Source of the DNA: an uncultured Candidatus Saccharibacteria bacterium
Lineage (GTDB): Bacteria; Patescibacteriota; Saccharimonadia; Saccharimonadales; Saccharimonadaceae
Direction: 5' to 3'
NCBI GenBank assembly: GCA_947166125.1
Contig: CAMVCW010000004.1
Span: 2,949 to 66,948 of the forward strand
Length of the DNA stretch: 64,000 nucleotides
Below are positions 1 to 64,000 of the stretch, one piece after another. The stretch's first letter is position 1; each line of letters begins with the position of its first letter. A model generated the notes under the pieces. The model had not been told where the DNA came from, did not search any database, and was given only the letters and a program-made list of their open reading frames with translations. The translations under genes were made by a program, and so were the position numbers.

Positions 1-9
1 GTAATAGGG

Positions 10-1584
10 GTGCTAAAACGAATGTTTGGCGACTCTTGGGGGCCGCGTTTGGAGCACATATTGCGTTATACCCTGCTAGCCTTGTTGGATAGGCCGGAGG
101 CTACTTTGCTAGATATTTCTAGATTATTAACAGATAAAGAGTTCCGGAAAGAAACTTTGGATTATTGTAAAGATGTAACGGTGTTGCAATTCTGGAAACA
201 TGAGTTTGGCCAGTGGAACGAAAAGCAAGTAAATGAATCCATCGCACCGGTACTTAATAAGGTAGGTGCGTTTACCGCCAACCCGATTATCCGCAACATC
301 ATCGGGCAGCCAAAATCTTCTTTTGATGTGCGTAAGATTATGGACGAGGGGAAGATTTTAGTAGTTAACCTTTCTAAGGGGTTAATCGGGGAAGATAATG
401 CCGGGATCTTGGGATCTTTTCTGGTCACCAAGGTGCAACTTGCGGCTATGTCGCGCTCCGATATCCCTGACGTAGCGGACCGGCGGCCATTCTACCTATA
501 TGTGGATGAGTTCCAGAACTTTGCTACAGATTCGTTTGCGGTAATTCTCTCTGAGGCACGCAAATACGGCTTGAATTTAACCGTGGCAAACCAATATGTC
601 TCCCAGATGACCGATAGCGTACGCGATGCAGTATTTGGCAACGTGGGCACCACGATTAGCTTTAGGGTATCGGCGGACGATGCGCCAGTACTAGTAAAAC
701 AATTTGAGCCGACTTTCGAAGAAGGCGACATTATCCAATTAAACAACCGCCATTTTGTGATTTCTATGATTATTAACGGTGAAAAGGTACCAGCATTCTC
801 CGCTACCACCCTCTCTATTCCAGATACGCCTAAAGACAATTTCGATGCCATCGTAGCACATTCTCGCGAAAATTATGCTAGACCGCGCCTAGAGGTGGAG
901 GCCGAAATTCGTGAGACAATTGAGCAATCCGAGAAGTACAAGAAAAATTTGTCTGATTCTGGCCGGCAAGATGAACCACGTTTGGTAATAAATAGTGCCG
1001 AACAACCAGTATTTAAGCCTGTAACGCGTAACAATAAGGAGTTTTCTACTTCTATTAGAACTTCTGGCCCTAGTTTTTCTTCCGAACAAAAACCGAACTT
1101 AAGATACCGGCCTACTCCGCAAGCGGATTTTCGTAAACAGAATCTTAGCCCAAATGCCGCCGAAGGCAAAGAAAGATTAGGCTTGAAAGATTTGGCAAAA
1201 TTAGTAGCAGAAAACCAGGGAAACAGTGCAGAGAAAAAGGCGGATACTGCGCCAGCTCCTACTAAAAAGGGAAAGACTAACAATAAAAATAAGCGGCGTA
1301 ACGACAGAAAGGGAAAGAAACAGCCTGGAAAGTCGCACAATAATGCAAATACGAATATTACAGAGAGAGATAGAGCAATTCCCCCTGTTAAGCCTAACAT
1401 AAATACTAGCAATAATCAGATTCATTCTACCCCTGTTAAGCCAGAGGTGGAATACCAAGAAAAATCAGTGGTAGATATAAAGCCGTCTCATAATTCTCTA
1501 CCCCTGTCTACTCCTGTTAAGCACACAGAAGATTTTGCCAACAAGGATAACTCTGTAGATGGATTTTTATCTATAAAACATTAA
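10..1584 (+). CDS. VirB4/TraG-like (type IV secretion coupling/HerA-FtsK clade) ATPase, C-terminal part, 5'-truncated by the window; long low-complexity basic tail
   Basis: Walker B region LYVDEFQNFATDSF..ILSEARKYGLNLTVANQ; clearly paralogous to 60101-62914; frame is open at the window edge. Confidence 0.8.
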   Translation: MLKRMFGDSWGPRLEHILRYTLLALLDRPEATLLDISRLLTDKEFRKETLDYCKDVTVLQFWKHEFGQWNEKQVNESIAPVLNKVGAFTANPIIRNIIGQPKSSFDVRKIMDEGKILVVNLSKGLIGEDNAGILGSFLVTKVQLAAMSRSDIPDVADRRPFYLYVDEFQNFATDSFAVILSEARKYGLNLTVANQYVSQMTDSVRDAVFGNVGTTISFRVSADDAPVLVKQFEPTFEEGDIIQLNNRHFVISMIINGEKVPAFSATTLSIPDTPKDNFDAIVAHSRENYARPRLEVEAEIRETIEQSEKYKKNLSDSGRQDEPRLVINSAEQPVFKPVTRNNKEFSTSIRTSGPSFSSEQKPNLRYRPTPQADFRKQNLSPNAAEGKERLGLKDLAKLVAENQGNSAEKKADTAPAPTKKGKTNNKNKRRNDRKGKKQPGKSHNNANTNITERDRAIPPVKPNINTSNNQIHSTPVKPEVEYQEKSVVDIKPSHNSLPLSTPVKHTEDFANKDNSVDGFLSIKH

Positions 1585-1614
1585 ATATAGGGTGAGATCA
1601 AGATATCTTTAAAA

Positions 1615-1650
1615 GATCCGGGTTTAGCCAGAAATAAGCCCGGATTTTTG
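1615..1650 (+). terminator. Intrinsic terminator of the ATPase gene
   Basis: Stem atccgggttta/taagcccggat (one G-U) followed by a T run. Confidence 0.65.
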
Positions 1651-1737
1651 CAGAAAGAAAAGAAAACAAACAAAAATCTGCAACCAACCCGAAAAATAGA
1701 CATTTTTTGGATGGACGAGCAATCGTCTTTTTTATAT

Positions 1738-1765
1738 AGTTTTAATGTCGTACAATATGGAAACC
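1738..1765. repeat. Left prophage junction, dif-like 11-6-11 site
   Basis: AGTTTTAATGT-CGTACA-ATATGGAAACC; partially palindromic arms; right arm resembles the Bacillus dif arm TTATGTAAACT. Confidence 0.65.
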
Positions 1766-1825
1766 CCGACAATAGATATAGGGCGTGTCATAACCCGTTT
1801 TAATAATTAATTTCCATAGGAGGAT

Positions 1826-2059
1826 ATGATGGAAAATACCCTAGCAAAATATTTAGGTAAGGAACTAAAAGCTTCCATAGGTAGTATACAGGTAGTGCAG
1901 GGAACTGCAAAAGATTCTGGAAATATTTATTACTGTTTAGATATTACACTTACTAATGGTTATAAGTATCGCAAGTTTTTGCGTGGATCAGAAGAATTTG
2001 CTTGGTCTAATGCTTTTGACCAATTAGATATTGAAAAACAGGTTGACGCTGCATTTTAA
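1826..2059 (+). CDS. Prophage protein, possibly ssDNA-binding (pV-like)
   Basis: 77 aa, SD AGGAGG, beta-rich; follows rep in the circular map as gV does; function inferred from position only. Confidence 0.5.
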   Translation: MMENTLAKYLGKELKASIGSIQVVQGTAKDSGNIYYCLDITLTNGYKYRKFLRGSEEFAWSNAFDQLDIEKQVDAAF

Positions 2060-2233
2060 CATTTATTGGTGCTTACCATCCTAATCGTTAGATGGCCGAC
2101 AGGTAAGTTAAATGTCGTGAAGAAGAACAGCCAATGGAAACTATATATCAGGGTGGGTTGCCCTGTCCTACGACCTCACATTTATCTTCTTCGTAATCAT
2201 AAAATTGCCTAGGACAGGGATTTAAGGAAAAAT

Positions 2234-2383
2234 ATGAATCGCTACTTTTCATTAAGACAACAAATAGATCGGGAAATTTCTAAGATCCCTAAGAAAAATC
2301 GGCCAAAGTTTCAGGCAGATTATTTAAAATTAATACAATTGGCACAAAAGGAAAATTATGAAAATTTTAACCTCCTCGGATGA
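2234..2383 (+). CDS. Prophage small basic protein, 49 aa (MNRYFSLRQQIDREISKIPKKNRPKFQADYLKLIQLAQKENYENFNLLG)
   Basis: SD AAGGA; below the ORF-track cutoff; overlaps the next ORF. Confidence 0.55.
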   Translation: MNRYFSLRQQIDREISKIPKKNRPKFQADYLKLIQLAQKENYENFNLLG

Positions 2384-2612
2384 TGACTTTCTTTACGAAC
2401 GTCTTTTAGAATTACTTGAGCAGATGAAACTTGTTCAAGGTGGTACTGCTCTTGCTTCTTCACTTCGTCGTCATAATAAAATTAAACTTTATATGATTGA
2501 AAAACAAATTCAGAAAATTAAGCATATTGAAGAAACATATTTTTGTAAAGATGGTTTAGACCAAACTGCTATTGAAGCATATCTTCATAAAATATCTTTA
2601 CAAAATAAATAA
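2358..2612 (+). CDS. Prophage hypothetical protein
   Basis: 84-aa ORF co-oriented with the phage genes. Confidence 0.55.
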   Translation: MKILTSSDDDFLYERLLELLEQMKLVQGGTALASSLRRHNKIKLYMIEKQIQKIKHIEETYFCKDGLDQTAIEAYLHKISLQNK

Positions 2613-2681
2613 TATTTAGTATATTAACATTAGGAGAGTAAATAACTCACAACTTAAGGTGGGAATTCCAAAGAGGAATAT

Positions 2682-2852
2682 ATGGAAGGAAATACTGCGT
2701 TGTTAGATGTTAGCGCCCTTACTTCCGCTCTTACCACTTCGACTTTTGCTGGTGTGATTCAATCACTGCTTCCAATCGTGGCTGTGGCTGTACTTGTAGG
2801 CTTCTTGTTCTACGTTGTACGCTGGGCAATCGGACTATTCCGGGGCATTTAA
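2682..2852 (+). CDS. Major coat protein (pVIII-like), 56 aa
   Basis: MEGNTALLDVSALTSALTTSTFAGVIQSLLPIVAVAVLVGFLFYVVRWAIGLFRGI: amphipathic N-terminus, one TM helix, basic C-terminus; SD GAGG; strong hairpin directly downstream. Confidence 0.8.
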   Translation: MEGNTALLDVSALTSALTTSTFAGVIQSLLPIVAVAVLVGFLFYVVRWAIGLFRGI

Positions 2853-2858
2853 CCAACA

Positions 2859-2887
2859 GCGAGGGCGTGTCTTATTCACGCCCTCGC
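2859..2887 (+). terminator. Hairpin after the coat gene (terminator or processing site)
   Basis: Perfect 11-bp stem gcgagggcgtg/cacgccctcgc; no clear U-tract. Confidence 0.5.
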
Positions 2888-2907
2888 CCATAATATAAGG
2901 AGATTTA

Positions 2908-3012
2908 ATGGTACAATTAGCTCAAGCTTTTGTAGACGTTTTAGCATGGTTTTTAATTCCGTTTGCTACTATTGTAGCTGTTACTTGGGTTGTTTCTCTT
3001 TTTAGGAGATAA
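2908..3012 (+). CDS. Minor coat protein-like (pVII/pIX), 34 aa
   Basis: MVQLAQAFVDVLAWFLIPFATIVAVTWVVSLFRR; SD AAGGAG; single TM helix. Confidence 0.7.
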   Translation: MVQLAQAFVDVLAWFLIPFATIVAVTWVVSLFRR

Positions 3013-3014
3013 TT

Positions 3015-3176
3015 ATGTTTATTTTAATTTTTCTAATTTTAATTATTCATACTGTTTTATTATTTATGATTTATTCAGAAATAGAAAAAACTTTGGATAA
3101 TACTTTTGAAAATGGAAATAATATTATGCAAATTAAAAGATATTTTGTAAGATTTTCTAGAAAGGGAAAGAAATGA
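3015..3176 (+). CDS. Minor coat protein-like, 53 aa
   Basis: N-terminal TM helix (MFILIFLILIIHTVLLFMIY), basic tail; SD AGGAG; ATGA overlap with the next gene. Confidence 0.65.
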   Translation: MFILIFLILIIHTVLLFMIYSEIEKTLDNTFENGNNIMQIKRYFVRFSRKGKK

Positions 3177-3868
3177 AATGTTTCCGGTGCTTCTCTTTTG
3201 TTTTGTTTGCTTTATTGGGTGTCTTTTTTGGCTCATTTATTATAAATCAAAATGATATTTATGCTCTTGATAATATAACTTATACCATTAATTCTTCTAA
3301 TTATACTAATGTTCCGTATTATTTTTGTGATAACTCTGATTCTTCTCTTCCTGATTGTTCTGGTTATAATTATTTAGTTGCTTATAGTAACGATTCGTGT
3401 TCTTTTAGTAATCCTGCTTCCATTTTTTATTTTCAATTTTATAATTCTATGATTACTACCAATCCTACTTTTAATCCTCAATTTTATAGTATGCAATTAT
3501 TTGAATTTCCTGGTTATTATGGTTCTCCTTCTCGTTTAGGCTTTTCTGGTTCTTCTTATGTTTCTTCTTTTTTGACTAATGATTGTGAAATTTCTGTTAT
3601 TGTTTCTGAAAATAATCCGTATGTTTCAGGTATAACTCCATCAGGTTCAATAGAGTTGACAGAAAATGGTACTTATGATGTAAGTCAATATGCCGAAGCT
3701 GTAGTTAATGTACCAGAAACAGATTGTCCGCCTGGTACTGGAGGGAATTATCATGAAGATTTAGTAGCCATTAACAATTCTATTATGATTTGTGCTGCTA
3801 CTTGTCTTGTGATTTATTTCTTCTATTGTATATATCGTATGATAATTAAAAATTCGGGGGTAAAATAA
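3173..3868 (+). CDS. Prophage exported virion/adsorption protein
   Basis: Signal peptide, Ser/Asn-rich body, phage-type motif ELTENGTYDVSQYAEAVVNVP, C-terminal TM helix. Confidence 0.65.
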   Translation: MKCFRCFSFVLFALLGVFFGSFIINQNDIYALDNITYTINSSNYTNVPYYFCDNSDSSLPDCSGYNYLVAYSNDSCSFSNPASIFYFQFYNSMITTNPTFNPQFYSMQLFEFPGYYGSPSRLGFSGSSYVSSFLTNDCEISVIVSENNPYVSGITPSGSIELTENGTYDVSQYAEAVVNVPETDCPPGTGGNYHEDLVAINNSIMICAATCLVIYFFYCIYRMIIKNSGVK

Positions 3869-3869
3869 A

Positions 3870-5321
3870 ATGAAAGGAAAAATATGTGGTCTATTATCAG
3901 CCTTATTCATCACGCTTGGGTTGTCATTAAGTATAAATTTAAACGATTCTAGTGCTTTAAAATATTCTTATAATGCTTTTCCTGTTATTCAAAAATCTTT
4001 AACTGCTGGTTCTTCTTCTATTCCTAATGCTAGTTCTAGCACTTTTTCTGTTACTTTTGATTCTACTTTGACTTCTGATGTTTCTGCCCCTGAAGGTGTT
4101 ATGGAATATAAGCAACTTCAAAATGGTAATTGTGTTAATTTAGGTACTAGTGGTATTTTTGGTCTTGTTTCTATTCAAGATCGTAATCAAATTAATATTA
4201 ATTCTGGTTCTGGTCGTGCAGGTCATTATCGTTATTTTAATGTTCGTCCTCCTTTATCTTCTGATTATTCTAGTGTGTCTTCTTTTCCTACTGATTTTAT
4301 GAACTGTCATAATTCTGGTACTTATGACTATGATTCTATTTATGGTGGTACTATTGATATATCTACTGGTGATTATGATAAATTTATAGATATTTCTCGT
4401 GTTTATGGTGGTTTTCGTTCTGGTGGTCTTAAAATGATTCAAGTTCCTTTAGATATTTCACAATCTAATGTTGGTACTATTTCTTCTGGTACTCCACTTT
4501 CTTGGACTTTTGAAATATTTTCTCTTTCTCCTTTACAAAATATTTCTTCTTCTCCTGATATTAATTTAGATTTAACATATTTTCCTAATAATTTTGATAC
4601 TTGGTCTGGTACTGTTGCTGATTTTGGTTCTTCTCGTATTTCAGCTTCTGCTTCTTGTACTTATGATCCTAATCATGAATTTTTGAAAGTCAATGAAGAT
4701 TTAACTTTTTCTCACATGTATGGTTATAAGGTAGATTGTAGTTATACTGCTTCTACTGATATGTCTAATATTTTTGCTACTTTATTTATTAGTGGTGATT
4801 CTACCGTTAATCCTGTAAATATTTTTACTTTTTCTGATTATCTTTATTTTGGTTCATCTTATCTTGTTACTAATAATGATGATACTTATTCTGGTAAAAA
4901 TGCTAATGAGGAACCTACTGGTGATAATATTGAAAAAGCCCCTGGTTATTCTTCTCTTTATTGTGATAATGCTGCAACTTGTGATCCTCCTGGTGATGGT
5001 ATGTTTGGTCTTACTGAGTTATTTAATTTTACATTTATTAATCCTTTCGAACCTATTTTACATTTATTTACCGATAATGGTTCTTGTGTTCAAATACCTA
5101 CTATTGCTGGTATGATACATAGTGAAGAAACAGGGGTTTGTCCTTGGTTTGATTCTAATGTTCGCAATATTGTTACTCCCGTTCTTGGTCTTTCTTCTAT
5201 GATGTTGGTATTTGGTTTTGCTGTTAGATGGTTAGGTGCAAGGTCTGGTAATATGTTTGAAGATAGTTTTGAAGGAAGTTCTGGTGGTATATCTATTGGT
5301 ACTAAAGGAAGGAGTAAATAG
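3870..5321 (+). CDS. pIII-like adsorption protein
   Basis: 483 aa; signal peptide, S/T/G/D-rich ectodomain with Cys pairs, C-terminal TM anchor; sits before the pVI- and pI-like genes. Confidence 0.7.
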   Translation: MKGKICGLLSALFITLGLSLSINLNDSSALKYSYNAFPVIQKSLTAGSSSIPNASSSTFSVTFDSTLTSDVSAPEGVMEYKQLQNGNCVNLGTSGIFGLVSIQDRNQININSGSGRAGHYRYFNVRPPLSSDYSSVSSFPTDFMNCHNSGTYDYDSIYGGTIDISTGDYDKFIDISRVYGGFRSGGLKMIQVPLDISQSNVGTISSGTPLSWTFEIFSLSPLQNISSSPDINLDLTYFPNNFDTWSGTVADFGSSRISASASCTYDPNHEFLKVNEDLTFSHMYGYKVDCSYTASTDMSNIFATLFISGDSTVNPVNIFTFSDYLYFGSSYLVTNNDDTYSGKNANEEPTGDNIEKAPGYSSLYCDNAATCDPPGDGMFGLTELFNFTFINPFEPILHLFTDNGSCVQIPTIAGMIHSEETGVCPWFDSNVRNIVTPVLGLSSMMLVFGFAVRWLGARSGNMFEDSFEGSSGGISIGTKGRSK

Positions 5322-5593
5322 TGTTAGATACGGTATTTAATTTATTAAAAGTTACTGCTGTTGTTGCTGTTTCTGCTATTTTTATGGTTGCTATAATAAA
5401 CCTTGTTAATCTTATCAATTCTGTTTTATTTGGTAATATCATTGGTGAAATACTTGGTCTTGTATCTATGTATTTACCATTTAATGCTCTTGCTGTATTT
5501 GGTGCCATAGGTACTGCTACTATAGCTATTTTATCTTTCTTAATTGCCAAGAAAATATTTGATTTAACTTCTTGGAGTATTTCTTCTATTTAG
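5321..5593 (+). CDS. pVI-like hydrophobic minor coat protein
   Basis: 90 aa, almost entirely hydrophobic; canonical position between pIII and pI. Confidence 0.65.
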   Translation: MLDTVFNLLKVTAVVAVSAIFMVAIINLVNLINSVLFGNIIGEILGLVSMYLPFNALAVFGAIGTATIAILSFLIAKKIFDLTSWSISSI

Positions 5594-5623
5594 TTATAAT
5601 TTATTTATAATAAAGGAGATAAA

Positions 5624-5827
5624 ATGTTAGAAAATTTAGAACAGATTTATATTATCTTAATTGCTCTTAGTTTGTTTTTATTTATTTTGTTTATTTATTT
5701 AGTTTATTGTATTGCAGAGATTAAAAATCAATTGAAATCATTTGTTGATTTAGAATATAAAAAATATAAGGAGGATAATGTCAAGAACACAATCAGTAGT
5801 CAGCCTGGATCCGATAGACCGGAATAA
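5624..5827 (+). CDS. Single-TM protein preceding pI
   Basis: 67 aa, N-terminal TM helix; SD AAAGGAG. Confidence 0.6.
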   Translation: MLENLEQIYIILIALSLFLFILFIYLVYCIAEIKNQLKSFVDLEYKKYKEDNVKNTISSQPGSDRPE

Positions 5828-6464
5828 TAAACGACGTTCTGGTCCACTAGGTCGGTTTTTTAAAACTAAACATTATCATGGAAAGGGAATTAAAAAAACT
5901 GACCCTTTTGGCCATTATCTTTTTGTCGGTCGTCAACGTTCAGGTAAAACTGTAAGTGCTATTTGGTATTATGAATTTTTAAAAAAACGGTATGAAAAAC
6001 AAGGTAAAAAAGTAGTTTTATATAGTAATATGGGTTTTGGACAACCTGTCTTTAAAATGAATTTGTCCGCAATTATTAGAGAAGTAAAATTTGATAAAAA
6101 TGTTATATATATTTTTATTATAGACGAATTACAGAGTTATTTTCCAAAAGATACTAAAGACCAGACGACATTACGACTCATTGACGAGCTGACGGGTGAA
6201 TTTTCACAATTAGGTAAACGGCAGATCTATGTGCTTTCTACTGCTCAAATTTATGGCCGTGTAAATAAAAATCTCCGAGAACAATGTCTTTATATGGTGA
6301 ATTGCAGAAAATCTAAATTAACAAATCATGTAGTTAATGATTTTATAGATGGTGATGATATTTTGTGTGATGATTTAGGCCGTTGGAGCGGCGAACCGGT
6401 ACGCATTTTGGTTCACGGACTCCCTAGCACTAAATTTGACACGCACCGTATGATTACTGTTTAA
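5778..6464 (+). CDS. Zot/pI-like morphogenesis ATPase (no TM segment)
   Basis: Walker A GRQRSGKT, Walker B IFIIDELQ, downstream STAQ..R..K.LREQ pattern typical of pI; SD AAGGAGG. Confidence 0.85.
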   Translation: MSRTQSVVSLDPIDRNNKRRSGPLGRFFKTKHYHGKGIKKTDPFGHYLFVGRQRSGKTVSAIWYYEFLKKRYEKQGKKVVLYSNMGFGQPVFKMNLSAIIREVKFDKNVIYIFIIDELQSYFPKDTKDQTTLRLIDELTGEFSQLGKRQIYVLSTAQIYGRVNKNLREQCLYMVNCRKSKLTNHVVNDFIDGDDILCDDLGRWSGEPVRILVHGLPSTKFDTHRMITV

Positions 6465-6465
6465 T

Positions 6466-6589
6466 TTCTTTTTTGGCTTAACTGAATAAGAAAATTTCTT
6501 GCGGTTTCTGTCAAGGGCGGGCGAAGCCCGTTCATTTACCCTTGACGGAAATCCGCTGAAATTTTACCCTGTTAAGCGCCAAAAAAGAA
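6466..6589. other. Long nested hairpin (candidate single-strand origin or packaging signal)
   Basis: Nested stems ttcttttttggc..ttaac/gttaa..gccaaaaaagaa, tttctgtcaaggg/cccttgacggaaa, and a gggc-gaa-gccc tip. Confidence 0.55.
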
Positions 6590-6592
6590 AAA

Positions 6593-6656
6593 GTCAAAGT
6601 GGGCATTATATTATCCCTCTACTTGATAATATAATACATAAATTGCCCACTTTGAC
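6593..6656 (+). other. Rolling-circle double-strand origin candidate
   Basis: Stems gtcaaagtgggca/tgcccactttgac and attatattatc/gataatataat; ACTTGATA (6621-6628) at the tip matches the phiX174/pC194 CTTG|ATA nick consensus. Confidence 0.7.
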
Positions 6657-6695
6657 GTAATAGAATAATTATGTTATAATGTTAGGAGTGAGGTT

Positions 6696-7475
6696 ATGCA
6701 GGTACGGTATATTTCTAATATAACTAAGGAATATCCTGATATGATTAAGGTTGTTATTTATAAAGAACCCAAAACTTTTATAAGGTCTGACTTTACAAAA
6801 CGGAATAGGGAAGAAGTAGATGATGTTACTTATACTCCATCTATTTCTTCTCTTAATAGAACTAAAACACTTGTACGTGATTTAGTTCTCTGTAATGAAT
6901 TTGAATTATTTTGTACATTTACTTTTAATCCTGATAAAGTAGATTCGTTTAATTATATTAAGTGTTGGGGTAAAATGTCTCGTTGGCTTCATCATCAATC
7001 TGATCGTAGCAGGGAAGTAGGTAAAGAATTCAAATATTTAATTATTCCCGAAAAACATAAATCTGGCCGTTGGCATTTTCATGCCCTTATTTCTGGCTAT
7101 ATTGGCTCTCTAAGCCCATCTGGCTATAAGACTATTACACTTAGACCTATATATAATATAACTAGCTTTAGAAGCGGTTTCACGACTGCTGTAGGTATAG
7201 ATTCTAAAGAAGGTGTATCTAACTATATAACTAAATACATAACTAAAGATTTTATTAAGTCTTTTAATCAGCGTAGGTTTATGTGTTCACGTAATTTGGT
7301 TCGTCCAGTTAAAACTATTAATTCACCTATCTACAGAAATACATTACCTATTTTTAGAAGAAAAGTAGCAGAAAATAATGAAACTTTTGAATTTCTTATT
7401 GACAAAATTCAAGACATTTATAATAATGTTGATAAGGTTTATTATAGCCCTAACGTCGTACAATATGGATTTTAA
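6696..7475 (+). CDS. HUH rolling-circle replication initiator
   Basis: Motif I FCTFTF, motif II WHFHAL, motif III YITKYITK; own TGTTATAAT promoter and SD. Confidence 0.9.
   Translation: MQVRYISNITKEYPDMIKVVIYKEPKTFIRSDFTKRNREEVDDVTYTPSISSLNRTKTLVRDLVLCNEFELFCTFTFNPDKVDSFNYIKCWGKMSRWLHHQSDRSREVGKEFKYLIIPEKHKSGRWHFHALISGYIGSLSPSGYKTITLRPIYNITSFRSGFTTAVGIDSKEGVSNYITKYITKDFIKSFNQRRFMCSRNLVRPVKTINSPIYRNTLPIFRRKVAENNETFEFLIDKIQDIYNNVDKVYYSPNVVQYGF
7446..7473. repeat. Right prophage junction
   Basis: AGCCCTAACGT-CGTACA-ATATGGATTTT; 18/19 identity with the left junction over 7451-7469 vs 1743-1761. Confidence 0.7.
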
Positions 7476-8104
7476 GACATTACGGTTATGGTTTTTAGAC
7501 GGTTAAGTTATCGTCTTTTGTGGGTAAGTTTTTCCTGGCGGGCGGGAATTACGACTAAAATCGTTTTTCGACTAGCTGCAGTCCTTATTTTAGCTACAGT
7601 CATAATTCTTATTTCAGGAGCCGGACTTGGCAGTTGATAATTTCTGCAAAATCCGGCAGACGCTCGCGTCTTACTCGTCGACTGCAGTATTTTCTATATG
7701 GAGGCTCAATCTGGGGCCCAATATAATGCAATGATTTTTACAAAAATCCTCAGGTTGGACGCTCACGTAACTGGGATTTTGCAGAAATTACAACGGGCCA
7801 AATCAATTTTTATGCTCCTGAAATAGGAATTATGACCATAAAAAGCCTTCCAGTTTGGTGCATTTAGGCTAATTTTATAAGGTTTTGGTGGAATTTTCGG
7901 GTTTTTGGCCGAATTTGGGCTAAATTTGCCAATTTGACAATTCCCTTGGTTTATTTCCCTTTTTTATGATTTTCCCTGTTTTTGGTCGGGGCGTTGGTAT
8001 TATTCGTTATTTTGATTACCATTTTTGCCGAACAAAAACCGAACAGGAATAGGAAATTATAGAATTGCAAATACTAGAACAAAACCCGAACGCTTCCCTA
8101 TCCC

Positions 8105-9934
8105 CTACTCAATAGTCCAGGGGGAGGTGGCGGTGCCAGTACCGCCGGTGACTTGGATGTGATGCATTAAAGAAATCACAGGCCGCACGCCACCATTATT
8201 AGATGAGTAATTATATCCAACACTCCCATCCGTATTTGTAGAATTTATAAAAACACTACCGTCTGTACCTCGTCGCCAGTATGGAGTCATTGTCCAAATC
8301 CTTGAGTTGGAAAAAATATAAAATCTGGTAGAAAAAGTAAGTTCATCGGACGTTAAAAGAGCAATTGGCTTATTGAGCTGCTTATTACCGCCGCTGGCAG
8401 AATTAGTGGAATATAAATCTACGACATTCCGCGAACAAGTAAGCGACGGCGAAGAAACGAGTCCAATTTGATTGCGCAACATCGACCCAAAACGGTATTG
8501 CACTACACCAGACATCGTATCGTTAACATATGGAGCAACAATGCTATCTTGGCTAGTAACGACTGTAGATTCGTTGTAAATACTTCTATCATTGCAATAC
8601 CCAGCGCTAAACTCTAGCCTACTTTCATAACTACTCATCACATTAGGAAACCAAGTATTCTCTAGATAGTCTTTAATGGTAGAATCTGTGCTGTTGCCAG
8701 AATAGTTTTCATTTGTGCCAAATAACACACCATATGAAGTATTCCCATTAGTAGTCTTATAATCACTGTTAAAAGTATAGCCTGTCGTAACAATACTAAA
8801 ACTACCCGTGCCAACATTATTAAAGGCTTTAGTAGTAGTTCGCGCATTCGCTGTTGCATTCGCACAACTCCCAGCTGTAGTAACACCATACATGCCATTG
8901 TAGATCATCTTCACTCCACCAGAGCCAGTGGTTCTCACAATACGCCAACAAGTACCATTGGATAATTTTACGTAGTTTGGCCAAGCATCAGCCTTACCAT
9001 CTGAACCGTAAGTGCCTAGTCCTTCATTTGTGTCTAATATGCCACGGTAAAAATAAATGCTATAGTCATTTGAAGCATCGCTGGCGGCACCGTATACGGT
9101 TGGATCATAAGTATAGACGCCAGAATTAGCTTGGGTGATAGTGTCGGAGAGTTTGACGTTGTTTTCTGCTAGGGTGCCTTTAGTCATATATCTTACTGTA
9201 TCGTATAGCGTAGGTGGCTCTGGATTTGATACGGCATAGAAATTAATAATATTGGTATATTCTCCACTTGGCTGAGTATTGCTAGAATTAGCTGCTATCT
9301 TAAAGTCTATAGTTTTACTATTTGCTGGATTATAGGTAGAGATTAGTTCTGCAGAATGTTCTGTGTCTGAATATACTGGTAAACCACTATATGATTGCCA
9401 AGTAGTGCCATTGTCTTTTGAATAACTATAACCCCAAGTATTAGTGGGGAGATTGTCTTTGTTTGTAATATTAGCACCGTAGGCTAAACTAGCAAATGTT
9501 GCATTGGTGGTAGGAGTAGAAGTGGCGGAAGAAGCGTGAACTAGGTTGGTAGTATTGTAGTTAGTAGTATTACTGCCTACATTAGCCGTGAGGTTATAAC
9601 CATACGCCGTGTTGGCAGCTATGTTTACTGTAATAGTATTACTTTCTACAGCTGTACCTGGTGTAAGATTTGAAATAGTTAAATTATCCGGTGAGATACT
9701 TAGTGAGATGGTAGGGTTAAAAGTAAAACCAATACTAACGTCAGTAGAATAACTTAAAGCGGAAGTATCTAAAACGTTAGATAAACACAAAGTTATGTTT
9801 GCGAAACTTAATATTATGATTGTTAAGCTTAATGTTATGATTTCTTTCTTCCCTGTAAAATGGCTAGTTATGTTCTTTAAATTCAATGTTATGTTTCTAA
9901 CATTTGAACTTATGTTATTTTGATATTGCCGCAT
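8105..9934 (-). CDS. Surface protein: type-alpha N-terminal domain plus DUF6273-like C-terminal domain
   Basis: N-terminal TM/signal; N-domain similar to 51659-53122; C-domain motifs CWRIVRTTGSGGVKMIY, IALLTSDE, GGVRPVISL. Confidence 0.65.
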   Translation of the reverse strand: MRQYQNNISSNVRNITLNLKNITSHFTGKKEIITLSLTIIILSFANITLCLSNVLDTSALSYSTDVSIGFTFNPTISLSISPDNLTISNLTPGTAVESNTITVNIAANTAYGYNLTANVGSNTTNYNTTNLVHASSATSTPTTNATFASLAYGANITNKDNLPTNTWGYSYSKDNGTTWQSYSGLPVYSDTEHSAELISTYNPANSKTIDFKIAANSSNTQPSGEYTNIINFYAVSNPEPPTLYDTVRYMTKGTLAENNVKLSDTITQANSGVYTYDPTVYGAASDASNDYSIYFYRGILDTNEGLGTYGSDGKADAWPNYVKLSNGTCWRIVRTTGSGGVKMIYNGMYGVTTAGSCANATANARTTTKAFNNVGTGSFSIVTTGYTFNSDYKTTNGNTSYGVLFGTNENYSGNSTDSTIKDYLENTWFPNVMSSYESRLEFSAGYCNDRSIYNESTVVTSQDSIVAPYVNDTMSGVVQYRFGSMLRNQIGLVSSPSLTCSRNVVDLYSTNSASGGNKQLNKPIALLTSDELTFSTRFYIFSNSRIWTMTPYWRRGTDGSVFINSTNTDGSVGYNYSSNNGGVRPVISLMHHIQVTGGTGTATSPWTIE

Positions 9935-9974
9935 CCTGTTTTACCTTTTGCCTCGCTTAAAGTTTTATCTCGGT

Positions 9975-10172
9975 TGCGGTGCCATCTTTGTAATATATGA
10001 AAAGGCGTATACAAAAAATGGCACCGCAAGGGGTGCAATAACAAGTCATATACCAGCTTACGCCTACACAGAACTTGGTCCTTACGGTACCATTTAAACT
10101 GTGTAAACGCATATTTAAAAAATGCGGCTGGTTTTTCACCATATGTCTTGTTATTGCATTTTTAGTATAGCA
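9975..10172 (-). ncRNA. Structured 5' leader, copy 1 (undescribed motif)
   Basis: -10 TGCTATACT 10164-10172; P1 10141-10158/10034-10051; box A 10080-10095; box B 10016-10031; box C 9975-9985. Confidence 0.8.
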
Positions 10173-10200
10173 CAATTATTTTGCTTTGTGTGAAAATTGG

Positions 10201-10905
10201 TTATTTCCAAAAAGCTTTGTGGGGGAGGCGGACGTCTATATACTGGAATTCAGTAATTCCCTGGTCCGATAGATAGCGGAGCATACGGTCGGCATCTTCT
10301 ACCGAAACGGCCGTGGGGCGATCTATAAACATTTTTATATAGCCACTGTAGCCATCGAGGTAAAAATCTATTTCACGGACGGCGCCGGCCGGTAATACTG
10401 CCCTGGTTGGTTGATAGCCAAGCGCACGAAAGTCTACTTCGGCCTGGCCGATATAATCTTTCATGCGACTAGTGATTTTACCACTGGTGGCGGCAGCATC
10501 TTCGTCTACCACTTCGATAGTGGGTTGATAGGTAGGCTCTGGCTCTTCTACTATAAGCTGATCTTCCCCGCTCCGAAAGAAAACAAAATATATTGCCGCC
10601 AGAATAGCTACCAAAACAATAAAACCGAAACTCACGAAAAAAACTCGTAGATGACTTTTGCGCTTATCTTTCTGGCGGGCAAGTTCGCGTTCGTTGGCGG
10701 TCTCGAGTTTTTCCCTTTGTTCGCCGATGGTGCGGCCAGCACGCAAAGTAGAGTGGCGATTAGCGCTACGCCTAGCTAATACAAGCTCATTTTCACTAGA
10801 AAACGGGGCGCGCCCGTCCGGCCCGTCGCCACGGGCGGACGACGCTACTCCTCGGCTTGCCAGCCTCCGGACCCCCTTTTTTCTAGTAAAAATTTGCTTG
10901 CCCAC
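10201..10905 (-). CDS. ftsQ: FtsQ/DivIB-like cell division protein
   Basis: Last gene of the dcw cluster; single TM helix; C-terminal YIDVRLPHKAFWK motif; GTG start with SD AAAGGAG. Confidence 0.65.
   Translation of the reverse strand: MGKQIFTRKKGVRRLASRGVASSARGDGPDGRAPFSSENELVLARRSANRHSTLRAGRTIGEQREKLETANERELARQKDKRKSHLRVFFVSFGFIVLVAILAAIYFVFFRSGEDQLIVEEPEPTYQPTIEVVDEDAAATSGKITSRMKDYIGQAEVDFRALGYQPTRAVLPAGAVREIDFYLDGYSGYIKMFIDRPTAVSVEDADRMLRYLSDQGITEFQYIDVRLPHKAFWK
10790..10891. repeat. Palindromic repeat element inside the ftsQ coding sequence
   Basis: Terminal stem ttttcactagaaaa/ttttctagtaaaa; inner hairpin gtccggcccgtcgccacgggcggac homologous to the elements at 19322 and 59983. Confidence 0.55.
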
Positions 10906-10915
10906 CTAAACTCCT

Positions 10916-12151
10916 TTACGCCTCTTCCAAAATTATTTCGGCTAGGCGCTTGGCTGCATCAGAACGAGCTTCTTTGGCGAGGTAATCGGCCATATCAGCG
11001 CGAAGACGTGGAGATTTAACTAGGTGACGAATTTCTTCCAATAACTTATTAGGGTCAGCCATCATGTCGGCATCTTTGATGACCAGGGCGGCCTTAGCCT
11101 GTTCTAATCTCTCGGCGTTTTTGACTTGGTGACCGCCGGGCAAACGCTCAAATGGTACTAAAATGGTAGCTTTTTTGAGCGAGGCCATTTCTGCAATAGT
11201 AGTAGCGCCGGCGCGAGAAACCACTACATCGGCAGCGCCCATTAGTTCATTCATGGTGGTATTGAATTCCCACATACGAAAATTGGATTCTAGACTAGCT
11301 TTTTCCCAGTTTTCATATTTTTTGAGATCGACCATATTTTCGTAATGTTTGCGACCGGCAACCAAGCCAACGGAAGTAAATTTTAATAATTCTGGTAAGA
11401 TTTGGCGAGTGGCTTCGTTAAGGTTTTCTGAACCTTGGGAGCCGCCAGTAATTACCACTAAAGGTTTTTCAGCATTGAAAGAAAAGGCTTTTTTGAGCGA
11501 AAGTTGCTTGGCTGGGCTGACCGGCTTGAACTCTGAGCCAACTGGTATGCCGGTCCAGACGTAATTTGGATGCTTTTCTAGCATCTCTTTGGATAAAGGC
11601 ATTCCGAAGGCGACTTTTTTGGCCTTGCGCATGAGTAAGCGATTAGCTAGGCCTGCTACTACATCAGATTCGTGGATAATGTAAGGGATACGGAAAAGGC
11701 GTGCAATCAGGCCAACTGGCAAGCAAACATATCCACCTTTAAGAAAAATAATGTCAGGCCGGGAGGATTTCCTGATGAGCCGGAAAAATGCAGTAAAAAT
11801 GCCAAAAATAAAACCGAAGAAGCCAATAATATTGCCAAAGATTAAATCTTTTAGCGTGATATCTAGATGTACGAAATAATCTTTAAAAGACCAACCCGAA
11901 TAACGATGGAATTTCCCTGCCGGGATGCGGCGCACGCGAATGTATGGGCCCTTGCCGCGGTGTTCGGATTTGTTTTCTTCGCCCCAAGAAACACCGATTT
12001 CGGTGGTGAGTTTGGTGACGTTTTTATAATATTTGAAATCAGTCCAAAATTCTACACCTGTACGGGGTTTTTGACTGATAATTTCACGAACTACGGCGAC
12101 CGCTGGAGTGATGTGCCCCCCGGACCCCCCGCCGACTACTAATATCTTCAT
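10916..12151 (-). CDS. murG: UDP-GlcNAc:lipid I GlcNAc transferase
   Basis: GGGSGGHITP, GGSQGS and SRAGATT motifs; dcw context. Confidence 0.95.
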   Translation of the reverse strand: MKILVVGGGSGGHITPAVAVVREIISQKPRTGVEFWTDFKYYKNVTKLTTEIGVSWGEENKSEHRGKGPYIRVRRIPAGKFHRYSGWSFKDYFVHLDITLKDLIFGNIIGFFGFIFGIFTAFFRLIRKSSRPDIIFLKGGYVCLPVGLIARLFRIPYIIHESDVVAGLANRLLMRKAKKVAFGMPLSKEMLEKHPNYVWTGIPVGSEFKPVSPAKQLSLKKAFSFNAEKPLVVITGGSQGSENLNEATRQILPELLKFTSVGLVAGRKHYENMVDLKKYENWEKASLESNFRMWEFNTTMNELMGAADVVVSRAGATTIAEMASLKKATILVPFERLPGGHQVKNAERLEQAKAALVIKDADMMADPNKLLEEIRHLVKSPRLRADMADYLAKEARSDAAKRLAEIILEEA

Positions 12152-13316
12152 TTCTAGTTACCTCTCTACTAGTATAACATGAAAGTTGGCAAACTTCACC
12201 AATAGCAAAAGCAATAAAGATCATGCTGGTGCCACCATATGAAAGAAGCGGTAGGGTGATACCAGTAACCGGCACGAGACTGGTCATTGCCATGATATTA
12301 ACTACTACCTGTGCTAAAGTCCAAGAGAAAACACCAATGACAAGTAGGCGATTATCGAAATCGGCAGTGCCTTCGGCGACTTTGAGCATGCGAAGCAGTA
12401 TGACGCCAAAAATAGCGATAATAATAAATAGCCCGATGAAACCAAAGGTTTCGCCCATGATAGCAAAAACGGAGTCGTTGATAGATTCTGGCAAATAGCC
12501 GGTAGCCTGAACAGAATTTCCTACTCCCACGCCGAACATACCGCCAGTACCAATAGCTAACATGGCGTTTTCTACGTGGTAGGTAGAGTCGGTACTTTCT
12601 CCGCCAGTGAGAGTAGTGAGCCAAGCATCTACACGCTGCATACGGTGAGAAGACGTAATGACAGAACCAACTGCTACAGCCAACACTACGGCTAGCATAA
12701 TGAGATATTGCCGAGCTGGTACGCCAGAAATAAGTAGAGTGCCAAAAATGATAGAGATAAGGGCTACGCCGGTACCGAGATCACCCTGGGCAATCACAAC
12801 AAGAAATAGCGATAGGCCACAGACGATAAGTAGCGGTAGCCAAAATTCACGCCATTTGCCAATTACGCCCTCTTCCCTCTTGCGGGAAAGAAAATCTGCC
12901 AGATATATCACCATGGCAAGCTTTAAAAGTTCTGCTGGCTGAAAACTGAGCCCACCAAAATTGAACCAACGACATTCGCCAAGCTCACATTTGACGAGTG
13001 ATGAATGCATCATAGCCAAAATCCAAAGCAAACCAGATAGAATTAGCGAAATAATCATCAAGGGTTTAGCAAATTTCTTGACATATCTGTATGGTATCCA
13101 TTTGAAAGCGGCAAAAAAAGCTAAAAGCGAAAGACCAACAGAACGAAGCTGCCCGATAAAGAAGAAGTTTGGATCATAATCTGTACCGTAGGTATTATTT
13201 AAAACGTTGGCGCGCATGGGGCCGATGGCGTAAATCACAATGAGGCCAAGCGCCATTAATCCTAACGTGGCAAATAAAATCACGAGATCAGATTTGTGTT
13301 TTCTGATAGTGGGCAT
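12084..13316 (-). CDS. ftsW: SEDS peptidoglycan polymerase FtsW
   Basis: SFQPAELLK, DLGT, TGITLPLLSYGGTS; start placed at the TAATG overlap with mraY. Confidence 0.9.
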   Translation of the reverse strand: MPTIRKHKSDLVILFATLGLMALGLIVIYAIGPMRANVLNNTYGTDYDPNFFFIGQLRSVGLSLLAFFAAFKWIPYRYVKKFAKPLMIISLILSGLLWILAMMHSSLVKCELGECRWFNFGGLSFQPAELLKLAMVIYLADFLSRKREEGVIGKWREFWLPLLIVCGLSLFLVVIAQGDLGTGVALISIIFGTLLISGVPARQYLIMLAVVLAVAVGSVITSSHRMQRVDAWLTTLTGGESTDSTYHVENAMLAIGTGGMFGVGVGNSVQATGYLPESINDSVFAIMGETFGFIGLFIIIAIFGVILLRMLKVAEGTADFDNRLLVIGVFSWTLAQVVVNIMAMTSLVPVTGITLPLLSYGGTSMIFIAFAIGEVCQLSCYTSREVTRNEDISSRRGVRGAHHSSGRRSS

Positions 13317-14341
13317 TAAATAGCGCCTCCGGTGGCTGCGATAAACACGCCCAAGATAGCACAGACGCCAGCCACAATCCAAAAGCGCATCACGATTTTA
13401 GCCTCGCCCCAACCTAGAGCTTCTAGATGGTGATGGAGTGGTGCAGAGATAAAGATTTTCTTATGAAAGACTTTTTTGGAGAAAAGCTGAATTAAGCTAG
13501 AGCCAGCCTCTACTACGAAAGGCAAGCCGATCACTGGCAAGAGTAAGAACGAATTTGTCATCATAGAAACAACGCCAAGGCCTGCGCCCAAAGCAAAAGA
13601 GCCGGTATCTCCCATCATGAAACGAGCAGGTGGCACATTGAACCAGATGTAGCTGAGTAGCCACCCTACTACCGTAAGACAAAAGCCAAAGAGCATAATA
13701 TTACCCTGGAAAAGCGCAATAACGCCATAAGCGCCGTAGGCCATCATAGCGAGTCCACCAGAAAGACCGTCTAAGCCATCTGAAATATTAACCGCATTGG
13801 AAGTGGCTACCACGGCAAAAGCGAAAATTAGCATCACCCATACGGCGCCGATTTGGAAATCACCCACAAATGGTACTAGAATGTCTGTCCAACCGAGCTT
13901 GAAGGTAAAAAACCAACCGAGTGCTAGACCGACAGCTGAAATTAGGAAGAATTTCACTGGACCACGAAGGCCCGCCGCGCCTTTACCAGAACCAAAAACA
14001 TTAATCAAATCATCGATCATGCCAACCGCAGCACCACCCAAAAAACCGGCTAACGGCAACCAAGTTTGACCACGATCCAAATTAAAAATACAGGTAACCG
14101 CCGTGACTGCAACTATACCAATAAGCCCCGCCATGGTCGGAAAAACACGTTGAAACTTGTGTGCATGGAGCTTGGTCATGATTGGCAATTCCTTGCCGTC
14201 CACGGTGGTTTGTTTTTGCTTTTTCCAGAATTTATATTTGTAAGCAAAGTGGGTATAAATTGGTGTCAAAAACATGGCGAAGAAGAATCCCGCTACTGCC
14301 AGTAATAATCCATAAAATACTTCGTTATCTATTTGGTTCAT
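13316..14341 (-). CDS. mraY: Phospho-MurNAc-pentapeptide translocase
   Basis: NAVNISDGLDGL, FMMGDTGS, APLHHHLE motifs. Confidence 0.95.
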   Translation of the reverse strand: MNQIDNEVFYGLLLAVAGFFFAMFLTPIYTHFAYKYKFWKKQKQTTVDGKELPIMTKLHAHKFQRVFPTMAGLIGIVAVTAVTCIFNLDRGQTWLPLAGFLGGAAVGMIDDLINVFGSGKGAAGLRGPVKFFLISAVGLALGWFFTFKLGWTDILVPFVGDFQIGAVWVMLIFAFAVVATSNAVNISDGLDGLSGGLAMMAYGAYGVIALFQGNIMLFGFCLTVVGWLLSYIWFNVPPARFMMGDTGSFALGAGLGVVSMMTNSFLLLPVIGLPFVVEAGSSLIQLFSKKVFHKKIFISAPLHHHLEALGWGEAKIVMRFWIVAGVCAILGVFIAATGGAI

Positions 14342-14347
14342 AAAATA

Positions 14348-16132
14348 TTATGCCTTTGGTGGTATCTTTAAATAATTAATCGCGTAATTTGATATTTTAT
14401 CAAACAAATTCATCGCATCGCCACTTTCGATGCTTTGACCCTCTCCCCACATTTTAACCATTATCACGTATTTTGGCAACTCCCCCTCCGGACCGACAAA
14501 GCCAATATAGGAGCCAATAAGTTCGGCAAAAGTATCGTCATAGGCACCGTTTCGTACCACCTGAGCCGTACCAGATTTGCCACCTATGGCGTAGCCTGGT
14601 TTATCTATACCGCCACGCACTTTATAATTACGATTATAAATAAGCATATCACGCATAGCGGCACTAGTTTCATCGGAAAGGATTTTATCTTCTATGGCTT
14701 CGGTGTGGGACTTTTCAACTAGTTCCCCATTTTCCATGGTGCCTTTTACGATAAATGGCGTACGATAATAGCCACCGTTGACTACCGCTGAAAAAGCCGT
14801 AGCCGTCTGAATCATGGTGATACCAAGGTTCTGGCCAAAGGTCATATTGGCATAGACCGAATCACGGCCCCAACCCTCGTTGGGATCCGGGATAAAACCT
14901 TCGGCTTCAATAAGCTCAATGCCGCTAATTTGGCCTAGACGAAACTTATTGTAATAGTAATCGTAAAGTTTTTCACGGCCCTGCTGGGTGATTTCGCTAG
15001 CACTCCCGCCAAGCAACCTGAGAGCCTGAATCGATCCAGTATTAAGTGACCAATAAAGGGCGGTCTTCATGTTGATAGTGCCGTAAATTGAGGCGCGCTG
15101 TTCGGCATTTTGGATTTTCCAACCGTCTACCGTAGTGTAGCCTTCATTAAAATATGTAGTATCGGCCGTCATGGCGCCTTCGTTAAGGGCGGCTGAAAAA
15201 GCAAAACTTTTACAAATAGAGGCTGGTTCGTATGGCACCTCGGTGGTGTAATTAATATAAGCCGATGCATCTTTGACATTGCCATAATCGCTAGGATTAT
15301 AATTTGGCAAATTTGCCATAGTGAGGACCTCACCAGTATTTGGATCCATAATAAGTACAGACGCATTGGTAGCGGCAGTATTATTAATGGCGTCTACGGC
15401 GATTTCTTCTACACCTTTTTGCAAACCGCGATCTACGGATAATACTACATTTTTACCATCTTCCGCAGGGATTTTAACGTTATCTTTGCCGATGGAGAGA
15501 GCTACTTTATTGACATCGGCGGTAGCCTTAAGCAAACCATCTTTACCAGATAGTGCGTCGTTAAGTGAACCTTCTACGCCATACTGACCAAGACCATCCG
15601 CGTTAACAAAGCCAAGCAAACCAGAAGCTAAATCGCCCTCCGGATAAACGCGTTGGTTGTTTTTCTTAAACCAAACTGCGCCAAGATTTTCTGCCGCAAT
15701 TTTATCGGCGGCCTCGCGCGGCACGTTCTTAGCAACAATAGAATAGCGCAAACCTTCAGTATTATATATATCGTCTATATTCACTGCAATATAATCCTTG
15801 GCATAGGTTTCTAAGGCGTGCTTAATTCCCTCTTTTTCTGTAACGGCTGGGTCGATAATGATTTGGTAGGTGGTTTGGTTGAGCGCTACCGCTACCGGCT
15901 CGTCTTCGTCCATCATATAAATTTCGCCACGTTTAGCTGTAATGGTCTCTAGCAAAGTGTGAGCCTCATCGGCTTTGGCTACCCAGGCGTTGTGTTCGAT
16001 AATTTGGATAAAAAATAGCCGTAGCAAAATAATACCTAAGGCTATCAAAACGACATTTTTCAAAATTTTAATCCGGTGAGAAGTAGAAGCAGCCGGATTG
16101 GTCACCAAATGTTGGTAATTAGTCCGCGACAT
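14348..16132 (-). CDS. ftsI: Class B penicillin-binding protein (FtsI/PBP2-like)
   Basis: YEPASICK (SxxK), SLN (SxN), GGKSGTAQ (KS/TG); start inferred at the Met at 16132. Confidence 0.85.
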   Translation of the reverse strand: MSRTNYQHLVTNPAASTSHRIKILKNVVLIALGIILLRLFFIQIIEHNAWVAKADEAHTLLETITAKRGEIYMMDEDEPVAVALNQTTYQIIIDPAVTEKEGIKHALETYAKDYIAVNIDDIYNTEGLRYSIVAKNVPREAADKIAAENLGAVWFKKNNQRVYPEGDLASGLLGFVNADGLGQYGVEGSLNDALSGKDGLLKATADVNKVALSIGKDNVKIPAEDGKNVVLSVDRGLQKGVEEIAVDAINNTAATNASVLIMDPNTGEVLTMANLPNYNPSDYGNVKDASAYINYTTEVPYEPASICKSFAFSAALNEGAMTADTTYFNEGYTTVDGWKIQNAEQRASIYGTINMKTALYWSLNTGSIQALRLLGGSASEITQQGREKLYDYYYNKFRLGQISGIELIEAEGFIPDPNEGWGRDSVYANMTFGQNLGITMIQTATAFSAVVNGGYYRTPFIVKGTMENGELVEKSHTEAIEDKILSDETSAAMRDMLIYNRNYKVRGGIDKPGYAIGGKSGTAQVVRNGAYDDTFAELIGSYIGFVGPEGELPKYVIMVKMWGEGQSIESGDAMNLFDKISNYAINYLKIPPKA

Positions 16133-16460
16133 ACCCCGCAACCGTGGCATCTTCCATAGCCGCAGCAACGGTGCTGTTTTTCGCCGTAGCAACAGAGTTT
16201 AGACGCGCTTTTTCTACTGCAAGATCATCTTTTTTTGCATTCATTTCAGTAATTTCATCTTCAACTTTAGAGATTTCGTAATCAAAACTGGTAGCCTTAG
16301 TGCTTTCGGCTACATAAATAAGTCCAAAAATGAGGGTAAGCATGCTAACTATTACAATTTGAGAAATTGAGCCTAGGCTCCTTTTGGTGTGACGAACGGT
16401 ATTGTGATTACGGGCAAAACTGTTTCCTGCATTTCGCCTAGTTGTATATGTTTGGTGCAT
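16119..16460 (-). CDS. ftsL: FtsL-like protein
   Basis: Basic N-terminus, one TM helix, coiled coil; between rsmH and ftsI; SD GCGAGG. Confidence 0.7.
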   Translation of the reverse strand: MHQTYTTRRNAGNSFARNHNTVRHTKRSLGSISQIVIVSMLTLIFGLIYVAESTKATSFDYEISKVEDEITEMNAKKDDLAVEKARLNSVATAKNSTVAAAMEDATVAGYVAD

Positions 16461-16685
16461 TTTTCCTCGCTGATGTTTGTTTTTGTTTTATTTTCTAACT
16501 CTTTAACCTTGTCTTAGTCCGGGAACTTCTTGGCCAGGCAGAGCTATAAGTAACCTGGTAAGAGTTCCCGGGAAGGTCATACACTTCACACTCTCTGTGA
16601 AACTCTATTTTGGCGGGCTTTTATCGCCCATAGCGCTAATCACGGAATCCGGGTAGAGGTTAAGCACTCTACCCGGGAAGGGAGA

Positions 16686-16751
16686 CTAGCGGAAATTTAC
16701 CTTAACTTTTTGAGCGCGAGATTTGTTCGCGACGATGATTTGTTTTGGCAT
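16686..16751 (-). CDS. Unannotated 21-aa basic peptide MPKQIIVANKSRAQKVKVNFR
   Basis: Strong SD AAAAAAGGAGG directly upstream of the ATG, inside the rsmH-ftsL gap. Confidence 0.5.
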   Translation of the reverse strand: MPKQIIVANKSRAQKVKVNFR

Positions 16752-16781
16752 GTTGCCTCCTTTTTTATGTTTTTATTTTTA

Positions 16782-17654
16782 TCAATTCCGCTGAGCTATT
16801 CGCAACTTGGCACTTCTAGCTCGCGGGTTGATAACTAACTCCTGATTTTCCGCAACGATTGGCTTTCTGGTAATAATTTTTAGTTCGGACTCTTCGCCAA
16901 AGCTGGAAGCTTCTTTGAAATAATCTTTTACCAATCGATCCTCTAGACTATGAAAAGTGATGATACCCAAGCGACCATTTTTGTTGAGTAGCTTAGGTAA
17001 AAGCGGTAAGGTTTTTTCGATTTCGCCGAGTTCGTCATTGACGGCGATACGAATAGCCTGGAACACTCTAGCTGCGGGATGAGTCTTGCTATACCTAGAT
17101 TTACCGAGGATAATATCGGCGAGTTCTTTGGTAGTTTTTACCGGACGGTGATGAACGATTTCGCGAGCAAGCATTTTAGCGCGGCCCGGCTTTTCTTCGC
17201 CAAATTTGACGAAAATTTCGGCCAATTCCCTTTCGCTATAATGATTCACGATTTCATCCGCCGTGAGGGATTGATTTTGATCCATCCGCATGTCGAGCGG
17301 GCCATCGTGCTTAAACGAAAAACCTCTCTCTTCCATGTCTATTTGCGGAGAAGAAACTCCAAAATCTGCCAGTATCATATCAAAAGTTTCTCCACACTCG
17401 GTAAGCTGTAGCACCGCACTGTAAAAATCCGTATGTTTTAGGGTGATTTCGTGTGGAAATTTGCGCTTTAAATAATTTATAGCAAATTCATCACGATCAA
17501 CCAAAACAGAACCTTTAAATTGCTGTGTTACATCCAAAATTTCGCTAGCGTGCCCACCGTAGCCCGCGGTTAAATCCAAATATGTTTCGCCCGGCTGCGG
17601 ATGAAGCCCTGCTAGAACTTCTGATAGTAATACAGGTATATGTAGTTTCTCCAT
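16782..17654 (-). CDS. rsmH: 16S rRNA m4C1402 methyltransferase
   Basis: HIPVLL, DLTAGYGGH, DFGVSSPQ, LDMRMD, ITFHSLEDR, NPRARSAKLR. Confidence 0.95.
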   Translation of the reverse strand: MEKLHIPVLLSEVLAGLHPQPGETYLDLTAGYGGHASEILDVTQQFKGSVLVDRDEFAINYLKRKFPHEITLKHTDFYSAVLQLTECGETFDMILADFGVSSPQIDMEERGFSFKHDGPLDMRMDQNQSLTADEIVNHYSERELAEIFVKFGEEKPGRAKMLAREIVHHRPVKTTKELADIILGKSRYSKTHPAARVFQAIRIAVNDELGEIEKTLPLLPKLLNKNGRLGIITFHSLEDRLVKDYFKEASSFGEESELKIITRKPIVAENQELVINPRARSAKLRIAQRN

Positions 17655-18295
17655 GTATCTATTATACATTGTTTGAGATCGTTCAACTAGAAACTTCGGC
17701 GGTTTTGTTTTTGTTCGATTTTTATTTATTTCACAATATATCCACCACAATTTGATTTACGCGAAGTAAATTATATATTATGGCCGTTGAGAGACTTATT
17801 GTGTTATGGTTTTGCAACCAATTATAGAGTTTTATTGGGAGGTGTGTTTTAAGGAAAGAGCGCACGATTTTGGTTTCGCATCTCGCTATCATTTAATGCG
17901 CGCCAAAACTCCTAGTTGGTCGATCTCAAACTTTTTTAATGTACGACTTTTTATTTAGCGTTTTTGTTTATTTATTCGCTGATTTAAGTTTATGATAATT
18001 TTTCACAAAATGCAAGAGCTTTTTTGGACTTTTTTATTTTGGGAGTTTTTCGCAAATGTGGAAAACTTCCCTGTTAATTTCCCGAACAAAGATGGTTGAA
18101 ATTCTGTGGTTTTATGGTGTAATAACCGAACAATTCTCTGTTCTATGGCTTGGCTTTCTCTGTTATATTCTGTTATGCTTGATTTTTTAGCTTAAGTGTG
18201 ATATAATTAGGTTATGGTGGGGATTTTGTGGCCCTAATCGCTTCTGGCGATTATTTTTTATATGGTATAATGTAGGAAATAAGTGGAGATAATAC

Positions 18296-19303
18296 ATGGA
18301 AAATACCGATCTTATAAAGGAAAGTAATGCGACCGAACCGTTTGATGTCTTTCTCTGGGCGAACGAGATTGATGAAGTAAAAAACAACGTTTCGGCGGAG
18401 CTGTTTTTATTTAACAAAAATTACACACCGTACAAGATTAAATATTCAGATAAACTGACCGGTGCAGTGAAATCGATGTTCATGCAAGAGGCGGTGCATT
18501 ATATTATAGAGGAAGCGGACAAAGGCCTAGAGGTACGCGATTATGAAAAGGCAGACGGCGAGGAAAAAGTAATTTACCGTACTTTCCTTTCCAAGGTTGG
18601 CCGCGCCGAAACTTTAATCCACTTGATTGAAAATGAGTATAAAGATATAGATTATTTCTCTGAAAACGAGTATGATTTTAAGAAGGTCAAGGGCATTATT
18701 GCTAAGTTTACTTACCCGGGCGAAGACGGGATGAAGACTTTCTATATTGCAAAGATTTTGCCGGCTTCGGCAGCGCTGAAGGGGGCGACATCTTGGGAGA
18801 TTAACGGCGAGAGTTTTGAACCGTTCTCTGCCGAGATTGCACTCAAGATGCCAGAAGATAACCAGGTGGCGATAGTGGATGGCACGATTATCGTGTTTAA
18901 CCAAGCTAAGTTTGAGAATTTGTTCCAATACGATTATAAATCTCAGGTGATTGCTGAGGCGAAGGCAAAAGAGTTAACCGAAAAATATAAACTATCTTTT
19001 GCGGAAGGGTTGACTCTAGATGCACTGTTAGCAGATAAAAAGCCAATCCTTAAAAAAGTACAGGCGATGGATATTGCTGAAGAAATGCCACAGGATAAAT
19101 TGCTAGATTACGCGGATGAGATGCAATTAGAGTTAATGACGGACGATGATGGCTCTATTATTATCATGGATGATAAAGATCTCACAATGTTTGTGAATTT
19201 ATTGAACGAAGATTATTATGTATCGCCGGTAAATGGTAAGCGATATGAGATTAAGTCTAAGAAATTACTCGGCGAGCCAGACGGTGAACCACCGAGAGGA
19301 TAA
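18296..19303 (+). CDS. DUF4868 / Kiwa KwaB-like protein
   Basis: Acidic 335-aa protein ending FVNLLNEDYYVSPVNGKRYEIKSKK, the C-terminal pattern recalled for DUF4868; recognition only. Confidence 0.55.
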   Translation: MENTDLIKESNATEPFDVFLWANEIDEVKNNVSAELFLFNKNYTPYKIKYSDKLTGAVKSMFMQEAVHYIIEEADKGLEVRDYEKADGEEKVIYRTFLSKVGRAETLIHLIENEYKDIDYFSENEYDFKKVKGIIAKFTYPGEDGMKTFYIAKILPASAALKGATSWEINGESFEPFSAEIALKMPEDNQVAIVDGTIIVFNQAKFENLFQYDYKSQVIAEAKAKELTEKYKLSFAEGLTLDALLADKKPILKKVQAMDIAEEMPQDKLLDYADEMQLELMTDDDGSIIIMDDKDLTMFVNLLNEDYYVSPVNGKRYEIKSKKLLGEPDGEPPRG

Positions 19304-19321
19304 AACCCATTAGGCTATCTA

Positions 19322-19436
19322 GCAATTAAAACTACCTTTTCGGACTCGCTTGCTTCGGCCCGTCGTTACGGGCGAAGCTTCGCTCATTCCGCTCCTCGTT
19401 AGTCGCGTACGGTCCTTAAAGGTAGTTTTTAATTGC
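19322..19436. repeat. Palindromic repeat element between convergent genes
   Basis: Terminal inverted repeat gcaattaaaactaccttt/aaaggtagtttttaattgc; core nearly identical to 59983-60092. Confidence 0.85.
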
Positions 19437-19437
19437 C

Positions 19438-19968
19438 CTATAGTTCGAAGTAGCTATTTTCTATAAAGTTGGATTCGCCGAGGGTTTCGAAGGTTTTTTG
19501 TAAATCTGATTTTGCGGCGGCGACAGAGTCGTTGGCGGCAAGATTGGATTCTATTTTGGCATAGTAGCCTGGTTGGGTTTCGATTTTGTCTAGATAAATA
19601 TAGGTGCCTTCGCCCATCTTGAGATCTTGACGGCGGCGCGATACTTCCCCGGCTGGCTTAAAGCCAAGTTGCAAAATAATATTTACAGTGTTTTCGTAAT
19701 CTTTAATACTGGTTTCTTCTACTACGTCTATACCGGAATCTTCGATGTGGCGGCGCAGAATGAGCGAGTATTTGGGTGGCTTATCTACGGCTTTCATTTC
19801 GGTACGCATCACTAGGCGTGGCAAATTCATTCCCCGCTTGTAGCCGCGCGGCACGTATACGCGATCGTGCTGCCAATAGATGCTCGAAAAATCTAGATCG
19901 ATATCGGAAAGTTTATCTTCGAACCTCTCCCGGCTGGAGAGTTTACATTTTAAGATTACCTTTTTCAT
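19438..19968 (-). CDS. CYTH-domain protein
   Basis: N-terminal K-x-K strand, QHDRVY, RLVMR, YLDKIE..GYYAKIE layout of the CYTH fold. Confidence 0.75.
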   Translation of the reverse strand: MKKVILKCKLSSRERFEDKLSDIDLDFSSIYWQHDRVYVPRGYKRGMNLPRLVMRTEMKAVDKPPKYSLILRRHIEDSGIDVVEETSIKDYENTVNIILQLGFKPAGEVSRRRQDLKMGEGTYIYLDKIETQPGYYAKIESNLAANDSVAAAKSDLQKTFETLGESNFIENSYFEL

Positions 19969-20021
19969 AGGTTAATTATAACACATTGTCTCCTCAAACT
20001 ATGGGCGGGTTCTATCCGAAA

Positions 20022-21653
20022 TTATTTCGCCACACATCGCACAGATTTTCCAGCACTCCTGTAGCCATACGTGCCGCCATAGGGAGTTTCTGGACTGATT
20101 TTACCTAAACTGAAAGATAAGTTATAAGCGGTATTTCCACTATTAATGGTGCTAGAGTAATAAAAGCCATTAGAAGAATCTTCAAGAACTGAGTTATTAT
20201 ATATGTAACCAGGTCTTGCGAAATATAAAGGTGCTTCAGTTAATGCAATACCAGTATCGTACAAGTTGTTATTGTATAAAAAATTCAATCTAGTAAACTC
20301 ATTAGTAGAACCAAGCGTAGATCCAGACTGGTTAGATATAGTAGGTAATCTCCATCCTTTAGGACATATAGAGTTCTTGGGATTCTTAGATATATCACTT
20401 AATGTATTTTGTGTTAGTGAAGAAGAATTATTAGAGGCTATAGCTGCAGTCCAGTTATAGTAATTGCCTAGTGAGAAATGTCCTGTTTCTGTACTATCCG
20501 TCTTGTTAGCGGTATATGATGCAGTATTACTATTCTGCCAACCGGTAATAGGGCCTGTATTCTGAAAACCTATCGTAGTAGCACTGCCAGCTGGAGTATA
20601 ATATGTTATTCCATTGTCTTCTGTATATCCATCATTATATTCCGCGTATTGTCCAGTGCTAGAATCGTAGACCACATTTAAGTCTGTAGTTTGGGAATTT
20701 AGTGTAGTGTTGGCTGCTATATCAAAATCTAGATTTTGCGTCATCCAACAATGTCCATCTTTAAGTTTGGTTACCCAGTAGAGTTTATTGTCCCTAATGT
20801 CTACTAATTGGGTAGAGGTCCTTTCGTCGTTATTTGATACAGAATTACATATGTCACTAGTCATATCTTGCATAGCAAAATATGATCCATTTTCATCGCT
20901 ATAAACTTTTTGCTTACCGGCTAACCAGAAAGCAGCGTCTATGTCGTTCATAGTTGAAGCATTACTATTTGGATGTGTCAGCATATACTTCACCTGCCCA
21001 TTATAAGTACCTGCATATTGTGATGATGATGTATATACGGCATAGGTAGTAGTAAAAGATGAACCTTTAATCATATCAGTGGCTCTTGCTGGAAGTGATG
21101 CTACTTTAGTCCACCTATCTGGGACTATGCCGTATATACCATCATAGTCTAATGTAATAGTAGGTGGAGTAAGTGATGGATCATCTTTTAGGTTATTTAG
21201 ACTCATAGCCCAGTTAGATGTATTACCTGACTCTGCTGTTCCTGATACTATATTAAAGTTAGAACTTTCTGCATTAACTAGTCTATTATTACCTTCTTCA
21301 TTATTACTATACCCTACTGCATATACACTATACCCATTACCATCATTACATAGTGTAGTAATGGTAGTCTTTCCTATACCATTAGTATAAGTACCATTAA
21401 TCAATTCTGCTGTATGACTACTATCTACTACACTACTTAATGTACAGGATGATGAGATAGAAAAGGATAAACTATCTGTGGAGGAAGTAGAGCCACTACT
21501 AGAACTAGCAGCAGAGCTATGAAATGATAAATGAGATAAAACAACACCAGAAACCACAAGAAGAGGAATAGAAACTAACAATACATTACGGAAAGCATAG
21601 TAGAAGAAATCTATTCTACTACTCATTAAAGATTGTTTTACTTTGTGGCCCAT
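20022..21653 (-). CDS. Surface protein, type-beta N-domain plus FISUMP (Fib_succ_major)-like C-domain
   Basis: GHCWMTQNL, GNYYNWTAA, SICPKGWRLP, SVRC motifs; N-terminal TM helix. Confidence 0.8.
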   Translation of the reverse strand: MGHKVKQSLMSSRIDFFYYAFRNVLLVSIPLLVVSGVVLSHLSFHSSAASSSSGSTSSTDSLSFSISSSCTLSSVVDSSHTAELINGTYTNGIGKTTITTLCNDGNGYSVYAVGYSNNEEGNNRLVNAESSNFNIVSGTAESGNTSNWAMSLNNLKDDPSLTPPTITLDYDGIYGIVPDRWTKVASLPARATDMIKGSSFTTTYAVYTSSSQYAGTYNGQVKYMLTHPNSNASTMNDIDAAFWLAGKQKVYSDENGSYFAMQDMTSDICNSVSNNDERTSTQLVDIRDNKLYWVTKLKDGHCWMTQNLDFDIAANTTLNSQTTDLNVVYDSSTGQYAEYNDGYTEDNGITYYTPAGSATTIGFQNTGPITGWQNSNTASYTANKTDSTETGHFSLGNYYNWTAAIASNNSSSLTQNTLSDISKNPKNSICPKGWRLPTISNQSGSTLGSTNEFTRLNFLYNNNLYDTGIALTEAPLYFARPGYIYNNSVLEDSSNGFYYSSTINSGNTAYNLSFSLGKISPETPYGGTYGYRSAGKSVRCVAK

Positions 21654-21694
21654 CTTTTACCTCATTTATATATATGATTACTACTACTCCCCCA

Positions 21695-21886
21695 TGTGGT
21701 GCCACTATATTAATGGGGATTAACAAAAATGGCACCGCAAGGGGTGCAAAACACTATTATCGTCCATAGCAAGTATGCAACGCCAATAGGTACCTTGCGG
21801 CGCCATTTCTTTAGCGTTGCTTAATGAGTTACATTAAAATGTGCTACGGAACGTCGATAAAAGTGTTTTGCTCTTTCATTATAGCA
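21695..21886 (-). ncRNA. Structured 5' leader, copy 2
   Basis: -10 TGCTATAAT 21878-21886; P1 21855-21871/21746-21762; box A 21793-21808; box B 21727-21742; box C 21695-21705. Confidence 0.8.
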
Positions 21887-22202
21887 TATAAATTTCTATG
21901 CAGAATTAAAAATCAAAAAATTAGAAAATTGTACATTTTACTAGTGCTTAAAATAAGCAAGGCACAATGAAATTTAAGCCTAGGCGGTTTGTGATAAAAT
22001 TGTTGTTCGCGCGACAAAATATTTTTGTGCGGGTGGGGGTTGAAATTATGAATAGAGTGTGCATATACTATAGGCGGGTTGGCTTCGGGGTTTAATGAGC
22101 TAGAGTTCACAAGCTTAAAATGTATTTAGGTTTGCGGTTGTGTGAGGGTCCATTAAACGGTTATTCTAGGTAAACTAGGATCCCTAGGAAGGAGATGGTT
22201 AA

Positions 22203-22277
22203 ATGACCATACAGATCAATCTGTTATGCATCATCTTTCCAAATCGGAAACGCCGAAGTAAAAAAGTTAGGCCGTAA
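22203..22277 (+). CDS. Type I toxin-like peptide, copy 1 (MTIQINLLCIIFPNRKRRSKKVRP)
   Basis: SD AAGGAGA; conserved in a second copy with a synonymous change; upstream TTGAAA-N18-TATACT promoter and long leader. Confidence 0.65.
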   Translation: MTIQINLLCIIFPNRKRRSKKVRP

Positions 22278-22330
22278 AGCCTAACCTACCAACCTACAGA
22301 GAAGTCGTCCTAGAGGGCTTCTCTTTTGTG
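22260..22330 (-). ncRNA. Convergent antisense sRNA, copy 1
   Basis: -10 TGATACAAT at 22336-22344; hairpin with a CUCUAGGA loop; terminator gttaggc/gcctaac plus U6. Confidence 0.6.
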
Positions 22331-22341
22331 CTTTGATTGTA

Positions 22342-23964
22342 TCACGAAATTATCTCTATGTCCACAATACGAGCCTCGGCAGATTTTACACCGTTGAAAT
22401 CATTCTCCATTAGTTTAATCAGTGGTACTATCTTGTCTTCCGAGGTAAGACTTAGCCACTGCTCTGGAGCATAGAAGGCAACGAGTTTTAGATTATTACC
22501 TTTTCTATCCCTGATATCTAGGCGGAGGTGATTTTGTTCGGTGCCCATGTGAGAAATATTAACGATATCTACTTCTGGCAAGCGGAAAATCGGCTCTTCG
22601 TTCCCTGCACCGAAGGGCTCTAGGGATTTTAGTTCTTCTAGAAATTGCAGAGATAAATCAGAAAGGTTCGCGACATCTAGGTCGGCTCGCTGCTTGAGAT
22701 ATTTTGTTTGATCTACTAGATGCAAGCTTTTATAATATTCATTGATTTTCTCGCGAAATGCATAGAGCTGCTTGCCATCTACCCGTACACCGGCGGCGCC
22801 AGCATGGCCACCACCACCAATGATAGAATCCTTGGCATAGTCTAGAGCTTTGGCCAAGCTAAAATCACCAAAGCTACGGCCAGAGCCCTTAAAAATACCA
22901 TTTTCTACCTCTGATAATACAAAGGCTGGACGCTGATATTCTTCTACTAAACGGCCGGCAATAATCCCCAAGATGCCTTCGTGCCAAGAGCCAGTCTCTA
23001 TAATGACTGGATCATCCGAAACGCCGCGGGTGGAGATTTCTTTGATAGCGGCTTGCTGTTCAGTTTTGCGTTTTTTATTGAGGTCTTCTAGCTGTTCGGC
23101 GAGAGCGGCGGCATCAGTAGGAGAAGCGGCGCGAAGTAAATCTAGTGAAAGATGAGCAGACTTCAGCCGGCCGGCGGCGTTTAACCGTGGGCCAATCTGA
23201 AAACCGATGCTTTCGGCAGTTAAATTTTTTACTCGGGCACGAGACATTAATTCTTTTAGGCCAGCGCGGCGAGTTTTTTCTAAGACCTTGATGCCGTAAT
23301 AACCAAGAATACGGTTTTCGCCAGTGAGAAGCATATTGTCGCAGATGGTGCCGATCAGCACTAAATCTAGCAGCCACTTCTCTTGGCCGGCCGGGATGAG
23401 ACTTTTTTGCACTAAGCCTTGCGCCACCTTAAAGGCTACGCCCACACCGGCAAGATCCCTCAGGCCATTTACGGCGGCAAAATCTGGGCGCTTGGGATTT
23501 ACTACAGCCAGAGCCTCTGGTAATTCGTCGCCACATTCATGATGATCTGTGACGACGGTATCTATATCTAAGGTATTTAGCTCGTCTATAATGGCGTGAT
23601 TGCGTGAGCCGCAGTCTACCGTAATTACTAGTTTAGTCCCCTGTTTTTTGACGCGAGTAATTAGACGCGGACTCATGCCGTAGCCATCCGCAAAACGGTC
23701 CGGCAACATAATATCTATATTTTCAGGATTGGCGCCGGCCAGAGCAAGCGCATCCGCCATTACAGTACTAGCGGTGACGCCATCTACATCGTAATCACCA
23801 TAGATTAAAATCTTCTCGTTCTCTGCTATAGCTTGATTAATTCTGTCTGCCGCCTTATCTAAATCCGGTAAAATGAATGGATCAGTGAGATTTTCGTATC
23901 TAGGGGCCAAAAAACTACGGTCTAGCCCACGCGCTTCTAATAAGCGTTCAAATAATTTACTCAT
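22342..23964 (-). CDS. recJ: ssDNA exonuclease RecJ
   Basis: YGDYDVDG, ITVDCG, TDHH (DHH), GPRLNAAGR, GGGHAGAAG. Confidence 0.95.
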   Translation of the reverse strand: MSKLFERLLEARGLDRSFLAPRYENLTDPFILPDLDKAADRINQAIAENEKILIYGDYDVDGVTASTVMADALALAGANPENIDIMLPDRFADGYGMSPRLITRVKKQGTKLVITVDCGSRNHAIIDELNTLDIDTVVTDHHECGDELPEALAVVNPKRPDFAAVNGLRDLAGVGVAFKVAQGLVQKSLIPAGQEKWLLDLVLIGTICDNMLLTGENRILGYYGIKVLEKTRRAGLKELMSRARVKNLTAESIGFQIGPRLNAAGRLKSAHLSLDLLRAASPTDAAALAEQLEDLNKKRKTEQQAAIKEISTRGVSDDPVIIETGSWHEGILGIIAGRLVEEYQRPAFVLSEVENGIFKGSGRSFGDFSLAKALDYAKDSIIGGGGHAGAAGVRVDGKQLYAFREKINEYYKSLHLVDQTKYLKQRADLDVANLSDLSLQFLEELKSLEPFGAGNEEPIFRLPEVDIVNISHMGTEQNHLRLDIRDRKGNNLKLVAFYAPEQWLSLTSEDKIVPLIKLMENDFNGVKSAEARIVDIEIIS

Positions 23965-23965
23965 T

Positions 23966-24256
23966 TTAGCCTATGGTTTTGCTCGGCTTGCTGCCCTTTT
24001 GGCTTTTAATGACAATACTTTGAAGCTCTTTTAAGATTGGGAATTGTTTGTTGGTCTGGTAGATTTTGGTTTTACCCTTTTTAGTAACGATAAGGAACTT
24101 ACCTTCGGCCATGCGGTTTAGTTCTCTTTGGATATTGCCTGGATCTTCTTTGATGAGCTTAGCCAAGCCACGAACGTGGGTCTTAAAGTCTGGATATTTA
24201 GCAAAAACCACGATAATTTTGCGGCGCACCCGAGAAGTGACAAATATATCTAACAT
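23966..24256 (-). CDS. Winged-helix DNA-binding protein
   Basis: SRVRRKII..HVRGLAKLIKEDPGNIQRELNRM pattern of ArsR-like wHTH proteins. Confidence 0.65.
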   Translation of the reverse strand: MLDIFVTSRVRRKIIVVFAKYPDFKTHVRGLAKLIKEDPGNIQRELNRMAEGKFLIVTKKGKTKIYQTNKQFPILKELQSIVIKSQKGSKPSKTIG

Positions 24257-24370
24257 ATTACCTCGCTTAATCTCTCACTATTATAGCACGTAAAGTGTAA
24301 AAAATACAACAATTCAGTAATGCGATCTAATAATACCTTCAGGACCGCGCCTGATGTTATAATTATATAT

Positions 24371-26317
24371 ATGTTTTATGAGGTAATACCGGGGAAAGTG
24401 TTTGGTAAGGCTGGCGGTGTGCTAACCTATGAGTCTGATAATTCCCTGGTGCCGGGGCAGATTGTAGTGGTGCCGCTAGGGCGAGGTAAGGCAGTAGGCG
24501 TAGTTAGTAAAAAAGTTGCACAACCGAATTTTGCTACGAAAAAGATTTTGCAAGTTTTGTATTCAACGCCGCTGCCGGCACATTTAATTGCTACGGCGAA
24601 GTTCGTAGCAGAATATTACCAAGTGCCGCTAGCTAGCACTCTGGGGCTAATACTGCCAAATGGAGTAGATAAGAGGCGGCGAAAAACCGAACAAATGTTC
24701 GGGGACATAGCAAAAACCGAACAGGCCGCTGCTAATGCGGAAATCCCGCTTAACCAGGCTCAGAAAAATGCGCTAGAAGCCCTAAAAAAGGCCACAGGAG
24801 CCACGAAACTACTGCATGGCGTGACCGGAAGCGGTAAAACTAATATATACCTCAAAATGGCTAAAAATGCTCTTTTAGCGCAAAAATCTACTATACTTTT
24901 GGTGCCGGAAATAGCTTTAACAGGGCAACTTGTTCGGGTTTTTGAGAAATATTTTGGCGACAAGGTAGTGTTAATCCATTCCCGACAGACAGAGGCTGAG
25001 CGACATTTAATCTTTAATTCCCTCCTAGAAACAGATGAAACTAAGATAATAATAGGGCCAAGATCCGCCCTGTTTGCACCTTTAAAAAACCTGGGGCTAA
25101 TTATTATAGATGAGGCACATGAGGGCACTTACCGCCAAGAGAACGCGCCAAAATACTCGGCGATACGGGTAGCAAGCTATATGGCTGGAAAGCTAGGGAT
25201 TGACCTGATTTTGGGGTCGGCTACCCCTACGGTGGAAGATTATTACCTAGCAAAGAAGAAGGGGGCCTTGGCAATATTAAAAGAAAAGGCCAAAACCACC
25301 GCAGTGAGGCCAGAAATTAAGATTATAGACCTAAAAAACAGAGATAATTTTAGTAAAAACCGGTATTTTTCCAATTCCCTACTTGCGGCGATCAAAAACA
25401 ACTTAGAACAGGGGCAACAGACGCTGATTTTCCATAATCGTAGGGGATCCGCACCGTTGACGATTTGTGAGGATTGTGGCGAAGAGATGCTGTGCCCAAA
25501 CTGTTTTTTGCCTTTAACCTTACACGCTGATAGCTACGAGCTGGTGTGTCACACTTGCGGGCATACTGAGCGAGTGCCACTAAATTGCCCCAAATGTGGT
25601 GCGCCGGGGATAATTCACAAAGGGTTTGGTACTAAATTATTAGAGAGTGAGTTAAAAAAACTCTTCCCTAGTGCGCGAGTACAGAGGTTTGATGCGGACA
25701 ACAAGAAAAATGAGGGATTAGATGCCACATACACAGAGGTGCACGATGGCAAAGTGGATATATTAGTGGGGACACAAACTTTAGCAAAGGGGCTAGATCT
25801 GCCGCGATTGGCCACCGTGGGGGTGGCGCAGGCCGATGCTGGGCTAGCCTTACCAGATTATATGGCGGAAGAACGGACTTTTCAACTGATTACCCAGGTG
25901 ATAGGCCGAGTGGGGCGGGGGCATAGCGACAAAGCAGAGGTGTTTATCCAGACATTTCGGCCGGAAAGCCCTGTGATAAATATGGCAGCAGAGTCTGATT
26001 ATCTGGGGTTTTATGAATATACAGTGAAAAAGCGACGCAAGGCCGGGTTTCCGCCGTTTATGTTTGTGGCGAAGCTAGAAATCACAATGAAAACAGAGGC
26101 GACAGTGCTAAAGAAAGTACGTGCGACGGTGGTAAGCCTTACCCGAGATAAGCGACTACTGGTTTCCCCGCCAATGCCGGCGTTTCACGAGTATACTAGC
26201 CGGGGCTATACCTGGCAGATTATCGTGCGAGCTAAATCTCGTAAAGTACTGATAGAGACGTGTAAAGATTTAGACCCTAATTTCCGCGTAACCTTTGACC
26301 CGGTGGGGCTGTTATAA
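24371..26317 (+). CDS. priA: Primosomal protein N'
   Basis: HGVTGSGKT, IIIDEAHE, tandem CxxC zinc motifs, LVGTQTLAKGLD, QVIGRVGR. Confidence 0.95.
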   Translation: MFYEVIPGKVFGKAGGVLTYESDNSLVPGQIVVVPLGRGKAVGVVSKKVAQPNFATKKILQVLYSTPLPAHLIATAKFVAEYYQVPLASTLGLILPNGVDKRRRKTEQMFGDIAKTEQAAANAEIPLNQAQKNALEALKKATGATKLLHGVTGSGKTNIYLKMAKNALLAQKSTILLVPEIALTGQLVRVFEKYFGDKVVLIHSRQTEAERHLIFNSLLETDETKIIIGPRSALFAPLKNLGLIIIDEAHEGTYRQENAPKYSAIRVASYMAGKLGIDLILGSATPTVEDYYLAKKKGALAILKEKAKTTAVRPEIKIIDLKNRDNFSKNRYFSNSLLAAIKNNLEQGQQTLIFHNRRGSAPLTICEDCGEEMLCPNCFLPLTLHADSYELVCHTCGHTERVPLNCPKCGAPGIIHKGFGTKLLESELKKLFPSARVQRFDADNKKNEGLDATYTEVHDGKVDILVGTQTLAKGLDLPRLATVGVAQADAGLALPDYMAEERTFQLITQVIGRVGRGHSDKAEVFIQTFRPESPVINMAAESDYLGFYEYTVKKRRKAGFPPFMFVAKLEITMKTEATVLKKVRATVVSLTRDKRLLVSPPMPAFHEYTSRGYTWQIIVRAKSRKVLIETCKDLDPNFRVTFDPVGLL

Positions 26318-26374
26318 ATTGACTTTTAGATAAAAATGCATGCAGTTTATGTATGATCTAAAGAGGTAAATTCA

Positions 26375-28090
26375 TCACCGGGCGAGACAGCGGATAGACA
26401 AACCAGCCATTTTTTGTAAACTTTTATTGGCTAAATTGACCCCACCCGTGTAAAGATGCAAAAAATAGGCTGAAGAATAATCAAGAGTATTGGACCAGTA
26501 GTAACCGCCCCTGTATAGTGTTCCAGCGTTTATGCCACCGGGTAGTACGAAATATAGAGGCTCAGAACGCAGGGCATTAAAACCATTTGATTGATAGTTT
26601 ACTGGATTAGTACCATTAGATGGTGACGTAACTATATCGTATCCATAATCACGGTAGAGTAATCTACCAAATTCATTATATTCATTGTCTGTAGTAGAAG
26701 CATTAGGTAGTCTCCAGCCTTTAGGACAAATAGAGCTGGCAGCTCTGGTGCTGTCTACTGAAATGCTAGCAGAATTATTAGACGCTATAGCTGCAGTCCA
26801 GTTATAGTAATTACCAGCATGATAATGTTTACATTCTCCCTCTGTATGACCTGCGGTAATACAGGCAGACAACGAGGTGTATTTTATATCATCTGACGTA
26901 GAGTTTGATGTATAGTAATATACATCACCTGGATCTGCAGAATATGGATAGTTATTTTGATTAGACCAACCAGGAACAGAAGTACCGTTTACTGGTAGGT
27001 TATATTTACCATTAGTGGTGTCTGGTGTCCAGGTGGCATTAGCATCAAAGTTATTTGTGTCCCAGCCTAGGTCTGTATCATTATGGGTATAGGTTCTGGT
27101 GGCGTCTATCTCTAAATCCAAGTTTTGTGTCATCCAACAATGGCCATCTGCTAACTTTGCTACCCAGTAAAGCCTACTATCTCGCAAATCTACTAGTTGT
27201 GTAGCGGTAACCTCCCCGCTGTTACCTACAAGACTACATATTTGAGAGTCCATATCCTGCATAGCATAATATGAATTGCCGCCCTCTTCATAGGCTTTTA
27301 TTTTACCCGCCATAGCGAAGGTAGTGTCTAAGTCTGGAATAGTGTTATTATTACTATTTGGATGCACTATAACATATTTTACTTTACCATTATAAGTACC
27401 TGCAGGTTGATATGAATTAGCATAAATCTGGTAAGTAGTGTTTAGGTATGAACCTGAAGCATCACTGTCTGTTATCATACTAGTACCTGATGTTCTTTTA
27501 GCTACTTGAGTATAGACATTTGGTATAGCACTATAGTTATCAAAGCCATTAATGATAGTAGGTGGAGTGGTAGGTACTGAGCCTCCTGTAGTTGGGTCTA
27601 TACCAGTACCAGTACCGGCAGTTAGTTTCATAGCCCAGGAAGAAGGATTGGTTTGAGCAGAGTCATCATATACTCCAGTATGGATATTATAGCTTTCATT
27701 TACTGTATTAATTAAGTCTGTGTTACCATCCGTGTCTCCACTACTACCTACGGCATAGATACTATAGCCATTATTGTCATTACAAAAGGCACTGAGTTTA
27801 GTATTGCCTACATTATCATCCTTTTGGCCACCATGGAGGCTGGTTTCATGTGCTTCTGTAACTACGGCATTTACTGTACAGGAAGTAGATAAGACTAATT
27901 GAATATTGTCTGTACCACTACTTATTTCTGCAGACGAATGAGGAATAGTGAAAACAAAGATAGAAAAGATAAGAAGAGGAACAGAAACCAACAATACATT
28001 GCGGAAAGCATAGTAGAAGAAATCTGTTCTACATGACACAGTTTTATGCACCTTTACTTTATGATTAGCTTTAGTGGTTCTATGGCCCAT
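26375..28090 (-). CDS. Surface protein, type-beta N-domain plus FISUMP-like C-domain
   Basis: GHCWMTQNL, GNYYNWTAA, SICPKGWRLP, SIRC; N-terminus shares RxDFFYYAFRNVLLVS with 20022-21653. Confidence 0.8.
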   Translation of the reverse strand: MGHRTTKANHKVKVHKTVSCRTDFFYYAFRNVLLVSVPLLIFSIFVFTIPHSSAEISSGTDNIQLVLSTSCTVNAVVTEAHETSLHGGQKDDNVGNTKLSAFCNDNNGYSIYAVGSSGDTDGNTDLINTVNESYNIHTGVYDDSAQTNPSSWAMKLTAGTGTGIDPTTGGSVPTTPPTIINGFDNYSAIPNVYTQVAKRTSGTSMITDSDASGSYLNTTYQIYANSYQPAGTYNGKVKYVIVHPNSNNNTIPDLDTTFAMAGKIKAYEEGGNSYYAMQDMDSQICSLVGNSGEVTATQLVDLRDSRLYWVAKLADGHCWMTQNLDLEIDATRTYTHNDTDLGWDTNNFDANATWTPDTTNGKYNLPVNGTSVPGWSNQNNYPYSADPGDVYYYTSNSTSDDIKYTSLSACITAGHTEGECKHYHAGNYYNWTAAIASNNSASISVDSTRAASSICPKGWRLPNASTTDNEYNEFGRLLYRDYGYDIVTSPSNGTNPVNYQSNGFNALRSEPLYFVLPGGINAGTLYRGGYYWSNTLDYSSAYFLHLYTGGVNLANKSLQKMAGLSIRCLAR

Positions 28091-28131
28091 CTTTTACCTC
28101 ACTTATATATATGATTACTACTATTCCCCCA

Positions 28132-28321
28132 TGTGGTGCCACTATATTAATGGGGATTAACAAAAATGGCACCGCAAGGGGTGCTATAACCTAATCAAAG
28201 TAATCGTGCGAACACATGTACTCGACGGTAACCCTGCGGTGCCGTTTGTAAGTACATATACTCGCCTATAAAATAGGCACGATTTTATTAATGATTAAGT
28301 TATAGCATCTTCATTATAGCA
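28132..28321 (-). ncRNA. Structured 5' leader, copy 3
   Basis: -10 TGCTATAAT 28313-28321; P1 28292-28307/28182-28197; box A 28232-28247; box B 28164-28179; box C 28132-28142. Confidence 0.8.
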
Positions 28322-28399
28322 CGAATAAAAAATATATTTCAAGGGCTTTTTTCTTCCCTGTTATTTTACGGATTATTCATTCTGTGATATAATAGGCTT

Positions 28400-28972
28400 A
28401 TGAAAATAATTACCACGCCAGATCCAAGGTTACGTGAAAAATCGGAAAAAGTGCACGAAATTAACGATGAAATTTTGGATATTATCGAGAATATGCGGAA
28501 ACTTTCCTTAGATTGGGAAAAAGAACACCCATATGAACTATCTGCAGCGATGGCTGCACCACAGATGGGCGTAAATAAACGCATTATCATAGTGCGTGAC
28601 GATATGGCAGATAAAAAGAACGCCACTTTTACGGCATTGATTAATCCAGAAGTGATTAAGGCGGATGGTAAGGTAAAGACTGATTTTGAAGGGTGCTTAT
28701 CTGTACCGTTTATCTATGGTAAAGTACCACGGGCGAGCAAGGTGCGCGTAAAGGCCAAATTAGAGGATGGAACAGAGGTGCGGATTAAAGCTACAGACGA
28801 GCTAGCGCGCACACTACTACACGAGATAGACCATCTAGATGGAGTGCTGTTTATAGACCATATCAAGGGGGTGAAAGATGCGTTTTACGAGATGGATGAT
28901 AAAGGTGATTTACAGCCGATAGATTATGACGAAAAAATCGCCAACAATAAAGAGCTATTCCCTGATGAATAA
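28400..28972 (+). CDS. def: Peptide deformylase
   Basis: AAPQMG, EGCLS, HEIDHLDG. Confidence 0.95.
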   Translation: MKIITTPDPRLREKSEKVHEINDEILDIIENMRKLSLDWEKEHPYELSAAMAAPQMGVNKRIIIVRDDMADKKNATFTALINPEVIKADGKVKTDFEGCLSVPFIYGKVPRASKVRVKAKLEDGTEVRIKATDELARTLLHEIDHLDGVLFIDHIKGVKDAFYEMDDKGDLQPIDYDEKIANNKELFPDE

Positions 28973-29741
28973 GATTATCTTTTTTGGGAATGGACCGCTA
29001 GCTGAGGCGGCGCTAGAGGTACTAAAAAAGCACTTTGAGGTGATATTTCGTGCGCGTACGAAGGAAGATTTGGCGCAGGTGATAGAGCTAAAACGTGAGT
29101 TTCCAGAGGCGCACGGGGTGTTGGCGAGCTTTGGAGTAATGATAAAATCCAATGTGCTAGAAGTGTTTGAGCCAGAGGGGATTTTAAATATTCATCCTTC
29201 CCTACTTCCTAAATACAGGGGTGCTTCACCAATAGAAAGCGCGATTTTGGCTGGAGATACGGAGTTTTCGGTATCTATAATGAAACTCGCAAAAGCGATG
29301 GATGCGGGGCCGGTATTCTATCAGACTACTTTGAAAGACTTGCCACTAGATAAAGTGGTAATTTATAGAGAATTAGCTGAAGCTGGCGCAAAGTGGATAT
29401 GTGGTAATATAGACCATTTACCCACCCCTGTACCACAAGATGAAAAAAAGGCGACTTTTTGTGGGAAATTCGATAAATCTATGAGCGTTTTACATCCCGA
29501 AACAGAGAGCGCAGCAGAAATTTACCGGAAAATTGTGGCATTTCAGGGATTCCCGAAGGCGAAATATACGTTCTACGACAAAAATTGCGCTATTTTAGAG
29601 GCACACATACTAAAGCCGGGTGAGACGGCGGTTTTACCACTGAAATGTGCTGACGGCCAAATTTTAAGCATAGACAGATTGCAGCCAGATGGTAAAAAAC
29701 CGATGGATGCAAAAAGTTTTATTAATGGGTATAAGAAATAA
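28965..29741 (+). CDS. fmt: Methionyl-tRNA formyltransferase
   Basis: NIHPSLLPKYRGASPI, MDAG; follows def. Confidence 0.9.
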   Translation: MNKIIFFGNGPLAEAALEVLKKHFEVIFRARTKEDLAQVIELKREFPEAHGVLASFGVMIKSNVLEVFEPEGILNIHPSLLPKYRGASPIESAILAGDTEFSVSIMKLAKAMDAGPVFYQTTLKDLPLDKVVIYRELAEAGAKWICGNIDHLPTPVPQDEKKATFCGKFDKSMSVLHPETESAAEIYRKIVAFQGFPKAKYTFYDKNCAILEAHILKPGETAVLPLKCADGQILSIDRLQPDGKKPMDAKSFINGYKK

Positions 29742-29756
29742 AAAAGCTATTATATT

Positions 29757-30185
29757 TTATATGGATGTTGTTGGCGTATGCTGCATAATAATCGATAAGA
29801 GCAATAATAAAAGTATCGGCAGCAGTATAATTAATAATACAATAAGAATAGTAATGATATTTGGATGTTTAACTTTCTTCCATTCAAGAATGTTATAAAT
29901 CGTAAATACGAGACCGGTAAGAGCTAATGGAATAAAAGTAAGAGCCAGTATCATATATCCCTCAAATATCATCTGTTCAAGAGCTGGGCTATCACCCCAG
30001 TTTCCTAGACTTCCTACCCTAAAATGATTGATTTCTATTATTTTCTTTGGTATGAAAACAAAAATTATAAAAATAGTAGCATAAACAATAAGTAGTGATA
30101 TCCCTACCCACATACGAATCTTATTCTTTTTGGGCATTTTCTCTTTGATAAGACTGGGTTGCTCTGTTATGGTTTGCTGATTCAT
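29757..30185 (-). CDS. Hypothetical membrane protein (about 3 TM)
   Basis: Three hydrophobic segments; SD GAGG-like. Confidence 0.6.
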   Translation of the reverse strand: MNQQTITEQPSLIKEKMPKKNKIRMWVGISLLIVYATIFIIFVFIPKKIIEINHFRVGSLGNWGDSPALEQMIFEGYMILALTFIPLALTGLVFTIYNILEWKKVKHPNIITILIVLLIILLPILLLLLLSIIMQHTPTTSI

Positions 30186-30199
30186 ATTAATTAGCCTAT

Positions 30200-30493
30200 C
30201 TAGGCGCCGACGAGGCGGGCGCGATTAGCGCGGATTTCTTCTTTCATCTCATTGATGGTGCGAGCGACAATCTCGCGATAATCTGGGCGATTGATTTCTA
30301 ACCACTTAGTAGCTTCGGCTTGGTCGGTGATCATATCAAATTGATTGAGTTGGACTTCGGTAAGGCCACGCGAAATACGTTCACCGATACGAACTTCCAA
30401 TTCTTCTTGGATATAATCTAGAAATTTCTGTTTTTCGTCCTCTGGCATAGCTGAAAGACCCATTTCTTGTAGAAATTGTTCATTAAATTCCAT
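30200..30493 (-). CDS. DUF5663-like small acidic protein
   Basis: FLQEMGLSAMPEDEK..LEVRIGERIS pattern common in Patescibacteria. Confidence 0.6.
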   Translation of the reverse strand: MEFNEQFLQEMGLSAMPEDEKQKFLDYIQEELEVRIGERISRGLTEVQLNQFDMITDQAEATKWLEINRPDYREIVARTINEMKEEIRANRARLVGA

Positions 30494-30548
30494 GCTATTT
30501 GTATTGTACTACATTTATGCTTATTTTTCGAGACCGTTTATTACAGGA

Positions 30549-31331
30549 TTAACGGGGTTGTTTGTACTTGAGATCTTGATAAGGGTGGCTAGTACTATCG
30601 ACCATTCTTCTGCTGTAGAAGCGGGCAAGGGTCCTAGTTATATAATGAATGATGAGTATATTCGCGAAAACGGATATGGTGGAAAGAAAAGGATCGCCGT
30701 CAAAAGTAAAATTATAAAAATCTTCCCAATCACCGATAAAGAGAACGTGTACACCATAGACCGTGGAATAGATAGCCATTGGTAGATAGCAGAGGAGCTC
30801 ACTTAATCTATTTACCGCGGCGCCGTTAAATAGGAATAGCGCACAGGTGGCGGCAATTGGATTTATCAGGTGGAAGAAGAGCATATCCCCCATAAACATA
30901 CTGGCGCCGTTTTGACCGTGCATTAAACGAAGTGGTGCAAGAAAAAGCGTAACAACAACGAAGGTCAAATCGATAGAAACAACGGATAGGAAATAGAAAT
31001 TAGTAAATTTAGTTCCAAACGGCCTCATAAATGAAGCGTTGTTCTTACGAGCGGTAACTATGCTGTGTCGCAAAGTCTTAATAAGGGCAATAGCCGCAGC
31101 GATAGCCATAAGAATATTACTATCTATGGTAAACGGTCTAAGAAAATCCCAACCGCTAACGCTGGCCCCGTCTTGGCCGTCGCTGGTGCCATATTTGATA
31201 TCTATGGCTGCAACCACGATCGTGGACACTAAAATAATTAAATTAAAGAGTATAAATAAGGACTCCTTTTTTTGGGGGGTTTTGAAATACGGGCGTTTTA
31301 AGCGCCCAGATGTATAAAATTTTTTGGACAT
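30549..31331 (-). CDS. Multi-pass membrane protein
   Basis: About 6 TM segments; FTIDSN and FFHLINP motifs. Confidence 0.6.
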   Translation of the reverse strand: MSKKFYTSGRLKRPYFKTPQKKESLFILFNLIILVSTIVVAAIDIKYGTSDGQDGASVSGWDFLRPFTIDSNILMAIAAAIALIKTLRHSIVTARKNNASFMRPFGTKFTNFYFLSVVSIDLTFVVVTLFLAPLRLMHGQNGASMFMGDMLFFHLINPIAATCALFLFNGAAVNRLSELLCYLPMAIYSTVYGVHVLFIGDWEDFYNFTFDGDPFLSTISVFANILIIHYITRTLARFYSRRMVDSTSHPYQDLKYKQPR

Positions 31332-31497
31332 TTATCTAAAATATCACGTAAAAAGCATTAGCGCAATAGTTTTTTTGACAATTTTTCGGTTTTAACTGTT
31401 TTTCATCTGTTTTTTTGACATTTTAGGCTAAACCCCCTAATTATTTGAGGAGGGGTCATAATAAGACTTTTTCAAAATGAGGTGTTTTATAAGTATA

Positions 31498-33264
31498 TTA
31501 AAGAGTGCGTTTTTTGGATTCGCGGGTGAAGAATTTGAGACGATCACCGATCTGGAGATCAATCTTGGAGGCAGTCTTAAGGGCAAGGCCACCGGTTTCG
31601 CCAGCGGTGAGTTCTTTGACGTCGATTTTTTCTTTTTGCACGGAAGTAACTTCGGCTTCGCCGAGATATTCTTTGCCGCGAACTACACGGGCAAGGAACT
31701 CTGGCTTGGCGTCGCCTTTTAGCACTTCCCCACCGGCAATGATGCTAGTTTTTTCTGTACGGAATACGCCAAGAACTTTCATTTCGCCCTTGTCTTCCTC
31801 AATAATTTCGGCATCTAGGAGATTTTCCATCTCATGTTTGGCGTCATCCAGGAGCTCGTAAATAACGCGGTAAGTCCGGATAGATACACCATCGCGTGCG
31901 GCCATTTTAGAGATATTGATAGGGACAGAGACGTTAAAACCATAAATTACCGTATTACCGCCGGCGGCCATGTAAACATCGTTTTCGTTGATATCACCTA
32001 CGCCGGTAGAGACAATATTAAGAGTAACCCCACCTTTAGTATCTATCATCTTGAGGCTATCCACTACAGAGGTAACAGAGCCCAAAACGTCGCCTTTAAC
32101 GATAACGTTGAAAGTCTTGGAATTATCGGCTACGTTCATCATGCGCAGGAGATCTGAACTGGTAACATTGGCGCTAGCAGTTTCGTTAGCTGCAGCCTGC
32201 GCATTAAGAAGAGCCATTTTGCGGGCGGTTTTTTCGTCTTTGACCTCTATAAAGCGATCGCCGAAGTTCGGAAGTTCCTTGAAGCCAGTAATAGTAACTG
32301 GGGTAGAAGGAGTGGCTTTGCCCTTGGGTTTGCCTTTCCAGTCTAGCATAGTGCGAATTTTGGCATAGGTAGAGCCTGCCACGATAAACTCGCCAGTTTT
32401 TAGTTCCCCACCAGTAACTAAAAGGTTTACTACCGAGCCTTTGCCAGTCTCCATGTGGGATTCAATGACGAGACCTTCGGCAGGGATATCCACATCGGCT
32501 TTAAGCTCTTCAATATCGGCGGTAAGGAGAATCATATCTAAGAGTTTGTCGAGATTTTGATTCATTTTGGCGGAAATTGGCACCATGGTGATATCACCAC
32601 CCCATTCTTCTGGCTGGAGACCGTGCTGGCTAAGATCTGCCTTGGTGCGGTCGATATCAGCACCTTCACGATCTATTTTATTGATAGCAACGATAATCTT
32701 AGCATTAGCAGATTTGGCGAAGTTGATAGCTTCTACCGTCTGCGGTTTAACGCCATCATCTGCGGCCACCACTATAACTACGATATCGGTAAGCATAGCG
32801 CCGTGCTGACGGATAGCGGCGAAAGCCTCATGGCCAGGAGTATCTAGAAAAGTGATGATACGATCATCGTGCTTAAGCTGATAAGCAGAAATATGCTGGG
32901 TGATACCGCCAGCCTCAGCTTCTACGGTTTTTTTGTGAAGAAGAGTGTCTAGAAGGGTAGTTTTACCATGATCTACGTGGCCCATAACAGCCACCACCGG
33001 AGGGCGCGTAATGGCCTTATCTGATAGTTCCCGATGAAAATCTGAGGTTTGAGTAGAAGTGTTTTTGCGTTCTAGCTTGACATTTTCGAGGCCTAGCTCA
33101 TCTATAATGATGCTAGCGGTTTCGTAATCTAGGCGTTGATTGATGGTGGCGACGATACCGTTTTTAAAAAGTGTACCGATTAACTCGGTCACAGAAAGGC
33201 CAAGTGCGGTAGCCAACTCATCCACAGTAATAGAACCGGCAATTTGAATTGTTTTTTCTTCCAT
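31498..33264 (-). CDS. infB: Translation initiation factor IF-2 (short N-terminus)
   Basis: GHVDHGKT, DTPGH, NKID GTPase motifs; GGITQHISAY. Confidence 0.95.
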   Translation of the reverse strand: MEEKTIQIAGSITVDELATALGLSVTELIGTLFKNGIVATINQRLDYETASIIIDELGLENVKLERKNTSTQTSDFHRELSDKAITRPPVVAVMGHVDHGKTTLLDTLLHKKTVEAEAGGITQHISAYQLKHDDRIITFLDTPGHEAFAAIRQHGAMLTDIVVIVVAADDGVKPQTVEAINFAKSANAKIIVAINKIDREGADIDRTKADLSQHGLQPEEWGGDITMVPISAKMNQNLDKLLDMILLTADIEELKADVDIPAEGLVIESHMETGKGSVVNLLVTGGELKTGEFIVAGSTYAKIRTMLDWKGKPKGKATPSTPVTITGFKELPNFGDRFIEVKDEKTARKMALLNAQAAANETASANVTSSDLLRMMNVADNSKTFNVIVKGDVLGSVTSVVDSLKMIDTKGGVTLNIVSTGVGDINENDVYMAAGGNTVIYGFNVSVPINISKMAARDGVSIRTYRVIYELLDDAKHEMENLLDAEIIEEDKGEMKVLGVFRTEKTSIIAGGEVLKGDAKPEFLARVVRGKEYLGEAEVTSVQKEKIDVKELTAGETGGLALKTASKIDLQIGDRLKFFTRESKKRTL

Positions 33265-33356
33265 AACTCTCCTTTCTGTTTTAGTAATACACAAAAAATA
33301 TAAATAGCTTCTTTAATTTTACCACATTTTGAGAAAATATGCTATAATAGAGGTAT

Positions 33357-33431
33357 TCCCCTGTAGCTCAATGGTGGAGCAAGAAGCTGTTAACTTCGAG
33401 GTTGCCAGTTCGAGTCTGGCCGGGGGAGCCA
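33357..33431 (+). tRNA. tRNA-Asn(GTT)
   Basis: Cloverleaf, anticodon loop CTGTTAA, encoded CCA; TGCTATAAT promoter upstream. Confidence 0.95.
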
Positions 33432-33470
33432 AAATGAGCAGATAAACCCCCCTTTATCTGCTCATTTTTG
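33431..33470 (+). terminator. Terminator after tRNA-Asn
   Basis: Perfect stem aaaatgagcagataaa/tttatctgctcatttt. Confidence 0.8.
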
Positions 33471-33645
33471 TTTGGTTAAGTGGCTCGGGCTCATAGTGTG
33501 AGTCTAGACGACGAGTGACGATAAGACTTTTGGTTTAAATGGAATAGTTGAAATAACGCTGCTCTTTCTTCTGTTTGTTATAGTTCATATGCTTCTCCTA
33601 TTTATAGTTTCATAATAGCAGGCGAAGCTTAAGCTAAACTAAAAA

Positions 33646-34134
33646 TTATCCGCCAAAAATAATTTTGAATAAGCCAAGCGAAACAGCGAGCATAATTAGA
33701 CCAGCCACCAATACACCAGACATAATAGCAATCATAGTCTTCTTAAAGTCTAGATTCAAAATACTGGCCGCAAGAGTGCCCGTCCAGGCACCGGTACCAG
33801 GGATTGGCACAGCCACAAAGAGAAAGAGAGCAAAATACGTACCATAGTTTCCAGCTTTCTTAAGCAGTTTGTTGCCCGCCTTTTCGCCTTTTTTGATACA
33901 GAAACTACAAAATTGCTTGAGAGGCTTCCACTTGCGTTTGGCGCCCCATTCTAGAAACTTTCGTGCAAAGAAATAAATAATTGGTACCGGGATAATATTA
34001 CCGATGATGGCCACGATTAATACTAGCCATTCTGGCAGGCCTAGATCCATGCCTACAGCTACTGGGATGGCACCACGAAGTTCTACTAGTGGCACCATAG
34101 AAATAAGTAATACTACGAGAATTTTCCAAAGCAT
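33646..34134 (-). CDS. COG2426 small multidrug-export-like membrane protein
   Basis: SMVPLVELRGAIP and FVAVPIPGTGAWTG motifs. Confidence 0.8.
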   Translation of the reverse strand: MLWKILVVLLISMVPLVELRGAIPVAVGMDLGLPEWLVLIVAIIGNIIPVPIIYFFARKFLEWGAKRKWKPLKQFCSFCIKKGEKAGNKLLKKAGNYGTYFALFLFVAVPIPGTGAWTGTLAASILNLDFKKTMIAIMSGVLVAGLIMLAVSLGLFKIIFGG

Positions 34135-34136
34135 AC

Positions 34137-35858
34137 TTATTTTTTAGCCTTTTCCTCTTCTTCTAGTTTTTTGAACGCAACTTTACCGACTTTGGTTTGA
34201 GGTAGTTTATCGCGAAATTCGTAAGCTACTGGGAGGGCATAAATTGGGACATTGCGTTCTAGCAGAGCACGAATTTCTCGCTCTATTTTCTTCCCCGCCT
34301 TATAGCCTGGTTTCAAAACAATAAACGCTTTCGGAACCTGACCTTTGTAATGGTGATCTATGCCAATAACGGTAGAGGTCAGTACACCCTCATGAGAATT
34401 AATGATAGATTCTAGATGGGTCGGGTAAATATTATAACCAGAAGAAACGATAATACGCTTGAGGCGTTGAGCAAAATAGATGAAGCCGTCTTTGCCGAGA
34501 TAACCGATATCTCCGGTGTGCAGCCACAATTTGCCGTCTGGGTGGATACGAAGCGCCTGCGCGGTTTCAGCATCGTCGCCAAGATAGCCCATCATTATTA
34601 ATGGTCCAGAGATGCAGACTTCGCCTTCCCCGCCAACCGGAAGTTCATCAAAAGTGTCGTTTTTGACGATTTTAAGATATGTATCCGGAAATGGGGCGCC
34701 GATGATACCGTCGGCGAAAGCGTCTTCTGGAGACAAACAGACTGCGCCGGAACCCTCTGTTAAGCCATAGCCGACGCGGATTTTGGCACTGGAACCGTGA
34801 GCCTTGAGATAGTCATTGACTTTGTCGCGTAAAGTTTGATTGAGTGCATCGCCACCACAAATTACGGCAGTAACGGATTTAAGATCGTCGCGCTTGAGTT
34901 TAGTATTAACCAGTGCTTCAAATAGGGTTGGTACACCCACGATAAAATTGGGGCTGTTTTTCTTGATGATATCCGCAAATTGTTTGTGCGAAAAGGCTGG
35001 TATCAGTATACAACCCATGCCTCTACAAAGCGGAGTATGAATACAAACCCCCAAACCAAAACAGTGGAAGAGCGGCAAGATGGAAAGCACTGTAGCCCCC
35101 GGGACAACTTGACGTATCATGGTGGCGTCACAGATGGATTCGGCATTGATATTAAGATTAGAAAGCATTACAGCTTTGGGGGCGCCAGTGGTACCGCCAG
35201 AATACATAATCACAGCGAGATCTTCCCCGCCACGTTCTTCGTGATAATTGCCCTGATAGAAATACGAATTAGCGATAAAGTCTTCCCAAAGTACTACACG
35301 GTTATCGTTGGCTGGAAGCCGGACCTTTTTAATGTGTAAAGTATTGTAGAGCTTTTTCTTCAAAAAGCCTAAGCCATCTGAGGGGCGCACCACAATAATG
35401 CGCTCTAGTTGCGCAGTATCGCGCAGACGGTAGATTTTGTCAAACACCGCGTCAATAACTAAAACGTATTTGGAATCAGCTACCTTAATGTAATACTCTA
35501 GTTCCTTCTCTGATGATAGAGGATGGACCATATTACATACTGCGCCAACCATATTTACGGCATACACCATCGTGATGCCCTCTGGTGTATTGGGCATGCA
35601 TATGGTAACGCGATCGCCTTCTTTAACGCCGTAATTTTTAAGTGCACGGGCGGCTTTTTCTATCTTGCGGATAAAGTTTTTGTAAGTAACTTTGTGGCCA
35701 TAGTAAGAATAGGCTACATTATCTGGCCATTTTTCGGCAGATTGCATAATCATGTCCACCATAGAACAATCTGGATATTCTATACTACTGGGAATGTTTT
35801 CTTCGTCATAATATTCGAGCCAAGGACGTGCTTGGTAAGCTTTATTAGTTTTTTTCAC
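34137..35858 (-). CDS. AMP-forming acyl-CoA/acyl-ACP ligase (long-chain fatty acid ligase-like)
   Basis: YSGGTTGAPK P-loop, GYGLTE, HTGDIG, SSGYNIYP, LPQTKVGK. Confidence 0.85.
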   Translation of the reverse strand: MKKTNKAYQARPWLEYYDEENIPSSIEYPDCSMVDMIMQSAEKWPDNVAYSYYGHKVTYKNFIRKIEKAARALKNYGVKEGDRVTICMPNTPEGITMVYAVNMVGAVCNMVHPLSSEKELEYYIKVADSKYVLVIDAVFDKIYRLRDTAQLERIIVVRPSDGLGFLKKKLYNTLHIKKVRLPANDNRVVLWEDFIANSYFYQGNYHEERGGEDLAVIMYSGGTTGAPKAVMLSNLNINAESICDATMIRQVVPGATVLSILPLFHCFGLGVCIHTPLCRGMGCILIPAFSHKQFADIIKKNSPNFIVGVPTLFEALVNTKLKRDDLKSVTAVICGGDALNQTLRDKVNDYLKAHGSSAKIRVGYGLTEGSGAVCLSPEDAFADGIIGAPFPDTYLKIVKNDTFDELPVGGEGEVCISGPLIMMGYLGDDAETAQALRIHPDGKLWLHTGDIGYLGKDGFIYFAQRLKRIIVSSGYNIYPTHLESIINSHEGVLTSTVIGIDHHYKGQVPKAFIVLKPGYKAGKKIEREIRALLERNVPIYALPVAYEFRDKLPQTKVGKVAFKKLEEEEKAKK

Positions 35859-35921
35859 AAAAATCTCCTTACGCTAATTATACCACGAGCGTGACTAAAA
35901 ACCAATTTTAACTCTAAATGC

Positions 35922-38900
35922 CTATCTCTCAATATGTCCATTAAGTTGTAGCCAACTTCTCAGCATAGTCCCGTACGGATGATATTCTCTTTCAAAATCA
36001 ATCACGGCATCTTTGGCCTCTTGATTAAGACTATTCCACCATTGCGAGATACCTGTGGCAGTATTATTATCGTTGATATTGCCAGACATATAATTAACAC
36101 CATCTTCTCCGACCAAATTGCCAAAATCTCTTCTTATGCGCTCGGTGAACTCGGCTTTTGCCGTATCTGCTTGTTCCGCTGATTGCGCGGGCGGAGTATT
36201 CCGTCCTAATGTGGCCTCCTGATTCATGTTATTATTTTCTACAGTATTAGCAGTACGTGGGCCACCCAATCCGACTCGTGAAGTCTGAGCCGTCGCTATG
36301 CCACCGTATGATATATCGCGCGGAATTTCCGTAACTGTAGTTTTGACAAAATCATACATTGCAGGATGTTCTACAGTAGTTTCTGCTACTTGCTGAATCT
36401 TGCCAGAGAAAGAATCCGGGCCTAAGTCTGTGGCAAATGGTATGATGTGGGATATACCGTTAGCATCTTTGCCATTGTCTAACACGATTTCGGCGTATTT
36501 ATAGAGTTTCTCCCCGTTGTTGCTAACTGCCTGAATAGTTTCACCGGTAGTCGTAGTAAATAATCCGTTCTCCCCCCACGCAAGCTCTCCGGCGGAATTG
36601 ACCTTTGATGCTATTTCAAATTTACTATCACCGATAGTCAAATAAAGCTTGACTCGCCCTGCAGCTGCGGCCGCATCATAGTCTAACGCTTCCCCTCCCA
36701 TCGTTGATACGCCATGCATACCAGAAGTAATTTGACCGTTATTGAGATAAAGTCTCAATTCATTACCATCAGAAACAGACGTGCCATTATTGGCCCAGCC
36801 GTCATATTCAACCTTAACTTGGGCAGTAGACTGAGATGGATCAACTTCGACTAAATCTTTCTTGGTTTCTGTCCAGGCAGCAGTTTTTTCGACTTTGGTA
36901 TACCCGGCCTGTTCATATTGATTTATTTCCGTTTGTCTATCGCCACTTATATCTTCGATCGTATCAACATGTGTTTCAGTACGAACGCTAGGCCCAGCTA
37001 AACTTGCAAGAATGGTTTCTTGCGCATTTTCGTTATTTTGAGTCTTAAGAAGACCAGCTTTTTCAAATAAACCAACTTTGTTTGGATCGATAGCCGCCAT
37101 GATCTCTTGAGAAGCAAAGAATACTGCAGAACCAATCAATACGGTTTTACCAGCCTGCTTTACGGCTTGAGCCGCGCGTACTTTGCGAAAATCTTGATCA
37201 TTTTCGTTTACGTCGTTATTAATTTCTTTACGGACTACTGTTTTTAAAATTTCCAATCTTTGTTTTTCTTCTCCGGATAGGCTCTTTTCGGCACGAATGA
37301 CAGCCATGTCCAATCTAGTCCTCTCGTCCCCCATTTTATCCGCAGACGAATAGGAAATTAAATCTTTTTGCTCAGAATCGGAGTAGCCAATTCTAACTCT
37401 GGCCTCAGCAATAGCTCTCAGTTTAGCTTCGCCATCGCCAGAGTTCAACGCCTGAGCAATATTGGAAGTCAACTCACTAGCTGGCCTTAAGTCATAAAGG
37501 GTTCCACCGATCCTGGCTTCATATTTAGCACGCTTTTTAGCACGGCGACCTCTAATTTCTTCGTCAGACATACCATCATACTCTAAACCGACAGCAGCGT
37601 CTCTCATCATACGCGCACGGTCTTCCGTGACACGGTTGCGTTCTCTCAACCCCGCCAGAGCGCCGGATACGGCTATGCCGCCCACGGGAGCCGCAATTCG
37701 AGCTGCGCTCCTAGCGCCAGTTTGGATAAGCGACCAAGCTGTTCCCACCGCCATAGCAAGAGCTTCAGCTGGGATAACTGATCCAATTTTACTACTTTCT
37801 ATTCTGTTGACTATTTTATCTATGTTATCGCGATGGGCTTCGGTGCGCATGTTATTACGAACATCGGCATTGAAAACCCTAAAACCTTCCATCACTCTGT
37901 CCATAGCTATGCCATGTTCCACTCTTTGCCTAGCTTGCATGGCGACTTCTAAATAATTATCAATCGTTGTCGCGTCTATATTTTGGCCTTGGTCCCTAGC
38001 CTCTGCCTTAATACGTTTGATGTCATTTCCAAAAATCCTTTTCAAGTCCTCGATCGAGCCCCCTTCTGGAATTTTGGTGCTAGCAAATTTTTCAATAGCA
38101 CCACGTACAGCATTAGTGGTCTCGGCGTCGGCTTCGGTTAGTTTTTCGCCGTCGTACGTACCATCTTTACGTTCTTTACCGATCTTTTCGTGAATATATT
38201 GCATATCCTCTGTGGCGCCTAGCACAAAACGTCGAATAGCGCTACCACTACGATCTCTAATTATGTCGTCCAGCATAATGTCTTTGCCGTCATCGCCGGT
38301 GCCGGCCGCACGCTCGCCAGACAACAGTTGGCGTTCGTATTTTTTCTGATAGTACTTCCTAGCTATACTACCTTTCCAGATGCGCTTAATTAAATTAGAT
38401 TTTGCTTGCTCTTCATTTAATTGTTGTTCGGCTATATCGTGAGCTAGCTCTTTCTTATCGTGGGTAAAATCAGCATTAATTGCCGCCAAAGGCCCTAGCT
38501 CCTCATCAATTTGTTTTAATCGTGCTTCGAGCCTTTTTTTCTCTTCTTCGTTTTTAACTAATTCTTCTAATTGTCTCTTTTTTTCTTCTTCTAACTTAGT
38601 TTTTTCTTCTTCCTCTACTTTAAGTTTTTCTTGTTCTTCGTGTTTTTCCTGCTCCTCCCCGACACCCTCTTCCGAAGTCTCTTTACGAGCTTCGAGATTT
38701 TTTTTATTCTCTTCATCGTGATTGCTTAGCCATTTATTATAAGCTTCTTGCTCTTCTGGAGTTCCAACGGATTGACGATCTACATAATCTTGCCTAATGC
38801 CATCGATCACATTAGTGGCTTTATCTAGCTGCTTTTCTAGCAATACCTTGGCATGTTCTTCTGTAATCTTGCCGTCTTTTATGGCTTGTTCTATTTTTTC

Positions 38901-39245
38901 AGAAATACGATCAAAATTGGCTTCCGCCTGAAGCTCTTGTTTACCTTGCTCTGATTCGAGATAGTTATTAGTCCTCAGATCATTTTTATCCGTAATCGCT
39001 CTAGCTTCAGCTTCCCTAGCCGCCTCTTCCGCTTGGTATTCTGCAGTTTTTTGGTGCATGAATTTTAACCTAGCCCCATACTCCTCATTGGTTTCACCAG
39101 GTTGTTTAGGATAAAGATCAAACTCCGTAAATGTTCGTCTTTTGCCGGTTTTATCATTGATATTCTTCTCGCCTGCATAATTAGATAAACTATCCCATTG
39201 GCTGGTCGCTGTAGCTTCGTTGTTGGGTCTTGGTGCGCTTTCCAT
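35922..39245 (-). CDS. Large hypothetical protein (coiled coil plus two hydrophobic Gly/Ala-rich segments)
   Basis: 1107-aa ORF; E/K-rich N-terminus; AAPVGGIAVSGALAG segment. Confidence 0.8.
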   Translation of the reverse strand: MESAPRPNNEATATSQWDSLSNYAGEKNINDKTGKRRTFTEFDLYPKQPGETNEEYGARLKFMHQKTAEYQAEEAAREAEARAITDKNDLRTNNYLESEQGKQELQAEANFDRISEKIEQAIKDGKITEEHAKVLLEKQLDKATNVIDGIRQDYVDRQSVGTPEEQEAYNKWLSNHDEENKKNLEARKETSEEGVGEEQEKHEEQEKLKVEEEEKTKLEEEKKRQLEELVKNEEEKKRLEARLKQIDEELGPLAAINADFTHDKKELAHDIAEQQLNEEQAKSNLIKRIWKGSIARKYYQKKYERQLLSGERAAGTGDDGKDIMLDDIIRDRSGSAIRRFVLGATEDMQYIHEKIGKERKDGTYDGEKLTEADAETTNAVRGAIEKFASTKIPEGGSIEDLKRIFGNDIKRIKAEARDQGQNIDATTIDNYLEVAMQARQRVEHGIAMDRVMEGFRVFNADVRNNMRTEAHRDNIDKIVNRIESSKIGSVIPAEALAMAVGTAWSLIQTGARSAARIAAPVGGIAVSGALAGLRERNRVTEDRARMMRDAAVGLEYDGMSDEEIRGRRAKKRAKYEARIGGTLYDLRPASELTSNIAQALNSGDGEAKLRAIAEARVRIGYSDSEQKDLISYSSADKMGDERTRLDMAVIRAEKSLSGEEKQRLEILKTVVRKEINNDVNENDQDFRKVRAAQAVKQAGKTVLIGSAVFFASQEIMAAIDPNKVGLFEKAGLLKTQNNENAQETILASLAGPSVRTETHVDTIEDISGDRQTEINQYEQAGYTKVEKTAAWTETKKDLVEVDPSQSTAQVKVEYDGWANNGTSVSDGNELRLYLNNGQITSGMHGVSTMGGEALDYDAAAAAGRVKLYLTIGDSKFEIASKVNSAGELAWGENGLFTTTTGETIQAVSNNGEKLYKYAEIVLDNGKDANGISHIIPFATDLGPDSFSGKIQQVAETTVEHPAMYDFVKTTVTEIPRDISYGGIATAQTSRVGLGGPRTANTVENNNMNQEATLGRNTPPAQSAEQADTAKAEFTERIRRDFGNLVGEDGVNYMSGNINDNNTATGISQWWNSLNQEAKDAVIDFEREYHPYGTMLRSWLQLNGHIER

Positions 39246-39247
39246 TT

Positions 39248-39559
39248 TTATTGCTCCGAAGAAAGGTAAAAGTTACGGAACTGAAGCATGGTCTCAAGCG
39301 CCACTTCGGCCAAATTAACACCAGAGGTTTGCATAAATTCAGTCATTTTTTCGTTAGTAAAATTTGGGTCATCCACCATGGAAGCAAGTTCTGCAGCTTT
39401 TTCTTCACTGAGCTGCATAATGGCGGCCTTATTGATCTGATCTAGCAATCTAGTTTTCATTTCCTGAGATAATTCTGCTTTGATTTCTGGTTCAATGTCT
39501 GTAATTCCTTTATCAACTAGTAGTGACTCGATAAATTCGTCAACACTTTGCATTTCCAT
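39248..39559 (-). CDS. DUF5663-like small acidic protein
   Basis: Similar size and composition to 30200-30493. Confidence 0.5.
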   Translation of the reverse strand: MEMQSVDEFIESLLVDKGITDIEPEIKAELSQEMKTRLLDQINKAAIMQLSEEKAAELASMVDDPNFTNEKMTEFMQTSGVNLAEVALETMLQFRNFYLSSEQ

Positions 39560-39632
39560 TTTTGTATGACCTTTCTATTAAGTTTAAGCGCTTTTCTTCA
39601 TTATAACGTTTATTGTTTAATAAGTAAAGAGC

Positions 39633-39662
39633 AAAAAATGACCCCTTTCGGGGTCATTTTTT
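39633..39662 (-). terminator. rpsA terminator
   Basis: aaaaaatgacccc-tttc-ggggtcatttttt. Confidence 0.85.
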
Positions 39663-39667
39663 TAAAT

Positions 39668-40735
39668 TTATTTAGCGATTGATAAAGAGATTTTGCGACC
39701 TTCTTTATCAATGTCTAGCACCTTGAAGTCTTTGCGTTCGTTTAGGGTAAAGATTTTTTCTGGATCGACATCAGAGCCTTCGCCAAGCTCGGATACATGA
39801 ACCAAGGCTTCCACTGCTGGAGAAATCTGTACGAATGCACCAAACGGAGTAATACGAGTAATGGTACCCTCTACTTTGGAGCCTTTTTTCAGACCTTCTA
39901 CCTCAGAAATCCATGGATCTTCTACGAGTTGCTTCATAGAGAGAGATAAGCGTTCCTTATCGATGGCGATAATTTTAGCTTCGATAGTGTCACCTACCTT
40001 GACATAATCAGATGGATTATTGACGCGCTCCCAAGAAATCTCAGAAATGTGGACTAGGCCTTCGATACCGTCTACATTTACAAATACACCGAAATCTACT
40101 ACACCGGTAACTACACCTTTCACTACATCGCCAACATTTAGTTCAGCGAAGCGAGCAGCGAGACCGTCACGGATGGCTTCTTTTTCGGAGAAGATAAGCT
40201 TATTTTCTTTCTTGTTAGCATCTAGGATGCGAACCTTAATTGCCTTCCCTACTAGAGAATTTAGGCGCTGCAAGATTTCATCCTTATCTGCGGAACCTAC
40301 GCGTGGATAATGTTCGGCAGAAAGTTGCGAAACCGGCAAGAAGCCGCGGATACCTTCGTATTCCACAAGCAAGCCACCGCGATTAGCGTCAAACGGAGTA
40401 ACCTCCACGGTTTCAGCGTTGTCAAGCTTGGCCGTGATTTCATCCCAACCTTTATCTTTGACTGCTTTACGAAGGCTAAGCAATACGTAGCCGTCCTTCA
40501 TCTCAGCCTCCACCACAGATGCAGTCACCTCGTCGCCAACGTTTAGATTACGCGCGAAAGATGCTTCCCTGCGGGGGACTAAACCTACGCCTTGCGGACC
40601 AAGGTCGATTAGTATTTCATGTTTTTTGACAGAGAGCACTGTACCTTTAATAGTGTCTCCTGTGATAACTTTTTTGAACGAATCTTCATTTGCTTTAAGA
40701 AGTTCGTCCATAGTGATTTTTTTGGCATTTGCCAT
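39668..40735 (-). CDS. rpsA: 30S ribosomal protein S1 (4 S1 domains)
   Basis: Repeated S1 motifs: GFLPVSQL, FGVFV..EGLVHISEISW, FGAFV..ALVHVSEL. Confidence 0.9.
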   Translation of the reverse strand: MANAKKITMDELLKANEDSFKKVITGDTIKGTVLSVKKHEILIDLGPQGVGLVPRREASFARNLNVGDEVTASVVEAEMKDGYVLLSLRKAVKDKGWDEITAKLDNAETVEVTPFDANRGGLLVEYEGIRGFLPVSQLSAEHYPRVGSADKDEILQRLNSLVGKAIKVRILDANKKENKLIFSEKEAIRDGLAARFAELNVGDVVKGVVTGVVDFGVFVNVDGIEGLVHISEISWERVNNPSDYVKVGDTIEAKIIAIDKERLSLSMKQLVEDPWISEVEGLKKGSKVEGTITRITPFGAFVQISPAVEALVHVSELGEGSDVDPEKIFTLNERKDFKVLDIDKEGRKISLSIAK

Positions 40736-40753
40736 ATTTAATATTTTCCTTCC

Positions 40754-40803
40754 TTAGGCTCATTAAAAAGTGTCGTTTTTACGGCACTCATGAATGAGCC
40801 TAA
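40754..40803 (-). promoter_or_regulatory. rpsA 5' UTR hairpin (possible autogenous control site)
   Basis: Stem ttaggctcatt/aatgagcctaa with an inner stem, between the TGCTAAAAT promoter and the SD. Confidence 0.5.
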
Positions 40804-40881
40804 AACTCCTATTATTTTAGCAGATTTTATGAAAAAAGTCTAGGGTTTATCTTGAGGTTGGAACGGTGTAGAATTTTAGGT

Positions 40882-41655
40882 ATGGTATACTTAGCAATAG
40901 ATATAGGGGCAACGAAAACATTGATTGCGTTGTTTTCCAAACGTGGCAGAGTGTTAAGGCGAGTAAAATTCCCTACCGCTAGGGGCTCCAAGAAGTTTTT
41001 AGCTGATTTGACGGAAAGTTTGGAGAGCTTTCAGAAATATAAAATTAGCTCAGTAGTAGTAGCTATTCCGGGCATTGTACACAAAAATTACTCAGTTCAT
41101 TTTGGCAATCGTGATTGGGACGATATTGATATTCTTACCCCTATAAAAAATTTGTTCAGTTGCCCGATCTATTTTGAAAATGATGCGAATCTAGCAACCC
41201 TCTATGAAGGCTACGGGCTATCTGGACGCACGGTGTTTTTAACCTTTTCTACTGGTATAGGTGGCGGCGTAGTAGAAAAAAATAGACTTTTACCTAACAT
41301 AAACTTTGAGCCAGGTCACCAAAAATATGAATTTAATAACAAACTATCTGAATGGGAAGACATCGCAGCGGCTAGCGCATTGGAAAAATTTTATCATACA
41401 GATCCGGCCACCGATTTACGCGGTAAAAAAATAATGCAAGACATTGCCGCCAGAATATATCTAGGTTTACCCGACATCATCAAGAGCTATCAGCCCAATA
41501 CTATCGTGCTTGGTGGGCCGATGGGTAAAATCTTTCGGCTATATTCGAAATATCTACCAAAGATAGCGGGGGTAAAATATCGACGACCGAAACGACCATT
41601 AGAATCGGTAATCTATGGATGCTATATCTATGCCAAGCAAAAGGAGCGGGAGTAA
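40882..41655 (+). CDS. ROK family protein (sugar kinase-like)
   Basis: IDIGATK, FENDANLA, TFSTGIGGG, EPGH. Confidence 0.85.
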   Translation: MVYLAIDIGATKTLIALFSKRGRVLRRVKFPTARGSKKFLADLTESLESFQKYKISSVVVAIPGIVHKNYSVHFGNRDWDDIDILTPIKNLFSCPIYFENDANLATLYEGYGLSGRTVFLTFSTGIGGGVVEKNRLLPNINFEPGHQKYEFNNKLSEWEDIAAASALEKFYHTDPATDLRGKKIMQDIAARIYLGLPDIIKSYQPNTIVLGGPMGKIFRLYSKYLPKIAGVKYRRPKRPLESVIYGCYIYAKQKERE

Positions 41656-41669
41656 TTCCCTGTTTTATC

Positions 41670-42071
41670 GTGGACGCTGGATTTTTACAGAGATTAAAGG
41701 AAGATTATCCGGAATTTAGGTTTATTAAAGGCTCTAAATTTGCCTTTAGACCACCTAGAACCATCGTTTTGGGGCCACCAGAGCTATTTTCAGAGCTTTT
41801 AGCGCTGCATGAGGTGTCTCATGCCATTTTAGAACATAAGACCTTTAGAATGGATGTGGAGCGCCTTAGAATGGAAAGTGAGGCCTGGGAGAAGGCGCGA
41901 GAGTTAGCCGATAGATACAGCATAGAGGTTAATGAGAACCTAATACAAGACGAATTGGATACATATAGAGACTGGTTGCATAGCAAATCTAAGTGCAAAA
42001 AATGCGGATTAACGCGTTATCAGACTCCAGACGGTATATATCACTGCCCTAGATGCGAGAATTTGGCGTAA
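41670..42071 (+). CDS. HExxH metallopeptidase-like protein with C-terminal zinc ribbon
   Basis: LHEVSHA; E.EAW; CKKC..CPRC; GTG start inferred. Confidence 0.65.
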   Translation: MDAGFLQRLKEDYPEFRFIKGSKFAFRPPRTIVLGPPELFSELLALHEVSHAILEHKTFRMDVERLRMESEAWEKARELADRYSIEVNENLIQDELDTYRDWLHSKSKCKKCGLTRYQTPDGIYHCPRCENLA

Positions 42072-42106
42072 AAAATCAACCTCTATTGAATTGAGGTTGA
42101 TTTTTT
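42070..42106. terminator. Bidirectional terminator
   Basis: aaaaaatcaacctc/gaggttgatttttt between convergent genes. Confidence 0.8.
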
Positions 42107-42112
42107 GTATTA

Positions 42113-42316
42113 TTAGGCAGCTTTTTTAGCTGGACCACGACGAGAGATGCGGCCACCCTTAGCGCCAGCTACACGAGCTAATGCAGGGTTAGCGGCAAAA
42201 CCGCCAGTGTGACCGTTTTGGCCACCTTTTTTACCGATACGAGCATAAAATTCTTTGCCGTATTTGGCTTTGTTAGTAGCAGCAGCTTTCATGCCACCAG
42301 CCTTAGTTCCAGACAT
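42113..42316 (-). CDS. KGG-repeat general stress-like small protein
   Basis: FYARIGKKGG, AGAKGGRISRR; TTGACA-N17-TATAAT promoter. Confidence 0.8.
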   Translation of the reverse strand: MSGTKAGGMKAAATNKAKYGKEFYARIGKKGGQNGHTGGFAANPALARVAGAKGGRISRRGPAKKAA

Positions 42317-42542
42317 CTAGAACTCCTATTCTGCCCACCAAATTCTTATAAATTAATAAAACAACCACCCTTTTACGAGTGTATATGTACATTATATCAT
42401 ACCGCTTCCGTTTTGTCAATATGCTTTTTCTTAAAATTATGTTGTAATTTATTTAGAAAATCCGAACACTAATTTTAAAAGTTCTGCACAATTTGTGGAA
42501 AAAGCCTGTTGACATTATGCGTTTCGTGAGATAAAATAGAGA

Positions 42543-42630
42543 TAGTTTTGAGTAGAATGAACTGCGAGGCTACTCAAGCTATATGTATGACCTAAGGAAC
42601 TATTTCATGAGAATGGTTCCTTCTTTTTTC
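42543..42630 (+). ncRNA. Candidate stand-alone sRNA
   Basis: TTGACA(42509)-N17-TAAAAT(42532) promoter, one hairpin, then terminator hairpin plus T6. Confidence 0.55.
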
Positions 42631-42684
42631 TCGCTACTATTACCTCTTGCCTTTTTGATGATTTTGGTGTAAAATTAGGATGTT

Positions 42685-42761
42685 GGGGTAATAGCTCAGC
42701 TGTTTAGAGCGCCGCCTTTGCAAGGCGGAGGTCCAGGGTTAGAGTCCCTGTTACTCCACCA
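42685..42761 (+). tRNA. tRNA-Ala(TGC)
   Basis: Cloverleaf, G3:U70 identity pair, anticodon TGC, encoded CCA. Confidence 0.93.
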
Positions 42762-42765
42762 GATC

Positions 42766-42842
42766 GGGGATATAGCTCAGCTGGTTAGAGCGCGTCACTG
42801 ATAATGACGAGGTCTGTGGTTCAAGTCCACATATCCCCACCA
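42766..42842 (+). tRNA. tRNA-Ile(GAT)
   Basis: Cloverleaf, anticodon GAT, encoded CCA. Confidence 0.95.
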
Positions 42843-43081
42843 GTTTTTATACAATTCAGCATTTTCGCCGATTTTTTAATAGTGGATTTTTGTTAAGTAC
42901 CTTGTAGATTCTAGAGTGCTATTTTACATCATTTTTGCACGAAAAATGGGGTAAAAAGTGCCGTTTTGTACCTATAAATTTGTCTGTTAACGCCCTAAAC
43001 AGTCTGGTCTTGTTTTCAAAAAAAAGAAAGCCCCGGCTCTGCCCACACTGGCTGTGTGGAAGTGTCGGGGGTTTGAGTAGA

Positions 43082-43705
43082 TTAGTTGTCGGCCATAGCC
43101 GTGAAGAATCGAGCGATGCGCTCAGAGTTCTTCTGGCCCATGCTGCCAATCTTCGCTTTCAGCTCTTCCGAGCATTCAGCGATGAGCGACAGGGTGGCCT
43201 TTTTGCGGCGACCGATGCCGGCATACAGCTCGTTCACTGCGCCGTCGTCAAGCCAATACGGCTCAACTTCGGCAAAGCCAACGGCGTTGCTGCCAATGAA
43301 TCCACCTTCATGATAGGTCACCTTGGCTGCTTCTGTCGCGAACTCCTCGCAGAGTTCGGGCCCAAGCGCCAGGCAGACCTCCATTGGAAGGTGGTAGCGC
43401 CGGGATGCCTCGCGGCAAGCTGCTCCATAGGAGCGCTGCCTAGCGAAATACCCCTTCTCCACGTGGACGTTATCCCAGTAGATATTATCTACGGGTCCGT
43501 CATTGTGGCGAATTACTAACGCATTATCGCTTCCGCAAATGCGATAGATGCTGTTAGCATATCCGGTGCCCGTCCAGCGGGACTGACGGCAGACGTATTC
43601 TACCTCAGTTTCCGGTGCCAGACCGGTTTCAGAGGCGATGGTGCGACCTTCCGCATAGCGAGCACGGCCGTTTTCTAATTTCATCTCATTGATAGTCATC
43701 TTCAT
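43082..43705 (-). CDS. Hypothetical protein, visibly GC-richer than its flanks
   Basis: 207-aa ORF, SD AAAGGGGA, TTGACA-N17-TATAAT promoter about 180 nt upstream. Confidence 0.7.
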   Translation of the reverse strand: MKMTINEMKLENGRARYAEGRTIASETGLAPETEVEYVCRQSRWTGTGYANSIYRICGSDNALVIRHNDGPVDNIYWDNVHVEKGYFARQRSYGAACREASRRYHLPMEVCLALGPELCEEFATEAAKVTYHEGGFIGSNAVGFAEVEPYWLDDGAVNELYAGIGRRKKATLSLIAECSEELKAKIGSMGQKNSERIARFFTAMADN

Positions 43706-44205
43706 AATGCTATCCCCTTTCGCTCTTTAACGTCTCGCGACGATTTATTAGGTCGCTAGACTGCTCTGCAACCCGTTTTAACTACCATATAGATAATCAA
43801 AACGGGTCACAGATATGCAAAAGGCTTTTACTGACAACTAATCATTTAATGTACTTAGTTGGTCTTTAAGCTTTGCTAACTATAATTGCATTATAGCACA
43901 TATGCTTATTTTTGTCAATACTATAACAATAAAAGAATTATAACATGGGGTAAAATACAGCAATTTTTGTCGAAATAGAATCGACAAAACTGAAGAGCCG
44001 CCCCGATTAATGATATTTGACGTATTCTAAATATTAGTTTGTAGATTGACTAGTTTGTTTTTTATTTCATCTCTATGGATTGTTAATGTCTGAACAATTC
44101 GCCCCCACCAGCTTACATATGACTCGGTATTGTGGCCGATTTTTTAGTGGTGAAGGTCCGTCGACGCTTCGTGGTAAACTTAAGCATTCATGATATAATA
44201 AGGTT

Positions 44206-44439
44206 ATGGATTTTACATTTAGTTTTGGGTGGTTGTTCGGAGGGCTGGCTATCGCTTTAGCCGGTGGATTGATCGTGATATTTTATCGACAAATTGCAGA
44301 CAATCTGGCGAACGGTGTATCTTCTTATGACAAAATAAAGCTATTTGGCGTGATTGCGATAGCGATTGGCTTCTTAATTGCCGCTAATCTGCATATACTG
44401 GTACTAACTTTTATTACAAATATCTTATTTGGTAGATAG
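44206..44439 (+). CDS. Small 2-TM membrane protein
   Basis: 77 aa; -10 box 6 nt before the ATG. Confidence 0.7.
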   Translation: MDFTFSFGWLFGGLAIALAGGLIVIFYRQIADNLANGVSSYDKIKLFGVIAIAIGFLIAANLHILVLTFITNILFGR

Positions 44440-45243
44440 CTAAGGGCGGAAATTATAATAAGCGGTGCCAGATTGGAGATTTACGCCGCGAATTTTGGCG
44501 AGCTCTGGTACCGTGACAAAATCATAGCCATCATTCCTAAGCTCATCTATAATAGTCGGGACGGCGTCTACGGAAGAGTCATAAATATCGTGCATCAAAA
44601 TAACTGCACCATCGTGAATTTGTTCCTTGGTAACTGCCAGAATAGCACTCGGATCCTTACTTTGCCAATCTAGAGTGTCCACTGACCACAAAATCATAGG
44701 GGTACCAACGCTATCGCGCACGGTGTTATTAATGTTGCCATATGGTGGACGAGTAAGCACTGGGGCATGCCCCAGGATATCGCTAAACACGGCCGCAGAT
44801 TCGGCAATATCATTTTTAATAGCTTGGGCCGAAATGCGCACCAGATTTTGATGATACATGGTGTGACTGGCCACGATATGACCTTCCCTCTCAGCGCGTT
44901 TTGCAATATCTGGCACCGCGCGCACCATCTTGCCTAGTGCGAAAAATGTAGCTGGGACATCTTTTTCATACAGAATATCTAGCAACCTAGGCGTAGTTAC
45001 GCTAGAAGGCCCATCATCAAAAGTAAGCGCTACAAGCTTTTTACCAGTAAGGTCGCGCTTAATGCGTACGTGATGTGCCATAGGAGCGATTTTAATCTTG
45101 TTGTATGGATCCATCGTTTTGGATATAGTGAGATCCAATAAATCCAAGATGGCAAGAATGCCTATAGCCAAAACAGCGACGATTTTGAGCCATGGGAAAC
45201 GAATATCTATGCGCCTAAAAAACGAGCTGTCGCGTGTACTCAT
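44440..45243 (-). CDS. NodB/PgdA-type polysaccharide (peptidoglycan) deacetylase, membrane anchored
   Basis: LTFDDGP, HTMYH, RPPYG, LWSVDTLDW, ILMHD. Confidence 0.9.
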   Translation of the reverse strand: MSTRDSSFFRRIDIRFPWLKIVAVLAIGILAILDLLDLTISKTMDPYNKIKIAPMAHHVRIKRDLTGKKLVALTFDDGPSSVTTPRLLDILYEKDVPATFFALGKMVRAVPDIAKRAEREGHIVASHTMYHQNLVRISAQAIKNDIAESAAVFSDILGHAPVLTRPPYGNINNTVRDSVGTPMILWSVDTLDWQSKDPSAILAVTKEQIHDGAVILMHDIYDSSVDAVPTIIDELRNDGYDFVTVPELAKIRGVNLQSGTAYYNFRP

Positions 45244-45736
45244 ACATAGCTATCCCGGCAGCAACGCCTACGTTAACAGAACGAGTAGAGCCGAAGCTCT
45301 CAATATAGCGCACATCGTGGGCTTTTTCTAGCAACTCTGGAGTAATACCGTTATTCTCTGAGCCAAAAATTAAGGTAGTATTTTGAATAAATTTTTTATC
45401 ATGTAGGGGCACGGCACGGGGAGTGTTGTTTTCCATAGCGACTAATTCCCTGCCTTTTTGAGTTTTTAAGAAATCTTCTATGGTAGGGTGATGAATAATT
45501 TCTAGATATTTATCTGTACACATGGCACCGCGGCGGTTGTATTTTTTCTTGCCGATGATATGAACTTTACTAACATTAAAAGAGTTGGCAGAGCGCACAA
45601 TGGTGCCGATGTTAAAATCGTGTTCAACATTTTCTATCGCGACCTCTAATGGTATACGTTTTTTATCTAACGCAGCAAAAACTTGCTCGTTGGGCATACC
45701 TTTGTATTCATCTACGAGATTTCGCGTATCTTCCAT
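45215..45736 (-). CDS. TrmH/SpoU family RNA methyltransferase
   Basis: NIGTIVRS, IFGSENNGI, SVNVGVAAGI SPOUT motifs. Confidence 0.85.
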   Translation of the reverse strand: MEDTRNLVDEYKGMPNEQVFAALDKKRIPLEVAIENVEHDFNIGTIVRSANSFNVSKVHIIGKKKYNRRGAMCTDKYLEIIHHPTIEDFLKTQKGRELVAMENNTPRAVPLHDKKFIQNTTLIFGSENNGITPELLEKAHDVRYIESFGSTRSVNVGVAAGIAMYEYTRQLVF

Positions 45737-45782
45737 ATCTGTATTATATCATGTGATATAATTATTTTAATCAGGAGGTAAG

Positions 45783-46124
45783 ATGAATCTAGACAAATAT
45801 CAGAAAAGGGCGGCAGAGTTTGATCTTTTTGAGAGTTCGGTGGATCTGAAATCTCCAGGTTTTTTGGAGAAGGTACTCGGTATAACAGGAGAAGCAGGTG
45901 AAGTCGCAGATAAAGTTAAGAAAATTATTCGCGATAAAGGTGGATACGCTTCCGATGACGACAAGGCATCTATAGCTAAAGAGCTTGGCGACGTACTGTG
46001 GTACGTGGCAAATGTGGCACGGTATCTGGGTGTGCCTTTGTCAAAGATAGCCGATGGTAATATAGACAAACTGGCTAGCCGTAAAAAAAGAAATAAACTA
46101 CATGGTGAAGGAGATAATAGATGA
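45783..46124 (+). CDS. MazG-like nucleotide pyrophosphohydrolase
   Basis: GEAGEVADK..KELGDVLWY. Confidence 0.85.
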   Translation: MNLDKYQKRAAEFDLFESSVDLKSPGFLEKVLGITGEAGEVADKVKKIIRDKGGYASDDDKASIAKELGDVLWYVANVARYLGVPLSKIADGNIDKLASRKKRNKLHGEGDNR

Positions 46125-46855
46125 GAATATTACAACTAAACGTATGGACAGGGCGAATTAAAGGAGCCTTGCTTGATTTCTTGAGGAATAATGATTTTGA
46201 CGTAATCTGCATACAAGAGGCGGTCTGGAGCAATGGTAAGCAGAAAGAGCTAGAAAATTTCTTTGCAACGGTTGACCAAATTAAAGAAGCTAGCGGACTA
46301 GAATATGAGTCTAGAAGTTCAAACTGGGGCATGCGTATATTTTCCGAAGATAACATTATGGAACAAGGCAACGCTATCTTAAGCAAGAGCGAGATAGCAG
46401 AAGAACGCAATGACTTGGTCCATAATAAGTATGGAATAGTAGAAAGTGTACAAGATTTTTATGAACATGCTTATACTCTACAGGTTGCAAAGCTAAAGAA
46501 TGGGTTAAATGTAATAAATCATCATGGATATTGGAAGCCTACACCTATGGGAGACGAGACAACCGTAGAAGTAATGAAAAAGGTTGCGAATGTGGTGCGT
46601 AGGATTAGTGGGCCCGTGGTAATGTGTGGCGACCTAAATATCGTACACGAAGCTCCAGCGATGCGAGAATTAGGCTTTTTGAGGGATTTAACACATGAAT
46701 ACCATATAGACAATACGCTATCTGGGTTAAAATTTAATGGGAAAGTGGCATGCGATCATATTCTAGTCAATGATGCTGTTAGAGTGAAAAGATTTAGAGT
46801 TTTAGACGACATAGTATCTGACCATAAGGCTCTAGTTGCAGAAGTCGTCATTTAA
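46121..46855 (+). CDS. Endonuclease/exonuclease/phosphatase family protein
   Basis: LNV, CIQE, CGDLN, CDHI, SDH motifs. Confidence 0.85.
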   Translation: MRILQLNVWTGRIKGALLDFLRNNDFDVICIQEAVWSNGKQKELENFFATVDQIKEASGLEYESRSSNWGMRIFSEDNIMEQGNAILSKSEIAEERNDLVHNKYGIVESVQDFYEHAYTLQVAKLKNGLNVINHHGYWKPTPMGDETTVEVMKKVANVVRRISGPVVMCGDLNIVHEAPAMRELGFLRDLTHEYHIDNTLSGLKFNGKVACDHILVNDAVRVKRFRVLDDIVSDHKALVAEVVI

Positions 46856-46894
46856 AATATCCCCGGTTTTTAGCCGGGGATTGGGGGCCAGCGA

Positions 46895-47563
46895 CTATCG
46901 CCGTGAGCAAATTGGCAGATTTTTGGTATAAACCATACCAAGAGTCTCGATATACATCACGCCGTTAGCCATGTATTTGCTCTGAGGATATAGCAGATCC
47001 AGAGAGCTCCTACCGAACCTGTAAACATTCCTAGCCACTACCTCTGACACAATATAAAAGGTGTTATTGGTGGGCGGCGGGAATTTTTGTTCAATACCGC
47101 CATCTGAGAGGACAGTGATTTTTCTTAGGCGGGATGCAACAACGGGAACGTCGTTGATTATGGTGCCGAGGACCTTTGCTGCAACTGGCTGAACTGGATC
47201 ATTGAAACATACATACGCTTTGCCGGCTGGAGGGAGGACGTCGGATTCGCCATTTCTGTCGACAAATACGATTGGCTTGCCGCAGAGATTAACGAGTTTG
47301 ATCTCCGATGTTGCATCTTTGGCTTTAGGGCAAATCTCTGGAATCGCTCCTTTGATAGCTTGCTCATCTTGCCCCTCGTGGGCAACGCCGTCGACGAAGC
47401 CGGCGTACTCTAGAGCAGTTTTCCAATCGCCGAAGTAGCGAAAATATGTACTTCGGCTCGCCATCTCTGGGGTAAGGTCTTTTTGTCTAGGGGCTCTGCC
47501 GAGCTCGTTGCCGAGATTCGCAAGTGCATCTGAGAGGATGCGTTTGTTATAGCATTTGGCCAT
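46895..47563 (-). CDS. Fusion of a homing-endonuclease-associated repeat-like domain and a phage-type domain
   Basis: N: LGRAPRQKDL..SRSTYFRYFGDWKTALEYAGF; C: LVNLCGKPI..LPPAG..FYIVS..DLLYP. Confidence 0.55.
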   Translation of the reverse strand: MAKCYNKRILSDALANLGNELGRAPRQKDLTPEMASRSTYFRYFGDWKTALEYAGFVDGVAHEGQDEQAIKGAIPEICPKAKDATSEIKLVNLCGKPIVFVDRNGESDVLPPAGKAYVCFNDPVQPVAAKVLGTIINDVPVVASRLRKITVLSDGGIEQKFPPPTNNTFYIVSEVVARNVYRFGRSSLDLLYPQSKYMANGVMYIETLGMVYTKNLPICSRR

Positions 47564-47744
47564 TATATCACCTTCTATAAAGAATTTTACAGGCGAAAAG
47601 TGCCTACTTCCCACCTTAGTAATACTTTTCATTATAGTGCTATTTTTAACCAAAAGCAACCTGAAGCATTTTGGAATATGGCAAAGCCCCGACTATGAGG
47701 TCGGGGCAAAGTGACTATGCGGGGTATTTCTGTTTTACTGCACG

Positions 47745-48017
47745 TCAAGGCCAGGCCTTGCTGATGAGCTCGCCTATGGAGCAGAGCTCTGTTCTTGTGA
47801 TGATGTCGCTCTGGCAGATCGCCTTAGCGAGGCTCTTGTACTTCTTGAAGTCGGGTTTTTCCGTGAGGCCCAACTCCTTGAAAAGTCTCGTCGTGTAGGC
47901 GATTGCCAGCGACGTCGGCGTTTCCGCCCTGGTGTCATCATGGATGACCCTTCTGATGCTTTTTCCATTGTCCCCTAAAGGGATGCTTTTTCCATTGTTC
48001 AGCGTAAAAATCAACAT
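47745..48017 (-). CDS. Hypothetical protein with a short NGKSI tandem repeat
   Basis: SD GGAGG; own TTGACT-N17-TACAAT promoter; downstream gccccgac/gtcggggc hairpin. Confidence 0.6.
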   Translation of the reverse strand: MLIFTLNNGKSIPLGDNGKSIRRVIHDDTRAETPTSLAIAYTTRLFKELGLTEKPDFKKYKSLAKAICQSDIITRTELCSIGELISKAWP

Positions 48018-48136
48018 TTGTATACCTCCAATGTCAAATAAAGTACTCGCCCACAATTAATGGGTCAATTTAATTGTAGCATATTATGTGAAAAAAGTCA
48101 AGCTTAAAAGGGTTATCGGTTCCTTGGTAACAAAAA

Positions 48137-48156
48137 TCACCCCTGTAACGGGGTGA
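48137..48156 (-). terminator. Terminator of the 16S transcription unit
   Basis: tcacccc/ggggtga stem followed by a U-tract on the minus strand. Confidence 0.75.
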
Positions 48157-48318
48157 AATTTGTTTAACAACTTAGTTGTGCAATTTCATCTGTAGTTAAA
48201 AGCTTAATGTTACGTCTGGCGGACCAGAAATGTTATGATTCAAGCTTGCATAATCATAACCGTAACCGACCTAGATACATGCGTCCTTACGGATTCATGC
48301 TCATCAATTCCTTCTCAA

Positions 48319-49854
<1,536 letters not shown>

Positions 49855-49977
49855 AGTAATGTTAAATTTGAAAACTCAACATAATAAATAAACTGACGAT
49901 GATTAATTGCACAACTAAATTGTTAAACTATTTTCAAAGACTCTTAAAATAACTTCTCGCAGCTTTGAACTGTTACC

Positions 49978-50006
49978 ATCTTATCGCAGATTATTAGTTT
50001 TGTCAA
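49978..50006 (-). promoter_or_regulatory. 16S promoter
   Basis: TTGACA-N17-TAAGAT. Confidence 0.7.
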
Positions 50007-51108
50007 CACTTTTTTTGGAGATTTTTGGATAATTTTTGCGATTTGGTATAAACCACCAAACAATTAGACCAATCCCAGTCGCAATGAGTGCGATTATCCA
50101 CCATGGCATGTTTATTTCCCTACTATGATTTTCGGTAGGATACGGCTCGGCACCGGTGTTGGGAGCTTTCGTTAAGTTATCTAATGCGGTGCGATTTATC
50201 GGCAATTCTATTGACTCTGGGATATCGCTAGCGGCGCCATAGCCAAGCTCTTCTGTGCGGCCCGGAGTTACATCGCTAGATATTGGTTCTGGCGTGTCCG
50301 GAATATCTGAAGTGGGTTCAGTTTCATCTGGAATACTAGGCGCATCTGGCACGGTAGAGGGTTCTGGTTCTACAATTTCGGCGCGGGGCGGAAAGAATTT
50401 CATCCACTTGTCGCCAGAAATCATTAGTTTACACTCCGCGCCTTCTTCGTAATCTGACGCATTAATACAATCTGAGTAATTTGTATAGCCCATAGAGTTA
50501 AAACCTCTAGTGCCGAATATGGCGTGGTCTAGCTTGCCAGAGGTATTTAGTAGCAGATCTGAACCCGGCACAGGTATTTCTATTTCTTGCCAGGCGGGGA
50601 GATGCGCAACATCTAGACCTTCGGCGATACTGTCATATACCGTATGCAGTCCCTCTATTTCGCCGCTAATAAACTGTGGGCGATAAAAATTATAGATTTG
50701 CCCGCGCCAATCATCAAACCAAGCAAGATAAAAGGAATTAAGGCGAATTTCTTCTTTAATACCCATATGAGTAAGCATTCTGTCTTCGTCGAAAAAGAGG
50801 ATTTTTACCGTTTCTTCCTTGGGATTAATAGAGGTAATCCAAAGTTGCCCTTCTATAAGATTATTGAGTGCGCTATATTTGTTCCCTTTTTCTACCATCG
50901 TCATATCGAATTCTTGCGTGCACTCTACGTCTCCGCCGCAGAGAGCTGCTTTTTCCTGCTCTACCTGATTGTAAAAATCCAACATTTCTGCTACGGACCA
51001 CCAGGTGGTACCATCATATCGCACCGCAGCGGAAGCTTGATTTGGCACTGTGGCAGCTAGAGCGCTAATGGTTAAAGTTAGTATTAGTAGGGGGATTTTT
51101 CTGCCCAT
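49981..51108 (-). CDS. Secreted surface protein with Pro/Glu/Thr-rich stalk, APNTG motif and C-terminal TM anchor
   Basis: Signal peptide; KAPNTG, then a TM helix and basic tail. Confidence 0.75.
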   Translation of the reverse strand: MGRKIPLLILTLTISALAATVPNQASAAVRYDGTTWWSVAEMLDFYNQVEQEKAALCGGDVECTQEFDMTMVEKGNKYSALNNLIEGQLWITSINPKEETVKILFFDEDRMLTHMGIKEEIRLNSFYLAWFDDWRGQIYNFYRPQFISGEIEGLHTVYDSIAEGLDVAHLPAWQEIEIPVPGSDLLLNTSGKLDHAIFGTRGFNSMGYTNYSDCINASDYEEGAECKLMISGDKWMKFFPPRAEIVEPEPSTVPDAPSIPDETEPTSDIPDTPEPISSDVTPGRTEELGYGAASDIPESIELPINRTALDNLTKAPNTGAEPYPTENHSREINMPWWIIALIATGIGLIVWWFIPNRKNYPKISKKSVDKTNNLR

Positions 51109-51319
51109 AAAACTCCTTTTTTAATTTTAGTTAGGGGAGTATAGGCATAGGTAGGAGAAAAATTCAACCCCTAGCGAGAAATTTTGTAAGTATAAACGAG
51201 TTTACCTCTGATATTTTGGGGTTTATGCTTGCGGTTAATGCTAAGCATAGACGGAATGATCAAAGCGAAAAATAGGATTTTGGCTATGAGGATTTGGCGA
51301 AGTGTGGTATAATTTAGCT

Positions 51320-51394
51320 ATAAAAAGAGAAAGTCTCTAGGAAACTTTCTCTTGATTGGTTTATCTAACTAGTGCGGAGCTAGTTAGATTTTTT
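51320..51394 (+). ncRNA. Convergent antisense sRNA, copy 2
   Basis: -10 TGGTATAAT 51305-51313; hairpin with a CUCUAGGA loop; terminator tctaactag/ctagttaga plus T6. Confidence 0.6.
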
Positions 51395-51451
51395 ACTTCG
51401 GCGTTTCCGATTTGGAAAGATGATACATAACAGATTGATCTGTATGGTCAT
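51380..51451 (-). CDS. Type I toxin-like peptide, copy 2 (MTIQINLLCIIFPNRKRRSKKSN)
   Basis: SD AAGGAGA; first 21 aa identical to copy 1. Confidence 0.65.
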   Translation of the reverse strand: MTIQINLLCIIFPNRKRRSKKSN

Positions 51452-51658
51452 TTAATTATCTCCTTCCTAGGATCCTAGTTCGCCTAGAATAACCGTTTAG
51501 TGGACCCTCACACAACCACAAACTCTTTTTAGGGCTTGTGAATTTTGTGTCCACTAAATCCCGAAGCCAACCCGGCGTTATTGTTAGCATAGGTGAGAAA
51601 ATATTTCAACCCCCAGCGGGTGGCTTATGGTTAAGATTATAATGGCTGGGGTTAAATT

Positions 51659-53122
51659 TTAGCGGGCGAGGCAGCGGACTGGAAAACCATAAGATTTGCG
51701 ATCCGCATTAGTCGTACTAAAAATATTCCCATAAAATATAGGTGCATAGGCATTAGAAACGCCAGAAGGTGTACCAAGCCAGTACCAATTATATCCTGCA
51801 TATGCGATCGCTCCATTAAATAAACCGGCTCGCGTAAAATAGATAGGACTAATCCTTAGTTTTGACGTATTAGGCCCGTAAAGGTCATAAGTTTCTGCTA
51901 ACGTAGCGAAATCATTTACTGTTTTAGCCATTGGCAATTTCCAATTGCTCGAGCATACAGAATTAGGCGCATTGTTACTGGTTAGTGTGCTAGTATTGTT
52001 ATTTGCTACAACTGCAGACCAATTGTAATAATTTCCTATGTGATAATGAGTGCAGTCGTCGTGCCCCGCATTGATACATTCTTGTAACGAGGTGTATGTT
52101 GTATCGTTTGCGGTGGAATTTGATGTATATATGTATTTATCTCCAGGATTAGCAGAATACGGCTCAGTATTACTATCAACCCAACCATCCACTGTAGTGC
52201 CAGTAAAGTTTATGGTAGAGTGACCTTCGGTTGGTTTCCAGGTGGCAGTTTCGTCACCTGTAGTCCAACCTAAGTCTGTATCGTAATGGGTATAGGTTCT
52301 AGTATCGTCTATGTCCAAATCTAAGTTCTGTGTCATCCAACAATTATTGTCTGCTAGTTTTGCTATCCAGTAGACTTTATCGTCTCGTATATCTATGACT
52401 TGGAGCTGGGATCCTATATCTTCAGTCTCTTCGCAGATGGTATGCGTCATATCTTGCATTTTGTAGTAGCCATGGTAGAGTTCTTTACCTTCTTTAGTAT
52501 AGGCATCAGCTAGGGTGATGGGAGTTGGTTTAGTAATTGCAGTGAAGTTAATGATATTAGTATAGGTACCGGATGGTTGAGTACTACCTGCTTTAGCTGC
52601 TATTTTGAAGTTAATAGTATCATTGCTTGAACCAGAGTTTTTCTTTAATCTAGTGGGATTATTTGTAGTGTATAATGGTAAACCATTATAGTTAGACCAA
52701 GTAGTACCATGATCTAGTGAGTAGGTATAGCCCCAGGTATTGTCTGTAGTGAGAGCAGAGAGATTGGCAGTGGTGGGGATGCTGGAGAATACATCCGTAT
52801 TGTCAGTATGAGTGAAATTGGTGTTATTGTATGTTTCGTTTCCTACTGTAGCATATAGATTATAGCCATAGACGTTGTTAGTAGCTACATTAACTAAGAT
52901 TTCATTACTAGTGTCTGTGGTGCTGGGAGAGAGATTAGGGATGGTGAGATTATTTGGAGATAGACTAATGGAAAGAGTGGGATTGAAGGTGAAGTTGATG
53001 CCTACATCGCTTTGGTAATTTAATGCAGAAGCGCTGGGAACAGAAACTAAAACTATTGCTAAGCTGAAAAGCATTAATAGTGTGTAGACAATGTATAGCT
53101 TTTTGAATATGATTTGCCGCAT
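51659..53122 (-). CDS. Surface protein, type-alpha N-domain plus FISUMP-like C-domain
   Basis: NNCWMTQNL, GNYYNWSA, SVCSSNWKLP, FPVRC; N-domain similar to 8105-9934. Confidence 0.8.
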   Translation of the reverse strand: MRQIIFKKLYIVYTLLMLFSLAIVLVSVPSASALNYQSDVGINFTFNPTLSISLSPNNLTIPNLSPSTTDTSNEILVNVATNNVYGYNLYATVGNETYNNTNFTHTDNTDVFSSIPTTANLSALTTDNTWGYTYSLDHGTTWSNYNGLPLYTTNNPTRLKKNSGSSNDTINFKIAAKAGSTQPSGTYTNIINFTAITKPTPITLADAYTKEGKELYHGYYKMQDMTHTICEETEDIGSQLQVIDIRDDKVYWIAKLADNNCWMTQNLDLDIDDTRTYTHYDTDLGWTTGDETATWKPTEGHSTINFTGTTVDGWVDSNTEPYSANPGDKYIYTSNSTANDTTYTSLQECINAGHDDCTHYHIGNYYNWSAVVANNNTSTLTSNNAPNSVCSSNWKLPMAKTVNDFATLAETYDLYGPNTSKLRISPIYFTRAGLFNGAIAYAGYNWYWLGTPSGVSNAYAPIFYGNIFSTTNADRKSYGFPVRCLAR

Positions 53123-53164
53123 CTTACCTCGCTTATTCCCTTTGGTTAATAGGTTTACTTAGGA

Positions 53165-53378
53165 TGCGGTGCCATCTTTGTAATATATGAAAAGGCGTAT
53201 ACAAAAATGGCACCGCAAGGTGCTTTATCATCACTATTACTAACCAAAGCTTATTCGCCTAACTTAGAACATTGATGCCTTACGGCGCCATTGATAATTC
53301 TAAGTAAATAATGGCGGACAAGCTTTTAAAAAACTTTGGTCTTGTTAATAATAATGATAAAGCAATTTAATTATAGCA
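53165..53378 (-). ncRNA. Structured 5' leader, copy 4
   Basis: -10 TGCTATAAT 53370-53378; P1 53346-53364/53221-53239; box A 53278-53292; box B 53205-53220; box C 53165-53175. Confidence 0.8.
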
Positions 53379-53424
53379 CGGAAAGTTTGGCAGTAGCAAA
53401 TAAAAATAACAGAGGTACAGCAAA

Positions 53425-53452
53425 AATTAAGCCAGATTTCTCTGGCTTAATT
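53425..53452 (-). terminator. gyrA terminator
   Basis: aattaagccag/ctggcttaatt stem with a U-tract on the minus strand; insulates leader copy 4 from read-through. Confidence 0.7.
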
Positions 53453-53470
53453 CCCTGTCCTTTGCTTTAA

Positions 53471-56089
53471 TTATTTTTTTGATTCTTCGGACTCTGTTTT
53501 ATCTTGTTCTTCTTCGGGAAGAACAATGCCGATAGAGGCTACAGTATCGCCTTCGCCCATCTTCATGATGCGCACACCCTGGGTAGCACGACCAAGGGTT
53601 GGGATTTCTTTCATAGCTACGCGGATAGCTTGCCCCTTGGTAGACATCATGATTACTTCCTTAGCGAGCGGATCTAAGGTGTGAACCGCTACGATAGGAC
53701 CAGTTTTCTCGGTAACGGCGGCAACTTTGATGCCTACGCCACCGCGCTTGTGTGGCGGGAAGTTGGATACCAAAGTGGCTTTACCGTAACCATTGGCAGA
53801 CACCACGATGAGCTTTTGCTTAGGATCTGTTACTACGTCCATACCGACAATCTCGTCTTTCGGGCGGAGACGCATACCACGCACCCCCATAGCGGCGCGA
53901 CCCATGGCGCGGACTTCTTTTTCGTTGAAGCGAGTAGCCTGGCCGGCAGAGGTACTAATGACGATATCGTTCTCTCCTGTCGTTTCTTGTACCCATTTTA
54001 GTTCATCACCTTCATCTAGCTTAATAGCAATGAGGCCGTTGCTGCGGACATTGAAGAAGTCTTTAATAGCGGATTTCTTGATGGTGCCTTTCTTGGTAGC
54101 CATAAAGAGGTAGCCGTTAGCACCAGCATCGCCTTGCTTGATGATGGCGGTGATTTTTTCTTCTGGGTGCATATTGAGCATATTTACAGCGGCGGTACCC
54201 TTGGCAGCTAGAGAGGCCTGTGGTACTTCGTAAGCCTTCATTCTGAATAATCTTCCTTGATTGGTAAAGAAGAGCAAGAAATCGTGCGAATTAGCGGTTA
54301 GGATTTGAGCAATAACATCCTCTTCCTTGGTGGTCATACCGCGCTTGCCCTTGCCGCCACGGTTTTGCTTGCGGAAATCGGTCTGCGGAACGCGCTTCAT
54401 GTAGTTCTCTGAAGTGAGGAGAATAACGCTTTCTTCCTCTGGGATAAGCTCTTCTTCGGAGAATTTGCCAACTTCGTGGTTGATAATCTTAGAGCGGCGC
54501 TCATCACCATATTTAGCTTTTAAGGCAATAAGTTCTTCTTTAATTACCCTTAGAATTTCATTTTCATCGGCCAAGATAGCCTCTAATTTGGCGATAAGTT
54601 CGTGGAGTTGTTTCAATTCTTCTTCGATCTTGTCGCGTTCTAGGCCTTGGAGACGGCGAAGTTGCATTTGCAAGATAGCGTTGGCCTGAATTTCTGACAA
54701 ACCAAAGCGGGACATAAGCTGTTTATCGGCGTCGTCGTAAGAAGAGCGGATAACCTTAATAACTTCATCTATATTATCTAGAGCAATCTTTAAGCCTTCC
54801 AAGATGTGAGCACGTTCTTTGGCTTTCTTTAGTTCAAATTCGGTGCGGCGACGGACTACTACTTGGCGATGCTTGATGAATTCGCCGAGAATCTCTTTGA
54901 GCCCTAAGATGCGTGGCTGGACACCATCCACTAAGGCAAGCATGTTGTAGTGGAAAGAAGTCTGGAGACCTGTCATCTTGTAAAGTTGATTCAGAATCTT
55001 CTTTGGGAAGGCGTCTTTTTTAAGTTCTACTACGATGCGGATTTTACCACGAGCAGACTCATCACGTGCATCAGCAATGTGATCTAATTTTTTACTCAAG
55101 ACAAGTTCGCGAACTTTTTCAATGAAGCCCTCTTTGCTCATGCCATAAGGTACTTCGGTGACTACTATGTTATAGCGACCATTTTTACGCTCTTCTATAT
55201 TGGCAACGGCACGGATTACTACAGAACCCTTACCGGTGGCATAAGCCTGGCGCATTGGTGCGCCACCATAGACTTCGGCGCCGGTTGGAAAATCTGGGCC
55301 CTTGACGTGTTTCATGAGTTCGTCCAAAGTAATATCTGGATTATCTATCTGAGCAACGGTGGCATCTACTAATTCGCCGAGGTTATGTGGCGGGATATTG
55401 GTAGCCATACCCACAGCGATACCCATCTGGCCGTTTAAGAGAATATTCGGGAGGGCGGCCGGGAGCACTACTGGCTCTTGCTCTGTACCATCGAAGTTGT
55501 CGCGGAAATCTACGGTATCTTTTTCGATATCTGTTAGAAGTTCGGCGCCTACTTTATCCATGCGAGCCTCAGTATAACGGTAGGCAGCTGGCTCATCACC
55601 ATCCATGGAACCGAAGTTGCCCTGGCCCTCGATAAGGGTATAGCGCATTTTCCAAGGCTGAGCGAGGTTAACCATCGCCATATAGATAGACGAATCGCCG
55701 TGTGGGTGGTATTTACCCATTACGTCACCTACGATACGGGCAGATTTCACCGTGGCATGAGGAGCCTTCCAGCCGTTTTTATTCATGGTATAGAGAATAC
55801 GGCGATTTACAGGCTTTAAGCCATCGCGTACATCAGGGAGAGCACGGTCAATAATTACGGACATAGAGTACTTGAGGAAGTATTCTTCCATGGTGTTTTC
55901 TACGCCACGCTTCTCGATACCGTCCACAGTGCCATCAGAATTGTCATCTTCGGACACGCCGCCTTCACGCCCGTCGTTACGGGGTTCAGGCGCTCCTTCG
56001 CTCCTCGATAGTCGCGCAAGGTCCTCAGAAGACAATTCTTCCGGCTTTTGCGCTTGGTTATTCTTATCTTTACCTTCGTCTTTTGCCAT
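53471..56089 (-). CDS. gyrA: DNA gyrase subunit A
   Basis: YHPHGDSS, AAYRYTEAR, GyrA-box QNRGGKG. Confidence 0.97.
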   Translation of the reverse strand: MAKDEGKDKNNQAQKPEELSSEDLARLSRSEGAPEPRNDGREGGVSEDDNSDGTVDGIEKRGVENTMEEYFLKYSMSVIIDRALPDVRDGLKPVNRRILYTMNKNGWKAPHATVKSARIVGDVMGKYHPHGDSSIYMAMVNLAQPWKMRYTLIEGQGNFGSMDGDEPAAYRYTEARMDKVGAELLTDIEKDTVDFRDNFDGTEQEPVVLPAALPNILLNGQMGIAVGMATNIPPHNLGELVDATVAQIDNPDITLDELMKHVKGPDFPTGAEVYGGAPMRQAYATGKGSVVIRAVANIEERKNGRYNIVVTEVPYGMSKEGFIEKVRELVLSKKLDHIADARDESARGKIRIVVELKKDAFPKKILNQLYKMTGLQTSFHYNMLALVDGVQPRILGLKEILGEFIKHRQVVVRRRTEFELKKAKERAHILEGLKIALDNIDEVIKVIRSSYDDADKQLMSRFGLSEIQANAILQMQLRRLQGLERDKIEEELKQLHELIAKLEAILADENEILRVIKEELIALKAKYGDERRSKIINHEVGKFSEEELIPEEESVILLTSENYMKRVPQTDFRKQNRGGKGKRGMTTKEEDVIAQILTANSHDFLLFFTNQGRLFRMKAYEVPQASLAAKGTAAVNMLNMHPEEKITAIIKQGDAGANGYLFMATKKGTIKKSAIKDFFNVRSNGLIAIKLDEGDELKWVQETTGENDIVISTSAGQATRFNEKEVRAMGRAAMGVRGMRLRPKDEIVGMDVVTDPKQKLIVVSANGYGKATLVSNFPPHKRGGVGIKVAAVTEKTGPIVAVHTLDPLAKEVIMMSTKGQAIRVAMKEIPTLGRATQGVRIMKMGEGDTVASIGIVLPEEEQDKTESEESKK

Positions 56090-56098
56090 ATTTTCTCC

Positions 56099-58084
56099 TT
56101 AGAAGTCTAGATCATCCAAATCTACGCTAGCGGCGCCGGCTTGGATAAAGTTTTTACGGAGGTCGACCTGGTCTCCCATTAGCTTAGTAAATACTGCATC
56201 GGCTTTTTCGGCATCATCAATATGAACTTGGACAAGGATGCGATTTTCTGGGTCCATGGTGGTTTCCCAGAGTTGTTTGGCGTCCATTTCGCCGAGACCT
56301 TTAAAGCGCTGTTGAGCGGTGTAGCCGGCCTGTTTGAAGCGTTCTTGCGATTCATCTATCTTGGTGCCGTTTTTGCGACGTTCTTCGATTTTTTCAGTAA
56401 GCTTGTTCTCTAGGGCAACTTCGTCGTAGAGGTAATCTATTTTACGAGTACTACCAGTACCCTTAATTAGGCCAAATAGAGGTGGCTTTGCCAAGTAGAC
56501 ATGGCCCGCCTCTATCACTTGTGGCATGTAGCGGAAGAAGAAAGTCATCAGAAGCGTAGCGATATGAAGACCATCTACATCGGCATCGGTCATAAAGATA
56601 ATCTTGTCATATCTGAGACCATCAATATTAAACTGATCACCAATACCCACACCTAGCCCCTTGATTAGGGATACTAATTCTTGATTAGCGAGCATTTTAT
56701 CTAGGCGAGCGCGTTCAGTATTTAATACTTTACCTCTTAGGGGTAGAATAGCCTGGATTTGAGGGTTGCGGCCTTCCTTAGCAGAACCGGCAGCGGAGTT
56801 GCCCTCTACGATGAAGAGTTCACAATCTTCCCTGTTTCTAGAGGAGCAATCAGCAAGCTTGGACGGGAGATTCAGGCCTTCGAAGGCGCCTTTACGAATA
56901 ACATTATCTCTAGCAGCGCGGGCGGCCTTGCGGGCACGGGCAGCTAGAGTGGCTTTGTTGACGATTTTCTTAGCGATGGCGGGGTTTTCTTCTAGGTAAT
57001 AGCCGAAATATTCAGTCATTACCTTATCTACATAACCGCGGACCTCTGGATTGCCTAGCTTATTTTTAGTCTGGCCTTCAAATTGAGGATCAGGGAGCTT
57101 GACCAAGATAACAGCAGTGAGACCTTCCTTAATATCGTCACCCGTTAGGTTATCTTCTTTTTCTTTGAGTAGGCCGTTTTTGCGGGCGTAATCATTGACA
57201 GTACGAGTGAGACCAGTGCGGAAACCTACCACGTGCATGCCGCCATCAGGGGTAAGAACGTTATTAGCAAAAGGTTTCATGGTTTCGGCGTAGCTATCGT
57301 TGTATTGTAAAGCGATTTCTACAGCAGAGTCACCGATTTGTTTATCTACATAGAAGATATCATCAGAGAGGACCTCTTTGCCATTATTGAGACGCTTGAC
57401 ATAGCTTTTAATACCACCTTCGAAATAGAAGGACTCGTGCTCGCCAGTGCGTTCATCCGCAACAGTGATAAGGATGCCCTTGGTAAGGTAAGCTTGGTGA
57501 CGAGCGTAATTAGAAACCCACTTGTAGTCAAAAGTAGTGGTTTCTTTAAAGATCGAAGGGTCAGGATAGAAAGTAATAGAGGTGCCAGATTCGCGCGGGG
57601 TGCCCTTGGTAATCTGTAGCTCCATAGTTGGCTTGCCGACGTCAAATTCAATATGGTGAGACTTACCATCGCGATAGACTTCGGCCACCATGTGGGTAGA
57701 AAGGGCGTTTACCACCGAAGAGCCTACACCGTGGAGGCCAGATGAGACTTTATATCCGCCATCACCGAATTTACCACCGGCATGAAGCACGGTAAGTACT
57801 GTTTCTAGTGTGGATTTTTTAGTTTTAGGGTGGATATCTACCGGAATACCACGGCCGTTATCATCTATACGAACGCCGCCATCTTTTAGTATAGTGATGT
57901 CGATTTTATTTGCGTAGCCTGCAATGGCTTCGTCTATAGAGTTATCGGCGATTTCCTTGATAAGGTGATGTAAACCATCATAACCGGTGGAGCCGATATA
58001 CATACCAGGACGTAACCGAACTGGCTCTAGACCTTCTAGTACCCGAATTTCTGACGAGTCGTAATCTCCCGCTTTGTCAGCCAT
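56099..58084 (-). CDS. gyrB: DNA gyrase subunit B
   Basis: EIADNSIDE, GLHGVGSS, VEGNSAAG, TDADVDG, RFKGLGEM. Confidence 0.97.
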   Translation of the reverse strand: MADKAGDYDSSEIRVLEGLEPVRLRPGMYIGSTGYDGLHHLIKEIADNSIDEAIAGYANKIDITILKDGGVRIDDNGRGIPVDIHPKTKKSTLETVLTVLHAGGKFGDGGYKVSSGLHGVGSSVVNALSTHMVAEVYRDGKSHHIEFDVGKPTMELQITKGTPRESGTSITFYPDPSIFKETTTFDYKWVSNYARHQAYLTKGILITVADERTGEHESFYFEGGIKSYVKRLNNGKEVLSDDIFYVDKQIGDSAVEIALQYNDSYAETMKPFANNVLTPDGGMHVVGFRTGLTRTVNDYARKNGLLKEKEDNLTGDDIKEGLTAVILVKLPDPQFEGQTKNKLGNPEVRGYVDKVMTEYFGYYLEENPAIAKKIVNKATLAARARKAARAARDNVIRKGAFEGLNLPSKLADCSSRNREDCELFIVEGNSAAGSAKEGRNPQIQAILPLRGKVLNTERARLDKMLANQELVSLIKGLGVGIGDQFNIDGLRYDKIIFMTDADVDGLHIATLLMTFFFRYMPQVIEAGHVYLAKPPLFGLIKGTGSTRKIDYLYDEVALENKLTEKIEERRKNGTKIDESQERFKQAGYTAQQRFKGLGEMDAKQLWETTMDPENRILVQVHIDDAEKADAVFTKLMGDQVDLRKNFIQAGAASVDLDDLDF

Positions 58085-58267
58085 TTTTGTTATACCTCTT
58101 CTTAATATACCTCTATATTGTACATTATAAGGAGAAAAAATTCAAGTATTCTCTTGGCGGGTCCTGACCTCGCAGTTTCCCCCACTGTGCTCGGCTGCCG
58201 CCTGCGCGCAGCGGGGGTCCCCCCAGCGAGGCCACCCGCCAGGATGTATGCTATAATCAATGCTAAG

Positions 58268-59407
58268 ATGACATATCTAGACTATGCAGCAACTAGCCCA
58301 TTGCTTCCAGAGGTAAGAGAGGCAATGCGCCAGGCGGAAGAGCGGTTTTTTGCCAATGCGTCAGCCCTACATACCCCTGGACATTTAGCGATGAATGAAA
58401 TAGAGCGCACGCGCGAATTGCTAGCAAAGATGATTGGCGCGGAGCCAGATGAGATTATTTTTACCTCTGGGGCATCAGAGAGCAATAACGCTGTAATTCG
58501 GACTTTTGAAGGACATCAGATTGAGACTTCACCTCTGGAGCATCATTCTATAATAGAGGCAGCACGAGAGTATAAGGGCGATAAGCTGCCAAAATTATAC
58601 TCTTATATGCTGGCAAACAATGAAACTGGGGAGATTTTAGACTTAGCAGAAGTGGTTAGGCGAGCTGCAAAAGATGAATTGGTGGACTGCCCAGAGATGT
58701 TTGACAAGAAAAATGACTGGGACAAACCATTGGTAACTGTAAAGAAAGGCGGGTACGTTCACTCTGATTTAACGCAGACACTAGGCAAAATACCTATAGA
58801 TATAAAGAAATTAGGGGTGGATTATGCGACATTTAGTGCACATAAGATAGGTGGGTCGGTAGGGGTGGGGGCTTTATATGTGCGAAGGGGGGTGCCATTT
58901 AAGCCTCTTATTATTGGAGGCAATCAAGAAAACAAGAGACGTGGTGGCACCTATAACACCGTAGGGATTATAGGGTTTGGTGCGGCACTAGAATATGCTT
59001 TGCGAGAGAAAACTTGGGAAAAGTATGATCATTATGTGCGGGAGCTAAGAGATGAATTAGCTAAGAGGATTTTGACGGAAATACCGGGGAGCTCACTAAA
59101 TACTGACCTTGCCCATGGTGCTTCCCTGCCGAATATTTTAAATGTATCCTTTCGGGCGGCAGAAGGAGAATCTATTCAACTATATCTAGACGCCGAAGGT
59201 ATAGTGGTATCTACCGGTTCGGCCTGTGCGGCGGGAGACACTAAGCCGTCGCATGTACTAATGGCAAAAACTGGTGACGCCGAGGTGGCACATTCATCTA
59301 TAAGATTCTCTTTTGGGCTAGAAAATACGAAAGAGGATATCGATAAGGTGTTGGAAGTATTACCAGGGATTATTAATAGATTGCAGCAGATTAGCACCAT
59401 ATCCTAG
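58268..59407 (+). CDS. iscS: Cysteine desulfurase (IscS/NifS type)
   Basis: YLDYAATS, FSAHKIGG (PLP Lys), STGSAC (catalytic Cys). Confidence 0.9.
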   Translation: MTYLDYAATSPLLPEVREAMRQAEERFFANASALHTPGHLAMNEIERTRELLAKMIGAEPDEIIFTSGASESNNAVIRTFEGHQIETSPLEHHSIIEAAREYKGDKLPKLYSYMLANNETGEILDLAEVVRRAAKDELVDCPEMFDKKNDWDKPLVTVKKGGYVHSDLTQTLGKIPIDIKKLGVDYATFSAHKIGGSVGVGALYVRRGVPFKPLIIGGNQENKRRGGTYNTVGIIGFGAALEYALREKTWEKYDHYVRELRDELAKRILTEIPGSSLNTDLAHGASLPNILNVSFRAAEGESIQLYLDAEGIVVSTGSACAAGDTKPSHVLMAKTGDAEVAHSSIRFSFGLENTKEDIDKVLEVLPGIINRLQQISTIS

Positions 59408-59561
59408 AGATATTGCATAATTCATCATATCTCGGGAGCTTCGCAATGTGATAATCTTAGATTTTATCACATTGCTCCGCCGTACGGGGCCAAGAATCTG
59501 CCTTTGGCAGATTTTGCCTTTATGTCCCTTGATATTGATGAATTATGTACTTATAATGCTC

Positions 59562-59960
59562 TTATTTTCTATAATTCTCTATCGCATCCCTTAAGGCATC
59601 GTGACCCAAGATAGAACAATGGAATTTGTGCTTGGGAAGTTTGCCGAGATAGTTATCGATATCTTCGGCGGAGATTTTGAGAGCTTCGTCCAGGGTTTTA
59701 CCTTTGGCGAGCTCGGAAAGAGCAGAGGTCGAGGCTATAGCCGAAGCGCAGCCGTAAGTTTTCCAGCGGATGTCTATGATTTTATCAGTTTTTTTGTCTA
59801 CTTTAATAAACATTTTCATCTGATCGCCACAGATAGGGTTGCCTACTAGGCCGGTCGCATCGCACTCAAACTTACTTTCGTCGCCCATCAAGAAGTTGCG
59901 AGGGTTCAAAAAGTGGTCTTTCACAATATCAGTATAGATCCAATCTTGGCCCTCGTTCAT
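59562..59960 (-). CDS. iscU: IscU/NifU-N scaffold protein
   Basis: GNPICGD, GCASAIAS, KFHC motifs. Confidence 0.9.
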   Translation of the reverse strand: MNEGQDWIYTDIVKDHFLNPRNFLMGDESKFECDATGLVGNPICGDQMKMFIKVDKKTDKIIDIRWKTYGCASAIASTSALSELAKGKTLDEALKISAEDIDNYLGKLPKHKFHCSILGHDALRDAIENYRK

Positions 59961-59982
59961 AATATGATTATATCACAGCAAG

Positions 59983-60092
59983 TCAGATATCTGCCTTTTC
60001 GGACTCGCTCGCTTCGGCCCATCGTTATGGGCGAAGCTTCGCTCATTCCGCTCCTCGTTAGTCGCGTACGGTCCTTAAAGGCAGATATCTGA
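59983..60092. repeat. Palindromic repeat element
   Basis: Perfect 16-bp terminal inverted repeat tcagatatctgccttt/aaaggcagatatctga; core nearly identical to 19322-19436. Confidence 0.85.
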
Positions 60093-60100
60093 TTGTTAAT

Positions 60101-62914
60101 TTAGCGGATTTTGAACACAGCTTCATCTGGCTGAACCTCTGGAGCTGATGTTGATGATAACGCGGGTGTAGAGTCTGGGGTAGAAGTAGAAGTAGGCTCA
60201 ATAGAGGTTGGTTCTGGGGTTGCAACTGGGGCTAGGCTTTGAGCCTGTTCTGGTGTGATGGGGGTGGATTCCTGGGTGGTAGGTGACGAAATTGGAGTAG
60301 TTTTAGCTTTTTTATCCATCCAGTCATCCAAAAAGCCTTTTTTAGGCGTTTCTGAGACCTTTGGAGCAGTTTTAGGTGCAGAAATGGTATTTTTATCGTC
60401 TTCAATCGGAACGACGTCTACGGAGCTTTTAGACGGCTCTAGCGGCATTTCTGGATTAGTGGCTTTTTTCGCTTTTTCTGCAGCACTCCAGCGATCCTGA
60501 ATTTCTTTCTCCACCTCGGCACGGGTACGGCCGAATTTAGTCGCAGAATAAGCCTTGAGGCTGTCCATCAATTCTTCGTTCGGTTCACCCATAGGCGCAG
60601 GGAGTTTCATGGTGAATGGAGCAGATGGCATATCGAACATCATTACCTTGGCCACAGCGGAGAAATTAGGAGTTTTGGTTAAATCTTCGGCGGTAAAGGT
60701 AGGAGTAAATGCTTTGACCATCAAATCTGCATCTGTCACGCCGATACGACCACAGATAATAGTGCCGACGTTACCAAGGAGTGCTTCCCTAATCTTTTCT
60801 GTGAGCTGAGTCATAAACTGATTAGCCACGATAAGATTGAGGCGGTACTTTCTAGCCTCGGATAAAATAGACTCAAAGCTATCTGTGGCGAAATTCTGGA
60901 ACTCATCCACGTAGAGGCAGAAGTCTTGACGCTGATCTTCGGGAATATCCTGGCGACTCATGGCGGCTTGTTGGAATTTCATTACAAAGATCATACCTAG
61001 AAGATTAGCATTAATATCACCGAGGCGCCCCTTAGAAAGGTTGACAAGGAAAATCTTTTTATTATCCATAATCTCGCGAATATTAAAGCCGGATTTAACC
61101 TGCCCTAAGGTATTTCTCATGATGGTATTAGAGATAAACGGCCCCCATTTACTAGAGAACCAAGTGATGACCTCGCCGGCGTCATTAGATTTCTGGGAAG
61201 CTGGGAATTCTTTAGTCCAGTAATCATAGACGGCCTTATCTGTGACGTACTTGAGCTTAGATTTAACGAATTCCGGATCCGTAAAACACTGCGGAATATC
61301 TATGAAGGTAGCGCCTGCCGGATCACTCATTAAGAGCAGCGCAGCGTTGCGGAACATGTGCTGGCCACGGGGACCAAAGAAACCTTGGTTATTGGGGTCA
61401 AAGAGAGACTGCAGCATGCTAATTCCCTCTTGGACGATAAAATCTTTTTGATCTTGGGTGGTGTATTCAAACATATTCATGCCAACTGGATGTTCAATAT
61501 CGGCGGGGTCAAAATAGATTACATCATCTATGCGTTCCTCTGGTACGCGCTGAAGCAATGCTTCCACGGCATCGCCATGCGGATCAATAAAGGCAAAGCC
61601 GTGACCATCACACATGTCTTGAAAAGCTAGATTTTCCAAGAAAACAGATTTACCCATACCGGTTTGCCCAATTACGTACATGTGGCGACGGCGGTCTTTC
61701 TCTTGGAGATAGATGGCTTTATCGGTGCCACGGAATTGGTTAGTGCCCAGGAATAGTCCCTCGGTGGCCAATCTGGCCGGGCCATCTACTTGTTTGGTAA
61801 GCTGACGTTCTACCTGGGAATTAGGTATGGCGTTTTGTTCTGGTAGATGAAAAATAGAAGCAAGTTCTACACTGTTTAGGATGGTAGAGTGATTTTTGAG
61901 CGGGAAAAATCTAAAGGTGTAGTCAATAGCCAGTTTTTTAGCGTCTTTAAAAGTATTGACTTTGAAACCGTTGAGCTCTGGAGAGTTAAACTGAGAAAAT
62001 GCCGAAACTATGCCCCCTACAATCGCTTCTGAGCGGGGTTTATTTTCAGAGCTGGCTATAATGCGGACAAGAGTTTCAAAGGCCGGAAAACGCATTTTAT
62101 TAGTGATAGCGGTGATTTCGTCTTGCTTAATGTTCGTAATTGTCTCGTGCTCAGACTTTTCGTGTTCTCCTGGGACTTCCCATGGGGCACGGATAAGATC
62201 CATTGCAAAATCGCCAAAACCAGTGCCAATGGTTTTACTAGTTTTGCCTTTTTGCATGTTTTCAATGTATTGTTTGCCGCGTTCCGACCAATTTTTTTGT
62301 GCAGGGCGGAACAAAATTTGAACAGCCGCACCTTCATTGTTGCCCACTCCAGAGAGGGCATTCAGGATCGCCATCTGGGCGTCGCGCTTGGAGTCTTCGT
62401 AGGTAGCAATAGGTAGATAGTATTCTTTATTAAGGGTAAGCTCGGCACCTGCTACGGCATCAACGCCCGTTCCGCCCTTAAAGATGTTCTCCTCACGCCG
62501 TTCTTCTAGACGCGCAGTAGGATAAGCAGACTGCACGGCTTGTTTTACCGTCTCTGTTAGTACGGCAGGCACGATAGCATAATATTTGATAAAGCCGTCT
62601 TTAGCTATAATTTCTAGAGAAAAGTGGCGCTGGCCGTAAAGCTTAGTTTTGAGTCCTTTGGTGATAGTGGAAGAAAGAATAGAGTACATTACTTGAGCCT
62701 TAGAGATGGCCTCGTTAGCGATATCGCGCTTATCGCGGCCACCAGCCTCAATGTCATCTGTGGTAGGAGGAAGATGGATGAGCAGTGGTACCATTTTAAG
62801 GCCGCGCTCATATTTTTTCGCCTTACGGAGTTTAGAGATATAAGTCCCGCCAAAAATCCCCGCAATAATACCTATTGCGGCCACGACAATTAGCGCTACC
62901 ACCCAAGGTTCCAT
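60101..62914 (-). CDS. VirB4/TraG-like ATPase with N-terminal membrane anchor
   Basis: Walker A GQTGMGKS, IDPHGD, LYVDEFQNFAT; Pro/Thr-rich tail. Confidence 0.8.
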   Translation of the reverse strand: MEPWVVALIVVAAIGIIAGIFGGTYISKLRKAKKYERGLKMVPLLIHLPPTTDDIEAGGRDKRDIANEAISKAQVMYSILSSTITKGLKTKLYGQRHFSLEIIAKDGFIKYYAIVPAVLTETVKQAVQSAYPTARLEERREENIFKGGTGVDAVAGAELTLNKEYYLPIATYEDSKRDAQMAILNALSGVGNNEGAAVQILFRPAQKNWSERGKQYIENMQKGKTSKTIGTGFGDFAMDLIRAPWEVPGEHEKSEHETITNIKQDEITAITNKMRFPAFETLVRIIASSENKPRSEAIVGGIVSAFSQFNSPELNGFKVNTFKDAKKLAIDYTFRFFPLKNHSTILNSVELASIFHLPEQNAIPNSQVERQLTKQVDGPARLATEGLFLGTNQFRGTDKAIYLQEKDRRRHMYVIGQTGMGKSVFLENLAFQDMCDGHGFAFIDPHGDAVEALLQRVPEERIDDVIYFDPADIEHPVGMNMFEYTTQDQKDFIVQEGISMLQSLFDPNNQGFFGPRGQHMFRNAALLLMSDPAGATFIDIPQCFTDPEFVKSKLKYVTDKAVYDYWTKEFPASQKSNDAGEVITWFSSKWGPFISNTIMRNTLGQVKSGFNIREIMDNKKIFLVNLSKGRLGDINANLLGMIFVMKFQQAAMSRQDIPEDQRQDFCLYVDEFQNFATDSFESILSEARKYRLNLIVANQFMTQLTEKIREALLGNVGTIICGRIGVTDADLMVKAFTPTFTAEDLTKTPNFSAVAKVMMFDMPSAPFTMKLPAPMGEPNEELMDSLKAYSATKFGRTRAEVEKEIQDRWSAAEKAKKATNPEMPLEPSKSSVDVVPIEDDKNTISAPKTAPKVSETPKKGFLDDWMDKKAKTTPISSPTTQESTPITPEQAQSLAPVATPEPTSIEPTSTSTPDSTPALSSTSAPEVQPDEAVFKIR

Positions 62915-62972
62915 TACCTAGCTCTCCTCTTTGGAAAATTGTTGTAAAAATTACAGAAACAGGGGTTATTAC

Positions 62973-63464
62973 TCATGCGGCCAACTTTCTATTGTATGAA
63001 TTATTAAGATTTGTTTCCATAGCGTCACGCGCCGTCTCATAAAAATCCGCCACATTGCCAGTATGATTTAGCTTGGATATAGCTTTATCTATTTCTTTAA
63101 CACCGGCGGATTCTAGGCGTCCTTCGGTGTTTAGGGCCGACTTATCCAAACTTGCTTCAATGATATCTGTCTTGAGAGGTGGTTGAGTTTGCGTTTCCTC
63201 GGCTACCATTGGTGGCATAGTGGGTTCTATAACACCTAGACGTTCTTTTGCTTCTGTCACAGAGTCTGGGGAGTTTGGGAAATTGATAATTTTGTTGCCA
63301 ATAGCTTGCGGATTTCTCTGCCATGATTCATTAGATTGTAGCCCCCCTTCAGCGTCCAACTTCGCTTGTTCTGGATTTGCCCCAACGCCCTCCGTTAGAC
63401 CACTTGCAAAAAGTGCGTCGCTAGACGGAATATCATTATTTTGCGAGTGCTGACCATAATTCAT
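62973..63464 (-). CDS. Hypothetical protein
   Basis: 163-aa ORF; -10 box 6 nt before the ATG. Confidence 0.7.
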   Translation of the reverse strand: MNYGQHSQNNDIPSSDALFASGLTEGVGANPEQAKLDAEGGLQSNESWQRNPQAIGNKIINFPNSPDSVTEAKERLGVIEPTMPPMVAEETQTQPPLKTDIIEASLDKSALNTEGRLESAGVKEIDKAISKLNHTGNVADFYETARDAMETNLNNSYNRKLAA

Positions 63465-63481
63465 ATGCTTATTTTATCATA

Positions 63482-63835
63482 TTAAACGCGTTTTGCGACG
63501 AGAAATTCAGCCAAAAATATAAAGAGACAAATGAGACCCGAAGTCCAGAGGTTGATGGCGCCAAAAGAGCGCGCCATTAAAAACATGATCGGACCGAAAG
63601 CGAGTATGGCAGAATAGAGATAATCTTTGTTTTTGAATTCTGTTTTCTTGAAGGCCAAACGCATAAAACTCTGCGTGAGCAGAGTAACTATACCAAATGA
63701 TACTACGTAAACTGTTGTAAAAAATAATAAAACACCTAAAGGCCCAATATCCGTTGGCGAAGTAAAAATTAGCATAAAGATTAAGGCTGCGAGTCCAATT
63801 ATGCTAATGATGGCTATAACATGGTTATGCTTCAT
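63482..63835 (-). CDS. Small 4-TM membrane protein
   Basis: Four hydrophobic segments; -10 box 7 nt before the ATG. Confidence 0.75.
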   Translation of the reverse strand: MKHNHVIAIISIIGLAALIFMLIFTSPTDIGPLGVLLFFTTVYVVSFGIVTLLTQSFMRLAFKKTEFKNKDYLYSAILAFGPIMFLMARSFGAINLWTSGLICLFIFLAEFLVAKRV

Positions 63836-64000
63836 ATCATGTATTATAGCACAATGCTGGTAAGCCCCCAAGAATTTTGTTAGTGGGAGAGGCGGAGGGA
63901 TTATCCGGTGCTAAAATCACAACTATTGACCGCAATCCCTAATCCGCTTCCCTATTGACCGCTTCACGCTAGGTGAAGCATTGTCCTTATTAGCGTTTCC

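Follow-up and report, generated by a model that had tools for sequence, protein, structure and literature searches.

An intact inovirus-like prophage at a conserved chromosomal site in gut Saccharibacteria

The DNA analysed here, a 64-kb stretch of a gut Saccharibacteria chromosome (hereafter the window), contains an inovirus-like prophage as an insert of 5,708 bp at positions 1762-7469. An exact direct repeat of 15 bp, GTCGTACAATATGGA, borders the insert at both ends; its copies (1747-1761 and 7455-7469) lie 5,708 bp apart. This sequence occurs exactly twice in the window, against 0.04 matches expected by chance, and the repeats agree with the position that an earlier note had proposed for the element. 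The G+C content between the repeats is 31.4%, which is 11 points lower than the 42.6% of each flank, and the coding fraction is 89%. All 12 open reading frames (ORFs) lie on the plus strand, and a Shine-Dalgarno-like motif is located upstream of each one (Table 1). The earlier note had seen no frameshifts and had placed four genes below the cutoff of its ORF track; indeed, all 12 ORFs are intact, and four of them encode fewer than 60 aa (49, 56, 34 and 53 aa). All of them are stop-free and conserved in L003, a relative that occurs as a free circle, and in L028, a prophage from another study with 94% identity; the majority are conserved as well in L004, L008 and L009, which are more distant prophages. 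In the circular form, the gene order starting from Rep is 77, 49, 84, 56, 34, 53, 231, 483, 90 and 67 aa, followed by the 228-aa ATPase and a structured intergenic region. This order is collinear with that of the Ff phages, except that the secretin is missing from the prophage.

Table 1. Features of the prophage and its borders, in window coordinates
Feature	Coordinates	Strand	Basis
VirD4/TrwB-like coupling-protein ATPase, C-terminal part (host flank)	10-1584	+	Pfam TraG-D_C, E 9.5e-6
attL, 28-bp hybrid, ATGTCGTACAA-TATGGA-AACCCCGACAA	1745-1772	+	host left arm, central region, phage right arm; core 1747-1761
77-aa protein, gene-V position, first after Rep on circle	1826-2059	+	53-100% conserved in relatives
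49-aa basic protein	2234-2383	+	56-100% conserved in 4 of 5 relatives
84-aa helical protein	2358-2612	+	49-100% conserved
56-aa candidate major coat protein	2682-2852	+	acidic N-terminal part, membrane helix 28-46, C-terminal Arg
34-aa hydrophobic protein, candidate minor coat (pVII/pIX-like)	2908-3012	+	size and position; hydropathy; 87-100% conserved
53-aa protein, candidate minor coat/assembly	3015-3176	+	N-terminal membrane helix; 34-41% identity in distant relatives
231-aa exported protein, candidate adsorption/virion tip	3173-3868	+	signal-like N-terminus and C-terminal anchor (hydropathy)
483-aa exported protein, pIII-like candidate receptor-binding	3870-5321	+	signal-like N-terminus and C-terminal anchor (hydropathy)
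90-aa protein, pVI-like candidate	5321-5593	+	two membrane helices; 72-97% conserved; weak phrog_1944, E 0.04
67-aa single-pass membrane protein, overlaps pI start	5624-5827	+	hydropathy
pI/Zot-family morphogenesis ATPase, 228 aa	5778-6464	+	Walker A motif GRQRSGKT; no membrane helix (hydropathy)
Intergenic origin region, pI-Rep, two large ssDNA hairpins	6465-6695	+	ssDNA fold -58.7 kcal/mol, z -11.9
Rep, HUH rolling-circle initiator, 259 aa	6696-7475	+	PF23343, E 1.8e-12; phrog_3419, E 3e-15
attR, 28 bp, ACGTCGTACAA-TATGGA-TTTTAAGACAT	7453-7480	+	phage left arm, central region, host right arm; core 7455-7469
Host-flank hairpin AGACGGTTAAGTTATCGTCT, adjoining att site	7497-7516	+	kept in 4 species and in empty-site consensus

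The two enzymes of the element, Rep and the ATPase, connect it to known phages. Rep bears the motifs FCTFTF, HFHALI and YITKYITK, the last being the two-tyrosine motif Y-x-x-K-Y-x-x-K in the form found in the phiX174 gene A protein. The circularised rep ORF encodes 271 aa, and 257 of these 271 are identical to P0001. Because the attP site overlaps the 3' end of rep, integration swaps the final 13 codons for one, leaving the prophage Rep 12 residues shorter. The 228-aa ATPase falls just short of the Pfam Zot cut-off (20.2 against 20.3 bits); 20 of the 23 members of its family match Zot (best E 2.2e-7). Its AF2 model (pLDDT 75) retrieved the N-terminal domain of Neisseria Zot (2r2a) as the best Foldseek match in the PDB (E 4e-6), and both sequence and predicted structure thus identify it as a divergent Zot/pI protein. 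Because this ATPase itself lacks a membrane helix, the adjoining 67-aa membrane protein may be its partner; in L004, a comparable 69-aa ORF sits 3' rather than 5' of pI.

The earlier note had placed the replication origin between pI and Rep, and structured hairpins and an invariant sequence block are indeed located there. The stems of hairpin B (6593-6605 and 6644-6656) enclose a loop that holds the block CTACTTGATAATATAATAC (6619-6637), which is invariant across five relatives. The prophage origin and the phiX174 origin (caACTTG^ATAtt) have ACTTGATA in common, with the core ACTTG^ATA, from which a nick after G6625 (CTACTTG^ATA) is predicted. The two systems differ in that phiX174 has another virion type and an origin inside gene A, whereas the prophage origin is intergenic and lies in a hairpin loop. 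The best promoter match in the origin region is that of rep, TTGACG-17-TATAAT, at 6652-6680.

We assigned putative coat and adsorption roles to several of the remaining genes from their features. The 56-aa coat candidate is 94-98% identical in relatives whose Rep is merely 65-71% identical; its family matches are weak (phrog_2186 virion structural protein, E 0.03; His1_capsid, E 0.03), and a tblastn search against phages found nothing. The 231-aa exported protein is among the most variable genes (29-55% identity in relatives) and found no family in profile searches. The 483-aa protein retrieved 372 cluster representatives at E<=1e-3, and had no match in Pfam, PHROG or GenBank phages. It is 34-42% identical among relatives; its N-terminal half is variable, and its conserved portion is residues ~280-483, the C-terminal ~200 aa including the anchor. 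Such a pattern, with the 56- and 34-aa proteins 87-100% conserved and the exported proteins at 29-55%, is what would be expected of virion components, and the virion is predicted to be filamentous. Family searches with the 49-aa and 84-aa proteins gave no match. The 77-aa protein had been put forward in the earlier note as a putative ssDNA-binding protein, an identity that is not supported: its confident AF2 model (pLDDT 88.5) has a beta3-alpha arrangement of three strands and one helix, unlike gene-V OB folds, and no significant match in the PDB or BFVD. Of the filamentous-phage gene order claimed earlier, the Ff-like arrangement, pI and Rep stand; searches for homologues of the coat and adsorption candidates in known phages detected none.

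Does the element also exist outside the chromosome? The predicted circular junction is present in assembled sequences. First, the 5,763-nt contig L003, assembled from another sample, is circular, its ends overlapping by 30 nt. It is 93-94% identical to the prophage and runs from window position 7465 straight into 1731-1758, restoring the 271-aa Rep. Second, a contig of run X20 joins 7454 to 1747 at the repeat, going back 5708. Third, three further contigs of 5.4-5.8 kb are circular. In runs X20-X22 the element occurs without host flanks, and in 37 of 120 Rep clusters among the matches listed, the longest contig measures 5.1-6.2 kb. In four DNA runs, the depth of the element was 0.25-0.6 of that of the flanks, with no sign of high-copy replication there. 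Because other samples contain free circles nearly identical to it, we regard the element as a real and probably active phage of an ultrasmall epibiont.

On the chromosome, at least eight related prophages occupy the same locus, just 3' of the VirD4-like gene, in independent Saccharibacteria assemblies (L004/L005, L008, L009, L028, L065, L096 and L097, together with contigs of runs X1 and X3), with prophage-host junctions on contigs of up to 159 kb. Full-length VirD4-like orthologues of ~1000 aa (DUF8128 and TrwB_AAD_bind) lie upstream of the prophage in L004, L008 and L009, and the gene also precedes the empty site in nearly all empty-site genomes; in related genomes, the att site lies 70-170 nt 3' of it. 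Empty sites, which the earlier note had suggested seeking in related genomes, are common: 78 species genomes, all Ca. Saccharibacteria/Nanosyncoccus and mostly ruminant-derived, carry the site, which is empty in 73 (one site in each) and occupied in 2. The same metagenomes contain empty sites too, and in one case the left flank is that of the window itself. The host flanks and the att site are confined to Ca. Saccharibacteria/Nanosyncoccus assemblies, and the host is best explained as a ruminant-gut Saccharibacterium of the Nanosyncoccus group.

How might the phage have integrated? The attB site (consensus ATGTCGCACAA-TATAGA-TTTTAAGACAT) is a conserved, single-copy 28-bp sequence forming an 11-6-11 imperfect palindrome. 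The 28-bp attP, at or just 3' of the end of rep, is likewise an 11-6-11 imperfect palindrome and has its left arm and central region in common with attB. In every attP, GTCGCACAA, a centre of 6 nt and GAC at positions 7-9 of the right arm are retained. The centre varies by lineage (TATGGA, TATAGA, TATATC), and host sites with the centre TGCAT occur beside a phage with TGCATA at the centre of its attP. In five of six prophages, attL and attR have the same central region; in L009, the attL centre is TATGGA and the attR centre TATAGA, and in L008 the left arms differ, which together place the crossover within ACAATAT. In our reading, integration proceeds by site-specific recombination between attP and the chromosomal site after the VirD4-like gene. 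The catalyst would most likely be a host Xer-type tyrosine recombinase, as in the IMEX phages CTXphi and VGJphi, a reading that we hold to be somewhat probable. The Vibrio phages CTXphi, VGJphi and TLCphi use host XerCD at dif (PMC4246890, PMC9226527). Like the prophage, they lack an integrase gene, their attP imitates a host site of 28 bp in which two arms flank a 6-nt centre, and a complete host-type site remains at one end after integration; as in at least one case here (L009), the centre matches on one side only. They differ in that their host site is dif, whereas the site used by the prophage is a candidate for dif at most, and in that the prophage attP overlaps the 3' end of rep. The similarity of attB to the dif seeds of E. 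coli, B. subtilis and Frankia (12-18 of 28 positions) is equalled by many random 28-mers of the window. GC skew shows no sign of switching strand at the site, and its replication component is positive on either side. The identity of attB as dif, for which it is a candidate, is therefore not supported by sequence or skew. Two further points speak against dif: the gyrB and gyrA genes are just ~50 kb from the att site, and searches of the window and of ~800 kb of neighbourhoods detected no Xer gene.

Alternatively, the phage's own HUH Rep might integrate the genome by nicking an origin-like sequence at attP and a look-alike host sequence and joining the strands, without a host tyrosine recombinase, as is known for rolling-circle transposons and AAV Rep. 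Rep is the sole DNA-cleaving enzyme present, since profile searches of the 12 ORFs found no recombinase or integrase domain. In addition, attP lies in or next to rep (compare the phiX174 origin inside gene A), att (CACAATATAGA) has AATATA in common with the block at the origin (GATAATATAAT), short GTC..GAC inverted repeats are present in both att sites, and the lack of support for dif would suit this route. However, the structured, invariant origin with the phiX-like ACTTGATA is internal to the prophage, 830 nt away, and the att inverted repeats, just 3-5 bp around 16-18 nt, are too weak to serve as a hairpin substrate. An 11-6-11 dyad whose central regions match is instead the signature of tyrosine recombinases. 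Moreover, the attP of L095 is inverted relative to rep, which does not fit a strand-specific nick of the viral strand but is consistent with recombination on double-stranded DNA. We therefore consider integration by Rep unlikely.

Among complete annotated genomes, pI and Rep both match most closely those of small uncultivated gut Inoviridae (Dulem virus 66, PP511394; bajarodino viruses, PQ0061xx; porcine Inovirus sp., MT1352xx), which are circular and measure 4.5-8.8 kb, in agreement with the intact inovirus-like prophage claimed earlier for this Saccharimonadia genome. Their Reps belong to the same family (39-44% identity), and their short Zot-type ATPases of ~225 aa are 28-30% identical (tblastn, E 1e-5). 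Dulem virus 66 has the same order of large protein, small protein, Zot and Rep. These genomes show no detectable similarity to the prophage in coat or adsorption genes, and the records of Dulem virus 66 and bajarodino virus 35 include a minus-strand repressor/DNA-binding gene that the prophage does not have. Among elements with named hosts, the best pI matches (31-36% identity, tblastn E 1e-9) are Zot-bearing 5-7-kb "plasmids" of Streptococcus and Lacticaseibacillus (PLSDB), which like the prophage have no secretin gene and a short pI; they differ in host phylum, and the prophage pI lacks a membrane helix and adjoins a separate small membrane protein.

These matches bear on whether the element is instead a small rolling-circle plasmid or integrative element with a Zot-like ATPase and no virion, which we judge very improbable. 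Rep is 35-38% identical to Reps of tiny (1.4-kb) staphylococcal rolling-circle plasmids, a resemblance that is usual for HUH Reps; some relatives of pI come from database entries labelled as plasmids (pRGI00481 and 5-7-kb elements of Streptococcus suis and S. thermophilus), and coat homology was not found. The gene sets of those "plasmids", however, are inovirus-like and include Zot annotation; in the prophage, seven membrane or exported proteins are conserved in Ff-like order, and the 56-aa protein is under extreme constraint while the exported proteins vary highly. Because pI groups with inoviruses, the earlier concern that pI and Rep might fall with plasmid or ICE proteins is not borne out, although Rep does resemble plasmid Reps. 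It is hardly credible that the prophage is decaying, or that the assembly has fused the phage of another organism to a Saccharibacteria contig: the deviating G+C content and the absence of the window's exact proteins from a large assembly index would fit, but this is already contradicted by intact ORFs matching a free circle, by the same junctions in the independent assemblies and in contigs of two further runs, and by the restriction of the att site to Saccharibacteria.

Inovirus prophages were predicted earlier in Candidate Phyla Radiation (CPR) bacteria by Roux et al. (2019, PMC6813254), whose 9 detections include one in a Magasanikbacteria genome. In the accessible parts of its text and supplements, that catalogue does not mention Saccharibacteria, and it reports neither an att site nor a free form or site occupancy. 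Here, the probable explanation overall is that a small filamentous phage (Tubulavirales-like) has integrated with its genome intact, and the element is in all likelihood an active inovirus-like phage of Saccharibacteria. Counting against this reading are the missing coat and adsorption homology to known phages, the 77-aa protein without an OB fold in the gene-V position, the pI without a membrane helix and the low depth of the element in the four DNA runs. It would replicate as a circle of ~5.7 kb by the rolling-circle mode, its HUH Rep nicking the hairpin-loop origin. The 56-aa coat candidate, the small hydrophobic proteins, the two exported, anchored adsorption candidates, the pVI-like protein and the Zot/pI ATPase would form the assembly module. 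Propionibacterium phage B5 and the plectroviruses, inoviruses of single-membrane hosts, also have no secretin gene and a short pI. The absence of a secretin from the prophage fits extrusion of the virion across a single-membrane envelope.

Between the two copies of the 15-mer GTCGTACAATATGGA, which occurs exactly twice in the 64-kb window (spacing 5,708 bp; 0.04 chance matches expected), lies DNA that differs from its surroundings in composition: its G+C content is 31.4%, versus 42.6% in both flanks, and 89% of it is coding. This element contains 12 ORFs, all on the forward strand and each preceded by a Shine-Dalgarno-like motif. All 12 are intact and have stop-free counterparts both in L003, a free circular relative from another sample, and in L028, a 94%-identical prophage elsewhere; most are also kept in three prophages further removed, L004, L008 and L009. 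The earlier note, which had described an inovirus-like prophage in a Saccharimonadia genome with no frameshifts and four very short genes, is therefore borne out in each of these respects: four ORFs are shorter than 60 aa, and a Zot-type ATPase, an HUH Rep, matches to Inoviridae and circular forms were all found. The element has no secretin gene, and Pfam and PHROG searches of the 12 ORFs revealed no lysis gene. An exact-sequence look-up of Rep, the 483-aa protein and a 609-aa flank protein returned no record in a large assembly index that does not hold the window's own assembly.

Positions of the features discussed, in the window or in the relative named
Feature	Sequence	Position	Strand	Remark
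VirD4/TrwB-type ATPase gene	window	10-1584		FtsK/HerA-related, ~1000 aa; DUF8128 and TrwB_AAD_bind
Orthologue of this gene	L004	1858-4893		
15-mer, left copy	window	1747-1761		
pI/Zot ATPase	window	5778-6464	+	Walker A motif; Pfam Zot 20.2 bits, cut-off 20.3
pI-Rep spacer	window	6465-6695		two large hairpins
Sigma-70-like promoter	window	6652-6680		TTGACG-17-TATAAT
Rep	window	6696-7475	+	PF23343, E 1.8e-12; phrog_3419 (rolling-circle initiation family), E 3e-15
Promoter-like sequence in rep 3' end	window	7399-7427		TTGACA-17-AATAAT
15-mer, right copy	window	7455-7469		
Non-coding DNA right of attR	window	7481-8104		~620 nt
Conserved hairpin	window	7497-7516		AGACGGTTAAGTTATCGTCT
TTTCCC-rich block	window	about 7920-8055		AAATTTGCAAATTTGACATTTCCCCGTTTTTATTTCCCTTTTTT...GAACAAAAACCGAACAGGAATAGGG
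609-aa protein gene	window	8105-9934	-	no Pfam match
Flg_new-repeat giants, same slot	L004	11398-16251		1,492-1,617 aa (L004/L005)
CdiA_C toxin-domain protein, same slot	L008	10946-11377		
621-aa protein, same slot	L009	11386-13251		
KwaB-like protein	window	18296-19303	+	Kiwa anti-phage system; PF16162, E 2e-8
KwaB family, syntenic position	L008	20195-20345		
tRNA-Ala/tRNA-Ile pair	window	42685-42842		strand opposite to 16S rRNA gene
HNH-repeat protein	window	46895-47659	-	homing-endonuclease-associated
16S rRNA gene	window	48320-49854	-	
Two att sites	L021	5872 and 6050		178 nt apart, Ns between
Relative of the L004 prophage	L006	2406-8868		left third of element missing

Rep and the pI ATPase tie the element to filamentous phages. 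In the Rep ORF we read FCTFTF (motif I), HFHALI (the HUH motif) and YITKYITK (the catalytic Tyr). The Pfam Zot profile, just missed by the pI of the window, is matched by 20 of the 23 members of the pI family (best E 2.2e-7), and the AlphaFold model of pI (pLDDT 75) has as its top PDB fold match the N-terminal domain of the Neisseria Zot protein (2r2a, E 4e-6), with generic ATPase folds of the RecA/RadA type ranking close behind; a sequence search of the PDB with the pI profile and Rep gave no match. In tblastn searches, both proteins matched complete Inoviridae genomes of 4.5-8.8 kb (Dulem, bajarodino and porcine Inovirus sp.), the best matches reaching 44% identity (E 5e-32) for Rep and 28-30% (E 1e-5) for pI, and Dulem virus 66 has the same gene order as that found here, namely large protein, small protein, Zot and Rep. 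The scan of IMG/VR with the pI profile yielded only four contigs (4.3-4.5 kb, 53-57% identity). In a plasmid collection, pI matched Zot-annotated genes of 5-7-kb Streptococcus and Lacticaseibacillus elements (31-36% identity) and was 58% identical to the pI of the rat-gut circular element pRGI00481, and Rep resembled the Reps of 1.4-kb staphylococcal plasmids. HUH Reps commonly resemble those of plasmids.

The element pRGI00481 (L100, HG796330.1) and the four IMG/VR contigs (L089-L092, 3300011982) are circular or near-complete, measure 3.9-4.5 kb, encode a pI 53-58% identical to that of the window and have an inovirus-like gene order; one was deposited as a plasmid of an uncultured bacterium. 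They are a smaller sister lineage. Three of them (L089, L091 and L092) carry a motif resembling the left arm of the attachment site, AATGTCGCACAATAACTA, but their right arm has no GAC. The pI protein has no membrane helix, and a small single-pass membrane ORF adjoins its gene, before pI in the window and after it in L004; because of this latter position, a frameshift fusion of the 67-aa membrane ORF with pI was rejected.

The roles of the genes in the structural module were assigned from their features and are those of candidates. The 56-aa ORF has one membrane helix and is 94-98% identical in relatives whose Reps are only 65-71% identical. Its size, helix, position and extreme conservation make it a candidate for the major coat protein (expected to have ~50 aa, a hydrophobic helix and a basic C-terminus), the role it was given earlier; searches of Pfam, PHROGs and GenBank phages showed no significant homology to a coat family. 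A 34-aa protein is likewise conserved (87-100%). The most variable genes are those for two exported, C-terminally anchored proteins of 231 and 483 aa (29-55% identity). The 372 cluster representatives of the 483-aa protein share mainly the C-terminal ~200 residues, with a variable N-terminal half; such a pattern is that of a modular receptor-binding protein, and the putative architecture (signal peptide, variable N-terminal part, conserved C-terminal anchor) fits the pIII type. No sequence match to known pIII proteins was found in Pfam, PHROGs or GenBank phages, and the coat and adsorption candidates as a group matched no known phage family and had no meaningful match among GenBank phages. Entry through type IV pili, as suggested in the earlier note, is speculative. 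The 77-aa protein in the gene V position had been labelled an ssDNA-binding protein. Its confident model (pLDDT 88.5) consists of three strands and a C-terminal helix, departing from the five-stranded beta-barrel OB fold of gene V protein, and a structure search returned no significant neighbour and no gene V protein among its matches (best E 0.075 in the PDB and 0.03 in BFVD). This label is therefore unsupported.

In which organisms does this phage reside? Rep has 678 relatives in a large protein collection. Among the 120 clusters listed, there are 37 whose longest contig measures 5.1-6.2 kb, while six are on contigs longer than 10 kb; these long contigs carry prophages with Reps 65-94% identical to that of the window, all at a single shared locus. 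At this locus, topA and a sigma-70-like gene come first, followed by the gene of the VirD4/TrwB-like ATPase (~1000 aa) and the prophage; beyond it, on the minus strand, are a variable surface protein gene and then MurG-FtsW-MraY-PBP-RsmH. Prophages occupy this locus in L004/L005, L008, L009, L096 and L097 (contigs of up to 159 kb), the flanks of the window match it, and an integrated element ~95% identical to ours was found on contigs from two gut runs, one of sheep and one bovine. Using the att core plus the right flank as a query, with one genome per species, we obtained 78 loci, nearly all from Ca. Saccharibacteria or Ca. Nanosyncoccus (three are from MAGs named 'bacterium') and mostly from ruminant intestine. 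Nanosyncoccus is placed by the NCBI taxonomy within Ca. Saccharimonadota, and the corresponding GTDB class is Saccharimonadia. The site is empty in 73 of the 78, occupied in two (L028, with a Rep 94% identical, and L065, with one 66% identical) and could not be judged in three. A dairy-cattle MAG shares the right flank of the window at 97% identity, and an empty site in UBA2866 has exactly the sequence of the window's immediate left flank. Because the same locus and flanks recur in independent assemblies and nearly all the sites are in Saccharibacteria, the host assignment is sound and an assembly chimera is excluded. Both checks suggested earlier, for the element in independent assemblies and for empty sites in related genomes, thus came out positive.

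Several features of this locus deserve mention. The VirD4-like gene and its orthologues lie directly before the 28-bp site, with no adjacent virB4 in the flanks examined; this fixed adjacency raises the question of whether the ATPase and the site might be functionally linked. To the right of attR, the non-coding DNA contains islands conserved across four species, with no Rfam family. A tRNA, tmRNA or other RNA gene was rejected as the integration target: no tRNA is near the site, and Rfam was empty over 7380-8160. The first gene beyond this DNA differs by species, and the att site borders a hypervariable slot for surface or toxin genes. The KwaB-like gene is ~11 kb from the prophage. The HNH-repeat protein is encoded just downstream of the 16S rRNA gene, which is unlinked to the tRNA-Ala/tRNA-Ile pair. 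In L021 (DEEY01000013.1, an 8.9-kb scaffold of UBA2866), one of the two att sites has the window's own left flank, and the sequence looks like two strains joined in scaffolding. In L006 (ERZ28654782 scaffold_7484), Cthe_2159-family, VTC and DUF4956 genes stand upstream of the prophage in place of the VirD4-like gene. Either this copy is rearranged or it marks a second context of integration.

The free form of the phage is represented by L003, which measures 5,763 nt with a 30-nt terminal overlap and aligns with window positions 5554-7465 (94.4%) and then straight into 1731-3268 (92.9%), so that the predicted junction is spanned inside the repeat. Three further contigs of 5.4-5.8 kb have terminal overlaps. 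When position 7469 is joined to 1762, the Rep ORF becomes 271 aa long and is identical to the Rep of L003 at 257 of 271 positions; the prophage Rep has 259 aa and ends in QYGF, other integrated copies ending in QYRF. A contig of run X20, which is labelled as probable RNA, joins 7454 to 1747 and goes back 5,708. Sequences across the circular junction, one of the checks proposed earlier, do exist. In runs X20-X22 the element is present almost without host flanks, and none of the contigs in runs X1-X4 crossed the junction. The proposed comparison of prophage and chromosome coverage gave an element depth of 0.25-0.6 of the flank depth in four DNA runs. Depth jumps at the att core, since the site is empty in many of the strains that occur together; on one contig, the left flank of the window itself runs straight into the right flank.

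Replication probably starts in the pI-Rep spacer, whose fold as single-stranded DNA has an energy of -58.7 kcal/mol (z = -11.9). The loop of the second hairpin holds the only block invariant across five relatives, T.TACTTGAT.ATATAATACATA, and this block has ACTTGATA in common with the phiX174 origin, where viral-strand synthesis is annotated from after that G; Rep is therefore predicted to nick after G6625. Directly upstream of rep is the sequence that best matches a sigma-70-like promoter in this region. The spacer at 2060-2233 has a fold z-score of only -1.2 and was rejected as a structured origin. On the circular form only, the promoter-like sequence within rep might read over the att junction into the 77-aa gene, and integration might then uncouple the morphogenesis genes; this reading is weak, because the -10 box is not kept in L008 or L009.

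How might such an element integrate? Over the empty sites, the attB consensus is ATGTCGCACAA-TATAGA-TTTTAAGACAT, an 11-6-11 imperfect palindrome whose arms are symmetric at 8 of 11 positions; the intergenic DNA around it has diverged. All phage attP sites have GTCGCACAA as their left arm and a centre of 6 nt, and their right arm is free to vary except for GAC at positions 7-9. The centres across lineages are TATGGA, TATAGA, TACAGA, TATATC and TGCATA, and those of attL and attR are the same in five of six prophages; TGCAT is the centre of host sites in runs X2 and X4, and the attP of L093, a phage contig from a different sample, has TGCATA. In L009, attL has TATGGA and attR TATAGA, and the left arms of L008 differ at one base; together, these mismatches put the crossover inside ACAATAT, where left arm and centre meet. 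In the phage contig L095, attP is inverted relative to rep. No recombinase domain was found in the 12 ORFs with Pfam and PHROGs, and the largest unassigned cytoplasmic ORF has 84 aa.

Such features are the hallmarks of core-type sites on which a host-supplied tyrosine recombinase acts; it would recombine attP with attB at the 11-6-11 site. We somewhat favour a host recombinase of the Xer type, the closest precedent being CTXphi and VGJphi-type phages, which depend on Xer to integrate (PMC4246890, PMC9226527). Most of what this leaves would fall to another recombinase acting in trans, and integration mediated by the phage's own Rep seems improbable to us.

Is attB then a dif site? Two observations are in favour. 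First, it is a single-copy sequence, with one match per assembly in 77 of the 78 species genomes (the remaining case is a scaffold containing Ns), and the window has no copy other than attL and attR. Second, genes converge on the site, towards which the 16S gene also points. We do not call it dif, because its identity with three seed dif sequences (PMC3025954) is at chance level (12-18 of 28 positions, many random 28-mers of the window reaching 17-19); because the gene-strand-independent skew is positive on both sides (+0.067 left, +0.02 to +0.08 right), no GC-skew switch being detected in the 8-64 kb around the site; because gyrB and gyrA are ~50 kb away; and because neither the window nor ~800 kb of neighbourhood loci showed an Xer gene, a search of the latter with an Xer-type motif expression giving nothing convincing. 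We found no statement on Xer or dif in Saccharibacteria in the literature. It is a rather unlikely alternative that the conserved 28-bp target is not dif and that integration proceeds without Xer by a route not described before, through strand transfer by the HUH Rep or through a host recombinase of a new kind that acts at this site beside the VirD4/FtsK-like ATPase gene. If true, this abundant phage family would give Saccharibacteria their first natural replicon that integrates at a defined att site, and CPR bacteria a genetic tool.

The text of Roux et al. 2019 (PMC6813254), in the parts available to us, describes nine inovirus prophages in CPR genomes, e.g., Magasanikbacteria, and Saccharibacteria make no appearance there; Shaiber et al. 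ran the inovirus detector on oral TM7 and report no inovirus. We found no description of inoviruses of Saccharibacteria in the literature. The type of element is already known, and was anticipated: filamentous phages that infect single-membrane hosts and integrate with no integrase of their own. What is distinctive here is that attP overlaps the 3' end of rep, that pI has no membrane helix, that the protein in the gene V position is, as modelled, not an OB protein, and that the target site is not recognisably dif.

Phages of CPR bacteria are almost unknown, and their interactions were still called "largely speculative" in a 2026 paper (PMC13578794). Our data provide a filamentous phage family that is abundant, linked to its host and apparently active, with hundreds of relatives in the ruminant gut, with the integrated, empty-site and circular states all found in the same data and with an attachment site mapped to the base. 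These data make testable a possible influence of chronic, non-lytic phages on populations of ultrasmall epibionts, the exit of a filament from a cell with such an envelope and the role of the conserved 28-bp site in the host. Furthermore, a 5.7-kb replicon with a defined integration site is a natural start for genetic tools in Saccharibacteria.

Follow-up and report, generated by a model that had tools for sequence, protein, structure and literature searches.

Surface-Protein Genes and Their Leaders

The window analysed here, a stretch of 64,000 nucleotides from a contig of an uncultured Candidatus Saccharibacteria bacterium, holds exactly four members of one family of FISUMP-type surface-protein genes. 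The family is a multi-copy one, its products being secreted or surface proteins, and two of the encoded proteins pass the NCBIfam cut-off for the FISUMP domain TIGR02145. The genes are:

8105 to 9934, minus strand: gene 1, 609 amino acids, with an N-terminal domain common with gene 4
20022 to 21653, minus strand: gene 2, 543 amino acids, with a FISUMP/TIGR02145 domain
26375 to 28090, minus strand: gene 3, 571 amino acids, with a FISUMP/TIGR02145 domain
51659 to 53122, minus strand: gene 4, 487 amino acids, a paralog of genes 1 to 3

The initial annotation had placed a leader element upstream of each of them, and all four elements were found (4/4). From the 5′ end their parts come in the order promoter, stem I with box A at its apex, box B with a U-tract, and box C, the last of these at a median distance of 43 nt from the start codon. 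Each of the four genes has a TGnTATAAT promoter, with stem I beginning 4–6 nt further on:

10164 to 10172, minus strand: extended -10 box of copy 1, TGCTATACT
21878 to 21886, minus strand: extended -10 box of copy 2, TGCTATAAT
28313 to 28342, minus strand: promoter of copy 3, TTGAAA-18-TGcTATAAT, with 11 of 12 consensus matches
28313 to 28321, minus strand: -10 box of copy 3, TGCTATAAT
53370 to 53378, minus strand: extended -10 box of copy 4, TGCTATAAT

The -10 boxes had been recognised correctly in all four copies, while their distance to the ATG, given as 240–260 nt, proved to be 222–247 nt. Among the 100 distinct copies of the leader assembled from related genomes (see below), 73 have a TG-extended -10 box, and the gap between the -10 hexamer and the first paired base of P1, the outer part of stem I, is 4–6 nt in 72. 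The predicted 5′ end of the transcript would therefore lie at the stem or flush with it, in agreement with the initial proposal that transcription begins there. The sequencing runs that were checked for this strain had word shares of at most 0.36, none at useful identity. Contigs from bovine metatranscriptomes cover only the conserved hairpin II region of the leader and run also into the promoter, and for this reason they are uninformative on transcript ends.

A Covarying Structure on the Coding Strand

Folded as single-stranded RNA, each leader consists of stem I, a long interrupted hairpin, followed immediately by a second hairpin (hairpin II). Stem I, made up of P1, P2 and P3, is found at:

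10034 to 10158, minus strand: stem I of copy 1, 125 nt, -48.6 kcal/mol
21746 to 21871, minus strand: stem I of copy 2, 126 nt, -54.2 kcal/mol, with box A at 21793 to 21807
28182 to 28307, minus strand: stem I of copy 3, 126 nt, -51.3 kcal/mol, with box A at 28232 to 28246
53221 to 53364, minus strand: stem I of copy 4, 144 nt, -54.3 kcal/mol, with box A at 53278 to 53292

The whole-leader folds of the four copies have z scores of -6.0, -8.3, -8.2 and -9.1, and none of 200 dinucleotide shuffles was as stable. The main helix of stem I is about 40 bp long (interquartile range 37–43). Its 3′ arm is almost continuous, the extra nucleotides residing mostly in bulges of the 5′ arm (2183 nt vs 297 nt). 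The length of P1 correlates negatively with that of the remaining stem (r = -0.53), indicating that total stem length is the conserved quantity. Two details of the first description need amending. P3, given as 6–8 bp, has 10–15 bp, and the small side hairpin appears in about 45% of the minimum-energy folds; in the others a U-rich UUUUUAU motif is bulged out on the 5′ side.

The pairing in stem I is supported by covariation. RNAalifold recovers P1 from a plain MAFFT alignment of 73 copies that contained no structural information, and compensatory double changes occur at all 15 P1 pairs, in up to 34 of the 73 sequences per pair. Standard pairs fill 93.8% of the P1 cells, as opposed to 77.0% when the partners are shuffled (0 of 500 shuffles reach the observed value) and only 30–45% when the partners are slid by 1–3 columns; the covariation score is 0.477, against 0.04–0.11 in the slid controls. 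The same conclusion can be reached without any alignment, given that the two arms from the same copy pair at -45.8 ± 6.8 kcal/mol and arms from different copies at -18.1 ± 5.3 kcal/mol, an advantage of cognate arms that is seen separately for the outer (P1) and inner (P3) parts. What had been inferred from four copies, namely that the stem sequences are unrelated and yet the pairing is kept, thus extends to a much larger set.

The strand on which this structure is maintained can also be discerned. The 4715 predicted pairs include 492 G-U pairs and only 33 single A·C mismatches, so that the bias towards G-U on the transcribed strand, first counted by eye, is upheld on 100 copies. In 93 of these copies the sense RNA folds more stably than its reverse complement, the means being -50.8 and -41.9 kcal/mol, respectively. 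Together, this asymmetry and the difference in stability make selection on double-stranded DNA, or on the other strand, unlikely. The leader is a promoter-proximal, strand-specific, covarying RNA structure, and there is very little doubt that the folded leaders of about 200 bases in front of the four surface-protein genes exist, are structured as described and constitute a genuine, undescribed RNA family.

Three Boxes, Two Possible Pairings

The second hairpin and the boxes that conserve their sequence lie at the following positions:

10080 to 10094, minus strand: box A of copy 1, AAUGGUACCGUAAGG, in the apical loop of stem I
10014 to 10033, minus strand: box B and U-tract of copy 1, CCCCUUGCGGUGCCAUUUUU, also terminator-like
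9974 to 10029, minus strand: hairpin II of copy 1 (box B paired with box C), -26.1 kcal/mol, with box C, GAUGGCACCGCAA, at 9974 to 9986
21694 to 21744, minus strand: hairpin II of copy 2, -28.1 kcal/mol, with box B and U-tract at 21725 to 21744 and box C at 21694 to 21706
28131 to 28181, minus strand: hairpin II of copy 3, with box B and U-tract at 28162 to 28181 and box C at 28131 to 28143
28169 to 28184, minus strand: terminator-like match of copy 3
53164 to 53222, minus strand: hairpin II of copy 4, -29.1 kcal/mol, with box B and U-tract at 53203 to 53222 and box C at 53164 to 53176

Stem I leads directly into box B (CCUUGCGGUGCC, then AUUUUU), a run of five or six U residues comes next, and box C is located 20–30 nt further downstream. 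Both box A and box C have box B as their reverse complement. Boxes B and C form the two arms of hairpin II, which has 17–19 bp, and the default fold of the leader is stem I plus this B:C hairpin. According to the energy model, the alternative duplex between boxes A and B would be equally stable (-26.6 to -30.9 kcal/mol for A:B vs -26.1 to -29.1 kcal/mol for B:C in the four window copies). The boxes are conserved as the initial annotation had described them; the complementarity of box B to both A and C is absent from it and represents the most important correction to that description.

Why is the sequence of box A conserved? Invariant unpaired nucleotides, of which the aptamer core of a metabolite riboswitch would have many, are confined in the leader to box A, box B and the UUUUUAU motif. 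The consensus of box A reads A-A-(U/C)-G-G-C-R-Y-C-G-Y-A-A-G-G. A local mini-hairpin is poorly supported beyond CC-GNRA-GG, that is, two C-G pairs closing a GNRA loop, and positions 4 and 13 form a standard pair in just 44 of 100 copies; local structure is therefore no explanation of the conservation. The box A bases that face C residues of box B never or almost never vary, and positions 3, 4 and 5 show transitions only, retaining a G-U or U-G wobble with box B. The double-wobble form GGCGUC does not occur, although the frequencies of the single changes predict about 8 copies of it. As judged from these patterns of variation, pairing to box B would explain the conservation of box A, with two caveats: position 0 is C in 30% of the copies, which would mismatch box B, and the GNRA hairpin accounts just as well for positions 5 and 9. 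Since boxes B and C were fixed by the search pattern, these copies do not allow a covariation test for the A:B pairing.

Chance-level matches aside, the boxes in the window are confined to the leaders. A mismatch-tolerant pattern search of the window returned 18 box matches, 12 of which are the leader boxes and the remainder at chance level. A covariance model built from 73 copies detected neither variants of box B nor further copies of the leader in 766 kb of the leader loci or in the window, and a metagenome scan for CCCTTGCGGVGCCATTTTT gave 63 matches, all of them unrelated high-GC hairpins or coding sequence. A leader peptide was considered and rejected, as neither the short (A/G)UG-NNN-UAA frames at the 5′ end nor the AUG-GCA-CCG-UAA of box A is conserved, the latter having ACG in 30% of the copies.

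Box C and the Start Codon

Box C is complementary not only to box B. In the two largest gene subfamilies it is also complementary to the region of the start codon:

9927 to 9937, minus strand: start-codon region of copy 1, GGAUGCGG, complementary to the 3′ part of box C, CCGCAACC
21645 to 21655, minus strand: start-codon region of copy 2, AUGGGCCAC, complementary to the core of box C (GUGGC-A-CCA)
28082 to 28092, minus strand: start-codon region of copy 3, AUGGGCCAU, of the MGHRT type, complementary to the core of box C
53116 to 53125, minus strand: start-codon region of copy 4 (GAUGCGG), complementary to CCGCAUC of box C

The register of this pairing differs between the two subfamilies. In genes beginning with Met-Arg (MR), CCGCAUCC or CCGCAACC of box C pairs with GGAUGCGG, at best with -18.7 and on average with -11.1 kcal/mol, while in those beginning with Met-Gly-His (MG) GUGGC-A-CCA pairs with UGG-GCCAC at -13.4 kcal/mol, the average being -12.3 kcal/mol. 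Shuffled start regions reach about -5 ± 2.3 kcal/mol with box C. The start codon is followed by CGG in 18 of 20 MR genes; CGG makes up 8.8% of the Arg codons in the genome. When box B is forbidden to pair, box C of MR-type leaders engages the start region in the minimum-energy fold. The three boxes and the start region are thus four mutually complementary segments, as far as box C and the start region are concerned in the two largest subfamilies. The pairing of box C with the start is weak or absent in the MK (Met-Lys, Nanosyncoccus) subfamily and in insert-bearing leaders, and it cannot be the universal output of the leader.

A High-Copy Leader of One Gene Family

The leader is not confined to the window. 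A scan for the B...C pattern, in which each species was represented by one genome, gave at least 99 stretches, and among the matches listed all but four chance ones belong to Saccharibacteria or Nanosyncoccus; the hosts among the matches listed are Candidatus Saccharibacteria MAGs from sheep, goat and cattle gut and Candidatus Nanosyncoccus MAGs. After removal of duplicates at least 100 distinct copies remain in these MAGs, and the -10 box, stem I, the U-rich motif, box A, box B and hairpin II are present in all 100 distinct copies analysed. Single MAGs carry at least 19, at least 14 and at least 12 copies. A large number of copies are found at the ends of contigs, which is typical of repeats at which assemblies break. 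The loci lie scattered between housekeeping genes, for example gyrBA, recJ, priA and def. Mosaic leaders such as L016 and L051 point to recombination or gene conversion among paralogs, and gene conversion may be partly responsible for the boxes being identical from one paralog to the next. No leader matches were found on viral contigs (IMG/VR), and a phage origin of the leader was rejected on this basis.

In other Saccharibacteria genomes the leader recurs before the same gene family. With the exception of one orphan copy, all 68 downstream ORFs of at least 60 aa fall into one BLAST cluster, that is, one protein family, and homologs of the downstream protein in other metagenome contigs have the same leader upstream. 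The orphan (L054) lies upstream of rpsL, has no surface-protein gene and is without a U-tract. Three distant homologs of the protein (L168, L169 and L170) have no leader, one of them looking leaderless, and they could not be used to extend the alignment. The leader family is specific to the main surface-protein family of one Saccharibacteria clade, in which it is present in high copy number. The initial annotation had proposed a cis-regulatory RNA family for surface proteins: an undescribed, covarying family of 5′ leaders stands, whereas the leader is not universal in the wider protein family, and the word ‘regulatory’ is an inference in the absence of data on transcript ends, structure probing or expression.

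Comparison with Known RNA Elements

As had been expected, Rfam offers no relative of the leader. At gathering score, Rfam 15 identifies only the 16S rRNA and three tRNAs in the whole window, with no T-box or riboswitch among the matches, and the leaders alone, searched at E ≤ 10, give only miRNA-like hairpin noise with E > 0.2, far below the gathering scores. No description of the leader was found in the literature on Saccharibacteria RNA motifs or on the box sequences themselves. The leader meets the general criteria of a structured cis-acting mRNA leader in its position between promoter and ribosome-binding site, its restriction to the coding strand and its covariation across homologous genes. 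This general kind of element is already known; the RNA family itself is new.

The T-box shares with the leader a long stem I with conserved apical elements, and box A (UGGYRCCGYAAGG) is superficially T-box-like and pairs with a downstream strand that precedes a run of U residues. However, the leader is without a specifier loop and is followed by FISUMP-type surface-protein genes, not amino-acid genes, and RF00230 has no match at E ≤ 10, so that a T-box was rejected.

In its inferred mechanism the leader would work most like the expression platform of a classical attenuator or riboswitch. As in trp-type leaders and in translational sequestrator/anti-sequestrator helices, segment 2 can pair with segment 1 or 3, and segment 3 with segment 4; the alternatives are equally stable by prediction, segment 2 is succeeded by a U-tract and segment 4 contains the start codon. 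Differently to those systems, the leader has no conserved leader peptide and no recognisable aptamer core, its segment 1 is located at the apex of a 40-bp stem, such that the 1:2 pairing would be a long-range pseudoknot, and there is no Rfam match.

The E. coli ompA 5′ UTR and the Lactobacillus slpA S-layer leader are long, structured, stabilising 5′ UTRs of abundant envelope proteins. The common features are a long leader before a surface-protein gene and a stem at the very 5′ end, in our case a predicted one. The Saccharibacteria leader is much larger, contains conserved and mutually complementary boxes and occurs on as many as about 20 paralogs in a genome, every one of which has a stem sequence of its own, and there is no sequence or Rfam relationship.

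Two further comparisons were rejected. REP/BIME elements, MITEs and integron attC sites do not fit: the copies are restricted to the interval from a promoter to the gene start in a single gene family, they form no arrays, and their G-U bias is strand-specific. Nor does the A:B duplex mimic helix 45 of 16S rRNA, the 3′ end of the 16S rRNA in the window (CAUCGGUACG-AGAA-CGUGUCGAUG) being unlike A:B.

A Possible Translational Switch and Its Alternatives

How could four mutually complementary segments be used? The favoured reading, put forward tentatively and with the mechanism entirely inferred, is that the leader is a cis-acting translational switch of four boxes, in which A:B together with C:start is set against B:C and the 5′ stem protects the leader. 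The segments would then act like regions 1 to 4 of a classical attenuator, but on translation. With boxes B and C paired, the start codon would be free and the gene translated; with box B captured by loop A, the released box C would pair with the start codon and translation would be off. The choice would probably be made during transcription, as box B emerges when box C is still to be synthesised, and the U-tract behind box B may cause the polymerase to pause. A factor as yet unidentified could tip the balance by binding or occluding loop A. With or without a switch, hairpin II and the stem flush with the 5′ end should protect these abundant mRNAs from decay from the 5′ end.

The weakest point of the four-box switch is its geometry. 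With stem I intact, the A:B pairing would be a pseudoknot that reaches from the apex to the base of a stem of about 40 bp, and it would need a sharp fold-back at the bulges on the 5′ side, for which there is no direct evidence. Helix lengths give no clear support for such a fold-back: a geometry in which the length of P1 matches that of P2 plus P3 was considered and rejected, the negative correlation between P1 and the rest of the stem reflecting only the conservation of total length.

It is possible, if somewhat unlikely, that the leader is mainly an element for the stabilisation or processing of mRNA, whose flush stem blocks 5′-end-dependent decay and yields long-lived surface-protein mRNAs. 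The long helices would be RNase III substrates and hairpin II would then block a 5′-exonuclease, although cleavage is untested, and the boxes would be kept for recognition by a nuclease or another protein, or by gene conversion. Such a role would suit the flush position of P1 at the predicted 5′ end, the high stability of both stem I, with its roughly 40 bp, and the 17–19 bp of hairpin II, and the strength of the promoters; the ompA and S-layer 5′ UTRs provide a precedent, and the high depth of the conserved part of the leader in the bovine metatranscriptome contigs adds weak evidence. A stabiliser needs, however, neither an apical box of 12–16 nt that is exactly complementary to box B, nor A:B and B:C duplexes of equal stability, nor complementarity between box C and the start codon.

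Alternatively, the decision may concern transcription instead of translation. Box B folded on itself would form, with the U-tract, an intrinsic terminator or a pause site, the base of P1 (GUGC:GCAC) or box A would compete with this self-fold, and leader RNAs of about 150 nt would be produced unless the polymerase reads through. Box B with its U-tract was flagged as terminator-like in both copies scanned (copies 1 and 3), with 5 bp, 4 of them G-C, a 6-nt loop and then CAUUUUU, and the five U residues are invariant even where hairpin II can dispense with them. Near-identical hairpins, GGCCCC-UUGC-GGGGCC-AUUUUU, stand 3′ of coding sequence in unrelated bacteria, where they are read as intrinsic terminators. 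Their sequence logic is shared by box B with the U-tract and also by A:B with its A- and U-tracts, which looks like a terminator split in two; in the leader, though, the arms contributed by boxes A and B are about 45 nt apart, with the intervening nucleotides paired elsewhere. An attenuator of this kind is unlikely. The self-hairpin of box B (GCACC-CCUUGC-GGUGC) has only 4–5 bp and -6.7 kcal/mol and is weaker still in the GACACC variants. Moreover, box C lies past the U-tract and cannot affect termination, yet it is conserved as much as box B, and the orphan copy upstream of rpsL lacks the U-tract.

To an equally limited degree, boxes A and C might be twin binding sites for a family-wide regulator acting in trans, either a protein or a small RNA, which would co-ordinate some 20 paralogs, perhaps with only some of them expressed at once, while box B merely masks box C. 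Over about 16 nt, with an A-rich 5′ flank included, boxes A and C hardly differ, the boxes are invariant over at least 19 paralogs per genome and between genera, and the local mini-hairpin does not account for the conservation of box A. Against this, neither the window nor 766 kb of loci yielded an orphan RNA copy with the required complementarity, the leaders have no candidate protein gene linked to them, their neighbours being unrelated housekeeping genes, and the variation in box A, restricted to transitions compatible with wobble pairs, is as expected from pairing to box B.

Finally, an element acting at the DNA level (a recombination or inversion site, a folded site resembling attC, a MITE or a set of repressor operators) can hardly be entertained: boxes A and C are direct repeats with box B as an inverted repeat, the mosaic leaders suggest recombination between paralogs and the copies at contig ends appear repeat-like, but the asymmetry between G-U and A·C and the difference in stability between sense and antisense indicate an RNA of the coding strand, the element has a fixed place between promoter and ribosome-binding site in one gene family, neither the rest of the window nor viral contigs contain copies, and spacers of 20–60 bp are too short for invertible segments.

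Implications for Saccharibacteria

Saccharibacteria are ultrasmall epibionts, and their attachment to and interaction with host bacteria depend on their surface. To our knowledge, hardly any information exists on how genes are regulated in the Candidate Phyla Radiation. In the window, one leader RNA precedes all four genes of the largest surface-protein family, and one genome of about 1 Mb has at least 19 copies, which would rank the leader among the most abundant cis-acting RNA elements per genome known. Its absence from Rfam means that annotation pipelines leave these gaps of 200–250 bp unexplained. For studies of RNA structure evolution, about 100 natural ‘compensatory mutants’ of a 40-bp stem are now available.

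A bolder version of the translational switch can be imagined, although it is decidedly improbable. The competition between A:B, as a loop-to-tail pseudoknot, and B:C would be a new class of kinetic switch, gating translation of the entire set of some 20 variable surface proteins of an epibiotic CPR bacterium, and each paralog would have its own probability of being on or off, tuned by a stem I that is unique to it and evolves fast. If this were true, the surface could be diversified or switched by RNA, without DNA rearrangement. Whichever way it works, the leader offers a direct experimental handle on the control and variation of the cell surface in Saccharibacteria.

Additional modules and variation within the leader

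Some of the leaders carry a distinct, conserved module, about 150 nt long, between hairpin II (box B paired with box C) and the ribosome-binding site, and a G+C-rich insert occupies the same interval at L001. Here and below, L-numbers denote loci from other metagenome contigs.

L010:236-400 (also L013, L023, L032, L097 and L099): conserved inserted module, about 150 nt
L001:9830-9965: G+C-rich insert (about 140 nt) after hairpin II and before the ribosome-binding site

The L010-group module is closed by the stem GCAUAAUUCAUUAAUGUU...AACAUUAAUGAAUUAUGC, inside which lie three hairpins; its fold has a z-score of -7.0, and no match to the module was found in Rfam. Module-bearing leaders have about 192 nt between box C and the start codon. 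The L001 insert, of a kind present in one leader, lies in a region that is otherwise A+T-rich, with the repeat CTAGCGGG...CCCGCTAG on either side; it has the appearance of a small insertion, either mobile or structured.

Smaller differences affect the U-tract that follows box B and the 5' end of P1, the outermost helix of stem I.

L002:9895-9915 versus L004:4421-4442, and window 10014-10020: U-tract length polymorphism
Window 10150-10160 and many other loci: two-codon frame at the 5' end of P1

Copies of one locus recovered from different samples, identical in all else, have a U-tract of either five or six T (six in window copy 1). P1 frequently opens with (A/G)UG-NNN-UAA, e.g. AUGCAAUAA or GUGCAAUAA, which places a frame of two codons at the point where the transcript is predicted to start. 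Not every copy has it: GAG, ACG and GGG variants also occur.

Orphan leader, leaderless-looking homolog and a plus-strand ORF block

L054:2748-2925: orphan leader
L169:1270-1420: leaderless-looking distant homolog
Window 3173-7475, plus strand: ORF block

The L054 leader retains the promoter, stem I and boxes A, B and C, and lacks both the U-tract and the surface-protein gene. A second promoter follows it, with rpsL 183 nt downstream, and the 5' arm of P1 is repeated in the sequence 3' of hairpin II. This orphan could be a small RNA in its own right, or a remnant. The more distant homolog at L169 has no leader; judged from sequence, its mRNA looks leaderless, because the ATG lies 6 nt after a TGCTATAAT box. 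Its coding region also contains, near the start, a (CT)n repeat of about 16 units, which could be a slipped-strand phase-variation tract. Within the plus-strand block of the window, the ORF at 6696-7475 has a match in REP_ORF2-G2P (PF23343, E = 1.8e-12), a family of replication-associated proteins. The block may be a small ssDNA phage or plasmid-like element that became integrated.

Contig ends and mosaic leaders

Among the matches listed, many leader copies in loci L006-L104 lie 1-140 bp from the end of a MAG contig. Hairpin II and the N-terminal coding region, both conserved, therefore seem to be a major reason why assemblies of these genomes break, and copy numbers are thus lower bounds.

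Mosaic leaders were found in close relatives.

L016:7564-7763 versus window 53160-53370 (copy 4): mosaic leader at L016
L051:59-246 versus window 28127-28312 (copy 3): mosaic leader at L051

The L016 leader shares its P1 and P2 arms with copy 4 and differs in P3; its hairpin II is of type 2 and its gene of the Met-Gly-His type. At L051, stem I is that of copy 3, and the loop of hairpin II differs. The mosaic composition of these two leaders suggests, from comparison of the sequences, that paralogous leaders may undergo recombination or gene conversion at the conserved boxes.

What the first reader, a model, noticed from the sequence alone, without database searches (positions are those of the whole stretch)
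21695..21808. Three-box A/B/C switch in the leaders: two mutually exclusive folds, or cross-talk between paralogous loci
Seen in sequence: box B (CCUUGCGGUGCCAUUUUUG, invariant in all copies) directly follows P1. It can pair either with apical box A (15-16 bp) or with downstream box C (rUGGCACCrCA, 11 bp or more). The A:B helix ends exactly at a U5-U6 run, which is terminator geometry; B:C has no U-tract after it. A:B cannot coexist with an intact P1-P3 stem because B starts 0-2 nt from the stem base. Inference: a bistable attenuator (P1-P3 plus B:C = read-through; A:B = termination). Because only A, B and C are conserved, a leader displaying loop A could also pair in trans with B of another copy, giving coordinated or mutually exclusive expression of the surface-protein paralogues. 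Alternative: the three boxes are inverted recombinase sites for DNA inversion.
Basis: partly seen in the sequence, partly recalled or inferred. Interest (0 to 1): 0.8.

Follow-up and report, generated by a model that had tools for sequence, protein, structure and literature searches.

The report
Multicopy structured leader RNA in Saccharibacteria
Gut Saccharibacteria carry at least 16 copies per genome of an undescribed, highly structured RNA placed just after a strong promoter and mostly in front of surface-protein genes; its tip is complementary to a terminator-like box at its foot, which points to RNA-based control of these genes.

Summary
Four copies in the window, and 124 non-redundant copies in gut Saccharibacteria assemblies, share one layout:
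- an extended -10 promoter;
- an RNA that starts at the base of a 110-140 nt rod (P1-P2, a U-rich side hairpin, P3), whose sequence varies but whose pairing is kept;
- apical box A;
- 0-3 nt further on, an invariant box B followed by U5-6;
- in about 70% of the copies where enough downstream sequence is held, box C.

Covariation for the rod is very strong. Substitutions in A are almost all wobble-compatible with B, so A:B pairing is under selection at the RNA level.

The proposed cis bistable switch is not supported. The rod folds first, a cis A:B fold costs about 10 kcal/mol, and C is transcribed after the U-tract. DNA inversion is not supported either.

Best reading (about 0.35): B plus the U-tract is a weak terminator that is completed when box A of another leader molecule pairs with nascent B. 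C recaptures B after read-through. ORF-less copies fit an RNA with a trans role. No RNA 3'-end data could be obtained. There is no Rfam or literature match.

The parts
21878..21886 (-). Copy 2: extended -10 promoter TGCTATAAT
   Evidence: Read directly from the sequence. The same motif lies 3-6 nt before the rod base in 123/124 elements.
21746..21871 (-). Copy 2: rod P1-P2-(P2a)-P3-P4. The RNA probably starts at its base.
   Evidence: MFE z = -7.5. The covariance model alignment has 91.3% of cells paired against 54% in shuffles, and 48/49 pairs show changes on both sides.
21831..21842 (-). Copy 2: side hairpin P2a (ACAUUUUAAUGU) with a U-rich loop; acts as a mid-rod junction or hinge
   Evidence: A one-sided 5' bulge or hairpin (median 15 nt) with a U4-6A motif, about 25 bp above the base. 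Helices 4-5 of the model are 78-87% paired.
21793..21808 (-). Copy 2: box A, AAAUGGCGCCGCAAGG (5' arm, GNRA loop and GG of apical hairpin P4)
21732..21747 (-). Copy 2: small hairpin T, GCACC-CCUUGC-GGUGC, followed by CAUUUUUG
   Evidence: Picked up by the terminator scan. Its energy in isolation is -7.5 kcal/mol.
21724..21742 (-). Copy 2: box B (21742-21731), then A, U5 (21729-21725) and G
21689..21705 (-). Copy 2: box C, GUGGCACCACAUGGGGG, which pairs with B and the CCCC before it
20022..21663 (-). Copy 2: SD GAGG (21663-21660) and a 543-aa membrane-anchored FISUMP-domain protein gene
   Evidence: TIGR02145 E = 3e-11. 1887 homologues.
10164..10172 (-). Copy 1: extended -10 promoter TGCTATACT
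10034..10158 (-). Copy 1: rod. U-rich bulge at 10126-10108; box A at 10095-10080.
   Evidence: model match at 58 bits.
10013..10036 (-). Copy 1: GCACC, box B (10031-10020), A and U6
9972..9985 (-). Copy 1: box C, AUGGCACCGCAACC
8105..9934 (-). Copy 1: downstream 609-aa protein gene with an N-terminal anchor and no Pfam hit
28313..28321 (-). Copy 3: extended -10 promoter TGCTATAAT, with -35 TTGAAA
28182..28307 (-). Copy 3: rod. P2a at 28278-28264; box A at 28247-28232.
28161..28184 (-). Copy 3: hairpin T, box B and U5
28126..28142 (-). Copy 3: box C
26375..28090 (-). Copy 3: downstream 571-aa FISUMP-domain protein gene
   Evidence: TIGR02145 E = 2.3e-12.
53370..53378 (-). Copy 4: extended -10 promoter TGCTATAAT
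53221..53364 (-). Copy 4: rod. U-rich bulge at 53334-53324; box A at 53293-53278.
53202..53223 (-). Copy 4: hairpin T (GCACC-UUGC-GGUGC), box B and U5
53162..53175 (-). Copy 4: box C, AUGGCACCGCAUCC
51659..53122 (-). Copy 4: downstream 487-aa protein gene with an N-terminal anchor and no Pfam hit

Best explanation
This is a family of sense-strand structured leader RNAs, sometimes stand-alone RNAs, found in gut Saccharibacteria.

Shown:
- A strong extended -10 promoter starts the RNA at the base of a long rod with a three-way junction. The rod's sequence drifts freely while its pairing is kept.
- The weakly paired tip carries box A.
- Box B plus U5-6 follows the rod base directly and can form only a marginal 5-bp hairpin (T) with the adjacent GCACC.
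- A is kept complementary to B by selection.
- C, when present, pairs with B about as strongly as A does.

Inferred mechanism:
- By default the polymerase reads through the weak T/U-tract. About 30 nt later C captures B, giving the rod plus B:C state, which is the minimum-energy state, and the surface-protein gene is expressed.
- Premature termination, or a pause, happens when a box A pairs with nascent B before C is made. That builds a 12-16 bp duplex ending exactly at the U-tract.
- The RNA's own A is held about 45 bp away at the tip of a rod that has already folded. The A that does this most likely belongs to another, finished leader molecule, from the same gene or from any of the 16 or more paralogous copies.
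- The result would be family-wide negative feedback or cross-talk on surface-protein expression.
- A fold-back of the rod at its mid-rod junction that brings the RNA's own A to B is the cis variant of the same idea.
For: 1. RNA structure. 102 full-length model matches; 91.3% of cells paired against 54.0% in shuffles and 34-42% with slid partners; 48/49 pairs with changes on both sides. Median rod z = -8.2 over 126 candidate copies, including two later dropped as chance hits. U.G far outnumbers G.U, so the sense strand is the one that folds.
2. Transcript start. The promoter ends 3-6 nt before the rod base in 123/124 copies.
3. Selection on A:B. 1282 Watson-Crick, 191 wobble and 15 incompatible cells. 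There are no transversions at stem positions 2-4 of A even though its local partner arm is unconserved. A>G 57 against G>A 8 runs against AT mutation pressure. In the one B variant found (L082), both changes restore Watson-Crick pairs with its own A.
4. Terminator geometry. The run of U is at least 5 long in 123/124 copies, including 25/25 ascertained without a T-run in the search pattern. The terminator scan finds hairpin T.
5. Energetics. Opening A costs 6.5 kcal/mol; opening nascent B costs 1.2; opening B once C is present costs 15.6; the 12-bp duplex gives -22. The net intermolecular A:B energy is -13.4 on nascent RNA and +0.8 after C.
6. No A/B divergence. A and B do not diverge between copies or genomes, while the rods have diverged to about 34% identity (copies reached through a protein search also carry the exact B). 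That fits a shared partner rather than private cis pairs.
7. ORF-less copies. Conserved copies without an ORF exist, with their own terminators (L010; the orthologous L136/L160/L109 locus). This argues for a role of the RNA beyond its own downstream gene.
8. Precedent. RNA pairing with a nascent leader can cause premature termination: pT181 attenuator (PMC3753616), RnaG/icsA (PMC2879508), pCF10 Anti-Q (PMC3181467). From my own knowledge, an oligonucleotide annealed next to a U-tract can replace a terminator hairpin arm (Yarnell and Roberts 1999).
Against: - No RNA 3'-end or expression data. Only assembled contigs of runs of uncertain RNA/DNA nature were available. In them, depth downstream of the U-tract is no lower than at B, which would argue against strong constitutive termination if those runs are RNA.
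- B was the search key in most scans, so part of its invariance is due to ascertainment.
- B has three cis partners (GCACC, A, C). That alone could freeze it without any trans pairing.
- The wobble pattern at A stem positions is also compatible with pairing to a GGUG-like local arm.
- The strength of a copy's own A:B does not correlate with the strength of its B:C (r = 0.03). This fits a pooled A, but equally fits no competition at all.
- Nested-structure software cannot evaluate a fold-back or a kissing interaction.
- The U-tract could instead be a protein or RNase site.
Confidence: 0.35

Rival explanations
1. Cis bistable attenuator. One RNA molecule toggles between rod plus B:C (read-through) and an A:B terminator hairpin whose loop is the rod's 3' arm.
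For: - A:B with its A-tract and U-tract has perfect terminator geometry.
- The two folds are mutually exclusive (gap 0-3 nt).
- B, as the hub of three helices, would be frozen, as observed.
Against: - The forced A:B fold is a mean of +10 kcal/mol above the rod fold, and 7-12 kcal/mol in the four window copies.
- The rod zips up before B is made, and A:B is never in the MFE at any length. P = 1e-9 to 2e-5.
- C is transcribed after the U-tract, so it cannot act as an antiterminator.
- The switch would need an unknown factor that holds or removes the 5' arm.
Confidence: 0.1
2. Constitutive expression module. A 5'-terminal rod protects very abundant surface-protein mRNAs from 5'-end-dependent decay, or is an RNase III processing site that leaves the B:C hairpin as a protective 5' cap. 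A, B and C would be recognition sites for a common RNA-binding protein or nuclease, not a switch.
For: - The RNA starts base-paired at +1.
- The downstream genes are secreted or anchored proteins, and one copy sits before rpsL.
- The rod plus B:C fold is the stable state.
- P4 and hairpin T share the same stem sequence, so one protein could bind both.
- From my own knowledge, long 5' UTR hairpins stabilise S-layer mRNAs in Lactobacillus and other Gram-positive bacteria.
Against: - It explains neither the directional wobble-only variation of A against B nor the invariant U5-6 run.
- It does not explain the ORF-less copies with their own terminators.
- A stabilising hairpin does not need a three-way junction, or a tip that is complementary to its foot.
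Confidence: 0.2
3. Compact folded RNA. The rod bends at the mid-rod junction (about 25 bp below it, about 22 nt above it), so that the apical hairpin meets hairpin T at the base (GUAAGG:CCUUGC). This would form a fixed tertiary structure or a ligand- or protein-sensing domain whose state sets the strength of T. It would be riboswitch-like, and entirely in cis.
For: - The junction and hinge are conserved, with near-equal arm lengths.
- T is the exact reverse complement of an idealised P4, so the two loops are complementary.
- The P1 base overlaps the 5' arm of T by 3 nt, as in riboswitch expression platforms.
Against: - The P4 loop is a GNRA tetraloop, which is too small to form a kissing interaction unless its two closing pairs open.
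- Few invariant junction nucleotides beyond the U-rich loop suggest a ligand pocket.
- The downstream genes are not metabolic.
- It could not be modelled with the tools at hand.
Confidence: 0.15
4. A, B and C are inverted recombinase sites, and the A-B or B-C segment flips as DNA (phase variation).
For: - The repeats are short (12-16 bp), inverted and invariant, and sit in front of surface-protein paralogues, as in Mycoplasma and Ureaplasma inversion systems (PMC2268961, PMC3047005).
- One copy (L100) has B-UUU...AAAAAA-C, which is the form expected after a B-C flip.
Against: - The promoter lies outside both segments.
- 0 of 124 copies have an inverted A-B segment: every rod is intact. 123/124 have the T-run on the B side.
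- There are no strand-change joints in 4 DNA runs.
- No recombinase was found among the 10 neighbouring genes checked.
- A differs from the complement of B by strand-asymmetric transitions. That makes sense for RNA and would hamper recombination.
Confidence: 0.02

Closest known systems
Antisense-RNA-driven transcription attenuation (pT181 RNAI/repC, pIP501 RNAIII, pCF10 Anti-Q, Shigella RnaG/icsA; PMC3753616, PMC3181467, PMC2879508)
   Same: - A structured RNA presents a complementary sequence on a hairpin tip to a nascent leader, just upstream of a U-tract.
- The predicted outcome is premature termination.
- There is a kinetic window before a downstream competing sequence is transcribed.
   Different: - The regulator is not a countertranscript from the opposite strand. 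Both partners (A and B) sit on the same sense RNA, and on every one of 16 or more paralogous leaders.
- In the known systems binding redirects a cis refolding. Here the intermolecular duplex itself would be the terminator stem.
- None of this has been tested experimentally.
Terminator/antiterminator leaders (riboswitch expression platforms, T-box, classical attenuators)
   Same: - A promoter-proximal structured domain whose closing helix P1 abuts and overlaps a hairpin plus U-tract.
- Alternative partners compete for one strand (B).
   Different: - No Rfam family matches.
- The competing downstream box C lies after the U-tract.
- The alternative cis fold is about 10 kcal/mol uphill.
- The regulated genes are surface proteins.
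- There are 16 or more copies per genome, with unrelated stem sequences.
5' UTR stabiliser hairpins of highly expressed envelope or S-layer genes (own knowledge: Lactobacillus slpA, E. coli ompA)
   Same: - A 5'-terminal stem that starts at +1.
- A strong promoter.
- Abundant secreted proteins downstream.
   Different: - Far longer, and with a three-way junction.
- An invariant self-complementary A/B pair and an invariant U-tract.
- ORF-less copies exist.
Site-specific inversion switches of surface-protein families (Mycoplasma Vpma/Vsp, Ureaplasma MBA; PMC2268961, PMC3047005)
   Same: Short conserved inverted repeats in the conserved 5' regions of many surface-protein paralogues, in a genome-reduced host-associated bacterium.
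   Different: - The promoter is not inside the repeats.
- No flipped forms were found.
- No recombinase lies nearby.
- Repeat variation follows RNA wobble rules.
Complementary kissing hairpins (ColE1 RNA I/RNA II, R1 CopA/CopT; own knowledge)
   Same: Two hairpins (P4 and T) that are reverse complements of each other, with complementary loops.
   Different: - Both hairpins lie on one molecule.
- One loop is a 4-nt GNRA tetraloop.

Membership tests
Intrinsic terminator / transcription attenuator | A G+C-rich hairpin immediately followed by a U-tract, located between the promoter and the ORF | tested here: met
   GCACC-CCUUGC-GGUGC followed by CAUUUUUG was found by the terminator scan. The U run is at least 5 long in 123/124 copies. 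The stem is only 5 bp and its 5' arm competes with the P1 base (opening B costs 1.2 kcal/mol), so at best it is weak.
Intrinsic terminator / transcription attenuator | Transcripts that end at the U-tract, with regulated read-through | not testable with these tools
   Only assembled contigs of public runs could be laid on the sequence, so there is no read-end information.
Intrinsic terminator / transcription attenuator | A mutually exclusive antiterminator fold of comparable stability, formed before the termination point | tested here: not met
   The rod is about 10 kcal/mol more stable than the A:B fold and forms first. C lies downstream of the U-tract.
Antisense-RNA-mediated attenuation (pT181 type) | The regulator RNA is complementary to the nascent leader next to a terminator and is displayed on a stem-loop | tested here: met
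   A lies at the weakly paired tip (opening cost 6.5 kcal/mol) and pairs 12-16 bp with B, ending at the U-tract. Net -13.4 kcal/mol on nascent RNA.
Antisense-RNA-mediated attenuation (pT181 type) | The regulator is transcribed from the opposite strand of its target (a countertranscript) | tested here: not met
   A and B are on the same sense transcript. No conserved antisense promoter was found: the U-rich motif read on the other strand lacks the final T of a -10 element in about two thirds of copies.
Invertible DNA switch | Inverted repeats flank a promoter-bearing segment | tested here: not met
   The only conserved promoter lies upstream of the rod, outside both A-B and B-C.
Invertible DNA switch | Both orientations are present in populations | tested here: not met
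   0 of 124 copies are flipped. No strand-change joints in 4 DNA runs, but these are contigs only, so rare variants would be missed.
Invertible DNA switch | A site-specific recombinase is encoded nearby | tested here: not met
   The 10 ORFs checked are PriA, Def, Fmt, GyrA, GyrB, a TraG-like ATPase, a REP/G2P replication-type protein and three without a Pfam hit; RecJ-like was read from the sequence (not scanned). Only the window was checked.
Known Rfam RNA families (T-box, riboswitches, 6S, SRP and others) | Score at or above the family's gathering threshold | tested here: not met
   No hit in any of the four leaders at the gathering threshold. The best permissive hits have E = 0.6-3 and are to unrelated miRNA and snoRNA models. 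Six other loci also gave none.
5' UTR mRNA stabiliser hairpin | A stem that includes the 5'-terminal nucleotides of the transcript | tested here: inconclusive
   The rod base lies 3-6 nt after the -10 hexamer, so the predicted start is inside or at the first pair. No transcription-start mapping is available.
5' UTR mRNA stabiliser hairpin | Lengthens mRNA half-life | not testable with these tools
   This needs an experiment.

The most novel reading that the evidence does not exclude
The 16 or more leaders in each roughly 1 Mb genome form an RNA-RNA network. Every finished leader displays box A on a rigid rod. Every nascent leader exposes box B for the short time before its own box C is made. 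Leaders therefore terminate one another's transcription. This would give collective dosage control, or winner-takes-all choice, among surface-protein paralogues in an ultrasmall episymbiont, where a single RNA molecule is already at roughly 0.1 micromolar. The ORF-less copies would be dedicated trans regulators.
Probability: 0.25. Interest if true: 0.85.

Novelty: new variant of a known kind. Interest (0 to 1): 0.68.

Why it matters
- Almost nothing is known about gene regulation in Saccharibacteria and other CPR bacteria, which have few transcription factors.
- This is a large RNA family, unmatched in Rfam or the searched literature, with clear covariation. It sits in front of the main families of surface proteins, the molecules that mediate attachment to host bacteria and exposure to the animal gut.
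- The family is compact, modular (promoter, rod, A/B, optional C) and sharply defined, so the competing mechanisms can be tested directly in vitro.
- If the trans reading holds, it would be a form of family-wide RNA cross-regulation built from sense leaders alone.
- Even in the most ordinary reading, it supplies a portable strong promoter and leader cassette for an organism group that is only now becoming genetically tractable.

Tried and rejected
- RNA evidence. Two RNA-run searches, one search of runs of any kind and three read-laying runs returned only Logan contigs. The strain of the window is absent from the RNA-labelled runs. The runs that hold locus L005 at 0.7-0.9 of words behave like DNA, with flat single-copy depth. 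No transcript ends could be read.
- B variants in distant lineages. Homologues of the FISUMP protein are all at least 53% identical, and the two fetched through the look-up of encoding contigs carry the exact B. Only one variant, in L082, was found.
- rRNA or tRNA as the shared partner of A or B. Complementarity is no better than for shuffled sequences.
- Antisense or internal promoter in the U-rich mid-rod motif. The hexamer lacks the conserved last T in most copies, so this was rejected.
- Sigma-54 promoter (TGGCAC...TTGC). The order and spacing are wrong; read directly from the sequence.
- attC, MITE or REP element. The copies share structure but not sequence, each has a promoter, and there is no R'/R'' core. 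Rejected.
- T-box resemblance (UGGUACCG in copy 1). It is not conserved across copies, the downstream genes are not aaRS genes, and there is no Rfam hit.
- Tuning of a copy's own A against its own C. No correlation was found.
- MAFFT plus RNAalifold on 48 copies misaligns the rods and returns only A:B. A model seeded on one sequence was needed to align the rod.
Full report
**WHAT IS THERE**

The finding lies on the minus strand. The 19-mer CCTTGCGGTGCCATTTTTG (box B plus a T-run) occurs four times in the window (10013-10031, 21724-21742, 28161-28179, 53202-53220). All four are on the minus strand, against none expected by chance. Each copy sits 85-100 nt upstream of a 487-609 aa ORF on the same strand.

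Read as RNA, copy 2 runs as follows:
- extended -10 promoter TGCTATAAT (21886-21878);
- six nucleotides;
- a 126-nt rod (21871-21746);
- box A, AAAUGGCGCCGCAAGG, at the rod's tip (21808-21793);
- box B (21742-21731), then A and U5 (21729-21725);
- a short hairpin;
- box C, GUGGCACCACAUGGGGG (21705-21689);
- SD GAGG (21663-21660) and the ATG (21653).

The minimum-energy fold of all four leaders is the rod plus a B:C hairpin, with z-scores of -5.1 to -8.5.

**THE FAMILY**

Nearly all are Candidatus Saccharibacteria or Nanosyncoccus MAGs from cattle, sheep, goat, rabbit and mouse guts. Lower bounds on copy number are 16 in one MAG and 10-13 in three others.

A metagenome scan required only CCGTAAGG, a gap and CCTTGCGGTGCC, with no T-run. 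It added about 30 true copies among chance hits.

After removing duplicates and chance hits, 124 elements remain:
- An extended -10 promoter (at most 2 mismatches) ends 3-6 nt before the rod base in 123/124, so the RNA starts at the base of the rod.
- The gap between the rod base and B is 0-3 nt in 124/124.
- The T-run after GGTGCCA is at least 5 long in 123/124, including 25/25 of the set ascertained without it.

Rfam has no match at the gathering threshold or at permissive thresholds. Two full-text searches on Saccharibacteria RNA motifs and noncoding RNAs found nothing relevant.

**THE ROD IS A REAL, CONSERVED RNA STRUCTURE**

The rod arms are about 34% identical between copies, which is essentially random. 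Even so, the median folding z-score is -8.2 over 126 candidate copies, two of which (L131, L155) were later dropped as chance hits.

Counting from the base, the first 14 positions pair canonically in 94-100% of copies against 40-53% when partners are shuffled. Each position shows 3-6 pair types.

A covariance model seeded on one sequence found 102 full-length matches in the held loci, and only the four known copies in the window, even with filters off. On the resulting alignment:
- 91.3% of 4557 cells are standard pairs, against 54.0 ± 0.6% in shuffles and 34-42% with partners slid by 1-3 columns;
- 48 of 49 pairs show changes on both sides;
- the covariation score is 0.80, against 0.19 in shuffles.

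The alignment is fitted to the model, which inflates the figure somewhat. The slid controls show the signal is not an artefact.

U.G pairs far outnumber G.U pairs, so it is the sense strand that folds.

The rod is not a plain hairpin. About 25 bp above the base, and about 22 nt below A, the 5' strand carries a one-sided bulge or short side hairpin. Its median length is 15 nt and it has a U4-6A loop motif at about +37. This is a three-way junction or hinge in the middle of the rod.

**BOXES A, B AND C**

*Box A.* A is not a free loop. It is the 5' arm (GGCRYC), a GNRA tetraloop (GYRA) and the first GG of a weak apical hairpin whose 3' arm is not conserved.

*Box B.* B is preceded by GCACC in most copies. 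Together they form a 5-bp hairpin T (GCACC-(CC)UUGC-GGUGC) followed by CAUUUUU, which the terminator scan picks up.
- T is the exact reverse complement of an idealised apical hairpin.
- The 5' arm of T overlaps the last 3 nt of P1, so in context T is marginal: opening B on the nascent RNA costs only 1.2 kcal/mol.

*A:B pairing is under selection.* Over 124 copies, the 12 core positions of A give 1282 Watson-Crick, 191 wobble and 15 incompatible cells against the invariant B.
- Substitutions are C>U (134) and A>G (57), against G>A (8). The excess of A>G over G>A runs against AT mutation pressure.
- Stem positions 2-4 of A never show a transversion, although their local partner could compensate. 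In the rod, by contrast, every position cycles through 4-6 pair types.
- The single B variant found (L082: CCUUACGGUGCCG) changes two positions, and both restore Watson-Crick pairs with its own A.

*Box C.* At most 2 mismatches to GGCACCGCA are found in 76 of the 108 copies with enough downstream sequence. C starts a median of 29 nt after B, and half of the C boxes carry a G>A change that makes a C.A mismatch. Median duplex energies are nearly equal: -26.6 kcal/mol for A:B and -26.2 for B:C.

**TESTING THE CIS SWITCH**

- Forcing the 12 A:B pairs raises the energy of the leader by a mean of 10.1 kcal/mol (range 0-20), and by 7-12 kcal/mol in the four window copies.
- Folding the growing chain shows the rod zipping up as its 3' arm emerges. 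A:B is never in the minimum-energy structure at any length. Its equilibrium probability is 1e-9 to 2e-5.
- C is made only after the polymerase has passed the U-tract, so "B:C = read-through" cannot be the deciding event.

The bistable cis attenuator therefore needs an unknown factor that prevents rod formation. I rate it 0.1.

**TESTING DNA INVERSION**

- The only conserved promoter lies outside both the A-B and the B-C segments.
- No copy among 124 has a flipped segment (all rods are intact and the T-run is always on the B side). The exception is L100, which has a short U3 after B and A6 before C.
- Four DNA runs that hold a related locus show no strand-change joints. These are contigs, so rare forms would be missed.
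- The ten neighbouring ORFs checked include housekeeping genes (PriA, Def, Fmt, GyrA/B) and no recombinase.
- The strand-asymmetric substitutions are an RNA signature.

I rate this 0.02.

**WHAT A:B PAIRING COULD THEN BE**

With the rod intact, an RNA's own A is about 45 bp away from its B. Two possibilities remain.

*(i) Intermolecular pairing.* An accessibility calculation gives:
- opening A: 6.5 kcal/mol;
- opening B on nascent RNA: 1.2 kcal/mol;
- opening B once C is present: 15.6 kcal/mol;
- the 12-bp duplex: -22 kcal/mol.

The net result is -13.4 kcal/mol for a finished leader pairing with nascent B, and +0.8 kcal/mol once C has captured B. That is a kinetic window. The duplex would end exactly at the U-tract, the geometry that causes termination.

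RNA-induced premature termination is established for pT181, pCF10 and RnaG/icsA (PMC3753616, PMC3181467, PMC2879508).

Three observations favour a shared partner or a trans role:
- A and B never diverge between copies or genomes while the rods are saturated with change.
- A copy's own A:B strength is uncorrelated with its own B:C strength (r = 0.03).
- Conserved ORF-less copies exist with their own terminators: L010; the orthologous L136/L160/L109 locus; and L100, upstream of an rpsL gene that has its own promoter.

By inference from my own knowledge, in cells about 0.2-0.3 µm across one RNA molecule is already at roughly 0.1 µM, so bimolecular pairing can be fast.

*(ii) Fold-back at the mid-rod junction.* This would bring the apical hairpin onto T, since the loops GUAAGG and CCUUGC are complementary. 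The near-equal arm lengths allow it. The tools cannot model it, and the GNRA tetraloop is small for a kissing interaction.

**BEST EXPLANATION AND ITS LIMITS**

I commit to an attenuator in which the weak T/U-tract is read through by default, C then locks B away, and termination is triggered when a box A pairs with nascent B. That box A most likely comes from another leader molecule.

My confidence at each level:
- it is a sense-strand structured RNA family: about 0.95;
- A:B pairing is under selection: about 0.8;
- the U-tract is a termination or pause site: about 0.45;
- the full trans mechanism: about 0.35 including the fold-back variant, and about 0.25 for strictly trans pairing.

The main weaknesses:
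- There are no transcript-end data.
- B's invariance is partly due to ascertainment, and could follow from B having three cis partners.
- A constitutive stabiliser or processing role (rated 0.2) would explain the rod and the B:C hairpin, though not the wobble pattern, the U-tract or the ORF-less copies.

**DOWNSTREAM GENES**

Two of the four window genes are FISUMP-domain proteins (TIGR02145, E = 3e-11 and 2e-12). The other two have no family hit.

Across the loci, the first ORFs are almost all 450-700 aa proteins with N-terminal anchors. They fall into several families: MGHKVKQ...FFYYAFRN, MR...ITL...SALSYQ and MATIPIEVI. The FISUMP family alone has 1887 database relatives.

**NOVELTY**

This RNA family matches no Rfam model and did not turn up in the literature searched. 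Its kind, a promoter-proximal leader with a terminator-like platform, is known. Its architecture is not: a rod with a mid-rod junction, a tip complementary to its own foot, a competitor box beyond the U-tract, and 16 or more sequence-divergent copies per genome.

Noticed in passing
window 2000-8000 (ORF 6696-7475 +): A low-GC island (30-34%, against 40-47% elsewhere). One of its ORFs hits PF23343 REP_ORF2-G2P, a replication protein of ssDNA phages and plasmids. This may be an integrated small ssDNA element, next to leader copy 1.
   Followed up: no
window 48320-49854 (-): The 16S rRNA gene stands alone, with no 23S in the window. It has an insertion of about 72 nt near its 5' end relative to the Rfam model, as is often seen in CPR bacteria.
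   Followed up: no
window 21929-22100: The intergenic stretch just upstream of the copy 2 promoter is covered by contigs of metatranscriptome-labelled runs. It has a plus-strand promoter-like site, TTGAAA-18-TATACT, at 22040-22069, so it may encode a small transcript.
   Followed up: no
window 59962-60094 (-): A different long hairpin: a perfect 16-bp stem, CAGAUAUCUGCCUUUA...UAAAGGCAGAUAUCUG-like, enclosing about 75 nt (z = -7.2). It lies between a TraG-like ATPase gene and a TGTGATATAAT promoter for ORF 59562-59960. It is only a borderline hit to the leader model (E = 0.13) and lacks boxes A and B.
   Followed up: partly
L009, L017, L024, L026, L033, L072, L099, L101 (100-300 nt after box B): A second conserved leader of about 200 nt (..GCAUAAUUCAYU..UUCGGRAGCUWCGYGAUGUGRUAA..UUACCACAUCAC..GGGGCGG..) lies between the A/B leader and the MGDKQYKTN... 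or MATIPIEVI... genes. It appears structured from visible hairpins in the sequence (not folded). No Rfam match in the three of these loci that were scanned (L009, L017, L033).
   Followed up: partly
L010; L136/L160/L109/L062; L100: ORF-less copies of the element. L010 has its own terminator about 60 nt after B. L136/L160/L109 (and, by its matching GAC box A, probably L062) form an orthologous locus with about 95 nt and a bidirectional terminator facing a convergent gene. L100 lies upstream of rpsL, which has its own promoter, and is the only copy with U3 after B.
   Followed up: partly
L157 (about 1880-1950, -): The rod's 5' arm and 3' arm come from two different elements and are joined at box A. 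This is either a natural recombinant between copies or an assembly chimera.
   Followed up: no
L023, L074, L111 (after box C): G-rich tandem repeats (GGGGGAUAAAA...) lie between box C and the ORF.
   Followed up: no
L050, L090, L107: Rabbit-gut contigs binned as Oscillospiraceae or Clostridia carry true copies of the element with typical downstream genes. They are probably mis-binned Saccharibacteria contigs.
   Followed up: no
L005:6369-6502 in DNA runs X36/X33/X37/X38: K-mers of box B reach 25-75 times the single-copy depth of this strain (for example 2220 against 34). This shows how abundant the element is across the Saccharibacteria of one gut sample.
   Followed up: no
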